Source of the DNA: Bacillota bacterium
GTDB lineage: Bacteria > Bacillota_I > Bacilli_A > Izemoplasmatales > Hujiaoplasmataceae
NCBI GenBank assembly: GCA_029559915.1
Contig: JAKPZU010000062.1
Coordinates: 1 to 52,593, forward strand
Reading direction: 5' to 3'
DNA: 52,593 nt
Part shown: positions 1 through 52,593 of the stretch, piece after piece
Layout: each line of letters starts with the position of its first letter
Position numbering within the stretch: the first letter of the stretch is position 1
Notes under the pieces: model-generated
The model's database searches: none
What the model was told of the DNA's origin: nothing
The model's input: the letters and a program-made list of their open reading frames with translations, nothing else
Made by a program: the position numbers and the translations under genes

Positions 1-558
1 AAAGTTTTAGATATCGTCGCTGTCGGTTTCATTATTGCGCAAGCATTTGGTAGATGGGGTAATTTCTTCAACCAAGAAGCACATGGCGGTATTGTTGGCG
101 GTGCTGTTGGCAATGTTATGAATTTATCGATTCAAGAACAGTTTAATTATTTAAGATACACCATACATATACCAGAATTCATCGTCAATAACATGTACAT
201 AACTAGAGGATTGCATTCTGTTGCTGTAGAACCCTTTACTGGTTATTATCATCCAACCTTTTTATATGAATCAACTCTTAATATTCTCGGTTTTGCAATC
301 ATGTTGGTTTTGAGAAGATACAAGAAAATTCATTTTGGTGAGTTGTTGTCATTCTATTTGATTTGGTATGGCGGTGTAAGAATATTTATTGAAAGCATGA
401 GAACCGATCCGTTGGTATTCGAATTGTTTGGCATGACACTTAAGAGCGCAACGGTTACTTCAACGTTAATGATATTAGGGGGAATTGCTTTATCAATATT
501 CATCAGGATTAAGCGTAAAGGGATGGATTATTCCACAGTAGAAAAACCTTGGTTTTAA
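1..558 (+). CDS. lgt: prolipoprotein diacylglyceryl transferase, C-terminal part (5' end lies outside the window)
   Basis: Frame 1 is open from base 1. The translation KVLDIVAVGFIIAQAFGRWGNFFNQEAHGG carries the Lgt GRWGNFxNxE signature, followed by hydrophobic TM segments. Stop at 556-558. Confidence 0.85.
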   Translation, partial: KVLDIVAVGFIIAQAFGRWGNFFNQEAHGGIVGGAVGNVMNLSIQEQFNYLRYTIHIPEFIVNNMYITRGLHSVAVEPFTGYYHPTFLYESTLNILGFAIMLVLRRYKKIHFGELLSFYLIWYGGVRIFIESMRTDPLVFELFGMTLKSATVTSTLMILGGIALSIFIRIKRKGMDYSTVEKPWF

Positions 559-576
559 ATATTAGGAGTGATTAGA

Positions 577-1527
577 ATGTCGTTTTCCCAAGAAGTTAAA
601 CAAGAACTGCAAAGTTTAAAACATTTAAATTGTTGTAATAAGGCCGAACTTTCGGCTTTATTGCATATTAACGGCTCGATTGAAAAAAATTCAGAAGGCC
701 TTAATTTAGTGTTTCAAACCACAAATAACGCTGTTGTCAGAAGGTTTATGACACTTTCCAAAGAACTTTATAACAACAACCTAATCTTGATTAAGAAACA
801 GATCAACAGATTGAAAAAACATGATTTATTCATTATAAAGATCCATGAAAATGTCAATTATATAATTTCTGATCTATCCTTGATTAACAAAGACGCCTAT
901 TTTTTTCAGGACGTTGATGAAAGACTAGTAAGTAATGAATGTTGTAAAAGAGCGTATTTAAGAGGCGTTTTTATGGCTTCGGGTTCGATAAATTCACCGG
1001 AAACCAGCGCGTACCATCTGGAAATTCAATCTTTTTCAGAAAAACAAGCAGAGATTATCAAGGAACTGAGTTCAGAATTTAGTTTAAATGCTAAAGTTGC
1101 CCAGAATAAAAGGGGATATATCACATACATTAAGGAAGCTGAAAAAATAGCTGATTTTCTTAGGGTTATCGGAGCCAGCAATTCTTTGTTCGATTTTGAA
1201 GATTCAAGAATCAAGAGAGATTTTAAAAATTCAATCAACCGTGTGATGAATTGTGACATTGCCAATGAGAAAAAAGCCATGGACGCAGCCAATAAACAGT
1301 TGGAATATATTGAAATCATAGAAAAGAAATTACAGAACAATCTGCAAAAGAGCATTAAAGAGGCGATATTTTTAAGAAAAACATATCCTGAAGCAAGTCT
1401 TTTGGAATTATCACGAGCGTCCAGCGAGCACTTTGATGAACCGATCTCCAAATCCGCATTAAATCATCGTTTTCGCGCGATTAAGGATTTGGCAAACAAA
1501 ATTATGATTGAAGAGGTGCTGAAATGA
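577..1527 (+). CDS. whiA: DNA-binding protein WhiA
   Basis: About 316 aa. FSQEVKQEL N-terminus, CCKRAYLRGVFMASGSINSPE block and C-terminal HTH-like tail are typical of WhiA. AGGAG at 564-568 favours ATG 577 over the GTG 568 given in the ORF track. Confidence 0.88.
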   Translation: MSFSQEVKQELQSLKHLNCCNKAELSALLHINGSIEKNSEGLNLVFQTTNNAVVRRFMTLSKELYNNNLILIKKQINRLKKHDLFIIKIHENVNYIISDLSLINKDAYFFQDVDERLVSNECCKRAYLRGVFMASGSINSPETSAYHLEIQSFSEKQAEIIKELSSEFSLNAKVAQNKRGYITYIKEAEKIADFLRVIGASNSLFDFEDSRIKRDFKNSINRVMNCDIANEKKAMDAANKQLEYIEIIEKKLQNNLQKSIKEAIFLRKTYPEASLLELSRASSEHFDEPISKSALNHRFRAIKDLANKIMIEEVLK

Positions 1528-1868
1528 TTTTAGGGGTAGGCATTGATATTTGTCAAAATAATCGAATTAAAATTGAAATGGCTAGTAGGATTTTGAATGG
1601 CGAAGAAAAACTGATTTTTGATTCTTTTTCAAGAGAAGAAAGAAAAATTGAGTATTTATCTGGTCGATTTGCGGTAAAAGAAGCTTTAATCAAAGCATTC
1701 TCACAGGCAAATAGAGAGATTTTTATGAGAGATATAACCATCTTAAATGATGAATTGAATCGACCTTTTCTTGCAAAACCGATTTTTCAAGATATCAAAA
1801 TCCATTTATCGATATCTCATGAAACGGAATATACAATTGGCTTTGCGATAATGGAAACCAAGAGATAA
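1524..1868 (+). CDS. acpS: holo-[acyl-carrier-protein] synthase
   Basis: 114 aa with MILGVGIDI N-terminus, KEA.IKA and SISHE motifs of AcpS. ATGA overlap with the whiA stop. Confidence 0.85.
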   Translation: MILGVGIDICQNNRIKIEMASRILNGEEKLIFDSFSREERKIEYLSGRFAVKEALIKAFSQANREIFMRDITILNDELNRPFLAKPIFQDIKIHLSISHETEYTIGFAIMETKR

Positions 1869-1888
1869 ATTGATAATAAAAATAATTG

Positions 1889-1917
1889 TTGCAAAAAGTT
1901 CGAAAATTAGATAAAAT
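1889..1917 (+). promoter_or_regulatory. sigma-70-type promoter (TTGCAA, 17 nt spacer, TAAAAT)
   Basis: Hexamers at 1889-1894 and 1912-1917 upstream of the 1938 ORF. Confidence 0.45.
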
Positions 1918-1937
1918 GATAATGCTGAGGTGAAGAT

Positions 1938-2447
1938 ATGGCAACTTATAAAAAAGGATTTAAAAAACAAAATACGGAGCTTTTACTGCTTAAAACTATC
2001 GTTGCAATCATCGTTGCGGTAATCTTAGTTGTGGCAGTGGCTTTTATTTATGATTCAGTGACAAAATGGAAAGATTATAGCAATTATTCAAGTATTGAAA
2101 AATATGAAGATGCTTTTGCTTTGAAGGATGCTAATCAACAGGCGATTACTGATTATGTCATTTATGTTTATTCTGACACTAATGAAGGCAGCATCAACAT
2201 CAAGAACGATGTTTTGAAGATTGCCAATAAATTGGATGATGATTTCTTCTTTCTGTTAAACACAAGCACTGTTAAAGGTGAGAATGCGGATTTCTTGGAA
2301 GCCATTCAAAGAACAACTGTTTCTACACCGATGATTATTGTCGTTAATGATGGAGAAGTTGAAGAACTTTTCGTTGGTTCTACCGCAGTGATAGACATTT
2401 TAACGCAAATTCAAAACAATACTTACTCACCTTTCATTGAAGAATAG
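1938..2447 (+). CDS. hypothetical membrane-anchored protein (N-terminal TM helix, possible thioredoxin-like fold without CxxC)
   Basis: 169-aa ORF with RBS GAGGTGA upstream and one N-terminal hydrophobic helix (LLLLKTIVAIIVAVILVVAVAFIY). No recognisable catalytic motif. Confidence 0.6.
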   Translation: MATYKKGFKKQNTELLLLKTIVAIIVAVILVVAVAFIYDSVTKWKDYSNYSSIEKYEDAFALKDANQQAITDYVIYVYSDTNEGSINIKNDVLKIANKLDDDFFFLLNTSTVKGENADFLEAIQRTTVSTPMIIVVNDGEVEELFVGSTAVIDILTQIQNNTYSPFIEE

Positions 2448-2455
2448 TTTTTTTG

Positions 2456-2484
2456 GGAGCTAGATTAGATAGCTCCTTTTTTTT
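2456..2484 (+). terminator. intrinsic terminator
   Basis: GGAGCTA / TAGCTCC stem with 7-nt loop, followed by T8. Confidence 0.75.
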
Positions 2485-2546
2485 GGCTTTTTTTCCGGAA
2501 ATATGGTAGAATATTAATAAGTTTAGAAGGAGTATACAGGATAATT

Positions 2547-4748
2547 ATGGACTATATCAATGTTGATTTAATTAAACAAGTAGCCAAAGCCCAAGGAATT
2601 ACCGTAAAACAAATCGAAGCGGTTTTAGCTATGCTTGAAGAGGGAAACACTGTTCCTTTCATCGCGCGTTATCGTAAAGAAAAAACCGGTTCTTTGGACG
2701 AGGAACAAATCAGGGCAATCCAAAAAGAATATGAATATGGCAAATCCTTGCAAGAGAGAAAAGAAGACATCATTCGCCTAATAGACGAGAAAGGCATGCT
2801 GACTGAAGAACTGCGGAAGGATATCAATGCCTGCGACAAATTAGTCGATTTGGAAGATATTTACCGTCCGTTCAAAGAAAAGAAAAAGACGAAAGCAACT
2901 GAAGCAATTAGAATGGGGCTTGAACCTTTAGCTAACCTAATTTTGACTTTTCCGGAAGTTGATGACATCAACAATATGGCTTTACCATATTTGAATGAAG
3001 AAGTTCTAACTGTAGAAGACGCTTTGCAGGGTGCTAAGTACATCATCGCCGAGATGGTTTCTGACAATGCCGATTACCGTAAATGGATTAGGAATTATAC
3101 CAACAAAAATGGAAAAATTGTTACTAAAATAAAAAAAGACGCAGAAGATCAATATCAAACTTATCAAAATTATTATGATTTTGAAGAAAATTTGAATACT
3201 ATCAAGTTATATAGGATATTAGCAATCAATCGAGCTGAGAAAGAAAAAATTATCACTGTAAAAATTGATGTTGATACAGATGAAATTTTTACTTATTTGA
3301 ATAAAAAAGTCATACAAGACCATAAATCAAATGTAAATCCTTTGATTGAAGAATCTTACATCGACGCCTATAAAAGACTAATTAGCGGATCTATCTCCAG
3401 GGAAATTAGAACTGATTTTACTGATCGTGCCGAGAATCAAGCAATTCACATTTTTTCTGAAAATTTGAGATCTTTGTTGCTGCAACCACCATTAAAAGGT
3501 CAAATGGTTTTAGGAATAGACCCAGCTTTTAGAACTGGTTGCAAATTAGCGGTAATTGATCGTTTCGGCAAGTTCATCGACAAAGGTGTTATCTATCCTC
3601 ATGAGGCATATATTGGCCAAAACGTTAACCCTAGGCAAATAGAAGAAGCGAAGAAAATATTAAAGAGTTTTATTTCTAAATATAAGATAGACATTATCGC
3701 AATCGGGAATGGTACTGCCTCGAGAGAAACAGAAAGCTTTGTTGCCAACATGTTAAAAGAATTGGATAGACAAGTCAAGTATGTAATCGTCAATGAAGCA
3801 GGCGCTTCAGTTTATTCAGCGTCTGATTTAGCCAGAGAAGAGTTTCCTGATTTCCAAGTTGAAGAAAGATCTGCAGTTTCGATTGCCAGAAGAATGCAGG
3901 ATCCATTGAGCGAATTGGTTAAAATCGATCCTAAATCAATTGGTGTTGGTCAGTATCAACATGATGTCACGCAAGCAAAATTATCCGATTCATTGGATTT
4001 TGTGGTGACAACAGCGGTAAATCAAATTGGTGTTAACGTAAATACTGCCTCGGCATCGCTTTTGCAATACGTTTCTGGCTTGTCGGGTAAAGTTGCAAAA
4101 AACATTGTCGATAAAAGAGAAAACCACGGACCTTACAATAGTAGAAAAGAATTGATGGATGTTCCAAGTTTGGGAGCCAAGACTTTCGAACAAGCTATAG
4201 GTTTCTTGAGGATTTTCAATTCAATGGAAATTTTGGACAAAACACCAATCCATCCGGAAAGTTATGATTTGGCTTATCAACTCCTTGGATATCTCAAACT
4301 CGATGCCGAAGAAATAGGAACGGAAAAATGTAGACTGATAATAGCTAAAGCTGACAAAACACAAATCGCCAATCATTTCAATCAGAGTTTGGTCTTGATA
4401 GAAGATATTTTGGATGCATTCGTTTCGCCAACCAGGGATATCAGGGATGATTTTCCACAACCGCTCTTAAAAAGCGAACTGCTAAGTTTGGAAGATTTGA
4501 AAGTGGATATGGAATTGCAGGGAACAGTAAGAAATGTTGTAGATTTTGGCGCATTTATCGACGTTGGAATTAAGGAAGCCGGATTAGTACATATTTCCAA
4601 ACTTAGTAAATCTTATGTTAAACATCCTCTGGATGTAGTCAGTGTTGGCGATATCGTTAAAGTCTGGGTTGTCAGTGTTGATTTGGCAAGAAAAAGACTG
4701 CAGTTGACAATGGTCAATCCGAAAGAAAAGCCAAGTTTTGTAAATTAG
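2547..4748 (+). CDS. tex: Tex-like transcription accessory protein (YqgF/RuvC-like, HhH and C-terminal S1 domains)
   Basis: 733 aa. N-terminal VPFIARYRKE motif, central YqgF-like GIDPAFRTGCK, and C-terminal S1 domain (GTVRNVVDFGAFIDVG...GLVHISKLS). Confidence 0.9.
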   Translation: MDYINVDLIKQVAKAQGITVKQIEAVLAMLEEGNTVPFIARYRKEKTGSLDEEQIRAIQKEYEYGKSLQERKEDIIRLIDEKGMLTEELRKDINACDKLVDLEDIYRPFKEKKKTKATEAIRMGLEPLANLILTFPEVDDINNMALPYLNEEVLTVEDALQGAKYIIAEMVSDNADYRKWIRNYTNKNGKIVTKIKKDAEDQYQTYQNYYDFEENLNTIKLYRILAINRAEKEKIITVKIDVDTDEIFTYLNKKVIQDHKSNVNPLIEESYIDAYKRLISGSISREIRTDFTDRAENQAIHIFSENLRSLLLQPPLKGQMVLGIDPAFRTGCKLAVIDRFGKFIDKGVIYPHEAYIGQNVNPRQIEEAKKILKSFISKYKIDIIAIGNGTASRETESFVANMLKELDRQVKYVIVNEAGASVYSASDLAREEFPDFQVEERSAVSIARRMQDPLSELVKIDPKSIGVGQYQHDVTQAKLSDSLDFVVTTAVNQIGVNVNTASASLLQYVSGLSGKVAKNIVDKRENHGPYNSRKELMDVPSLGAKTFEQAIGFLRIFNSMEILDKTPIHPESYDLAYQLLGYLKLDAEEIGTEKCRLIIAKADKTQIANHFNQSLVLIEDILDAFVSPTRDIRDDFPQPLLKSELLSLEDLKVDMELQGTVRNVVDFGAFIDVGIKEAGLVHISKLSKSYVKHPLDVVSVGDIVKVWVVSVDLARKRLQLTMVNPKEKPSFVN

Positions 4749-4758
4749 ACCCAATGTC

Positions 4759-4788
4759 TTGAAATCAGTCTTTAAATAGTAATATAAT
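4759..4788 (+). promoter_or_regulatory. sigma-70-type promoter (TTGAAA, 18 nt spacer, TATAAT)
   Basis: Hexamers at 4759-4764 and 4783-4788, upstream of the 4823 ORF. Confidence 0.5.
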
Positions 4789-4822
4789 AGACCTATAAAA
4801 CATTTTAAAGGAGGAATTTAAA

Positions 4823-5491
4823 ATGGCAAAACCGAAGTACGGATATGGGTGGGCATTAAAATGGGTACTGGCCGCAATCTTGATTGCTGTTGGCATATTC
4901 ATGGTCCTGAGCGAAGATATCGTTTATATCATCACTGGTATGACAATCGTAATTTTCTCGGTCTTCAGGGTCTATCCATTGCTCAAATCATTGAACAGAG
5001 AATTTTTACGAACAATTAATTTGATTGAGATATTAATATCCTTGGTACTGGGGGGAATAATGATTTATGCAGGTTTCACCCAAAAGGATGCAAACGGCGC
5101 ATTAAATCCACCTTGGGATGGACTTTATCGTTGGTTTTTAGTGTTCTTCCTCTATGTACGAGGTTTGGTATTCTTTATCTCGACAACATTTTTTAATGAA
5201 AAAACTGAAGTCCCGAAATTCATCTTCCATATTGTAGCTTTGACTTTAGGTGCTGTTTTTGCGGTACTAGAAGGGTTTGAAGCTAAAACGATTGGTTGGA
5301 TATTCTTGTTTATTGCGATAGGTGGAGCGGTATACTTGGGCTTCGATGGTTATGGCGGTTATTGTAAATATCGAGATTATCAAAAAACTATTAATCAGTC
5401 TAAGGAAAAAGCAAAAGATCCAAAAGTTGAGAAGGAATTACCTAAACATATCGAAGATGAAGTCAAACAACCAGAAACCTATATAAGTTAA
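4823..5491 (+). CDS. hypothetical polytopic membrane protein with K/E-rich C-terminal tail
   Basis: 222-aa ORF with strong RBS AAAGGAGG. About 5-6 hydrophobic helices and no recognised motif. Confidence 0.6.
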   Translation: MAKPKYGYGWALKWVLAAILIAVGIFMVLSEDIVYIITGMTIVIFSVFRVYPLLKSLNREFLRTINLIEILISLVLGGIMIYAGFTQKDANGALNPPWDGLYRWFLVFFLYVRGLVFFISTTFFNEKTEVPKFIFHIVALTLGAVFAVLEGFEAKTIGWIFLFIAIGGAVYLGFDGYGGYCKYRDYQKTINQSKEKAKDPKVEKELPKHIEDEVKQPETYIS

Positions 5492-5498
5492 AAAAATC

Positions 5499-5527
5499 TT
5501 GACAGTCAGCCTTAAATCTAGTAATAT
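5499..5527 (+). promoter_or_regulatory. promoter for tRNA-Ser (TTGACA, 17 nt spacer, TAATAT)
   Basis: Hexamers at 5499-5504 and 5522-5527. Confidence 0.55.
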
Positions 5528-5549
5528 TAAATGGCTGGCTGTTAAAAAT

Positions 5550-5640
5550 GGAGTAATACTCAAGAGGCCGAAGAGGCGCCCCTGCTAAGGGTGTAGGTCG
5601 GGAAACCGGCGCGAGAGTTCGAATCTCTCTTACTCCGCCA
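5550..5640 (+). tRNA. tRNA-Ser (anticodon GCU), CCA encoded
   Basis: Acceptor GGAGTAA/TTACTCC, anticodon loop CTGCTAA, long variable arm, T-arm GAGAGTTCGAATCTCTC, 3' GCCA. Confidence 0.9.
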
Positions 5641-5650
5641 GACAAAAAAT

Positions 5651-5680
5651 AAAACGCCATTTCTTGGCGTTTTTTCTTTT
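5651..5680 (+). terminator. intrinsic terminator after tRNA-Ser
   Basis: AAAACGCCA / TGGCGTTTT stem, 5-nt loop, T-rich tail. Confidence 0.8.
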
Positions 5681-5737
5681 ATAGCAATTGATTGAGATTT
5701 GTATTGAAGATATAATTACTCTATAAGGAGTTTTTAT

Positions 5738-6586
5738 TTGAAAGTAATAGAGTGGGTTTTACAAGGCGATGAATCATCGGTTTATTCAGTAAAAAGAATT
5801 TACTGAAAACCAATAATGAGGAACTACAATTTATACAATCTAAATTGCCCGACCGAGGTATAGCAAATTTCATTTTGAACCAAAAAGATTAAAGTACCGA
5901 TTTGTGAGGCAATTGTATTTACTCGTCCAAATATGCTTCAACTCATTGTACGCTTTGGGAATTATGTCAATTAGGAGTTGATTTAAGCAACATTAGATTA
6001 AGCAATTACATCGCAAAACTTACAGAAGAAATGAGGAAAGTTTTAGGTAAAGTAAAAGCATGTCGACATTAGGATTTATTTATTGTCGCAATGATTCTTA
6101 AAATTCGATTGAAAGGTAAAATTAACGATAATAAAAACAAGGAAATGATTGACTACATTATTGAATACCAAATGAAAGATGGAGGGTTTAATTATGCGGG
6201 GGAAAGAAGGCCATTTCTGAAACAATCCTCTCTTCACACAACATTATTGGTATTGGATACTTTTGCATCTTGTCGCGAAAACAATAACCTTTATCGTTCT
6301 AAGGAAATTGAATTAGCTACGAAGCAATGTATTGAATATATATTGACCAAAAGCCTATCCAGATCGGTTTCTACCGAAAAAAAACATTCATGAAGACCTG
6401 TTAAAGTGCCTGTTTCCATATGGATGGAAGTACAATATCATGAGAGCGTTATTTTTGATAAGTTACTTTGATTATGCTTATGATCATAGAATGGATGAAG
6501 CATTGAATATACTCATTCAAAGAGCCAATGATTACAGAAGAATTAACGCTTTTAGCCTATCTGCTGGCAAACATAATTTAATTTAG
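5738..6586 (+). pseudogene. decayed gene for a prenyltransferase/terpene-cyclase-repeat-like protein
   Basis: One protein-like reading runs across three frames. It starts at TTG 5738 (RBS AAGGAG 5725-5730) and shifts frame near 5798-5803. It has in-frame TAA 5890, TGA 5905 and TAG 6070. A second frameshift falls at the A8 run 6377-6384, and the final stop is 6584-6586. Fragments such as VIEWVLQGDES, YQMKDGGFNY and FPYGWKYNIMRAL resemble that repeat family, recalled from memory rather than searched. Confidence 0.6.
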
Positions 6587-6739
6587 ACAAGAAGAAATAA
6601 TTATTGCCGATTCAATACAACATATAGATTTTTGTATATTATAAAAAAATATCGGAATATCAAAAATATATTAGTAAACATTTCTTATTATAAAACTGAA
6701 AAGATAATGATATAATGTATTAAATAGGAGGATGTGTCT

Positions 6740-7546
6740 ATGACAGAATTTTTTGCTAATATAAATCCTATATTGGCAGCGTTTATCGGAACAATTTTCA
6801 CCTATTCCATGACGGCTTTGGGATCCGGCTTGGTCTTTTTATTCAAGAACATGACCCAGTCTTTTATGAACGGAATGCTTGGTTTCAGTGCCGGAGTGAT
6901 GATAGCTGCTTCATTTTGGAGTTTGTTGAATCCAGCAATTGAACTGGCTGAAGAAATCGGAATGATTCCTTGGGTTCCAGCCGTAATCGGCTTCATCTCT
7001 GGAGGGGCTTTTTTGATGCTTGTCGACAAATTATTGCCACACGTTCATGTGGAATCGCATCACGTAGAAGGCTTGCCAAGCAAGTGGAGAAGATCTGTTC
7101 TTTTGGTTTTATCAATAACTTTACATAATTTGCCTGAAGGTTTGGCTGTTGGTGTCGCTTTTGGTGCAGCGGCTGCGGGTATACCCGGAGCTTCAATCGG
7201 GGCAGCCATCGCACTTGCAATTGGGATTGGCATTCAAAATCTTCCGGAAGGAACCGCTGTCAGCGTTCCGCTCCATCGAGAAGGCATGTCAAAGCAAAAA
7301 GCTTTCGCAATTGGTCAATTTAGTGGAATGGTTGAACCTATCGCTGGAGTATTGGGAGCTGCTTTGGCATTAACAATGAGAAACATTTTACCTTATGCTC
7401 TGTCGTTTGCTGCAGGAGCTATGATTTACGTAGTTATCGAAGAGTTGATACCGGAATCACAAATGATGAAAACAACAAAAATCGCAACTATTGGAGCGAT
7501 GATTGGATTCTCGGTAATGATGATGCTTGACGTGGCGTTGGGATAA
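6740..7546 (+). CDS. zupT: ZIP-family zinc/divalent-metal transporter (ZupT/GufA-like)
   Basis: Multi-TM protein with the paired ZIP signatures HNLPEGLAVG and QNLPEGTAV. AGGAGG at 6726-6731 favours ATG 6740 over GTG 6734. Confidence 0.85.
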   Translation: MTEFFANINPILAAFIGTIFTYSMTALGSGLVFLFKNMTQSFMNGMLGFSAGVMIAASFWSLLNPAIELAEEIGMIPWVPAVIGFISGGAFLMLVDKLLPHVHVESHHVEGLPSKWRRSVLLVLSITLHNLPEGLAVGVAFGAAAAGIPGASIGAAIALAIGIGIQNLPEGTAVSVPLHREGMSKQKAFAIGQFSGMVEPIAGVLGAALALTMRNILPYALSFAAGAMIYVVIEELIPESQMMKTTKIATIGAMIGFSVMMMLDVALG

Positions 7547-7567
7547 TAAATAAGAACGACAAAAAGT

Positions 7568-7599
7568 AAAGAGTAGGCTGGAAAATCAGCCTACTCTTT
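7568..7599. terminator. bidirectional intrinsic terminator between zupT and gyrA
   Basis: 13-bp stem AAAGAGTAGGCTG / CAGCCTACTCTTT with 6-nt loop, flanked by A-run and T-run. It abuts the gyrA stop codon. Confidence 0.8.
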
Positions 7600-10224
7600 T
7601 TAATATGTATTGTTTAATATTTCTTCCAATTCATCAACTTCGTTTTCTTCGTCTGAATCTTCTTCAATAATCACTTCATCTAAATCCTCGATTGAAAAGA
7701 CTTCTGTTTTAGCTTTATTTATAGATTCATCCTCGATTTCAATATGTGGGTTTTCTTCCAAGATGTCATATTCTTCGCTCTCGTCTTTAGCGACTAAGGC
7801 AATGGTCGAAACAACGTGGTCTTCAAGGAGATTGATTATCTTGACTCCTTGTGTAGCTCTCTTGGTAATTGAAATTTGATCAATTGGTGTTCTGATGATT
7901 ATGCCTTTGTCCGATACAGCCAATAGGTCTTCATCGCCAACTACGGAAATCAATTTTGCCAACTCACCGTTTTTAGCTGTGACATTGAGTGTTTTAACCC
8001 CTTTTCCACCCCGTTTTTGTAGGCGATATTCATCGACCTCGGTTCTCTTTCCATAACCTTTTTTGGTAATGGCAAGTATCTGATTTCTTTCTTCAGTAAC
8101 TGTTGAAACACCAACTACGATTTCGTTATCATCCAGACTTATACCTTTAACACCAGCGGCGTTACGCCCCATATCCCTAACATCAGTTTCGTGGAAACGG
8201 ATTGCCTTTCCGTTGGATGCGCCAATGATAATGTCGCGTTCGCCGTTGGTCAATCTTACCGAATGCAAGAAATCATCATCTCTCAAAGTAATGGCTCTGA
8301 TACCATTGACTCGAATGTTTTGGAAGTTGGAAACAGCAGTTCTTTTTACAATGCCTTTAGCGGTAGTAAAGAAGAGGTAACCTGAATCAAAATCCTTTAT
8401 TGACATCACAGCAGCCAAACTTTCGCCTTCGTTCAAATTGAGCAGGTTGACAATTGGCAACCCCTTGGAATTTCTACCAAAATTTGGGATTTTATAGCCT
8501 TTGATTTTGTAAACTCTACCCATGTTGGTAAAGAATAACAAGTAATCATGTGTTTGAGTGAAAATTATTGAATCGATGACATCGTCTTCATTGAGATTGA
8601 TGCCGGTTTTACCACGGCCGCCACGATTTTGTGAACGATAGACATCAAGGTTCATTCTCTTTACATAGCCATTAGTAGTAATTGCAACAATGACGTCTTC
8701 AATCGGAATTAAATCTTCATCTTCGATATCGCTATCTCCAAAAGGATCAATTTCAGTTCTTCTGGCATCACCGTATTTTTCTTTAATTTCCAAGGCATCA
8801 GCAATTAGGATACGATCTCGTTTTTCTTTATCAATTAAAGTTTCCTGCAAATCTGTTATCATCTCACTCAGCAATTTAACTTCTTGATCAATCTTTTCTC
8901 TTTCCAATCCCGATAATCGTCTCAATTGCATTGCGAGAATCGCTTTGGTTTGGATTTCAGATAGATTGAAAGCTTGCATTAATTGTGTCTCAGTATCATC
9001 GTAAGATTCCTTGATAATTTTTATTACGTGATCAATATTGTCTAAAGCGATTATAAAACCTTCAAGTAAGTGAAGTCTTTGTTGCGCTTTATCAAGATCG
9101 AACTTAGTTTTGCGAACCAGAACTTCAATTTGGTGTTCATAATAATACTTTAACATGTCAATAAGGCCCAAAACAACAGGCTTATCATTTACCAATGCTA
9201 GCATATTGGCACCAAAAGAAGTTTGCATTGAAGAATTTTTGAGAAGGTTGTTTAGAACAACCTCAGCATTTGCATCCCTTCTTAACTCAATGACAATGCG
9301 CATGCCTTTTCTGCTTGATTCGTCTCTTAAATCAGTAATTCCTTCGACCTTGCCTTCTTTGGCGAGTTCGGCAATTCTCTCAATCAAAGTCGTTTTGTTA
9401 ATCTGGTAAGGTATTTCTTTGACGATGATTTGCTTCTTACCATTTGCCATCTCAACGATTTCAGTTCTAGCCTTGATTCTTATTGTGCCTCTTCCGGTTG
9501 CGTAAGCGGAAGTTATACCGGCTTGTCCAAGTATAACTCCTCCAGTTGGAAAATCAGGGCCTTTAATGAACTCCATAATTTCATCCAAATCAATATTCTT
9601 ATTCTTTATGTAGGCGATGTATCCATCCAGCACTTCATTGAGATTGTGAGGTGGGATATTGGTCGCCATGGCTACGGCTATGCCACTTGAGCCGTTGACT
9701 AAAAGATTTGGAAATTTTGATGGCAATACTTTTGGTTCTTGTTCGGAACCATCGTAATTATCTACGAAATCAACGGTATTCTTTCTTAAATCTTTAAGAA
9801 TTTCGTGGGTGATTTTTTCCATTCTTGCTTCAGTGTAACGCATAGCTGCCGGTGGGTCGCCATCAATGGAACCAAAGTTACCATGGCCATTGACCAAAGG
9901 ATAACGAGTGGAAAAATCTTGAGCCAATCTAACTAAAGCGTCATAAATTGAGCTATCTCCGTGAGGGTGATATTTACCCATGACATCGCCGACGATTCTG
10001 GCAGATTTTTTGAAAGCTTTATCAGCATAGACACCCAATTCGTCCATTCCATAAAGAATTCTTCTATGAACTGGTTTTAATCCATCTCTGACATCAGGTA
10101 TAGCTCTTGCTACAATTACGCTCATTGCATAAGACAAGAAGGAGTTTTTCATTTCGTTTGTAAGGTTTATTTCAGTGACCTTATCAAAATTAATATTATT
10201 GATATTTCCTTTATTTTCTTCCAT
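7600..10224 (-). CDS. gyrA: DNA gyrase subunit A
   Basis: 874 aa. [23 protein letters not shown]-terminus, catalytic-Tyr region AAMRYTE, GyrA-box [10 protein letters not shown], and a long acidic C-terminal tail. Confidence 0.95.
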
Positions 10225-10235
10225 TTTCTCCCTCC

Positions 10236-13236
<3,001 letters not shown>

Positions 13237-13237
<1 letters not shown>

Positions 13238-13458
13238 TATCTAATAATCCTATATTTTGAACCATTGATTTCAACCATGTCGTTAGGATATATTTTCTTG
13301 CCACGTCTATTCTCAGGTTCATCGTTAAAGAGTATTTGGTTTTGCATGATAAAAAGCTTAACTTCCGCTCCAGAACCAATGAGGTTTAGGAACTTAATCA
13401 ATTGGCCTAGAGTAATGAATGGAGTTGTTATTTTTACATCTTTCATTGGCTTCACCAT
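13237..13458 (-). CDS. yaaA: S4-domain RNA-binding protein YaaA
   Basis: 73 aa. ITLGQLIKF...NDEPENRRGKKIYPNDMVEI matches the small S4-like protein found upstream of recF. The start could instead be the internal ATG (MKDVKI). Confidence 0.8.
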
Positions 13459-13528
13459 TATTATATTATATATAGTATATTATATAGTAAAACCGCTTTT
13501 TTTTCAATCAAAATCGTTGATTTTTCGC

Positions 13529-13553
13529 ATAAAAAAACGCTTTTTCAAGCGTT
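13529..13553 (-). terminator. intrinsic terminator of mfd
   Basis: On the minus strand, AACGCTT GAAA AAGCGTT is followed by a T run. The mfd TGA stop sits in the loop. Confidence 0.65.
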
Positions 13554-16500
13554 CTTTAAATTATTCAATTTTTCTAAAAAATCAACCATGGTGTATAGCC
13601 AATGTTTGGTAAGGTCAACTGTATCCAAGATGATATGAAATTGATTTTTCTCTATAGCGAAACGGAAGTCTTTGCTGAAGTTTAAACTGCTTTTGAATAT
13701 ATTAGCAGCGGCCATTCCGGTTGTTTGATTTTCTGACAAAACTAGTGTTACGCGCGCTTTGTTTTCTTTAATTTTTTCAACGTCTAGCTGTTTTGCCAAA
13801 TATTCAAATAATTTTTCATAGATGTAAATCTCTAGTGAGATATTGTATTCTCCAAAACGATCTTGGATTTCACTTAAGGTTTCATAAACATCATTAATTG
13901 ATTTTACTGAATTGATTTTCTTATGCATTTCAATCTTAATATAATCATCTTCAATATAATCTTTGTCGATAAAACGCGAAACATTTGCTTTTATTTTTTT
14001 TGTATTGTCAGAAGTAACTTTCTTTCCCTGAGCTTTTGAAACTTCCTCTTGCAAGATCTGCATATACATGTCAATACCAACCGAATCGATGAAACCACTT
14101 TGTTCCTGGCCCAAAACATCTCCGGCGCCTCTAATCGACAAGTCACGGAGAGCAATTTTAAATCCGCTTCCAAGTTCTGTAAACTCTTTTATAACTTGAA
14201 GTCTTTTTTCTGCTTCCTCAGTAAGTTTCTTTTGACGTTTATACATCAAGTAGGCATAGGCGATTCGATTGGACCTGCCTACACGCCCACGAATTTGGTA
14301 AAGTTGTGAAAGCCCCAACATATCTGCGTCATGAATTATCAAAGTATTTGCATTTGGAATATCAATTCCTGTCTCAATAATGGTTGTAGATATCAAAACA
14401 TCAATCTGTTTTTCGACAAAATTATCTATTACTTTTTCCAAATCATGTTTTCGCATTTGTCCATGAGCGATATCAACACGCGCTTCTGGAACGAGGTTTT
14501 TTATTTTGTCGGCTATGAAATCGATATTGTCTACTCGATTGTAAAGGTAAAATACTTGTCCGTCTCTTGCGAGCTCTCTTTCGATTGCATCTCTAAGAAT
14601 TATTTCATTTCTTTCTAGCACATATGTCTGTATAGGGTACCTGTTTTCGGGCGCGGTTTCCAATAGCGACATATTCTTTACGCCCATAATGGCCATGTTT
14701 AATGTTCTTGGGATAGGTGTTGCTGAAAGAGATAACACATCAATATTTATTTTATATTCTTTAATTTTTTCCTTATGCAAAACACCAAATCTTTGTTCTT
14801 CATCAACGATAAGAAGACCAAGGTCTTTGAAAATGATATCATCACTTAAAATTCTGTGAGTACCAATTATAATATCTATATTGCCACTTTTTAATCTTTC
14901 AAGAGTTTCTCTTTGGTGTTTTTGCGAGATAAAACGATTAAGAAGAGAAACGTTGACTCCAAACTCGGACATTCTCTTATGAAAAGTTTCAAAATGTTGT
15001 TTTGATAAAACGGTTGTTGGCGCTAGATAAGCGACTTGTTTCTTGTTTAAAACGGCTTTAAAAGCCGCTCTTAGAGCGATTTCGGTTTTTCCGAATCCGA
15101 CATCGCCACAAATTAATCTATCCATAGGTATCGGTTTTTTCATGTCATGGAAGACTTCTTCAATAGCTTTTAACTGGTCTTTAGTTTCGATATACTCAAA
15201 ATTATTAGCAAACTCTTCCTCCATTTTCGGGTAGTCGTCAAAAGCAAATCCATTGGCTTTTTCTCTATCGGCATAGAGCTTTATTAACTTATCAGCTATT
15301 TCTTGTACCTGTTTTCTGACTCTATCTTTCGCTTTTGACCAATCATTGCCACCAAGCTTAGACAATGCCGGTTTGTACCCTTCACTACCAGTGTATTTAT
15401 GGATTTGATCAATTCCATCCAAAGTTACATACAGTTTATCGCCATTTTTATATTCGATATGGATATAGTCATTTTGTACATTACCAAATTGCATTGTCTT
15501 AATTTCCAAAAATCGACCAATACCATAATCATAATGAACTACATAATCTCCTGGAGACAAATCATTAACGCTTGAGAGTTTTTCTGATCGGCGATACACT
15601 GACACGTACTCACCGCGACGACGGCTGATATGCCTACGGTTCAAAGCTTCTTCAGTAATAACCTTTATGTTGAAAGATTGAGAGATTATGTCAAACGCAC
15701 AACTGTCCAAAGATAGATAAACCTTTGTGTTTTCAGCGTTATCATAGTCTTCTCTTGAGTATGGTATTCCTTCAACTTCCAGTTTCTTTGCAAAACTTTC
15801 CAATGCCACTTGACTTTCAAAAGCGATAATTTGCCTAAATTTTCCAATACTGTTTTTGATATCTCTAAAGAGGAAAATGTAGTTGTCATTATATGTAATT
15901 ACCTCTTCACCGAAGATAGAAAAAGTGTTTTTGAAGTTGTTTTTATAGGCATAATCTAAGTAATCGACCTTAATTCCGGGTTTAACAAGAAGTTCATTGA
16001 AATCATACAAGACATTAAAATCCATTTTTGGATAATCATTATTCTGCAAATACCATTCTTTTATTTCTTCAACCAATATTTGATTCTGTTCTATCGATCT
16101 GTGATAATCAAGAAAGAAAACTTGAGCATCTTTGGCGATGTTTACAACGGTGTGGTGGTCGTCGGTGATGAAGGGAAGATAGCGACTTAGTCTTTCTAAT
16201 TCATCTCGATTTTTAAGTTTTTCTTTGTCATCTTTGATAATATCTAAAGCATCCTTGCTGAAATTAGTTATAGCAACCTTATCTTCGATTGTTTTTAGTA
16301 AAATATTTAACTCACTTTCATCATAAAAGAAATCAGTAAATGGGTAAATGGAAAAAGACTCCACCACAACATCGGATCTTTGTGTGTCAATATTAAAGGT
16401 TTTTATCTGATCGACCTGATCGCCGAAAAAATCGATTCTATATGGTACAAGCGAGTTTACCGGAAAGATATCTACTATCCCCCCTCTTATCGCAAAATCT

Positions 16501-17012
16501 CCTATTTTTTCTACTGTGTACTCTTTTTTATATCCGTACTCTATTAATTTATTTTTTAACCATTCTAAGTCATATTCATTTTCAATTTTTATCTCAATCC
16601 TTGATTCTTCCCATTTTTTTCGAGGAAACTGTGGCTTTAACAAGCCATAAAGATCGGTAATAACAATTCTTTTCTTATTTTGTAGGATTTTGATAATAGT
16701 GTTAATTCTTTCTAATTTGAATTCAATGGAACTGACCAATAATTCGTTTGTCAGAAATTCATCTTGGGGATAAAAACAAATTTCATCTTTTTCGAGAACC
16801 CTACTCAGTTTATCATATAGTATTTGGGCTTTATAAAGATTAGGAGTAGCAATGAAGATTGTTTCATCATTCTCATAGAATAAACCTAAAAGAACCAACA
16901 AAGCATTATCCTCATTGGTATTGTTAATATAGACCTCTTTACGCTTTTTGAATAAGGAATTTATGGCATTGAAGTCTTTGTTATCTCTAATTAAATTGAT
17001 GACTTTTTTCAT
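13545..17012 (-). CDS. mfd: transcription-repair coupling factor Mfd
   Basis: 1155 aa. UvrB-homology N-terminus, CarD-like GDYVVHYDYGIGRF, SF2 helicase motifs GDVGFGKTE and DEEQRFG, and TRG motif region. Confidence 0.93.
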   Translation of the reverse strand: MKKVINLIRDNKDFNAINSLFKKRKEVYINNTNEDNALLVLLGLFYENDETIFIATPNLYKAQILYDKLSRVLEKDEICFYPQDEFLTNELLVSSIEFKLERINTIIKILQNKKRIVITDLYGLLKPQFPRKKWEESRIEIKIENEYDLEWLKNKLIEYGYKKEYTVEKIGDFAIRGGIVDIFPVNSLVPYRIDFFGDQVDQIKTFNIDTQRSDVVVESFSIYPFTDFFYDESELNILLKTIEDKVAITNFSKDALDIIKDDKEKLKNRDELERLSRYLPFITDDHHTVVNIAKDAQVFFLDYHRSIEQNQILVEEIKEWYLQNNDYPKMDFNVLYDFNELLVKPGIKVDYLDYAYKNNFKNTFSIFGEEVITYNDNYIFLFRDIKNSIGKFRQIIAFESQVALESFAKKLEVEGIPYSREDYDNAENTKVYLSLDSCAFDIISQSFNIKVITEEALNRRHISRRRGEYVSVYRRSEKLSSVNDLSPGDYVVHYDYGIGRFLEIKTMQFGNVQNDYIHIEYKNGDKLYVTLDGIDQIHKYTGSEGYKPALSKLGGNDWSKAKDRVRKQVQEIADKLIKLYADREKANGFAFDDYPKMEEEFANNFEYIETKDQLKAIEEVFHDMKKPIPMDRLICGDVGFGKTEIALRAAFKAVLNKKQVAYLAPTTVLSKQHFETFHKRMSEFGVNVSLLNRFISQKHQRETLERLKSGNIDIIIGTHRILSDDIIFKDLGLLIVDEEQRFGVLHKEKIKEYKINIDVLSLSATPIPRTLNMAIMGVKNMSLLETAPENRYPIQTYVLERNEIILRDAIERELARDGQVFYLYNRVDNIDFIADKIKNLVPEARVDIAHGQMRKHDLEKVIDNFVEKQIDVLISTTIIETGIDIPNANTLIIHDADMLGLSQLYQIRGRVGRSNRIAYAYLMYKRQKKLTEEAEKRLQVIKEFTELGSGFKIALRDLSIRGAGDVLGQEQSGFIDSVGIDMYMQILQEEVSKAQGKKVTSDNTKKIKANVSRFIDKDYIEDDYIKIEMHKKINSVKSINDVYETLSEIQDRFGEYNISLEIYIYEKLFEYLAKQLDVEKIKENKARVTLVLSENQTTGMAAANIFKSSLNFSKDFRFAIEKNQFHIILDTVDLTKHWLYTMVDFLEKLNNLKNA

Positions 17013-17072
17013 ATAACCTCCACGTGCTTTTAGCGAGTTTTAAACTCGCTAGGGGTGTATATAAGGTAGGAC

Positions 17073-17819
17073 TTATTTCTTACTTTGAATTTTGTAAGAA
17101 ACTTTTAACAAAAGTTTTGTTGGGCCGAATCTTAACATGAATCGCAAAAATTTCATCTTGAAGCTAGGGATTACGAGAATTTTGTTTTTATCCAACCCTT
17201 TTAGGATACTTTCAACACACTTTTCTACAGATAAACCTTTCATTTTCGGGTTAGCATTGGCGACTTCGTTAAATTCGGTTTTAACTGGACCAGGACAAAC
17301 AGTCATTATGTTGATAGGCACCTTATTTTGTTTAAATTCGTATGCCAATGCCATTGAATAATTGTAAACATATGATTTACTTGCCGCATAACTAGCAAGT
17401 AAAGGGGTTGGCAAAAACGCTGCCATCGAACTTATATTTATAATTGTGCCGCGACTCATTATCTTTGATATTTCCTTTGTAAGATAATGAACTGTTTTAA
17501 TGTTCAAATCTAGCATCTGAAACTCTTTGGCGGTGTCATTGTCAAGTGATGCGCCATAAAGGCCGAATCCAGCATTGTTTACAAATAAATCGATATTTCT
17601 ATTTTTGAAAGTATTTAGTAGAATTTTGCACTCATCTAAATTGGTTAGATCCAAGGACAAAATTTCAACTTTTATATTTACGTTTCTTAATAACTTACTA
17701 ATTTCCAGCAATCTTTCCGTCCTTCTCGCTATTAAGACTAAATCGTATTTTCTTTCCGCTAATCTCAGCGCAAGTTCTCTTCCAATACCGGATGAAGCTC
17801 CCGTAATTACAGCTAACAT
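17073..17819 (-). CDS. classical short-chain dehydrogenase/reductase, substrate unknown
   Basis: TGASSGIG cofactor motif, NNAG, and catalytic S...YAASK. The GGAGG lying inside the ORF-track start (ATGGAGGTTAACATG) favours ATG 17819. Confidence 0.8.
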   Translation of the reverse strand: MLAVITGASSGIGRELALRLAERKYDLVLIARRTERLLEISKLLRNVNIKVEILSLDLTNLDECKILLNTFKNRNIDLFVNNAGFGLYGASLDNDTAKEFQMLDLNIKTVHYLTKEISKIMSRGTIINISSMAAFLPTPLLASYAASKSYVYNYSMALAYEFKQNKVPINIMTVCPGPVKTEFNEVANANPKMKGLSVEKCVESILKGLDKNKILVIPSFKMKFLRFMLRFGPTKLLLKVSYKIQSKK

Positions 17820-17915
17820 GTTAACCTCCATTGTTACAAATAAAATTATATCATATATTTTGTTTTATTGTAAAAACAAGTGATAAATGTTCAATCAATT
17901 TCTATATTTACGGTG

Positions 17916-17944
17916 TTGACAACGCTTACATTATTAAGTATAAT
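17916..17944 (+). promoter_or_regulatory. consensus sigma-70 promoter (TTGACA, 17 nt spacer, TATAAT) of the lysine operon leader
   Basis: Perfect hexamers at 17916-17921 and 17939-17944. Confidence 0.7.
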
Positions 17945-17960
17945 TACTGTGTAATTGAAT

Positions 17961-18125
17961 ACACACAGAGGCGCGAAATATTGGTATTAAATCTCATTTT
18001 TATTTTGGACGGATACAGATTTAAGAAGGAATGTTTCGCCGAAAGATTTGATTAGTCTATAAGTCAAAGTCTTGGTATTTAAACAAACAGTTTGAATACT
18101 GCCATTTGAACTAATGGAGAGCTGT
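17961..18125 (+). promoter_or_regulatory. lysine riboswitch (L-box / LYS element) aptamer
   Basis: Conserved L-box blocks occur in the right order and spacing: AGAGGCGCGAA at 17967-17977, GCCGAAAG at 18038-18045, CTGCCA...TGGAGAGCTGT at 18099-18125. P1 candidate is ACAG 17965-17968 pairing with CTGT 18122-18125. It lies directly upstream of lysine catabolic genes. Confidence 0.8.
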
Positions 18126-18158
18126 TATATTTTATAATATAATGGCTCTTTTATTTTT
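18118..18158 (+). terminator. intrinsic terminator (riboswitch expression platform)
   Basis: 13-bp stem 18118-18130 / 18137-18149 (AGAGCTGTTATAT / ATATAATGGCTCT, two G-U pairs), 6-nt loop, then TTTTATTTTT. Its 5' arm overlaps the aptamer 3' end. Confidence 0.75.
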
Positions 18159-18177
18159 ATAAAAGGAGGAGAAACAA

Positions 18178-18600
18178 ATGAAAAGTTTTACTATCGAAGA
18201 GATCAAAATTGGAGACAAAGCCGAAACAAAAAAATGTTTTAATGAGACGGATGTTTTGGATTTTGCCAGAATTTCAACCGATTTTAATCCGGCGCATGTG
18301 GATAAAGCCTATGCAGAAAAAACAATATTTAAAAAACAAATTGTTCACGGAATGTTGGTCGGTTCGCTGTTTAGTTCCCTATTTGGAGTTCAGTTGCCGG
18401 GATTAGGTAGCATCTATACAAAACAGTCTTTAAAATTCACAAAACCTGTTTATTTTGGCGACGAAATAACCGCAACTGTTATTGTAAAAGAATTGATAAC
18501 AGACAAAAATCGTGTGGTTTTTGATTGTGTGGCAAAAAACCAAAATAATGATGTTGTCATCATTGGCGAAGCAGAAATCATGCCGCCGAGGAGGGTGTAA
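18178..18600 (+). CDS. MaoC/PhaJ-like (R)-specific enoyl-CoA hydratase (hotdog fold)
   Basis: 140 aa. DFNPAHVD...IVHGML hydratase motif and strong RBS AAAGGAGGAG. Confidence 0.75.
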   Translation: MKSFTIEEIKIGDKAETKKCFNETDVLDFARISTDFNPAHVDKAYAEKTIFKKQIVHGMLVGSLFSSLFGVQLPGLGSIYTKQSLKFTKPVYFGDEITATVIVKELITDKNRVVFDCVAKNQNNDVVIIGEAEIMPPRRV

Positions 18601-18603
18601 AAT

Positions 18604-19245
18604 ATGAAAAAATTTATAAAAAAGAATGAATTTATCAATCTGCTTAAAGATGAGATGACTATTTCTGTCGGTGGATTTTTGACAAACGGAACACCAGAAA
18701 AACTGATTGATTTAGTTATTGAATCCAAAGTTAAGGATTTGACTATTATTTGTAATGATGGGGGCTTTGAAGATAAAGGTGTCGGTAGATTAATTGTTAA
18801 CAATCAAGTTAAGAAATTAATCGCTTCCCATATAGGAACCAATCCTTATGTTGGCAAATTAATGCAGGAGTCCAAAATTGAAGTGGAACTTGTTCCGCAA
18901 GGGACTTTAGCCGAGAGAATTAGGGCTTTTGGAGCTGGCTTAGGGGGTATACTAACGCCTACCGGATTACAGACTATTGTTGAAAATGGAAAACAAGTTT
19001 TGGAAGTCAAAGGGCGGAAATATTTATTGGAAGAAGCACTTGGAGCTGATTTGGCTTTAATCGGCGGTGCTGTCGCTGATGACTATGGCAACCTAAAGTA
19101 TTCACAAACTATGAGGAATTTTAACCCTGTAATGGCTACGGCTGCCGAAATTGTTGTTGTCGAGGCTGTAAAAAGAGTCAGTGAAATTGACCCTGAAGAT
19201 GTCATAACCCCTTTCCCATTTGTTGATTACATTTTGGAGGATTAA
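18604..19245 (+). CDS. atoD: acetoacetate:butyrate/acetate CoA-transferase subunit A
   Basis: 213 aa. GGF...[22 protein letters not shown]-like block ([21 protein letters not shown]) typical of the 3-oxoacid CoA-transferase alpha subunit. Confidence 0.88.
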
Positions 19246-19249
19246 TCTT

Positions 19250-19894
19250 ATGAACGAAAAAGAAATAATAGCTTCAAGAATTGCATTAGAATTAGGCGAT
19301 GGCGATTTGGTTAATTTAGGAATAGGCATTCCGACTATGGTAGCTGATTACATACCTGAAGGCAAACACGTAACATTTCAAGCCGAAAATGGAATTATCG
19401 GGCTTGGACCTTTGACTGAAGAAGAAACCAATATTGTTAATGCAGGAGGAATGAAAGCGACTATAAAAAAAGGTGGAGCTTTTATCGATACAATTACATC
19501 CTTTACCTTTATTCGAGGCGGACATATTGACGTTACCGTCCTTGGCGCATTGGAAGTTGATCAAGAGGGTTCAATAGCTTCGTGGATAATTCCAGGGAAA
19601 AAGGTTCCGGGTATGGGGGGAGCTATGGATTTGGTTACTGGAGCTAAAAAAGTCATAATTGCATTAAAACATACAAATAATGGTCAATCCAAAGTTTTGA
19701 AGAAGTGCAGCTTACCTCTTACCGCAGCGAATCAAGCAAATCTAATAGTCACAGAGATGGCAGTGATGAAAGTAGAGAAAGATGGTCTCCATTTGATGGA
19801 AGTACACCCAGATTATTCTATAGAAGACGTAATAAAGGCGACGGAAGCTGATCTGATTATAAATGATGTTCAAAAAATGAAAGGAGTAAATTAA
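19250..19894 (+). CDS. atoA: acetoacetate:butyrate/acetate CoA-transferase subunit B
   Basis: [15 protein letters not shown], and GMGGAMDLV (active-site Glu region). GGAGG RBS precedes ATG 19250. The ORF-track start 19220 lies inside atoD. Confidence 0.88.
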
Positions 19895-20280
19895 TGAAAA
19901 CGACATTAAAACTTAGAATGTCCAACCATGATGCTCATTATGGAGGAAACTTAGTTGACGGCGCGAGAATATTAGGTTTATTCGGTGACGCCGCAACTGA
20001 ACTTTTAATTAGAATGGACGGAGATGAGGGGCTCTTTAGAGCTTACGAGTCGATAGATTTTTTAGCTCCAGTATATGCAGGGGATTTTTTGGAAATAGAA
20101 GCTGAAATTGTTGAAGCCGGAAACACTTCGAGAAAAATGGAGTTCTTCTGCTATAAAGTAATAACTGCAAGACCGGATATTGCTCCTAGTGCTTGCGACG
20201 TTTTAAAAGATCGGCTTTTGACAACAAAAGCTATAGGCACTTGTATTGTGCCTAAGGGGTTGCAAAGACATGATGGATAA
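19894..20280 (+). CDS. kal: 3-aminobutyryl-CoA ammonia-lyase
   Basis: 128-aa hotdog protein. [18 protein letters not shown] and APVYAGDF blocks as in Kal of lysine-fermenting anaerobes (recalled). Its context between atoA and kce supports the call. Confidence 0.75.
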
Positions 20281-21097
20281 ATTGATTATTACATGCGCAA
20301 TTTCAGGTGCAGAAGTCACAAAAGAACATAATCCTGCGGTTCCGTATACAATTGATGAAATGGTTGAAGCGGCTCATCAAGCTTATTTAGCTGGTGCTTC
20401 AATTATCCATTTGCATGCTAGATATGATGATGGAAAACCAACACAAAACAAAGATAGGTACCGAGAAATAGTAAAATCCATAAAAGACAAATGCCCAGAG
20501 TTGATTGTTCAAGTCTCTACTGGTGGTGCGGTTGGAATGAGCAGAGAAGAAAGATCGGATGTTTTGAACATTAAACCGGAGATGGCGACGCTTGATTGTG
20601 GTACATTGAATTTTGGTGGCGATGAAATTTTCATAAATACTGAAAATGATATTATTTATTTTGCCAATAAAATGAATGAACTTGGTGTGATGTACGAAAT
20701 GGAATGTTTTGAAAAAGGGCATATTGACACTACGCTGAGATTGATAAAAAAAGGTATTATTAAAGGTCATCTTCATTATAGCTTTGTTTTAGGTGTAAAC
20801 GGAGGGATGACAGGAGAAGAAAGAGATTTTATCTTTTTAAAAGAAAGTTTACCAGCTGGATCAACATACAGTGTTGCTGGAATTGGTAGATATGAATTTA
20901 CATTAGCCGAGCACTCAATTAAACATGGAGGACATGTCAGGGTAGGGCTCGAAGACAATATTTATATTGAAAAAGGAGTTCTGGCAAAATCAAATAGAGA
21001 ACTTGTAGAAAAAATTGTAACAATGGCAAAAAAATATAATCGTGAGATAGCTACGCCAAAAGAAACTAGACAAATGTTGAAAATGGGAGAAAAATAA
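20270..21097 (+). CDS. kce: 3-keto-5-aminohexanoate cleavage enzyme (BKACE/DUF849 family)
   Basis: [14 protein letters not shown]...HLHAR...STGG TIM-barrel motifs of the BKACE family. ATG 20270 follows AAGGGG. Confidence 0.85.
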
Positions 21098-21098
21098 A

Positions 21099-22136
21099 AT
21101 GAACAATCTATGTAAATATGGTACACACAGAGTAATATCACCAGTAGGAGCCCTACCACAAACAGCAGAAAAAATTAACAATGAAATGATTTGCCAAGAC
21201 AATGAAATATTGGTAGATGTGGATACTCTTAATATTGATTCAGCTTCTTTCACACAAATAAAAAGTGTATGCAATTCTGACACCGAAAAGATGAAAGAAA
21301 TGATTGAAAACATCGTAAACAATAAGGGTAAGATGCAAAACCCAGTTACTGGAAGCGGTGGAATGTTTTTAGGCAGAATAAAAGAAGTTGGAAAAAACTT
21401 AAAAGTAAAAGTAAAGCCGGGAGACAAGATTGCCTCTTTAGTTTCATTGTCATTGACGCCTCTAAAGATAGAAAAAATATTGAGTATCGATTTAACTAAG
21501 GACCAAGTAAACATCATCGGTCAAGCCATATTGTTTGAAACTGGTATCTACGCACAAATTCCTAATGATTTACCATCGGATATAGTTTTAAGTGCTCTTG
21601 ATGTAGCTGGCGCTGCTGCTCAAGTTGAAAAATTGGTTAAGAAAAATGATACAGTTTTGATTTTAGGCGCTGGTGGAAAATCAGGATTACTATGTGCCTA
21701 CCAAGCTAAAAAAAGTGCTGGTAAAAACGGTAAGGTTATTGCGGTAATTCACTCTGATAGGAGCCGTCACGACTTGGAAAAACTGGGTGCTTGCGATCAC
21801 ATTATCGTTGGTGACGCCACCAAACCAATGGAGATTTATCACAAAGTTAAGGAAGTAGCACCTGATATGGTGGATGTGACAATAAATGTTGTTAATGTTC
21901 CAAACACAGAAATGACATCCATTTTACCAACAAAAAGTAAAGGAACAATTTACTTCTTCTCAATGGCTACATCTTTTACCAAAGCCGCTTTAGGAGCTGA
22001 GGGAATAGCTTCCGAAGCTTTAATGATTATAGGCAATGGTTATACCAAAGATCATGCGGAATTCACATTGAACTTATTAAGAGAATCGAAAGAGTTATAT
22101 GAAATTTTCCAAGAAAGATATGGAAGTGTTAAATAA
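21099..22136 (+). CDS. kdd: L-erythro-3,5-diaminohexanoate dehydrogenase
   Basis: 345 aa. Rossmann motif LILGAGGKSG and position between kce and kamA. Confidence 0.75.
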   Translation: MNNLCKYGTHRVISPVGALPQTAEKINNEMICQDNEILVDVDTLNIDSASFTQIKSVCNSDTEKMKEMIENIVNNKGKMQNPVTGSGGMFLGRIKEVGKNLKVKVKPGDKIASLVSLSLTPLKIEKILSIDLTKDQVNIIGQAILFETGIYAQIPNDLPSDIVLSALDVAGAAAQVEKLVKKNDTVLILGAGGKSGLLCAYQAKKSAGKNGKVIAVIHSDRSRHDLEKLGACDHIIVGDATKPMEIYHKVKEVAPDMVDVTINVVNVPNTEMTSILPTKSKGTIYFFSMATSFTKAALGAEGIASEALMIIGNGYTKDHAEFTLNLLRESKELYEIFQERYGSVK

Positions 22137-23383
22137 TGAAAATTACTAACGACAGCTATTTGGAAAGAAGGGCCAAGTATTTCCCTGAAGTAAAAGACAG
22201 CGATTGGTCTGATTGGCGTTGGCAAGTAAGAAATAGAATAAAAACTGTTGAAGACTTGGAAAAGTATATTCCTTTATCTCAAAAAGAAAAAAATGACATT
22301 TTTAGCGTTCTTTCTAAATTTAGAATGGCTATAACTCCTTATTATCTTTGTTTAATAGACCCAGATAATATTGATTGCCCAATGAGAAAGCAAGCAATTC
22401 CAAGCATTTATGAGATGAATATCGGTGAAAATGATATGCTTGACCCTTTAGCTGAAGACACTGATTCGCCGGTTCCGGGGCTGACACATCGTTATCCGGA
22501 TAGAGTTTTGTTTCTGATTACGGATATGTGTTCCATGTATTGCCGTCACTGTACAAGAAGAAGGTTTGCTGGCCAAAAAGATCAAAAGATGCCTCAAGAT
22601 AGAATAGATTTAGCTATTGATTATATCAGCAAACACCCTGAAATCAGAGATGTTTTACTGTCTGGTGGTGACGCGCTGTTAGTCAGCGATGAAATCCTTG
22701 AAGGAATAATCAAGAGATTAAGAGAAATTGACCATGTCGAAGTAATTCGATTGGGGACTAGAACACCGGTAGTGATGCCACAAAGAATAACTGATGATTT
22801 TGTCAATATGTTAAAAAAATATCATCCAATTTGGCTTAACACGCATTTTAATCATTATGACGAAATTACCATCGAATCTAAAGCCGCTATGGAGAAATTA
22901 GCTAATGCCGGCGTGCCTTTGGGCAATCAATCAGTATTACTTAGAGGAATAAATGATTCAGTTGAAATTATGAAGAAATTAGTTCAAAGATTGGCTTATA
23001 TGAGGGTCAGGCCTTATTATATCTACCAATGCGATCTTTCTTTGGGTATTGAACATTTCCGTACACCGGTATCAAAAGGTATAGAAATTATCGAGGGACT
23101 GAGAGGACACACATCGGGGTTTTGTGTTCCGACTTTTGTTGTTGATGCACCTGGAGGTGGCGGTAAAATACCAGTAATGCCAAATTACGTAATATCACAA
23201 GCGCCTGGGAAAATAGTGCTTAGAAATTACGAAGGCGTAATTTCGACATATTCAGAACCAAGTAATTATGTCAATAAAGAACATTATGAAGATGCGAACG
23301 GTGTAAGTGGTTTGTTAGCGGGAAAGAAAATTTCTTTGGAACCAAAAGATTTGGAAAGAAGGAAAAGAACATCAAAAGAATAA
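22136..23383 (+). CDS. kamA: L-lysine 2,3-aminomutase (radical SAM, PLP)
   Basis: 415 aa. CSMYCRHCTRR radical-SAM cluster motif, DVLLSGGDAL, and C-terminal zinc-site region. The length matches clostridial KamA. Confidence 0.92.
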   Translation: MKITNDSYLERRAKYFPEVKDSDWSDWRWQVRNRIKTVEDLEKYIPLSQKEKNDIFSVLSKFRMAITPYYLCLIDPDNIDCPMRKQAIPSIYEMNIGENDMLDPLAEDTDSPVPGLTHRYPDRVLFLITDMCSMYCRHCTRRRFAGQKDQKMPQDRIDLAIDYISKHPEIRDVLLSGGDALLVSDEILEGIIKRLREIDHVEVIRLGTRTPVVMPQRITDDFVNMLKKYHPIWLNTHFNHYDEITIESKAAMEKLANAGVPLGNQSVLLRGINDSVEIMKKLVQRLAYMRVRPYYIYQCDLSLGIEHFRTPVSKGIEIIEGLRGHTSGFCVPTFVVDAPGGGGKIPVMPNYVISQAPGKIVLRNYEGVISTYSEPSNYVNKEHYEDANGVSGLLAGKKISLEPKDLERRKRTSKE

Positions 23384-23388
23384 TCGAA

Positions 23389-24372
23389 TTGTTAAAAGAT
23401 TATCAAATCATCAGTATTGTCGGAAATACAAAAAACGCAGGCAAGACCACCGTTATGAATGAGTATTTAAGTCATTTTGATAGGTCGAATTTGGCAATTA
23501 CGTCTATAGGATTGGATGGAGAAGAATTAGACCAGGTGACCAATTTAGAAAAGCCACAAATACTTGTTAGGCCAGGTTATTTGGTTGCCACTGCATACGA
23601 CACATTGGAAAAGTTTACATGCGACTTTGAAATCATCAAGACTTTAGATATAGCTACATCTATTGGTAATGTGGTAATCATTAAGATAAATTCTATAGGT
23701 AAAGCTTTAGTTGCCGGACCTGCAAAAGTAAAAGATATGGCAATACTGATATCAGAACTAAAAAACTATCAATTGGAAAAAATTATAATTGATGGTGCTT
23801 TTTCGCGTCATGTTTTTGCCAAGATTACACAAGCTACAATCCTGGTAGTGGGAGCTAATTATTCCCGTGACATCGATGTGGTGGTTAATGATGCAGTTAT
23901 TTTGTATAAAAAGTTTTCACTAAAGTATCATAATCTTAAAGACTTTTGTTTTGGCGATAAAATCTGTTTAATCAATAATGACGACATAGTGACAAATCTT
24001 GAATATTCGAGTTTAATAGGTAATGTGGATAGCTTTTTCAATTTAGATTTCGAAAATATATCCAAAGTATATTTTCCAAAATCCTTAACCAATAAATTTG
24101 TGGAAAGATTGATTCTTGAAAGAAGAAGATGTAAGTTTGACATCATTGTGGATTCACCAATTAATATCCAAGTGCACCACAACTTATTAAAAAAACTATT
24201 TCAGCTGGAAAATCAGCTTTATGTAATCAATCCCCTTAACGTGTCTTTAGTTTGTTACAATCCAGTGTCACCACTGGGCTATGAATTTGACAATGAAGAT
24301 TTCAAGAATAAATTGAGTACAAGTTTAGGTAGAGAAGTATTTAATGTGTTAGAAGGTGAACGTGATGAATAA
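23389..24372 (+). CDS. P-loop NTPase of unknown function, candidate aminomutase reactivase/accessory ATPase (KamC-like?)
   Basis: 327 aa. Walker-A-like GNTKNAGKTT at residues 12-21. Wedged between kamA and kamD. TTG start with no obvious RBS, and 8-nt overlap with kamD. Confidence 0.5.
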   Translation: MLKDYQIISIVGNTKNAGKTTVMNEYLSHFDRSNLAITSIGLDGEELDQVTNLEKPQILVRPGYLVATAYDTLEKFTCDFEIIKTLDIATSIGNVVIIKINSIGKALVAGPAKVKDMAILISELKNYQLEKIIIDGAFSRHVFAKITQATILVVGANYSRDIDVVVNDAVILYKKFSLKYHNLKDFCFGDKICLINNDDIVTNLEYSSLIGNVDSFFNLDFENISKVYFPKSLTNKFVERLILERRRCKFDIIVDSPINIQVHHNLLKKLFQLENQLYVINPLNVSLVCYNPVSPLGYEFDNEDFKNKLSTSLGREVFNVLEGERDE

Positions 24373-25921
24373 ACTTAATATAAATCAAAATGTAGTTGAA
24401 TCTTGTCGTAAGTATGCAAAAATAATTGCAAACGACGTCCAGAGTTTCATAGATCAACATACAACTGTTAGTGTTGAACGAGCAACTCTAAGACTTTTAG
24501 GAGTCGATGGTACTGATGAGTTCCAAGTTCCGCTGCCAAACAGAATAGTTGATGATATTGTAAAAAATGGAAATATATCTTTAGGCGTCAGCACTTACTT
24601 GGCAAGCGCATTAAAAGGTTCAGGATTAAATTTATCGGATTTTTTGAATGCCTATAAAAATGAAGAAGTAAATGTTTGTGGTCATGAAATTTTAGATAAA
24701 GATGCAACATTCAACATTCTTAATCCTTACTATGATTCCAGTTTGAAAAGAATTTTAGCAAATAAGGCTCAAAGAACCGACTTTTTGACAAAATATTCTC
24801 GTGAAAAAACCGATATTTACGTGATTGTGGCTACAGGAAATATTGATGAAGATGTTATACAAGCTGTTTCAGCAGCCGAGGCTGGAGCTGACATAATTGC
24901 AGTAATCAGATCTACTGGACAATCATTGCTGGACTATGTACCGTACGGCAAAACAACTGAAGGTTTTGGCGGAACATTTGCAACCCAAGAGAATTTTAAA
25001 ATTATGAGAAAAGCCTTGGATGAGGTGAGTTTTAAACTAGGTAGATATATTTATTTAGTTAATTACGCTTCAGGACTTTGCATGCCTGAAATAGCCGCAA
25101 TGGGAGCCTTGGAGAGACTGGACGTACTATTGAATGATAGCATGTACGGTATAATTTTCCGTGACATCAATATGCAAAGAACATTTGTAGATCAATACTT
25201 TTCCCGTCTTATAAATGCATATGCCGGGATAATCATCAATACAGGTGAAGACAATTATCTCACAACATCTGATGCTGTTGAGGAAGCTCACACAGTGACT
25301 GCTTCGCAATTCATAAATGAAGCATTTGCAAAAAAAGCTCATTTACCAAGTAAATTAATGGGTTTAGGGCATGCTTTTGAAATTGATCCAGAAGTTGAAG
25401 ATAGCTTTTTGCTGGAATTATCGCAAGCACAACTGGCTAGAGAGATTTTCCCGGATGCGCCACTTAAGTATATGCCGCCAACAAAACATATAAATGGCAA
25501 TATCTTTAGAGCTTATCAACAAAACGTGATGTTCAACATGGTTACAACAATCACCGGACAGTCAATTCATCTCTTGGGTATGATGACCGAGGCTATACAT
25601 ACACCATATCTATCAGATCGTTATTTGGCAATCAAGAACGCAAAAATGATTCAGAAATCAATGAAATCATTAGGTGATGAAATTAGTTATAAACCAGAAG
25701 GTATCATTCAAAAACGAGCTGTTGAAGTTTTAAATTCTGCCGAAAAACTGCTAAAACAGATAGCTGAAGACGGAATGTTCAACAGTTTGGCCAAAGGAGT
25801 TTTCGCTCAAACAAAAAGAAGTGAAATTGGCGGAAAAGGATTATCCGGAGTTTTTAGAAAGAATAAGAATTATGTAAATGTAGTTCTAGAAAAAATGGAG
25901 GAATCCTTCAATGAAGATTAA
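24365..25921 (+). CDS. kamD: beta-lysine/D-lysine 5,6-aminomutase alpha subunit
   Basis: About 518 aa TIM-barrel subunit. Its size and its pairing with a B12-binding beta subunit support the call. RBS GAAGGTGA precedes ATG 24365. Confidence 0.85.
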   Translation: MNKLNINQNVVESCRKYAKIIANDVQSFIDQHTTVSVERATLRLLGVDGTDEFQVPLPNRIVDDIVKNGNISLGVSTYLASALKGSGLNLSDFLNAYKNEEVNVCGHEILDKDATFNILNPYYDSSLKRILANKAQRTDFLTKYSREKTDIYVIVATGNIDEDVIQAVSAAEAGADIIAVIRSTGQSLLDYVPYGKTTEGFGGTFATQENFKIMRKALDEVSFKLGRYIYLVNYASGLCMPEIAAMGALERLDVLLNDSMYGIIFRDINMQRTFVDQYFSRLINAYAGIIINTGEDNYLTTSDAVEEAHTVTASQFINEAFAKKAHLPSKLMGLGHAFEIDPEVEDSFLLELSQAQLAREIFPDAPLKYMPPTKHINGNIFRAYQQNVMFNMVTTITGQSIHLLGMMTEAIHTPYLSDRYLAIKNAKMIQKSMKSLGDEISYKPEGIIQKRAVEVLNSAEKLLKQIAEDGMFNSLAKGVFAQTKRSEIGGKGLSGVFRKNKNYVNVVLEKMEESFNED

Positions 25922-26648
25922 ACCTTATGGTGATACGCTAAATGATGGCAAGGTGCAGGTTAGTTTTACTCTACCAGTTCCAAAGTCAGCCAAGGGAATA
26001 GCAGCTGCAAAAGAAATAGCGAAAGAAATGGGGATAATTGATCCTTCCGTTGTCCATGCGGAAAATTTGAGCGAGGGTTTCAGTTTTTATGTTGTTTATG
26101 GTAGCGTAAAAGCCGTCATTGATTTTGATAGGATTCACGTCGAGGAAATAACCAATCACGCTCTGGAGCGAGAAGAGATAGAAAAAATTATCAAAGACGA
26201 GTTTGACCGAAATATTGTATTTGTCGGAGCTTCTACAGGTACTGACGCACATACAGTAGGTATTGATGCGATCATGAACATGAAAGGGTTTGCTGGTCAT
26301 TATGGTCTTGAAAGATATCAAGGCATTGACGCTTATAATTTAGGCTCTCAAGTTTTGAATGAAGATTTTGTAAAATTTGCTCGTGATAAAAACGCCGATG
26401 TGCTTTTAGTTTCTCAAACCGTGACACAAAAGGAAGTTCACCTAAAAAACATGATTGAGCTTGTAGAGTTATTGGAATCTGAAGGAATGAGAGATAAAGT
26501 AATACTTGTTGCCGGTGGTGCAAGGATTACTCATGAATTAGCAAAAGAATTAGGTTATGATGCTGGATTTGGACCGGGAAGTTTTGCGGAGGATGTTGCA
26601 ACTTTTGCGATTACGGAACTTTTAAATCGAAAAAGAGGTGAAAAATAA
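25911..26648 (+). CDS. kamE: beta-lysine/D-lysine 5,6-aminomutase beta subunit (B12- and PLP-binding)
   Basis: 245 aa. Base-off/His-on motif GTDAHTVG, then VSQT and VAGG elements of the cobalamin-binding Rossmann domain. Confidence 0.88.
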   Translation: MKIKPYGDTLNDGKVQVSFTLPVPKSAKGIAAAKEIAKEMGIIDPSVVHAENLSEGFSFYVVYGSVKAVIDFDRIHVEEITNHALEREEIEKIIKDEFDRNIVFVGASTGTDAHTVGIDAIMNMKGFAGHYGLERYQGIDAYNLGSQVLNEDFVKFARDKNADVLLVSQTVTQKEVHLKNMIELVELLESEGMRDKVILVAGGARITHELAKELGYDAGFGPGSFAEDVATFAITELLNRKRGEK

Positions 26649-27172
26649 TGCCAATAGACAAAATAGATCAAATAGCAACCAAATTTGGTGATTCGGGTAA
26701 TTCAAAAGATTTCGAAAACAAGATATATAGAAAATCCCATATTTTATTTGAAACACTAGGAACAATGGATGAATTCAGTTCCTATTTAGGCATAGCTTAC
26801 CATCAATCCCATATTGAATTCATAAAAGAAATTCAAATGCATTTGCAAAACATAAATTCTCTTGTTGCCAGTGACTACGATTCGGATTTGTATAATATTT
26901 TAATACAGATTAAGCCTGAAGATGTCGAACTACTGGAAGTAAAAATCCAAGAGTTTTTATTAAAAAAACCTTTGGAAAGTAGATTTTATTTGCCTGGAAG
27001 CGAAAAATCTGAACCCGGGGCTTACATTGATTATGCTCGTGCTTTGGCAAGAAAAGCTGAAAGACAACTAAATGCATTTGTCGATTATACAAAAAGAGAA
27101 GATTTGGAACCAGCAAAGAAATATTTAAACAGATTGAGTGACTATCTATTCGTGCTTTCTTTCAACGTTTAA
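26648..27172 (+). CDS. PduO-type ATP:cob(I)alamin adenosyltransferase
   Basis: 174 aa. GDSG near the N-terminus, LGTMDEFSSYLG, and C-terminal LNRLSDYLFVLS, characteristic of PduO-type ATR. TAATG overlap with kamE. Confidence 0.8.
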   Translation: MPIDKIDQIATKFGDSGNSKDFENKIYRKSHILFETLGTMDEFSSYLGIAYHQSHIEFIKEIQMHLQNINSLVASDYDSDLYNILIQIKPEDVELLEVKIQEFLLKKPLESRFYLPGSEKSEPGAYIDYARALARKAERQLNAFVDYTKREDLEPAKKYLNRLSDYLFVLSFNV

Positions 27173-27220
27173 ATTGGGTAATTGAGCTTGTTTAATTTCT
27201 AAGATTTTTTCTTTAAATCT

Positions 27221-27253
27221 TATAATCATTATGTTATAATGTTATATGTTATA
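27221..27253 (+). promoter_or_regulatory. promoter region of the glm operon with three tandem TGTTATA heptamers
   Basis: TATAAT at 27221-27226 and extended -10 TGTTATAAT at 27232-27240. TGTTATA repeats start at 27232, 27240 and 27247. Confidence 0.5.
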
Positions 27254-27284
27254 AAAACGCTTACAAGTTTGTGGGGAGATTAGT

Positions 27285-27689
27285 TTGAAAACAATAGTTA
27301 TAGGGGTTATCGGTGCTGATGTACATGCGGTTGGAAATAAAATAATTGAATACACATTAAAAAAATCTGGATATAATGTTGTCAATATCGGGGTTTTATC
27401 TACTCAAGAAGACTTTATCAACGCAGCAATAGAAACAAATGCTGATATGATTATGGTTTCTTCTTTATATGGTCATGGTGAAATTGACTGTAGGGGAATG
27501 AGAGATAAGTGTGTCGAATCAGGTATCGAAAACATTCTTTTATATGTTGGCGGAAATATCGTTGTCGGCAAGCAAGACTTTGATGAAGTTAAAAAAAGAT
27601 TCTTGGAGATGGGATTCAATAGAATCTATCCTCCGGGAACATCCATAGATGATGCCTTAAAAGATATTAAAACAGATTTAGGAGAGTAA
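27285..27689 (+). CDS. glmS: glutamate mutase (methylaspartate mutase) sigma subunit, B12-binding
   Basis: 134 aa. GADVHAVG (DxHxxG), VSSL and VGGN motifs. TTG start after GGGGAG. Confidence 0.9.
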
Positions 27690-27690
27690 A

Positions 27691-29100
27691 ATGGCAAACT
27701 ATTTGCTAATAGATTTTGGCTCAACATTCACTAAATTATGTGCTGTTGATTCTGAAAAATGTGATATATTGGGAACTGCTTCCGACTTTACGACAGTTGA
27801 AACGGATATTACAGAAGGTTATCAAAAAGCTCTTAAAAAATTATTTGATAGAATCGGCCAGAAAATTGAGTTTGAGCAAATCATTGCTTGTTCATCAGCT
27901 GCTGGCGGCCTAAAAATGGCCGCTATTGGTCTAGTTAAAGAACTAACTGTGGAAGCCGCTAAGAGAGTTTGTCTTGGTGCTGGTGCGAAAGTTGATTTAG
28001 TTTTCTCCCATCATTTAAACAATAGTGAAATCAAACAGATTATTGATATGAAAATTGATATTATTCTATTAGCTGGCGGCTCTGATGGCGGTAATTCAGA
28101 AGCTGTGATTTTTAATGCTGACTTGTTGGGTAAGGCAGGAATAAAAATTCCTGTCGTCTTTGCGGGGAACAAATCTGCTCAAGATCAAATAAGTGAAATT
28201 TTCAATAAATATAACATGAATGGTCACATTTGTGAAAATGTCATGCCATCAATCAACGTTCTAAACATCAATAGTGCTAGAGATAAAATTAGAGAAATAT
28301 TCTTAAAACAAATTATTGAAGCCAAAGGAATCAAAAAAATTGAGTCAGAGATTAATCGAGTTATTTTACCAACGCCGTCAGCTGTATTGGAAGCAGCCAA
28401 GTTATTGTCCGAAGGTTATTTGGAAGAAAGTGGTCTAGGAGAAATAGTGGTTGTTGATATTGGTGGAGCAACTACAGATTTATATTCCATATGCACTTCA
28501 ACCAAAAGAAGTGATGTAATTGTCCAAGGCTTGGAAGAACCTTTTGCGAAAAGAACCGTTGAAGGCGATTTAGGCATGAGATACTCGGCTCCTGGTATTG
28601 TTAAATCGTTGTCAGAAAGAGAAATTAACTTCATCAATAAAGAAAAAGGCGTTGATATTGTAGAGGAAGTCAATCGCCGTTATAAAAATGTAAAATTGCT
28701 ACCAGAAAATCAACATGACGAATTTATTGATCAATTTTTGGCGGAAATGTGTGCGTACAGATCTATGCATAGACATTGCGGCAGAATTACTGAAGTTTTG
28801 ACCCCGATGGGAAAGGTTTTCAATCAAACAGGAAAAGATTTATCTGAAGTTAGTTATGTTATTGGTTCAGGTGGAGTAATAATTAATTCAAAACACCAAT
28901 ATGAAATTTTGCGTCAGACTACTAATATTTTAAATAATCCTTCAGAACTTAGACCTAATGATCCTGAGTTCTTAATTGACCATGACTATATTATGTTTGC
29001 CATGGGGTTGTTGGCAAAAATTCAACCGATGGTAGCATTAAAAATAATGAAAAATCATATAACCCAAGTTAGAGGTAATCAAGATGAAACTAGCAAATAA
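27691..29100 (+). CDS. glmL: glutamate mutase accessory/reactivase protein GlmL (MutL)
   Basis: 469 aa. [10 protein letters not shown] and [14 protein letters not shown]-type phosphate motifs. Sits in the canonical position between the S and E subunits. Confidence 0.85.
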
Positions 29101-30550
29101 AAGATTGACAGAACAAGAATTTTTAGAACAAAGATTAGAAGTTTTAAAGACATGGCCTACCGGTAATGATCCAGAATTAAATTTGGATATAGCCGTCGAA
29201 TATTTAAGAAATGTTCCTGAAGAAAAAAACTTTGCAATTGTTTTGAATAAAGCTAAAGCAACAAATGATACGCTCATTCAACCTCGTGGTGGGGTTCCCG
29301 TTTTGGCGGAGCATATCAAACTTTTGAATTATCTGTCTGCTTCGGGAGCAGATTGTTTACCTTCAACTATCGATAGCTACACTAGACATAACCGTTATCA
29401 AGAAGCCCAAAAAGGTCTGGAAGAATCTGAAGCAAAATGTAGGGCCTTATTAAATGGCTTTCCGGCTGTGAATCATGGAGTTGCCGGTTGTAAGAAAGTG
29501 CTTGAGTCAGTTGATAAACCGGTAGAAGCTAGACATGGGACACCAGACGCTAGATTATTATCGGAAATTATTCATGCAGCCGGTTGGACATCGAATGAAG
29601 GTGGGGGTATTTCCTATAATATTCCATATGCAAAATCAATACCTCTAGAAGTTTCAATCAAGAATTGGCAGTACGTTGACCGCTTGGTCGGTTATTATGA
29701 AGAAAGAGGCATCAAGATTAATCGTGAACCTTTTGGCCCTTTGACAGGAACTTTGGTTCCACCGGCAATTTCTAATACAGTAATGATTATTGAAACTTTA
29801 TTGGCAGCGGAACAAGGGGTTAAAAATATTACTGTAGGTTATGGAATGGGTGGGAATCTAGTTCAAGATGTAGCGGCAGTTCATTCTTTGTACAATCAAA
29901 CAATCGAATATCTTGACCGTTTTGGTTATAAAGACATGGAGATATCCACTGTTTTCCATCAGTGGATGGGTGGATTTCCAAGCGACGAAGCTGAAGCTAT
30001 GGCACTAATTTCCTATAGTTCTTCAGTAGCTGCGTTATCTAAAGCGACTAAACTAATAACCAAATCACCTCATGAATCCGTCGGTATTCCAACTATGGAA
30101 GCTAATGGCTTAGGTGTAAAAGCTTCAAAGTTTATAGTAAATATGTTAAAAGATCAAACTATTTCTGAGAGTGATGATCTCAGAATGGAAATAGATCAAA
30201 TTAAAAGAGAAGTCAATTGTTTAATCGAAACTGTTTTGAAAGTGGGAGAAGGGGACTTGGCTGTCGGTACTGTTAGAGCTTTTGAGCAAGGTTTGATGGA
30301 TATCCCTTTTGCGCCAAGCAAGTACAATGCCGGTAAAGTTTTCCCCGCAAGAGATAACGAAGGCAGAATAAGAATTCTTGATTTTGGAAACTTAGCAATG
30401 TCTGAGGAAATTAAAGAATTCCATTATAAAAAAATTAAACAAAGAGCAGATTCGGAAGAAAGAGAAATTTCGTTCCAGTTGACTGTGGATGATATTTACT
30501 CCGTAAGTAAGGGAAAATTAATAGGAAGACCTTTGAGGAATTTAAAATGA
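29084..30550 (+). CDS. glmE: glutamate mutase epsilon (catalytic) subunit
   Basis: 488 aa, matching the clostridial GlmE size. QPRGG...TIDSYTR...[10 protein letters not shown] blocks. Confidence 0.9.
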
Positions 30551-31788
30551 AAATAAAAGACGTTGTATTGTCAAAATCATATACTGGATTTTTCTTTGAT
30601 GATCAAAAATCAATAAAAAATGGAGCCGTTAATGATGGCTTCTTTTATGAAGGAACGCCGATAATAGAAGGATTTAGGACAATCAGACAATGTGGTGAAG
30701 CAATATCTATTCAGTTGATATTGGAAAATGGTGAAGTGGGAATCGGTGATTGTGCAGCGGTACAATATTCAGGAACTGGCGGACGTGATCCGTTGTTTTT
30801 GGCGGATAATTACATTCCTTTCTTGGAAGAAAAAATAGTGCCGCTTATGATTGGTCTAGATGTTAGTCAATTTAGACCTTTGGCAGAAAGATTTGACAGA
30901 ATGACCATTGATGGCAAAAAATTACATACGGCAATTAGATATGGTTTAACACAGGCGTTTCTATCAGCTGTCGCTAAAAGTTCACGACTGACTATGGCAG
31001 AAGTAATCAGAAAAGAGTATAATATAACTGAAAAAGAATACAAAGCCATTCCTGTTTTCACTCAGAGTGGCGACGACCGTTATAATAATGTCGACAAGAT
31101 GATTATTAAGGAAGCGGATGTTTTGCCTCACGCCCTAATCAACAATGTTGAGAAGAAGTTAGGAAAAAACGGAGAGTTATTGCTGGAATATGTGAAATGG
31201 ATCAGGAATAGAATCATCAGGTTCCGTACCAGAGAAAATTACAAACCCGTTCTACACATTGACGTTTATGGCACCATCGGCATTGCTTTCAACAATGATT
31301 TGGATAGAATTATTGATTATCTATTAGAACTGGAAAAGGCAGCTCATCCTTTCATTTTGAGAATTGAAGGCCCTATTGATGGTGGCAACAAGGAAGATAC
31401 GATAAAGTATCTCAAAGATTTAACTCGTATGATAGACGAAAAAAATTCAACTTTGGAAATTGTGGCTGACGAATGGTGCAACACTTTGGAAGACATTATC
31501 GATTTTGCTGATCAAAAAGCTGGACATATGCTGCAAATAAAGACACCAGATTTAGGCGGAGTCAATAATGTTTGCGAAGCAATTGTTTATTGCAATAAAG
31601 TAGGTATTGGCAGTTATTGCGGTGGTACCTGCAATGAAACAAATATTTCCTCTGAAGTAACAACCAATATTGCCATCGCTTGTATGGCCGATCAATGTTT
31701 GGCGAAACCAGGCATGGGAGTTGACGAAGGCTATATGATTGTAAAAAATGAAATGAATCGAGTTTTGGCAATAACAAAGAAGAGGTAA
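30547..31788 (+). CDS. mal: 3-methylaspartate ammonia-lyase (beta-methylaspartase)
   Basis: 413 aa enolase-superfamily protein. MKIKDV...GFFFDDQ N-terminus and the KTPDLGG region. ATGA overlap with glmE. Confidence 0.9.
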
Positions 31789-31793
31789 AAATT

Positions 31794-32048
31794 ATGAAAG
31801 GTATCGCAGGAAGCAAAGAATCCAATGATTGTTTGATAAGCATAGAAACAAATGACAAGACCATTATTGAGATTAATAGTATTGTTGGAGCTTTTTTCTA
31901 TAATCAGATTCTTAAAACGATAGAAGATACTTTAACTGAACAAGGATTGAAAAATGTGAAGGTTGTCGTTGTTGATAAAGGAGCTTTGGATTATACCATC
32001 AAGTCTCGGTTGTTGACGGCGATTGAAAGGATGAAGGAAGATGTTTAG
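31794..32048 (+). CDS. citD: citrate/citramalate lyase acyl carrier (gamma) subunit
   Basis: 84 aa. AGSKESND prosthetic-group serine context and DKGALDY motif. Confidence 0.85.
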   Translation: MKGIAGSKESNDCLISIETNDKTIIEINSIVGAFFYNQILKTIEDTLTEQGLKNVKVVVVDKGALDYTIKSRLLTAIERMKEDV

Positions 32049-32889
32049 GTCTTTGCTGTTTATTCCGGGAAATAATCCTTCGATGTTGCAAAACGCTGAT
32101 GTTTTTTCTGCCGATGCCATCATTTTTGATTTGGAAGATGCCATCAGTATATCTGAAAAAAATAATGCCAGAAACCTAGTCAGAAACTATTTGATAAACT
32201 CGAGTGTTTTACCTAAGCAGATAATTCTTAGGGTTAATCCCATTGATAGCGAATGGTTTCATAAAGATATAGAACTTCTTAAAACCAACAAGATTGATTA
32301 TCTTTTGATACCCAAGATGGATAAACTTACATCAGACAAGTTGACTGCTCTTCTTTCTGAGTATGAAGCAAAGAACAATATGCTAGAAACAAAAGTAATT
32401 GCTTTAGTTGAAACTGCACGAGGTGTAGAAGAATTGCCTTTATATGCCCAAAACAAAAGGCTTATTGGATTATTTATTGGAGCTGAAGACCTAGCTAATG
32501 ATTTAGAAATAAAAAGAACAGAGTCTAGTGAAGAAATATTTTATGCAAGGTCAAGAATTATTTATCAAAGCGTAATTAATCATTTAATTCCGATTGATAC
32601 GCCATATACAAACATCAATAATCCAGAAGGACTTTTGCAAGACAGTGCCTATGCTATGAGCCTAGGAATGAAAGCTAAAGCCGCTATTCACCCAAACCAA
32701 TTAGATACAATAAACAAGGTTTTTTCTCCTTCACCAGAAGAGATTAAATGGGCTCAAGAGATAATAAAAATTAATCTTAGCAAGCCGGGGCATGGTGTTT
32801 TCCAATACCAAGGAAAAATGATTGACAAACCGATTATCAGTCGAGCTGAAAAAATTATTGAAAAAGCAAAAATATTTGAACTATTGTAG
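32041..32889 (+). CDS. citE: citrate/citramalate lyase beta subunit (citryl- or citramalyl-ACP lyase)
   Basis: 282 aa. RS.LFIPGNNP and IFDLEDA motifs of the HpcH/CitE family. Confidence 0.88.
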   Translation: MFRSLLFIPGNNPSMLQNADVFSADAIIFDLEDAISISEKNNARNLVRNYLINSSVLPKQIILRVNPIDSEWFHKDIELLKTNKIDYLLIPKMDKLTSDKLTALLSEYEAKNNMLETKVIALVETARGVEELPLYAQNKRLIGLFIGAEDLANDLEIKRTESSEEIFYARSRIIYQSVINHLIPIDTPYTNINNPEGLLQDSAYAMSLGMKAKAAIHPNQLDTINKVFSPSPEEIKWAQEIIKINLSKPGHGVFQYQGKMIDKPIISRAEKIIEKAKIFELL

Positions 32890-34425
32890 GTGATGTTAAT
32901 GATTAATGGGGTTAAAAGATACATACCGGATAATTTAAAACCTTTTGTCTCCAGCGACGAACATTTAAATAAAGTCAGAAAAACAGTTTCTAAGAAGAGT
33001 AAAACAGATGAAACTGTTTTTTTACATAATATCCATGAAGTATTCAATGTCTTGAATATTACATCAGGCATGACTCTATCATTTCATCATCATTTGCGAA
33101 ATGGTGATAAAGTCATGCAATTGGTAGCTCAGGAAATAGAAAAAAGAGATTTGAAAAACATCCATCTGGCCCCAAGTTCGATTTTTCCTAGTTATACAAA
33201 ACTGGTTGATTTAATCAAGAATGGCAATGTTACTGATATTCACACCAATTACTTAAATGGCCCTGTTGCAGATACTATAAGTCAAGGCCATCTTCAGGGT
33301 AAGTTGATTATGAATACTCATGGCGGACGATCGAGAGCGATTGAAAGTGGAGATTTGGCAATTGATGTTGCTTTTATTGCTTGTCCAGTAGTTGATCAAT
33401 TTGGTAATGGCCATGGCGCTATTGGAAAGAGTGCTTGTGGAACTTTAGGATACGCTATCAGTGACCTTGAGTACGCAAAAAAAGTTGTTTTAGTGACCGA
33501 TACATTAATAGACACTTTGGTAACTCACCAAATTGACGGCGGATACGTTGATTATGTATTACTTATCGATTCAATCGGAGACAGAGGTGGCATAGTCTCG
33601 GGGACTACGGAAGTATCAAAGGATCCAATAGGGTTAAAAATAGCTAAAGATTGCGCTAATTTGTTGAACTATCTTGGTTTGATTAAAGATGGTTTTTCCA
33701 TGCAGACAGGTGCAGGAAAAACATCTTTAGCAGTCGTTAAATTTGTGGAAGATATCATGATTAAGAATGGCATCATAGGAAGTTTTGCCTCAGGGGGAAT
33801 TACAAAAGCATATGTAGATATGTTGGAAAAGGGATTGTTCAAGAATCTCTATGATGTTCAGTGTTTTGATTTGGAAGCGGTGACTTCATTTGCTAAAAAC
33901 AAAAACCATCTTGCTATGTCTGCTAGTGAGTATGGAAATCCTTTCGAAGATAATCCAATCTGCAATCAATTGGATTTTGTTATATTGGGTGCTACAGAGA
34001 TAGATCTAGACTTTAATGTCAATGTTACTACCGATTCTTTGGGCAATCTTATCGGCGGTAGCGGTGGACACGCTGATATAGCTTATGGATCAAAAGTTTC
34101 CATAATTATTTCACCATTGATTAAATCGAGAATACCAATCATTAAAGAGCGTGTTATGACGGTGACCACTCCTGGCTCAGATATAGATATTTTGATTACC
34201 GAAAGAGGAATTGCGGTAAACCCATTACGAAAAGATCTTTTGAAAAAACTTGAAAACAGTCCATTTACATTATATAAAATTGAAGAATTGCTTTCAATTA
34301 CACATAGCATTACCGGTGTGCCAAGACATATTGAAACAGATGAAAAAATCATCGGTTATGTCGAATATCGAGATGGCACATATCTTGATGTCTTGAGAAA
34401 AGTTAAAGATGAATATTTTAGATAA
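32890..34425 (+). CDS. citF: citrate/citramalate lyase alpha subunit (CoA/ACP-transferase)
   Basis: About 510 aa. LSFHHHLRNGD block typical of CitF. The start is ambiguous (GTG 32890, ATG 32893 or ATG 32899). Confidence 0.88.
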   Translation: MMLMINGVKRYIPDNLKPFVSSDEHLNKVRKTVSKKSKTDETVFLHNIHEVFNVLNITSGMTLSFHHHLRNGDKVMQLVAQEIEKRDLKNIHLAPSSIFPSYTKLVDLIKNGNVTDIHTNYLNGPVADTISQGHLQGKLIMNTHGGRSRAIESGDLAIDVAFIACPVVDQFGNGHGAIGKSACGTLGYAISDLEYAKKVVLVTDTLIDTLVTHQIDGGYVDYVLLIDSIGDRGGIVSGTTEVSKDPIGLKIAKDCANLLNYLGLIKDGFSMQTGAGKTSLAVVKFVEDIMIKNGIIGSFASGGITKAYVDMLEKGLFKNLYDVQCFDLEAVTSFAKNKNHLAMSASEYGNPFEDNPICNQLDFVILGATEIDLDFNVNVTTDSLGNLIGGSGGHADIAYGSKVSIIISPLIKSRIPIIKERVMTVTTPGSDIDILITERGIAVNPLRKDLLKKLENSPFTLYKIEELLSITHSITGVPRHIETDEKIIGYVEYRDGTYLDVLRKVKDEYFR

Positions 34426-35668
34426 CATATTGTCAGGAAGAGAAAAAAGATCAAAACTTATAGAAGAATATTTAAACTCTTATGAAACTGTCGTTAGCAT
34501 TAAAGCAAACATGCCCGGCACAGAAAAGAATAACTATTTAGCTTATCTTTTGATCAATGCTTTTTCTTTTATCGTTAAATCATTCCCATCGGTTACTTAC
34601 GACTATCATCAAAATGATGATGGTCCTTTTGTTTTAGTTTTGTTAAATGGATTTAACTCCAAATCGATAAAAAGACAAATGATTTCAATTGAAGAACATC
34701 ATGAGTTGGGTAGGTTTATTGACCTAGATGTATATGATAGATATGGAACTGTAACAATTAGGAAGCAAAAAAGAAAATGCATAATCTGCGATAATCAAGC
34801 TTCCATCTGCATAAGGAATCAAAACCATACTGACGTAGAAATAATTGATATAATAGATAAGAAAGTTAAAATCTTTTATGAAAATAACATTTCTCAAATC
34901 TTAAATCAGAGTATAATGGAAGAGTTAGAACTTGATCCCAAATTTGGTTTAGTAACGCCCTATACATCGGGAAGTCATCCAGATATGAACTATGAATTGA
35001 TGATAAAAGCAAAAGAAGCAATAATGCCTTATCTGATTGAGATGTTTTTTGAAACATTAAAAAATTTGAAGGAAATCGATTTAATAAGAAATCTTCAAAG
35101 TATAGGAAAAAGCGCTGAAACAGCTATGTTTAAAGCAACTAAAGGTGTCAATGCCTATAAAGGTTTAATTTTTAACTTGGGATTAATAATTGCAAGTATA
35201 GGATATAAATTATCTAGATATGAAAAGAGAACAATTTTTGATATAAGCCAATCATTTGCAAAACAACTCTTTTTGAATTATGATTACTCTAGTGAAAGTT
35301 ATGGCGACAAGGCATTTCTGGAGCACTCGTTAAAAGGCATTAGAGGAGAAGCTTTGTCAGGCTATTCGACAGTAAAAATTGCTTTAAGGAAGTTATTTGA
35401 TTTATCCACTCACTCAAAAATTCAAACTTTGATTTTTCTTATCATCAATAGTGAGGATACTTCCTTGTATCAAAGATCAGGTTCATTTGAAAAGTATTTA
35501 TATATAAAAAAAATGTTCGCTGAATTGGATTTGAATAACGATAGAGAAGTCTTGAGAATCAACGACTATTGTATTGCAAATAACCTGAGTTTTGGCGGTA
35601 GCGCCGACTTGCTTGTTGTAACGGTTCTTATCAAAATATTCAACGATATATATCTGTTTTTGGAGTGA
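34409..35668 (+). CDS. citXG: fused CitX-CitG: apo-lyase phosphoribosyl-dephospho-CoA transferase plus triphosphoribosyl-dephospho-CoA synthase
   Basis: 419 aa. The N-terminal ~170 aa is CitX-like (ILSGREKRS..., GRFIDLDVY). The C-terminal half is CitG-like (GVNAYKG, GIRGEA, SFGGSADLL). Confidence 0.8.
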   Translation: MNILDNILSGREKRSKLIEEYLNSYETVVSIKANMPGTEKNNYLAYLLINAFSFIVKSFPSVTYDYHQNDDGPFVLVLLNGFNSKSIKRQMISIEEHHELGRFIDLDVYDRYGTVTIRKQKRKCIICDNQASICIRNQNHTDVEIIDIIDKKVKIFYENNISQILNQSIMEELELDPKFGLVTPYTSGSHPDMNYELMIKAKEAIMPYLIEMFFETLKNLKEIDLIRNLQSIGKSAETAMFKATKGVNAYKGLIFNLGLIIASIGYKLSRYEKRTIFDISQSFAKQLFLNYDYSSESYGDKAFLEHSLKGIRGEALSGYSTVKIALRKLFDLSTHSKIQTLIFLIINSEDTSLYQRSGSFEKYLYIKKMFAELDLNNDREVLRINDYCIANNLSFGGSADLLVVTVLIKIFNDIYLFLE

Positions 35669-35710
35669 AAGATTAAACGGGAAGAAAATTATGATTTTTA
35701 ATTTTTTTTC

Positions 35711-35739
35711 TTGACAATAAAACTAATAAATAGTAAAAT
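35711..35739 (+). promoter_or_regulatory. promoter for tRNA-Val/Thr (TTGACA, 17 nt spacer, TAAAAT)
   Basis: Hexamers at 35711-35716 and 35734-35739. Confidence 0.55.
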
Positions 35740-35758
35740 CTTTATGCGAGTGAAAAAT

Positions 35759-35834
35759 GGAGGTTTAGCTCAGCTGGGAGAGCATCTGCCTTACAAGCAG
35801 AGGGTCGGCGGTTCGAGCCCGTCAACCTCCACCA
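35759..35834 (+). tRNA. tRNA-Val (anticodon UAC), CCA encoded
   Basis: Acceptor GGAGGTT/AACCTCC, anticodon loop CTTACAA, T-loop GGTTCGAGCC. Confidence 0.9.
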
Positions 35835-35835
35835 T

Positions 35836-35912
<77 letters not shown>

Positions 35913-35940
35913 CTCACAAATATTATGCGTAAAGCATGGA

Positions 35941-35979
35941 TGTGGCGTACTGATTTTACAGTACGCCACATTTATTTTT
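35941..35979 (+). terminator. intrinsic terminator after the tRNA pair
   Basis: TGTGGCGTACTG / CAGTACGCCACA 12-bp stem followed by TTTATTTTT. Confidence 0.85.
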
Positions 35980-35996
35980 ACTAAAAAGGTGAGTTT

Positions 35997-37391
35997 ATGA
36001 ATACAAAAGTTGATGATCGAACGCAGTTAATTCTTTATAAGAATCCAATTTGGAAGGGACTTCTATATTTAAGCTTTCCAGTTTTTTTGGTCAATGTTTT
36101 AAAAACTCTTCATGATATTGTCGATGGTATTTTCTTGGGGATGGTTGACGGGGTTACCGATGCAGGGACATCACTTGCAACTTCGATGCAAAGTGCAGTA
36201 GCTTTAACTTGGCCAATCTTTTTCATTTTTATTTCCTTTGGTATGGGACTTAGTGTTGCGGGTAATGCATTAATAGGTCAATATGTTGGAAAAGGAGACT
36301 ATGATACAGCCAAGAGGTATTCTAACAATACCGTCTATATATCAATATTTTTAGGATTTTTGTTTACTGCAGTAGTTTATTTTACCGCACCTTACATTTT
36401 GAAATTGATGGGCGCAGAGGGCTCCGATTTAACCTTTGCAATAACATATTTAAGGATAAGAAGTTTTGAACTACCAATTTTATTTTTGATGTATTCTTTT
36501 GAAGCAGTAAGAAGAGCTACGGGAGATACAACAACTCCTGTCATTGTCAATGCAATTGGTATAGCGTTAAATATAGTACTGACTCCAATTATGGTTTTGA
36601 AACTTAATATGGGTGTAACCGGAGCTGCCTTATCTACTGTAACAGCTCACTTGGTCATTTTGCCGATAATAATATTCTTCTTATTGAAATCAAAAAAGAG
36701 TTTGACTGTTAATTTCAATATTAAACAATTGAATAAGACGATTATAGGCGATATATTCAATATTGGTATACCCGCTTCCACTGGTCAATCAATACAAGCT
36801 GTTGGTTTTGTTATCTTGAACTCGTTGATTTACGCTTATGGAACAAGCGTTTCTGCAGCTTTTTATATTGGCAATAGAATTTCTTCATTGGTAATGTTCC
36901 CGGTATCTGCAGTATCGTCGATAGTCGCTATCTATATTGCTCAAAACGTAGGTGCGCAAAACATTCCTCGCGCTAAAAAATCTGTAAGAGAAGGGATAAT
37001 AATTTCTGTAATCATGATGATTGTGGGAATTATCATTTTATTACCATTTTCAGAATCAATAGTTCACTTATTCAGTAAGGACTCAGACACAATCAAACAC
37101 GCCACCACTTATGTATTTTGGATTGGAATCGGTTTACCTTTGATGGCTTTGTTCCAAGTATATTTATCTGCGTTTCAAGGTAGCGGAGAAACGAAAAAGT
37201 CTTTCATTTTGGCGATTACAAGATTATGGATTTTAAGATTGCCGATGATATTATTGGTCAACAAGTACACTGATTTGGGGCCTATGGGAATTTGGTATGC
37301 AATGCTTGCAAGTAACGCACTTGCAGCTTTGGTTGGAGCTTTTCTCTATAGTAAAGTGAAATTCTTACCGAAAACAAGAAAAGAGGTATAA
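35997..37391 (+). CDS. MATE-family efflux transporter
   Basis: 464 aa with about 12 TM helices. Has the N-terminal pattern typical of MATE/NorM proteins (P.F..N.L..L...VD..F.G). Confidence 0.85.
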   Translation: MNTKVDDRTQLILYKNPIWKGLLYLSFPVFLVNVLKTLHDIVDGIFLGMVDGVTDAGTSLATSMQSAVALTWPIFFIFISFGMGLSVAGNALIGQYVGKGDYDTAKRYSNNTVYISIFLGFLFTAVVYFTAPYILKLMGAEGSDLTFAITYLRIRSFELPILFLMYSFEAVRRATGDTTTPVIVNAIGIALNIVLTPIMVLKLNMGVTGAALSTVTAHLVILPIIIFFLLKSKKSLTVNFNIKQLNKTIIGDIFNIGIPASTGQSIQAVGFVILNSLIYAYGTSVSAAFYIGNRISSLVMFPVSAVSSIVAIYIAQNVGAQNIPRAKKSVREGIIISVIMMIVGIIILLPFSESIVHLFSKDSDTIKHATTYVFWIGIGLPLMALFQVYLSAFQGSGETKKSFILAITRLWILRLPMILLVNKYTDLGPMGIWYAMLASNALAALVGAFLYSKVKFLPKTRKEV

Positions 37392-37394
37392 TTT

Positions 37395-38516
37395 ATGGCA
37401 AATATCGTGTTTCCCGATTATGATAATTCTTTACTGAGTTTAACAAATTCTATTTTAAAATTTTATGGAGTTAATTTGGGATATAAAGGGTTGGACTCAC
37501 TTGACAAAATACTGGATAAAAAATACAAGAATGTGGTACTTTATCTTGTAGACGCAATGGGCAGTGAAATATTAAACAAACACAAAGAAGCATCAAAATT
37601 TTTAAACACAAAGAAGATTATGGATGTAACGACTGTCTTTCCTTCAACAACAGTAGCAGCAACAACGACCGCAACTACAGGTTTGCCTCCAGTAGCTACA
37701 GGTTGGATTGGTTGGCAACAATATGTTGAGGAGGAAGACAAAAATGTCGTATTCTTTTTAAACCAAGACTATTATGACGAATTATACAAATTTGATTACA
37801 ATGTTAGTGAAAAATACGTTAAAGTTAAATACATTTATGAGTTGATCAATGAAAAAAAACCTGATGTAAAAACACATGAGATTTTTCCCGAATTCCGAGT
37901 TAAGGAACATAAAACCATTAAAGATCAGGTCGATACAATAATTAAGACAGTCGGTAATGGACAGCACAATTTCATATATGCTTATTGGGATAAGCTTGAT
38001 ACTTTTCTTCATGAATTTGGAACTCAAGCCGAAATTATAACAAATCATATTAAAGAAATAGACTCAGCAATTAAATATTTATATGAAAAGATAAATGAAG
38101 ATACTTTAATATTAGTTACTGCAGACCACGGACAAATTGATATTGAAGGTGTCAATCTTTGGGAATATGAAGACATAACCAATACCTTTCTTCATCAACC
38201 AGCCATAGAAGCAAGAGCGACTGCGTTTTATATTAAGGATGGTTTGCAGGAAGAGTTTGAAAATGCCTTCAACAAACATTTCAAAGATAAGTTTATTTTG
38301 TATAAAAGCCAAGATTTGTTAAAGATGGAGTTGTTCGGTAAAGGTCAAAAAAGCCCGAGAACAGAAGGCTTTTTAGGAGATTACTTTTCCTTGGCTATTG
38401 ATAAATACAGTTTTAGATTACAAAACGCCAAACATATTCATAAAGCAACTCACGCTGGTTTAATCAAGGATGAAATGATGATTCCCGTTATAGTTTTAAA
38501 CAAAAAGGCTCTCTAG
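37395..38516 (+). CDS. alkaline-phosphatase-superfamily protein (nucleotide pyrophosphatase/phosphodiesterase-like)
   Basis: 373 aa. Metal/nucleophile motifs VDAMG, FPSTT, DKLDTFLHEFG and TADHG. Separated from the MATE gene by 3 nt. Confidence 0.7.
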   Translation: MANIVFPDYDNSLLSLTNSILKFYGVNLGYKGLDSLDKILDKKYKNVVLYLVDAMGSEILNKHKEASKFLNTKKIMDVTTVFPSTTVAATTTATTGLPPVATGWIGWQQYVEEEDKNVVFFLNQDYYDELYKFDYNVSEKYVKVKYIYELINEKKPDVKTHEIFPEFRVKEHKTIKDQVDTIIKTVGNGQHNFIYAYWDKLDTFLHEFGTQAEIITNHIKEIDSAIKYLYEKINEDTLILVTADHGQIDIEGVNLWEYEDITNTFLHQPAIEARATAFYIKDGLQEEFENAFNKHFKDKFILYKSQDLLKMELFGKGQKSPRTEGFLGDYFSLAIDKYSFRLQNAKHIHKATHAGLIKDEMMIPVIVLNKKAL

Positions 38517-38528
38517 TTTGAGAGCCTT
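38505..38528. terminator. convergent-gene hairpin, likely mgsA terminator
   Basis: AAGGCTCT / AGAGCCTT stem spanning the AlkP-family TAG stop. The T-run is present only on the minus-strand side. Confidence 0.5.
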
Positions 38529-38890
38529 TAATGTATTGAATGAACGATAAGTTCTGCGGTTGAGATATTTGTTGCTAAAGGGATTTTGTAGACATCGGAT
38601 AATCTCAATAATGCTGATACGTCTGGTTCATGAGGTTGTGCAGTCAATGGATCGCGAAAGAAGAAAATCAAATCGATTTTTCCGTTTGCCACTTCTGCAC
38701 CAATTTCTTGATCCCCACCCAAAGGGCCTGAGCGAAAACATTTCACATTTAAACCGGTGGCTTCAATAATCCTATGTCCAGTTGTGCCGGTAGCGACCAG
38801 ATTATGTTTTTTTAGGGTTGCTTGATATTTTTTTGCGAAATCAATCATTTCCGATTTCATCTTATCATGAGCGATTAAAGCGATGTTCAT
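38528..38890 (-). CDS. mgsA: methylglyoxal synthase
   Basis: 120 aa. [17 protein letters not shown] and GPLGGDQ motifs. Confidence 0.92.
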
Positions 38891-39010
38891 TTTAAATTTC
38901 CTCCTATGATAACTTCACTCATAGATTATATCATGATTTGTTGGCTTATATAATGTTTTTAAGACAAAAAAAACTAAATAATCACCATTGTCATTTTTGA
39001 AAAAATGTAG

Positions 39011-39039
39011 TTGCATTTTAAATATGGTTTTGTTATAAT
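39011..39039 (+). promoter_or_regulatory. promoter for tRNA-Tyr (TTGCAT, 17 nt spacer, extended TGTTATAAT)
   Basis: Hexamers at 39011-39016 and 39034-39039, with TG at 39031-39032. Confidence 0.6.
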
Positions 39040-39056
39040 GTAATAGCAAAATAAAC

Positions 39057-39141
39057 GGAGGGGTAGCGAAGAGGCTAAACGCGGCAGACTGTAAATCTGC
39101 TCCCATCGGGTTCGGCGGTTCGAAACCGTCCCCCTCCACCA
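39057..39141 (+). tRNA. tRNA-Tyr (anticodon GUA), CCA encoded
   Basis: Acceptor GGAGGGG/CCCCTCC, anticodon loop CTGTAAA, long variable arm. Confidence 0.9.
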
Positions 39142-39148
39142 TCTAATT

Positions 39149-39173
39149 ATCAGCTGATGCTGATATTTTTTTT
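39149..39173 (+). terminator. intrinsic terminator after tRNA-Tyr
   Basis: ATCAGC TGAT GCTGAT hairpin followed by A and T8. Confidence 0.7.
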
Positions 39174-39190
39174 GTCCAAAGTATAGTCGG

Positions 39191-39219
39191 TTGACATAAT
39201 ATTATAATAATATTATAAT
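39191..39219 (+). promoter_or_regulatory. consensus promoter (TTGACA, 17 nt spacer, TATAAT) with tandem AATATTATAAT repeat in the spacer
   Basis: Hexamers at 39191-39196 and 39214-39219. Confidence 0.6.
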
Positions 39220-39244
39220 TAATATTGGATAGGAGAGATGTTAT

Positions 39245-39451
39245 ATGAAAACTGTATATATCAAGGGTATTTGCTGCAAAGGCTGCGCCAAAGAGCTTGA
39301 AGGAATATTTGAAAGAATATATGGTATCTCCGATGTTAAAGTGTCGACAGAAAATTGTACGGTGACTTACGAGGGATATGTATCAAATAAAGTAATTCTG
39401 GAAGCTTTGGAAGGAACAAAATATCAGGTAGATAAGATTGTTTCCAAATAA
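39245..39451 (+). CDS. heavy-metal-associated (HMA) domain protein, CopZ-like
   Basis: 68 aa with a beta-alpha-beta-beta-alpha-beta length. Metal loop GICCKGC sits at the usual GMxCxxC position. Confidence 0.7.
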   Translation: MKTVYIKGICCKGCAKELEGIFERIYGISDVKVSTENCTVTYEGYVSNKVILEALEGTKYQVDKIVSK

Positions 39452-39472
39452 AAAGCTCTATTGAGCTTTTTT
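39451..39472 (+). terminator. intrinsic terminator
   Basis: AAAAGCTC TATT GAGCTTTT hairpin with T-run. Confidence 0.75.
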
Positions 39473-39496
39473 AATTTTATTGTCTCAAGTTTATGC

Positions 39497-39524
39497 TTGG
39501 AATATATTTTATAAATGTTATAAT
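39497..39524 (+). promoter_or_regulatory. promoter of the V-ATPase operon (TTGGAA, 16 nt spacer, extended TGTTATAAT)
   Basis: Hexamers at 39497-39502 and 39519-39524. Confidence 0.55.
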
Positions 39525-39559
39525 GTAGTAGACCGATTGCAATTAAGAAGGTGAATTAA

Positions 39560-39874
39560 TTGGAAAATCTAATCAGAGAATTAGTTGAACTTGATAAGCA
39601 AAAAAGACTCGAAATTAAGAAACTTGAAGAAGAAAAGTCTAAATTGGGGTCTTTTTTACGTGAAGAAAGAAAAAGAATCGAATCCGAATATCAAGCAGAG
39701 GCTAAAAAGATTTACGATAAAAGAAAAACAGAAGTCGATAAAATCATAAGTGATGCACAAATATCAACAAAAGTCGATTTTGAAAAGGACTTACTTGATT
39801 TGAACCAAACTTATGAAAAAAATAAGGAAGAATGGATTGAAACTTTATATCAATATTGCATTGATAGCAAGTAA
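39560..39874 (+). CDS. V-type ATPase peripheral-stalk subunit (G/H-like coiled coil)
   Basis: 104 aa, highly charged with heptad-like K/E content. First gene of the operon. TTG start after AAGAAGGTGA. Confidence 0.55.
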   Translation: MENLIRELVELDKQKRLEIKKLEEEKSKLGSFLREERKRIESEYQAEAKKIYDKRKTEVDKIISDAQISTKVDFEKDLLDLNQTYEKNKEEWIETLYQYCIDSK

Positions 39875-39886
39875 AGGAAAGTAACA

Positions 39887-40924
39887 ATGCCAAATTTCGC
39901 AGGGAATTCAATAATCTCTAAAACTAAGTCAATGTATAGCAAAAGACTTTTTCCAACGGATTATGAAGAATTATTGAAATTTAATAGCATTCCTGAAATT
40001 GTTGCATATCTTAAAAAAGCTGACAAATATACCAACACATTGGATAAAGTTATGGATTACTCTTTGCACCGCGGTCAATTGGAAGATTTGATTAAGAAGA
40101 GTTATTTTAACAATGTTGCTAAACTTGTAAATTTTGTCAGTACTAAAGATAGAAAATTCTATGAAATAGATATGATTAAGCGGGAAATTGAAGTTGTATT
40201 ATCAAGCTTAAGGTCAATTATTTCCGGAAACATTGAAAGTTCAATCAGAGATTTACCTTTATTCTTTAGAAAACATGCCAGTTTTGATATAGAAGAGGTA
40301 ACCAAGTCTCTGACTTTTCGTGATTTGTTGTTTAGTTTAAAAGGCACAAGGTATGAAGACATAATAAGACCTTTTTACGTAGACGATCCAATCGACGTCA
40401 AATATACAGATATTGAACAAGCTTTATTTTTGGTTTATCACAACATTGTTATAGAGCGGATAAACACTTACTTCACTGGCAAGGTTCATAAAAACCTGAT
40501 GGACATCTACCAAACAAAAGTTGAAGTAGACAATATCATCAAGATTTATCGTCTTAAAAAGTTTTACGATGCGACTGAAGATGAAATCAAAAAAGCGCTT
40601 ATTTGGGAAAATATCAGAATGAAAAAAGCTGATCTTGAAGCTTTAATCAGAATCGAAGATCCAAATGAAGTTCTGCTGAATATCTCACAGTCCGTATACC
40701 AGTCTTATGTCGATGAAGATGATTATGTATATATTGAATATCAAGCAGAGAAAATAAAGTATAATCTTGCAAAAAGATATATGTATTTTTCGACAGTACC
40801 GGCAATCGTTTATACTGTTTTCATTTTTCTTAATGAAATTGAGCAAAAGAATATCTTCAATATCATTGAAGGTATTAGGTACGATATTAAAAAAGAAGAC
40901 ATTCGCAAGATGTTAATATATTGA
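39887..40924 (+). CDS. ntpC: V-type ATPase subunit C (eukaryotic d homologue)
   Basis: 345 aa. Size and operon position support the call, as does the helical repeat composition typical of A/V-type subunit C. Confidence 0.7.
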   Translation: MPNFAGNSIISKTKSMYSKRLFPTDYEELLKFNSIPEIVAYLKKADKYTNTLDKVMDYSLHRGQLEDLIKKSYFNNVAKLVNFVSTKDRKFYEIDMIKREIEVVLSSLRSIISGNIESSIRDLPLFFRKHASFDIEEVTKSLTFRDLLFSLKGTRYEDIIRPFYVDDPIDVKYTDIEQALFLVYHNIVIERINTYFTGKVHKNLMDIYQTKVEVDNIIKIYRLKKFYDATEDEIKKALIWENIRMKKADLEALIRIEDPNEVLLNISQSVYQSYVDEDDYVYIEYQAEKIKYNLAKRYMYFSTVPAIVYTVFIFLNEIEQKNIFNIIEGIRYDIKKEDIRKMLIY

Positions 40925-40935
40925 GGTGAAAGCAG

Positions 40936-42861
40936 ATGGCTATTGCTAAATTAAAACTATTTAATATCTCATCTACCACAAAAAATATTGATAATGTTTT
41001 AGCTCGCCTTGTGGAAATTGATTATTTGCACTTGGTTCCAGCGAGTGAGATTGTGGATAAAGTGCATGGGTTGCAATCATATTCAACCGATAATCCTTGC
41101 AATATTATTTTAAAAGAGATATTGGATATCGAGAAAAACTATAAAATTAATATTCCCTTGAAAGAAGTATGTTCTTTAGATTATTCACTAGAAAACATGA
41201 GGGATTATATACATTCAACTCATGAAAAAATCAATCAGCTTTCGCATCACAAAAAGGATACTCTTGAGTTAATCAAAAAGTACCAGGACGCCTTGACTCA
41301 GGTCAATAATATTGGAAACCTCAATATTCCCTTAGATGATTTGTTTTCTTGTGAATACCTGAATGTCAGAGTTGGTAGAATTCCTTTGGACAGTATCGAA
41401 AAACTAAATTTTTATAGCGCTAAACCTTTTGTTTTTCAGACTTTTCATGTCGACAGAGGTTATGCATGGTGCCTATATCTGACTACTCAAGATGGCGAAA
41501 GAGAAGTAGATAATATTTTCTCTTCATTATTCTTCGACCGAGTTCATATTCCAGATTTCGTTCACGGTACACCTGTAAGTGCCCAAGCAACCTTGAGAAT
41601 GGAAATTGAGGTTGCAGAACAGTCTCTGCAGGAAATAGAAGAGGACATTCAAAGCATCATTAAAGACAGTATGGACAAGTTGTCGGAAGTAAAGAATGAA
41701 TTATTATTCTTGGCTAAACTATATGAGGCAAAAAAATATGTTGTCGGGCTGGGAAATAAAATAAATATCAATGGTTTCATTGAAGTAAATAACATCAAAA
41801 AACTTGAAGAAGTTTATAAAGACATGACCGACGTAGAAATTGAAGTCAGACCGCCTGATTACGATAAACGTCTTACACCACCGACAAAGTTGAAAAACAA
41901 TTGGTTCACCAGACCTTTCGGAATGTTTGTGGAAATGTATGGCGTTCCTAATTATCACGATATGGATCCGACACCAATAGTCGCCATCACTTACAGTTTA
42001 TTGTTTGGTATTATGTTTGGTGATTTGGGGCAGGGATTACTCTTGATAGTATTGAGTTTCTTGCTTTATAAATTTAAGGGCATGAAACTTGGTGAAGTGG
42101 GAATGAGAATTGGACTTTCTTCAGCAATATTCGGGTTTCTTTATGGTTCATTCTTTGGCAATGAAGAGATATTAACACCGATATTTACTAATGTTTTCGG
42201 ATTGCCAGGAAAACCAATTCACGTTATGGATTCAAATTTCACGATGACGCTTTTGATAGCAACAGTAGGATTAGGGTCAATATTCATAGTTGCAGCCATG
42301 ATATTGAATATCATTACTTCGCTAAAACGCAAACATTACGCAGAAGCATTTTTCTCACATAACGGTTTTGCGGGATTGACTTTCTATGGATTTGTATTAG
42401 TAACAATCGTATTGATGTTCACATCGGGATACAGTTTGTTACAACCTCTTTTCATTGTACCTTTTGCTATTTTGCCGATTGTGGTAATCATGTTTAAAGA
42501 GCCTTTGGAAAGATTGATGCATGGACACAAAATGTTTCCGGATGGTGTGGGCGGTTTTATAACCGAAGCGTTTTTTGAAGCTTTTGAAGTCGTATTATCT
42601 TACATCACCAATACCATGAGTTTCTTGCGTGTCGGCGGGTTCGTGTTGAGTCATGCCGGAATGATGTTGGTTGTCTTCACTTTGATGGAGATGATGGGAG
42701 GCGTTTTTGGGCAAGTGCTCACTTTGGTTTTGGGTAACTTGTTTGTAATGGGACTTGAAGGGTTAATCGTAGGCATTCAAGTTTTGAGATTAGAGTTTTA
42801 CGAAATGTTTTCTAGATACTTTGAAGGAAATGGAATTCCTTTCAAATATAATGTTAATTAG
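40936..42861 (+). CDS. ntpI: V-type ATPase subunit I (stator a subunit)
   Basis: 641 aa. Soluble N-terminal half plus a polytopic C-terminal half with the conserved SFLRVGGFVLSHA arginine helix. Confidence 0.88.
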   Translation: MAIAKLKLFNISSTTKNIDNVLARLVEIDYLHLVPASEIVDKVHGLQSYSTDNPCNIILKEILDIEKNYKINIPLKEVCSLDYSLENMRDYIHSTHEKINQLSHHKKDTLELIKKYQDALTQVNNIGNLNIPLDDLFSCEYLNVRVGRIPLDSIEKLNFYSAKPFVFQTFHVDRGYAWCLYLTTQDGEREVDNIFSSLFFDRVHIPDFVHGTPVSAQATLRMEIEVAEQSLQEIEEDIQSIIKDSMDKLSEVKNELLFLAKLYEAKKYVVGLGNKININGFIEVNNIKKLEEVYKDMTDVEIEVRPPDYDKRLTPPTKLKNNWFTRPFGMFVEMYGVPNYHDMDPTPIVAITYSLLFGIMFGDLGQGLLLIVLSFLLYKFKGMKLGEVGMRIGLSSAIFGFLYGSFFGNEEILTPIFTNVFGLPGKPIHVMDSNFTMTLLIATVGLGSIFIVAAMILNIITSLKRKHYAEAFFSHNGFAGLTFYGFVLVTIVLMFTSGYSLLQPLFIVPFAILPIVVIMFKEPLERLMHGHKMFPDGVGGFITEAFFEAFEVVLSYITNTMSFLRVGGFVLSHAGMMLVVFTLMEMMGGVFGQVLTLVLGNLFVMGLEGLIVGIQVLRLEFYEMFSRYFEGNGIPFKYNVN

Positions 42862-42873
42862 GAGGACTTAAAA

Positions 42874-43323
42874 ATGTTAAGTAAATTGGAAATTATTCTG
42901 CCATTAATTTTAGTGGTATTGATCACACTACCTTTAGTAAAAGTTTTTATGGGAAAAGCAAACAGAAAGTCAACTAAAACAAGACTATATACTCATGTGT
43001 CTTTGTTCTTCGCACTTATCCTATTTGTTTTCATCTGGCAATCAAGCAGTTTATCTTTCTTCGCAGCTGAAGGTGACGTTGCTGAAGTAACTGGATTCGC
43101 TGGATCTATCGCGCAAGGTCTTGGATTTATTGGTGCGGCTTTAACCACCGGAATGTCAGCTTTAGGTGCTGGTATTGCCGTTGCTGCAGCAGCTCCGGCA
43201 GCTATAGGAGCTTTTTCGGAAAACGAAAAGAACTTCGGTAAATCATTGATCTTCGTTGCTTTGGGTGAAGGGGTAGCTATCTACGGTTTGTTGATTTCAA
43301 TTTTAATTATCAATAAGTTATAA
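42874..43323 (+). CDS. ntpK: V-type ATPase proteolipid subunit K with atypical N-terminal extension
   Basis: The C-terminal ~80 aa form a Gly/Ala-rich helical hairpin with the ion-binding Glu (ALGEGVAIYGL). The N-terminal ~65 aa contain two unrelated hydrophobic helices. Confidence 0.75.
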   Translation: MLSKLEIILPLILVVLITLPLVKVFMGKANRKSTKTRLYTHVSLFFALILFVFIWQSSSLSFFAAEGDVAEVTGFAGSIAQGLGFIGAALTTGMSALGAGIAVAAAAPAAIGAFSENEKNFGKSLIFVALGEGVAIYGLLISILIINKL

Positions 43324-43338
43324 AAAGAAGGGATTTTC

Positions 43339-43647
43339 ATGAAATTCTTTTTGATTACTGATAATAATGATACTTTAATGGGAATGCGCCTTGTAGGAAT
43401 AGAAGGCGTTGTTCTTCATGACCGACATAAGGTTTTGATGGAAATTGAGAGAATTTTGCATGACGAGACGATTGGCATATTATTAATCACCACTAAATTG
43501 GTTGAATTATGTCCTGATGTCATCTCGGAATTAAAACTTAAGAGATTAAAACCACTAATCGTCGAAATTCCAGATCGCCATGGTCCTTCAAAAATCGATA
43601 CTTCTATCGACGAATACGTCAGTGAAGCCATCGGCGTTAAAATATGA
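43339..43647 (+). CDS. V-type ATPase subunit F
   Basis: 102 aa. GMRLVGIEG and ILLIT pattern typical of subunit F. Confidence 0.75.
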   Translation: MKFFLITDNNDTLMGMRLVGIEGVVLHDRHKVLMEIERILHDETIGILLITTKLVELCPDVISELKLKRLKPLIVEIPDRHGPSKIDTSIDEYVSEAIGVKI

Positions 43648-43655
43648 GGTGAGTT

Positions 43656-44261
43656 ATGCCATACTTTAATAATAATGATGATGCTTATCGCCTGTTTTCC
43701 CGTGATATATTACAAAAGGCTGATGAAGAAATTAATCGCTTGAAGAAAGAAATTTCCGACAACAAGGAAAAGAACGTCAAACGAATCGAAGCGGAAATTC
43801 ATTCCAGAGTTTTTAGAAATCTGGAAATAGACATTAATGACTTGAACGCTGATTTCAGCGCTAATTTAAGTCGTGTCAGAAACGAGTATACTCGGATTTT
43901 AATGAAGAAAAGAAGAGAGTTGCTCGACTCTATAGTTGAAGCAGCCAGAAAAAAGTGCATTGAGTTTGTAAGCAGTGATAAATATCCCAATTTTATTGAT
44001 GCAAAATTGGCTGGAATTAGCGAACGTTTCGATAAAAAGTCGGTTGAATTCAAGGTTAGAAGAAACGATAAAGTCGCTATTGACATGATTAAAAACAAGT
44101 TCGAAGGAAATTATGAAATAAAAGAAATCAATGAAATAGAAATCGGTGGTTTCTCCGCAATCTGTTATGAAATGGGAATTATGCTCGATGAAACGATCGA
44201 TGCTAGATTACGAGAAAAACAATTATGGTTCTATGAGCATTCTGATTTAGCGTCTAAGTAG
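43656..44261 (+). CDS. ntpE: V-type ATPase subunit E
   Basis: 201 aa. Long charged N-terminal helix plus a globular C-terminus, in the expected operon position. Confidence 0.7.
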   Translation: MPYFNNNDDAYRLFSRDILQKADEEINRLKKEISDNKEKNVKRIEAEIHSRVFRNLEIDINDLNADFSANLSRVRNEYTRILMKKRRELLDSIVEAARKKCIEFVSSDKYPNFIDAKLAGISERFDKKSVEFKVRRNDKVAIDMIKNKFEGNYEIKEINEIEIGGFSAICYEMGIMLDETIDARLREKQLWFYEHSDLASK

Positions 44262-44278
44262 AGATTTGAGGTGTTTTT

Positions 44279-46024
44279 ATGAATGAAGTTTACTCTATTA
44301 ACGGTCCGGTAATTAAAGTAAAAAATGCTAAAAACTTTAAAATAATGGAAAAGGTTTTTGTTGGAAAACAAAAACTTTTAGGCGAAGTAATTTCCATTAA
44401 TGACGACCATACAGTAATTCAAGTCTATGAATCAACCACTGGGTTGATGAGAGGCGAGAAAGTATATAATTCAGGCGAAGCGATTTCGGCTGTTTTAGGG
44501 CCTGGTTTATTGGGGAACATCTTCGATGGAATCCAACGTCCTTTACATTCAATTTTTGAAGCCAATGGAGCTTATATCAAACCGGGAACAAATGTCGATT
44601 GTTTGGATATGAAGAAAACATGGAATGTAAAGATGAAGGTAAAAACAGGAGATTATATCCGTTTTGGCCAAATATTCGCTGTTTTACAAGAAACTTCATT
44701 GATTGAACATCGCCTTTTGGTTCCAAAGGATGTCATTGGTGAGGTGATTATGGCTAAACCGGATGGGCATTATAGTTTGGAAGATGTAGTAGTTCAAGTA
44801 AAAGACAAGAATGATACAATCCATAATCTAAATATGTATCAAAAATGGCCAATCAAGGAACCGAGACCTATCGCAAAAAGGTTACCTCTGACTATTCCAT
44901 TGGTATCCGGTCAAAGAGTCATCGATACTTTATTCCCAATTGCCAAGGGTGGTAGCGCAGCTGTTCCTGGAGGGTTTGGAACAGGAAAAACAATGATGCA
45001 GCATCAATTCGCAAAATGGTGTGACGCAGACATCATCGTTTATATCGGTTGTGGCGAACGTGGAAATGAAATGACTCAAACTCTTGATGAATTTACTGAA
45101 CTTATAGACCCAAAAAGCAACAAACCGTTAATTGAAAGAACGGTACTGATTGCCAATACATCAAATATGCCAGTAGCTGCCAGAGAAGCCAGCATTTATA
45201 CGGGCATTACAATAGCTGAATATTACCGTGATATGGGTTACCATGTCGCATTAATGGCGGATTCAACCTCCAGATGGGCTGAAGCCTTAAGGGAAATTAG
45301 TGGACGTTTGGAAGAAATGCCTGCCGAAGAAGGTTTTCCTGCTTATTTACCAAGCAGAATTTCCCAATTCTACGAACGAGCAGGATATGTCAATACTTTG
45401 AGCGATTCATCGGGTTCCGTTTCTATTGTAGGGGCTATATCACCACAGGGAGCCGATTTTTCAGAACCGGTAACGCAAAATACAAAGCGATTCGTTAGGG
45501 CCTTTTGGGCTTTGGATAAAGAGTTGGCCTATGCCAGACATTATGCAGCCATAAACTGGAATCTGAGTTATTCCGAATACATTGGCGATTTAAGTAAATG
45601 GTACAATAAAAATATCAGTACTGACTTTTTGGAATCAAGACAAAGATTCATTACTATCTTGGCGGAAGAAAACAAATTGATGGAAATTGTTAAACTCATC
45701 GGTAAAGACGTTTTGCCTGATGACCAAAAGTTAGTTTTAGAAATTGCCCGAGTAATCAGAGTTGGCTACTTGCAACAAAACGCTTTCCATAAGGACGATA
45801 CATTCGTTCCGTTGGAAAAACAACTTCGAATGATGAAATTAATCTTATATTTGGAAAAATCAGCTTCTAATATTTTAAAAGAAGGCAAAGCTTTTAGTTT
45901 ACTGCAAAGAAGCAATATTTTTGAAAAAATAATTAAAGTTAAATATGATATACCGAACGATAATTTGGACATGTTCGAGGAATATTATAAAATTATTGAC
46001 GAATCATTGAGTCAGATTAGATAA
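44279..46024 (+). CDS. ntpA: V-type ATPase catalytic subunit A
   Basis: 581 aa. Walker A GGFGTGKT, the non-homologous insert region, and Walker [17 protein letters not shown]. Confidence 0.95.
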
Positions 46025-46036
46025 GGAGGCCGGAAT

Positions 46037-47476
46037 ATGAATCTGCAATACATAGGATTAAAAGAAATTAACGGACCTTTAATCTTTCTTGATAATGTCA
46101 AAGGCATCGGTTTTGATGAAATGGTTGAAATAAGACTGGAGAACGGAACGGTAAGACATGGTAGAGTTGTTGAAATCACCGGTGATCTCGCAGCCATTCT
46201 GGTCTTTGAAGGCACCAGAGATTTGTCTTTGACAAATACAGTAATAAAATTCAGCGGAAAACCAATGGAAATTGGTTTATCCAAGAATGTCTTGGGTCGT
46301 GTTTTCAATGGTATCGGTTCTCCGATTGATGATTTGGGTCCTGTTTATGTTGATGAATATCGCGACATCAATGGCGAACCTCTTAACCCGGTCTCAAGAC
46401 TATATCCAAAAAACTATATCAATACCGGTATATCAAGTATTGATGGATTGACGACACTTATTCGCGGTCAGAAATTACCGATATTTTCCGGTAGTGGTTT
46501 ACCTCATAATGATTTGGCAGTACAAATTGTCAAACAAGCTAAACTTACCGGTAGGGACGCAGACAAATTCGCTGTTATTTTTGCGGCTATGGGTGTAACA
46601 AACGATGTTGCAAACTATTTTCGCAGATCGTTTGAAGAAGCTGGTGTCTTGGATAACGTAGTTATGTTCTTGAATATTTCCAATGATCCGATCATTGAAA
46701 GACTATTGACTCCAAGATGTGCCCTCACGACTGCTGAATATTTGGCTTACAAGCATAATATGCATATTTTGGTAGTCATGACAGATATGACTGCTTATTG
46801 CGAAGCTTTACGTGAATTTTCTTCAAGTAAAGGTGAAATTCCTGGAAGAAAAGGCTATCCGGGATATTTATATTCGGACTTGGCATCACTTTTCGAAAGA
46901 GCAGGAATTATAAAGAATGCTAAAGGTTCTGTTACACAAATTCCAATTTTGACTATGCCTAATGACGACATAACTCATCCGATTCCCGACCTGACAGGGT
47001 ACATTACCGAAGGTCAAATAGTTTTGGACAGAGATTTGTATCGACAAGGAGTGTATCCTCCGATTGGCGTATTGCCGTCACTGTCACGTTTGATGAAAGA
47101 CGGTATTGGTGCGGGTTATACACGAAAAGATCACCAACCTTTGATGAATCAGATTTTCGCTTCCTATGCAAAAGTCATGGATGCTAGAAGTTTAGCTTCA
47201 GTTATCGGTGAAGATGAACTGAGTACCACTGATAAAAATTATATTCAGTTCGGTAAATATTTTGAAAAATATTTCATATCTCAGGGCATGATCAACAGGG
47301 AAATCAGGGAGACTTTGGATTTAGGCTGGAAGTTATTGTCGATATTTCCAAAAGAAGAACTGGATCGGACAGATGATAAGATTCTTGATGAATTCTACAA
47401 TCATGAAGAGGCAGCTGCACAATTTGAATTAAATAATAATTTAATTATCAAAGAATTGTCAAACGAGGAGAATTAA
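46037..47476 (+). CDS. ntpB: V-type ATPase subunit B
   Basis: 479 aa. SGSGLPHN degenerate P-loop, MTDMT..AEALRE, and [11 protein letters not shown]. Confidence 0.95.
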
Positions 47477-47477
47477 A

Positions 47478-48107
47478 ATGGCTCAGAAACAGATTTTTCC
47501 GACCAAAGGTAATTTGTTGGCTCTGAAAAAAACTGTAAAATTAGCTGAACTCGGTTATGAATTGATGGATAGAAAAAGAAATATTCTAATAAGGGAAATG
47601 TTGAAACAAGTCGAACGAGTTAGAAGTTTAAGAAGCGAAATAGCTTATATCTATCAACGAGCATATTTTACTTTACAAGAGGCTAATATTACGCTTGGAG
47701 TCATAAATGACATTGCCAAAGCCATTCCTATCGATAATAATTTGGATATTACGTATCGCTCGGTAATGGGGGTGGAAATTCCTAAAGTACTTTATGAAGA
47801 GGAACATATAAAAATTCGTTATGGTATTTCCAGTACAAATACCAAGTTTGACTATGCTTATAAAAGTTTTCTCAAAGCCAGAGACTTGACGTTGATTTTG
47901 GCAGAGGTGGACAATAGTTTGTATCGTTTGGCAGACGCCATTAGAAAAACTAGAAAAAGGGCTAACGCACTGAAGAATATCGTGATTCCGGATTACAAGA
48001 TAAAAATCAGATTTATCAGTGACACTTTGGAAGAAAGAGAACGAGAAGAATTCACCAGAAGAAAAGTTATCAAGTCCATGCAAGAAAAAAAACTTGCCCA
48101 CAATTAG
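47478..48107 (+). CDS. ntpD: V-type ATPase subunit D (central stalk)
   Basis: 209 aa. PTKGNLL...L..A..GYELMDRKR N-terminus characteristic of subunit D. Confidence 0.88.
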   Translation: MAQKQIFPTKGNLLALKKTVKLAELGYELMDRKRNILIREMLKQVERVRSLRSEIAYIYQRAYFTLQEANITLGVINDIAKAIPIDNNLDITYRSVMGVEIPKVLYEEEHIKIRYGISSTNTKFDYAYKSFLKARDLTLILAEVDNSLYRLADAIRKTRKRANALKNIVIPDYKIKIRFISDTLEEREREEFTRRKVIKSMQEKKLAHN

Positions 48108-48117
48108 AAGATATTTC

Positions 48118-48148
48118 TTGACTAAAAGGTGTAAATATATCATAATAT
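48118..48148 (+). promoter_or_regulatory. possible promoter for tRNA-Trp (TTGACT, 17 nt spacer, CATAAT)
   Basis: Hexamers at 48118-48123 and 48141-48146. Confidence 0.45.
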
Positions 48149-48161
48149 TAAATGACTCTTT

Positions 48162-48236
48162 AGGGGTGTGGTGTCAACGGTAGCACGACAGTCTCCAAAA
48201 CTGTTTGTACGGGTTCGAATCCTGTCACCCCTGCCA
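48162..48236 (+). tRNA. tRNA-Trp (anticodon CCA), CCA end encoded
   Basis: Acceptor AGGGGTG/CACCCCT, anticodon loop CTCCAAA, T-loop GGTTCGAATCC. Confidence 0.9.
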
Positions 48237-48264
48237 ATAGGAGTCAAAATAGTACATATCACTT

Positions 48265-48297
48265 AAACATTTGTTTCGACAAATGTTTATTTTTTTT
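48265..48297 (+). terminator. intrinsic terminator after tRNA-Trp (and the V-ATPase operon)
   Basis: AAACATTTGT TTCG ACAAATGTTT hairpin followed by A and T8. Confidence 0.8.
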
Positions 48298-48400
48298 ATC
48301 AAGAACGAATTTTATTGAATAAAACAGTTAATTATGCCTAATATGTCACCAATTCGGTTCAAAAAAACGAATTATATTATCTTTTCTTTTTGAGCATTTA

Positions 48401-48409
48401 TGTTATAAT
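48401..48409 (+). promoter_or_regulatory. extended -10 promoter element TGTTATAAT of the EF-G-like gene
   Basis: Same TGTTATAATGTA core as at 39031 and 39516. No good -35 hexamer. Confidence 0.5.
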
Positions 48410-48451
48410 GTAATAAGACTGAAAGCGTTTTATACGGAAGGAGATTTATAT

Positions 48452-50530
48452 ATGAACGAATATAAAGCGGATGCAATAAAAAATGTTATTTTACTTGGCC
48501 ACTTAGGAAGTGGCAAGACATCTTTATCTGAATCCTTGGCTTACACGGCTTCGGCTATTGATAAGAAAGGCAGTATTGAAAAGAAAACTACCGTTTCTGA
48601 CTATACTCCAGAAGAACAAACAAGGTTGAGTTCTTTATCTACTGGCTTATTGCCGTTGGAATTCAAAGGAGTAAAAATCAATATTTTAGACGCTCCTGGA
48701 GCTGATGAATTGATCGGTGACATAACTCATTCTTTAGAAGTTGCCAACGCAGCCATTTTGGTTGTTGACGCATCGAGCGGCGTACAAGTTGGAACGGAAA
48801 AAATGTGGTTGGAAATCAAGAAAAGAAATCTACCGGCAATCATCTTCCTTAACAAAATGGACAAGGAAAACATTAAATTTGATGAATTGCTTGAACAGAT
48901 CAGAACTAAACTAGGTAAACAAGCCGTACCATTCTGCTTGCCATTAGGCAAAAGCGATGAGTTCAATGGCTTTGCTGACGTTGTAGAGTTAAAAGCTAGA
49001 ATCTACGATGGAACTACATCACAAGATGGTGAAATTTATCCAGAAAAGATGGATAAGGTAGAATCACTACGCCAAGAATTGATTGAAACAGTGGCTGGTT
49101 CAGATGAAGAACTGTTGGAAAAATATTTTAATGGCGAAGAACTAACAATGGATGAAATCCGTAATGGTTTGAAAAAATCAGTTTACGCCGGAGAAGCTGT
49201 CCCGGTAGTTGTTGGTTCTAGTACTAAGGATATTGGGGCTTTGACATTGCTTCATATGATTCGTCAGTATTTCCCGACCGTGGCTGAAACTTTGGAAGTC
49301 AGCGGGAAAAACGATAAGGGTGATGAAGTAAAAAGACATTACAAAGATGAAGAACCATTCTCAGCCTTTGTATTCAAGACTTTAATTGACCCATTTGTTG
49401 GTACTATCAACATCATGCAAATAAAATCAGGTACTTTGACAAAGGATCAAGAAATTTACATTTCTTCTAAAGAAGGAACTGATAAAGCTTCTCAAGTATT
49501 TGCTTTATTAGGAAAGCAACAGATCCCAATGGATATTTTCCATGCAGGCGATATCTGTGCAATGGCAAAAGTAGCTGACGTGAAGACGGGGTCTTCTTTA
49601 TCTGATAAGAAAAATATCATTATTTATCCACAAATCGTTTCTCCAACTCCTACCATGTATTTGGCAATTAAGCCGGAAAACAAAAAGGATGAAGATAAAT
49701 TATCAAATGCATTAGGCAAACTTTTATTGGAAGATAATACCTTAGAAGTTGTCAGAAATAAAGAAACTTCACAGCTTCTTATTGGTGGCCAAGGAACAAT
49801 TCATCTTGGTTATATAATTGAAAAGATGAAAAACATGTTTAAGGTTACAGTAATTTCTGAGGATCAAAGAATTGTTTATCGCGAAACCATCAAACAAACC
49901 GCTACGGCAGAAGGAAGATACATTAAACAATCAGGCGGTTCAGGTTATTATGGTGTCGTTGTAATGCGATTCGAACCGAATCCAAGTGGTGAATACGAGT
50001 TCGCTGAAGAAGTATTCGGCGGAGCAGTGCCTAGAGGTTATTTCCCTGCAGTTGACAAAGGTTTGCAAGAAACTTTGGAGCATGGTGTATTAGCTGGATT
50101 CCCGGTTATCGGTGTCAAAGGTATTTTGACCGATGGAAAGTACCATCCGGTTGACTCCAATGAATTAGCATTCAAAATGGCTGCTTCTATAGCTTTCAAA
50201 GAAGCTTGCAAGAGTGCTAAACCGACAATTTTAGAGCCAATTCATAAACTTGAAATCACTATTAAAGACGAATATCTTGGTGACGTTTTAGGCGATATCA
50301 ATAAGCGTAGAGGTAGAGTTATGGGTATGGAACCATCACTTCCTGGTTACCAAAAAGTCATCGCTGAAGCACCAGAAGCAGAAATCACAAAATATACAAT
50401 CGACCTTAAGGCTATGACTCAAGGATCAGGGACATTCTCAAGAGAGTTCACTCGTTATGAAGAAGTTCCTGGTAACTTAATCGATAAAATTGTTGAAGAA
50501 CACAAAAAATACGTAGAAGAACATAAATAG
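48452..50530 (+). CDS. elongation factor G paralogue (EF-G II-like translational GTPase)
   Basis: 692 aa with five-domain EF-G length. G1 GHLGSGKT, G3 DAPGADE (not DTPGHxDF), G4 NKMD. Domain IV/V blocks YRETI, GGSG.YG and GFP. Confidence 0.85.
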   Translation: MNEYKADAIKNVILLGHLGSGKTSLSESLAYTASAIDKKGSIEKKTTVSDYTPEEQTRLSSLSTGLLPLEFKGVKINILDAPGADELIGDITHSLEVANAAILVVDASSGVQVGTEKMWLEIKKRNLPAIIFLNKMDKENIKFDELLEQIRTKLGKQAVPFCLPLGKSDEFNGFADVVELKARIYDGTTSQDGEIYPEKMDKVESLRQELIETVAGSDEELLEKYFNGEELTMDEIRNGLKKSVYAGEAVPVVVGSSTKDIGALTLLHMIRQYFPTVAETLEVSGKNDKGDEVKRHYKDEEPFSAFVFKTLIDPFVGTINIMQIKSGTLTKDQEIYISSKEGTDKASQVFALLGKQQIPMDIFHAGDICAMAKVADVKTGSSLSDKKNIIIYPQIVSPTPTMYLAIKPENKKDEDKLSNALGKLLLEDNTLEVVRNKETSQLLIGGQGTIHLGYIIEKMKNMFKVTVISEDQRIVYRETIKQTATAEGRYIKQSGGSGYYGVVVMRFEPNPSGEYEFAEEVFGGAVPRGYFPAVDKGLQETLEHGVLAGFPVIGVKGILTDGKYHPVDSNELAFKMAASIAFKEACKSAKPTILEPIHKLEITIKDEYLGDVLGDINKRRGRVMGMEPSLPGYQKVIAEAPEAEITKYTIDLKAMTQGSGTFSREFTRYEEVPGNLIDKIVEEHKKYVEEHK

Positions 50531-50539
50531 AAGTAAATT

Positions 50540-50570
50540 TGGCAGTCGTTATGATTGCCATTTTTATTTT
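50540..50570 (+). terminator. intrinsic terminator
   Basis: TGGCAGTCG TTA TGATTGCCA stem (two G-U pairs) followed by TTTTTATTTT. Confidence 0.6.
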
Positions 50571-50645
50571 CAATTTTCTTGACATCATAACAGATGAATG
50601 TTAAAGTATTATGTGTGATAGAGTAATTTATGAAAGGTGATTTAT

Positions 50646-51497
50646 ATGGAAAAAATTGGACTATTAATCGACAGCACCACCCTTACCAGAAAAGAAATTT
50701 CGGATTATGAATTCATAAAAACTGCTTATTTGAAAGTAATCATCGACCAGAAGGAATATTTGGAAAAAGAGCTTACAAAAGAAGATATGGAAAAATATCT
50801 TGCTGGCAGTCACAAAATGCTGACATCGCAACCATCGCCACAAAATTTTCTGGATTTATATCATGAGTTTAAAAATGAAGGATACACTCACGTTTTAGTT
50901 GTCGTTTTGGCGGAAAAAATTAGCGGAACTTATCAATCTGCAATGATTGCCAAAACCATGTTTGAAGAATCAACAATGGAAATAAGCATCCATTCACCGC
51001 ATACAGCATCGTTTGGTATAGCGAATGGTATTAGCGTCATCGCCGAGAAGATAAAGGCTAAAACAGCATTTTCGGAAGTACTGGATTTATACTATAAATT
51101 GTTTCGCGAACCGCTAGTTACTTTTACAATTAGTGATTTGATGCATCTATTAAAAGGCGGAAGATTAAATAAAGTTCAGGCTTTAATTGGTACTGTTTTA
51201 AAAATTAAACCGATAATTGAAATGATTGACGGTAAATTGGAACTGGTCAAAAAAACTAGAACCAACAATGCCTGTTATGATTTATTTGTCGAAAAAATTG
51301 AATATTATACGAATAAATACGATAATGTCTACATCGATATAATTGATCTGCATGCTGAAGAATGGGGCCAAAAACTGGAAGATTATGTAAAAAAGAATCA
51401 TCCGAAAGCGATAATTCGTCGCACTAATTATGTTAGCCCTGTATTTTTTGTTCACTTAGGCAATAAAGGGTTTGGCATAGCGATTGTAGCTTACTAA
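50646..51497 (+). CDS. degV: DegV-family fatty-acid-binding protein
   Basis: About 283 aa. IGLLIDST...SQPSP...ISG.YQSA pattern of DegV. GGTGA RBS precedes ATG 50646. Confidence 0.88.
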   Translation: MEKIGLLIDSTTLTRKEISDYEFIKTAYLKVIIDQKEYLEKELTKEDMEKYLAGSHKMLTSQPSPQNFLDLYHEFKNEGYTHVLVVVLAEKISGTYQSAMIAKTMFEESTMEISIHSPHTASFGIANGISVIAEKIKAKTAFSEVLDLYYKLFREPLVTFTISDLMHLLKGGRLNKVQALIGTVLKIKPIIEMIDGKLELVKKTRTNNACYDLFVEKIEYYTNKYDNVYIDIIDLHAEEWGQKLEDYVKKNHPKAIIRRTNYVSPVFFVHLGNKGFGIAIVAY

Positions 51498-51505
51498 ATA
51501 GTTTA

Positions 51506-51540
51506 AAATTCCGGTAAAAAACCGGAATTTTCTTTTTCTT
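51506..51540 (+). terminator. intrinsic terminator after degV
   Basis: AAATTCCGGT AAAAA ACCGGAATTT hairpin followed by a T-rich run. Confidence 0.8.
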
Positions 51541-51558
51541 AAATTGGAAATATATTTC

Positions 51559-51587
51559 TTGACAAAAGACCTATCATTTAGTAAACT
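51559..51587 (+). promoter_or_regulatory. promoter of the tRNA cluster (TTGACA, 17 nt spacer, TAAACT)
   Basis: Hexamers at 51559-51564 and 51582-51587. Confidence 0.5.
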
Positions 51588-51607
51588 AGTATATGCGAAA
51601 AAGATTT

Positions 51608-51684
51608 GGCGATTGTGGCGAAGGGGTTAACGCATCGGATTGTGGCTCCGACATTCGTGGGTTCGAGTCCCATCAGTCGCCCCA
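51608..51684 (+). tRNA. tRNA-His (anticodon GUG) with encoded G-1, CCA encoded
   Basis: An extra 5' G is opposite C73. Acceptor GCGATTG/CAGTCGC, anticodon loop TTGTGGC. Confidence 0.9.
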
Positions 51685-51699
51685 ACATACTTAAAAGAA

Positions 51700-51774
51700 T
51701 GGGCTATGGCCAAGTGGTTAAGGCATCGGACTTTGACTCCGAGATCGGTAGTTCAAATCTACCTAGCCCAGCCA
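51700..51774 (+). tRNA. tRNA-Gln (anticodon UUG), CCA encoded
   Basis: Acceptor TGGGCTA/TAGCCCA, anticodon loop CTTTGAC. Confidence 0.9.
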
Positions 51775-51784
51775 TTTTTTTTAA

Positions 51785-51860
51785 GACCCGCTAGCTCAGC
51801 CGGTAGAGCATTTGACTTTTAATCAAAGGGTCAGGCGTTCGAATCGCCTGCGGGTCACCA
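51785..51860 (+). tRNA. tRNA-Lys (anticodon UUU), CCA encoded
   Basis: Acceptor GACCCGC/GCGGGTC, anticodon loop CTTTTAA. Confidence 0.9.
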
Positions 51861-51867
51861 TCTTTTT

Positions 51868-51950
51868 GCGGGCGTGGCGAAATTGGCAGACGCGCTAGAC
51901 TTAGGATCTAGTTCTTATGAGTGCAGGTTCAAGTCCTGTCGCCCGCACCA
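51868..51950 (+). tRNA. tRNA-Leu (anticodon UAG), CCA encoded
   Basis: Acceptor GCGGGCG/CGCCCGC, anticodon loop CTTAGGA, long variable arm. Confidence 0.9.
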
Positions 51951-51962
51951 TTAGAGTTAAGT

Positions 51963-51997
51963 ATAGCTGATACGTAAGTATTGGCTATTTTTCTTTT
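51963..51997 (+). terminator. probable terminator of the tRNA cluster
   Basis: ATAGC-TG-ATAC GTAA GTAT-TG-GCTAT interrupted hairpin followed by TTTTCTTTT. Confidence 0.5.
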
Positions 51998-52179
51998 ATA
52001 GGTATAAATACTGCAAATATTAATGATTTATAGGGTATTTCTGCAATAAATATAGCAGCAGAAGTATATATAGCACTTATATATATATTTAAATCGTTAA
52101 ATTATTATTAATCGTTAAACTACTACTTACTATATATAAATACATATAAGAGAAGAAATATCAATTTTTATAAATACCC

Positions 52180-52204
52180 CACGTGACACGTGACAAACGT
52201 GACA
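52180..52204. repeat. three tandem ACGTGAC(A) heptamers, two of which form CACGTG palindromes
   Basis: ACGTGAC at 52181-52187, 52188-52194 and 52197-52203. CACGTG at 52180-52185 and 52187-52192. Confidence 0.85.
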
Positions 52205-52239
52205 GATTTTTGCAAATTAAAAACTCTAGCCTTATAAAA

Positions 52240-52593
52240 CTAGAGTTCAATATTTATTACTGAGCCATCTTTGAAATTGAATTCGAGGTGGCTATCTTTA
52301 TATACTTTTATGTTGATGATTGTTAAATTGAAGAGTTTATCGTTAAATTCTAATTTTAGTGTATCGGTAGCTTTAATCTCATTGATGAATGCTTGAAGCT
52401 TAATCGATTGTCTATTCCTGTCAACCTGTTCAGCCATAAGCTTATTGTATTTATCCTGAGCTTCAGTAAATCTTTTAACCAGATCTACATATTCTTCCAT
52501 GTAAGCTTCATATTTCATTTGTTTCTTTTCTTTGTTGAAGATGTGTTGGTCACATAAACCACTAACTACTAGCATTTCATTCTTGTCTTGTTC
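52240..52593 (-). CDS. large serine recombinase, C-terminal part (5' end lies outside the window)
   Basis: The frame is open to the window end. The coiled-coil region (EYVDLVKRFTEAQDKYNKLMAEQ), then FNDKLFNLTIINIKVYKDSHLEFNFKDGSVINIEL, resembles the typical C-terminal tail of phage/ICE large serine recombinases (recalled). A terminator hairpin at 52222-52247 overlaps the stop. Confidence 0.65.
   Translation of the reverse strand, partial: EQDKNEMLVVSGLCDQHIFNKEKKQMKYEAYMEEYVDLVKRFTEAQDKYNKLMAEQVDRNRQSIKLQAFINEIKATDTLKLEFNDKLFNLTIINIKVYKDSHLEFNFKDGSVINIEL

Follow-up and report, generated by a model that had tools for sequence, protein, structure and literature searches.

A lysine riboswitch with predicted ON logic ahead of a lysine fermentation operon, and its conserved design in Izemoplasmatales-like bacteria

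A transcriptional lysine riboswitch with ON logic very probably stands ahead of a lysine fermentation operon in the bacterial DNA analysed here, a stretch of 52,593 nucleotides that we call the window. This assignment is made from the sequence and from comparison with homologous leaders, and the direction of regulation and its kinetic control are what we infer for the window's own switch. The kind itself is already known, since papers of 2007 and 2017, following work of 2003, describe ON lysine riboswitches ahead of lysine-catabolic genes. That ON type formerly rested on a few comparative predictions; the conservation of the ON design, base for base, in 66 distinct and diverse leaders now places the prediction on firm comparative ground. 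What is new in the sub-family represented by the window is its lineage, a gene order that begins with a MaoC-like gene, its size and uniformity, a minimal P1 helix that is frozen in sequence, and an operator at the promoter.

The leader is served by a sigma-70-type promoter at 17916-17944 (on the forward strand, as are all window features below unless marked otherwise). Its -35 box (TTGACA, 17916-17921) and -10 box (TATAAT, 17939-17944) are separated by a 17-nt spacer and match the consensus at 12 of 12 positions, in keeping with the original prediction, which had called the promoter perfect. The three conserved sequence blocks which it had placed in the leader, AGAGGCGCGAA at 17967-17977, GCCGAAAG at 18038-18045 and TGGAGAGCTGT at 18115-18125, likewise all match the sequence. 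Transcription is predicted to start near 17951, and an equivalent promoter lies 30-50 nt 5' of the aptamer in the homologous leaders. At the other end, the sequence and the list of open reading frames (ORFs) give a Shine-Dalgarno motif GGAGG (18165-18169) and the ATG of the first gene (18178-18180), which together span 18165-18180.

The operon that begins there comprises eleven genes (18178-27172), which are closely packed or overlapping in the ORF list. Its first gene codes for a MaoC-like dehydratase (18178-18600), and is followed by the genes of 3-oxoacid CoA-transferase A (18604-19245) and B (19220-19894). Next are kal (3-aminobutyryl-CoA ammonia-lyase, KAL; 19894-20280), kce (3-keto-5-aminohexanoate cleavage enzyme, KCE; 20246-21097), kdd (3,5-diaminohexanoate dehydrogenase, KDD; 21099-22136), kamA (lysine 2,3-aminomutase, AblA/KamA; 22136-23383), kamB (KamB reactivase subunit; 23389-24372), and kamD and kamE, the alpha (24356-25921) and beta (25911-26648) subunits of lysine 5,6-aminomutase, and the operon closes with a cobalamin adenosyltransferase gene (26648-27172). 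The dehydratase, the two CoA-transferase genes and the adenosyltransferase were assigned with Pfam, and the other seven products (KAL, KCE, KDD, AblA/KamA, KamB and both subunits of lysine 5,6-aminomutase) exceed the curated cut-offs of NCBIfam equivalog models. What had been described as a lysine-degradation operon is therefore a full fermentation set, and as judged from its gene content it is the complete pathway from lysine to acetate, butyrate and ammonia.

Between promoter and operon lies a lysine riboswitch aptamer with a five-helix junction, P1-P5, at 17958-18132. Scanning with the Rfam Lysine model (RF00168), which had been proposed as a check of the original prediction, gives 80.7 bits (E 1.4e-19) against a gathering score of 30; this is far above chance, and the match runs end to end over model positions 1-182, which identifies a genuine member of the class. 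All four junction blocks (AGAGG.GC, GCCGAA, CUG.CA and GGAG.GCU) are found in the window, aligned with high posterior probability. P1 has just four canonical pairs, formed by ACAG (17965-17968) and CUGU (18122-18125) as originally proposed and in agreement with both the sequence and the cmscan alignment, while the two outer P1 pairs of the Rfam model are non-canonical in the window. The cmscan alignment and the folds mark the CUGU strand as the switching segment, common to P1 and the terminator, and together with the terminator scan they place the J5/1 junction core AGAG (18118-18121) in both the ligand-binding junction and the terminator 5' arm. The L2 loop bases GGAC (18007-18010) can make a kissing contact with the L3 loop bases GUCU (18055-18058). 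Such a loop-loop contact is characteristic of lysine riboswitches, as crystal structures and mutational work have shown.

Homologous leaders were collected in two ways. A KDD alignment run against species-representative genomes yielded 80 loci, and an alignment of the first-gene product run against metagenomes yielded 80 others; aptamers in the fetched loci were then found with a covariance model (R1) built from eight aptamers. Rfam gathering scans with default filters missed genuine aptamers in three loci (L010, L012 and L021), all of which were found by R1. Nine genome loci carry the aptamer, eight of them in Bacilli-, Mollicutes- or Izemoplasma-type bins and one (L005) in an uncultured Bacteroidales bin, a placement that we take as probable mis-binning. 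Among the metagenomic homologues, 64 of 80 have the aptamer just 5' of the first gene, and the G+C content of the aptamer ranges from 0.24 to 0.67. The total is 66 distinct leaders, that of the window and 65 others, which come from Izemoplasmatales-like and Acholeplasma-like bacteria and also from organisms of higher G+C. The KDD proteins and contigs nearest to those of the window belong to Izemoplasmatales, Tenericutes or Bacilli MAGs; an assignment to Fusobacterium, which low G+C and neighbouring genes for the fermentation of lysine and glutamate might suggest, is rejected on these grounds. No riboswitch was found within 10 kb of kdd in the loci of Bacteroidales, Clostridia, Fusibacter, Cetobacterium, Thermotogae and Spirochaetes, or in one archaeal locus.

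Across this set the helices of the aptamer are maintained by compensatory change. An alignment of eight sequences, in which the four junction blocks are invariant, already has 35 of 53 pairs compensated. With all 66 distinct homologues, 93.1% of the cells are paired and compensatory changes occur in 44 of the 53 pairs, compared with 36-52% pairing in slid controls; covariation scores 0.70, compared with 0.22 after shuffling, and none of 500 shuffles reached the observed values. The four pairs of the L2-L3 contact are paired in 91.2% of cells over the 66 sequences, against 16-45% with the partner slid, and both sides have changed in 34 cells. P1 behaves differently, because ACAG/CUGU is identical in 64 of the 66 leaders whereas P2-P5 covary freely, and such a frozen P1 is as expected where its 3' strand must serve two alternative partners. 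A longer P1, made by a 5-bp extension (17957-17961 with 18128-18132), was considered and rejected, being neither conserved nor better than shuffled flanks in 65 leaders.

We infer that the ligand of the window's aptamer is L-lysine. Variants with altered specificity exist in other riboswitch classes, and a sub-family which is bound to one pathway and has an unusual, frozen P1 might instead sense a compound related to lysine, for instance beta-lysine or some other intermediate of the pathway. However, every junction block of the Rfam consensus, from AGAGG.GC and GCCGAA to CUG.CA and GGAG.GCU, is unchanged, the bit score is high over the full length of the model, and the alignment shows no sign of an altered pocket. 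We regard a different ligand as highly improbable, and L-lysine is used as the ligand in what follows.

The aptamer runs directly into an intrinsic terminator, a hairpin of 16 pairs at 18116-18151 with a 4-nt loop (18132-18135), whose U-run TTTTATTTTT lies at 18149-18158 in the sequence and the terminator scan. The hairpin has an energy of -16.9 kcal/mol (z = -4.8 against shuffles) in the scan and the folds. It is also the sole terminator-like site in 17500-18600, and the earlier statement that a single intrinsic terminator precedes the first gene stands for that range, in which the scan gave no second one. Its 5' arm is composed of the last two bases of P5 (18116-18117), the J5/1 AGAG, the CUGU of P1 and six more bases; terminator scan and folds here agree with the original prediction, which had built this arm from the 3' core of the aptamer and its P1 strand. 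Because the arm contains aptamer bases, a closed aptamer and the terminator cannot coexist. The mutual exclusion that had been proposed is indeed seen in the fold, where forcing P1 abolishes the terminator, and without the ten bases that overlap the aptamer the window's hairpin is left with -0.5 kcal/mol. Between aptamer and terminator there is nothing that could serve as a separate antiterminator, the absence of which had also been claimed.

The balance of the two structures was followed with a nearest-neighbour energy model, in which ligand and tertiary contributions are not included. The full leader reaches its minimum free energy (MFE) of -55.0 kcal/mol in a fold with the terminator but without P1, and when P1 is forced the fold is at -46.4 kcal/mol with the terminator lost, a cost of 8.6 kcal/mol. 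Truncated transcripts give a different picture along the way: for those ending at 18127, 18136 and 18140 the MFE structure is the closed aptamer, for the one ending at 18132 a P1-less fold lies 0.1 kcal/mol below the closed aptamer, and from 18145 on the terminator is favoured. Closure of the aptamer can therefore come before the terminator, which then has to break it open, an order known from ON switches such as pbuE. As the terminator is the more stable by 8.6 kcal/mol, read-through would rest on the energy of ligand and tertiary contacts and on kinetics. From the P1 3' strand to the end of the terminator 3' arm there are about 26 nt, a decision window so short that the switch could be leaky.

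These folds also bear on whether the functional aptamer could drive an ordinary OFF switch, in which lysine favours termination or blocks translation, for example against overshoot of the pathway. Forcing P1 releases the 3' arm of the terminator, which together with the U-run pairs with the purine-rich Shine-Dalgarno region (18145-18171), and this could in principle reduce the translation of read-through transcripts; besides, OFF logic is what all lysine riboswitches tested so far have shown, namely those of lysC in B. subtilis and E. coli (PMC11477304). The pairing at 18145-18171 is however most likely a generic complementarity of U-run and purine run, to be expected in any leader of this construction. 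[quoted passage not shown] It would also mean that lysine represses a pathway which consumes lysine, which is physiologically senseless. OFF control is accordingly given very little weight.

The joining of aptamer and terminator recurs throughout the set. The sequence after the aptamer forms a hairpin with a U-run in 66 of 66 leaders, the stem having 14 pairs on average, and in 63 of them the 5' arm of this hairpin begins 1-6 nt 5' of the P1 3' strand. All four P1 3' bases lie inside the terminator arm in 58 leaders, three of them in 7 and two in one (L009), so that at least three of the four are used by the arm in 65 of 66. The mean energy of the hairpin changes from -16.8 +/- 2.4 to -2.0 +/- 1.7 kcal/mol when the ten shared bases are taken away, and with this loss of stability a bound aptamer would leave nothing able to terminate. 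Because a plain MAFFT alignment of the terminator shifted one sub-group by one column, the register was tested by anchoring on one invariant C-G column pair of the MAFFT alignment and counting the pairing outward, and the single-pair anchor avoids circularity in this test. In register, 95.7% of the positions are paired, whereas sliding the partner by 1-3 nt leaves 33-59%, and the five distal positions of the terminator vary among AU, UA, GC and CG. The covariation argues that the terminator helix, in its exact register relative to the aptamer, is under selection.

This conservation has to be set against the thought that the leader is a constitutive attenuator or a decaying relic, terminating a fixed share of transcripts while the true control comes solely from a protein bound at the operator described below. 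The thermodynamic dominance of the terminator, by 8.6 kcal/mol, would agree with such a state, and so would a P1 as short as four pairs with no conserved extension and the high conservation of the cre-like operator. A relic should not, on the other hand, keep 44 of 53 pairs compensated together with its kissing loops and junction in 66 leaders whose aptamers range in G+C from 0.24 to 0.67, nor hold aptamer and terminator in a selected register. We judge a relic or constitutive attenuator to be very unlikely, and a working ON switch remains the preferred reading.

The operator in question is a cre-like site, TGACAACGCTTACA, which lies at 17917-17930 and overlaps the -35 box, and which matches the CcpA-site consensus TGWNANCGNTNWCA perfectly. 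That consensus has one match in the 52.6-kb window, where 0.21 would be expected. A cre-like site is found at the equivalent position in 48 of the 64 leaders that have sufficient upstream sequence, including L002, L011, L012, L016 and most of L081-L160, at 30-50 nt 5' of the aptamer, and of the 55 consensus matches in 1.58 Mb of fetched DNA 51 are at these leader promoters. One sub-group of leaders carries a nearly palindromic form, TGACAGCGCTTTCA, and in about ten leaders a 1-nt insertion disrupts the left half-site with the right half-site kept. A gene for CcpA or another LacI-family protein was not found among the 37 window proteins scanned, all of them encoded ahead of position 44279. From its sequence and position the site at 17917-17930 is probably an operator for a CcpA-like repressor, which would add a second control input, and it suggests catabolite repression of lysine fermentation.

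The mechanism that we propose for the window would begin with RNA polymerase starting near 17951 and making the aptamer, so that the end of P5, the AGAG and the CUGU (18116-18125) emerge last. If lysine is absent, the 4-bp P1 would be weak and the next 26 nt would pair back onto 18116-18125, and the resulting 16-bp hairpin with its U-run would stop transcription ahead of the first gene. If lysine is present, the junction and P1 would be locked in the folded aptamer, and all that could then form is a 6-bp A-U hairpin at a distance of 10 nt from the U-run, so that the polymerase would read into the operon. With the input of a CcpA-type repressor, the operon would be on when lysine is plentiful and the preferred carbon source is absent. 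A still more specific proposal, which we consider a real possibility but stop a little short of calling probable, is a natural two-input gate for amino-acid fermentation in wall-less Bacilli, combining a CcpA-like veto at the -35 box with a lysine-ON licence for elongation that is given only at high lysine. Such a gate would have the minimal frozen P1, and invasion of the ligand-binding junction by the terminator would tune its kinetics to lysine in the millimolar range.

Several known systems share parts of this design. According to a passage in Barrick and Breaker (2007, PMC2258182), which cites Rodionov 2003, some lysine riboswitches have ON logic and bury pieces of the terminator stem, and Mukherjee (2017, PMC5584792) describes the lysine riboswitches before kal/kce genes of C. 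sticklandii, F. nucleatum and Thermoanaerobacter as positively regulated. With these descriptions the ON kind is already known as a prediction, and the original prediction was correct, by the relevant passages of PMC2258182 and PMC5584792, in stating that activating LYS elements had been proposed. So far as their published accounts go, the predicted ON LYS elements of Thermoanaerobacter tengcongensis, Fusobacterium nucleatum and Clostridium sticklandii have the same aptamer class, the same pathway (kal, kce, kam) and the same proposed terminator-burying logic as the window. They differ in their hosts, the window sub-family belonging to Izemoplasmatales-like and Acholeplasma-like wall-less Bacilli and organisms of higher G+C, and in their first gene, which is kal or a pspF-type regulator in place of a MaoC-like dehydratase. 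The 4-bp ACAG/CUGU P1 and the cre-like operator over the -35 box also set the sub-family apart, the expression platforms being compared here by published description. The 2024 review (PMC11477304) names only OFF switches among the demonstrated lysine riboswitches, and a literature search of limited reach found no experimental dissection of an ON-type one.

The B. subtilis lysC L-box has the same fold, core (RF00168) and intrinsic-terminator output as the window, but it is of OFF polarity and controls biosynthetic genes, whereas the window has a predicted ON design ahead of catabolic genes. In the lysC type a separate antiterminator lies between aptamer and terminator, while in the window the terminator 5' arm is the aptamer's 3' end (general knowledge; PMC2258182). 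Closer in mechanism are the B. subtilis pbuE (ydhL) adenine and gcvT glycine riboswitches, in which the 3' part of the aptamer is the terminator 5' arm, as in the window, and the ligand prevents termination, as proposed for the window. These two ON switches control genes of export or degradation (PMC2258182), and they differ from the window in aptamer class and ligand. Lysine-ON riboswitches have also been engineered (Zhou and Zeng 2015, a work that PMC5584792 and bioRxiv 10.64898/2026.06.17.733018 cite); in them a lysine aptamer activates expression, as proposed for the window, but they were selected from natural OFF switches, whereas the predicted ON switch of the window is natural and its terminator mechanism is defined.

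The sub-family shows how a P1 of 4 bp may suffice when the terminator invades the ligand-binding junction, and it suggests a coupling of lysine fermentation to carbon catabolite control in Izemoplasma-like bacteria of sediments and digesters. Its leaders give well-defined constructs for a first biochemical test, and a natural lysine-ON part would be useful for lysine-production strains, for which ON switches have so far been engineered. If the two-input gate is true, it would offer the first chance to dissect a natural lysine-ON transcriptional switch in full, and a ready part for lysine biosensing.

Some individual loci differ from the window in the layout of the operon head. In an uncultured Mollicutes contig (L009:1026-1615) P1 is GUGG/CCAC and the aptamer is directly 5' of kal; this kal gene requires TGA to be read as tryptophan (HYGGWLVDG), which indicates genetic code 4 there, compared with code 11 in the window. 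In the metagenomic contig L092 (1211-3001) an IS110-family transposase gene (1665-2741, reverse strand) is inserted at the Shine-Dalgarno motif, after the riboswitch terminator and before the MaoC gene, and the insertion separates the operon from its leader. At L123:2031-4628 the riboswitch is followed by a short-chain dehydrogenase, MaoC and a thiolase, and L127 and L132 are alike; in the window a short-chain dehydrogenase gene (17073-17831, reverse strand) lies divergently, 5' of the leader.

Next to the lysine operon, the genes at 27285-35668 code for glutamate mutase S, L and E, methylaspartate ammonia-lyase, and CitE-, CitF- and CitX/CitG-like proteins. They are the methylaspartate route of glutamate fermentation and form with the lysine operon an amino-acid fermentation island. 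Within the 113-nt gap between the two operons (27173-27284), the sequence at 27212-27240 resembles a promoter and has an extended -10. Elsewhere in the window, a region of about 1.1 kb (5641-6733) without a long ORF or an Rfam match contains broken ORF pieces at 6091-6393 and 6440-6586 and may be a decayed gene. ARAGORN and a local Rfam scan both detect a tRNA-Ser (GCT) gene at 5550-5640, which the whole-window Rfam gathering scan passed over through the filter effect that also concealed the aptamers of L010, L012 and L021. Further tRNA genes are at 35759-35909, 39057-39138, 48162-48233 and 51609-51947, and a V-type ATPase cluster at 39887-48107 includes the C/AC39 subunit, the I subunit, the proteolipid and further ORFs.
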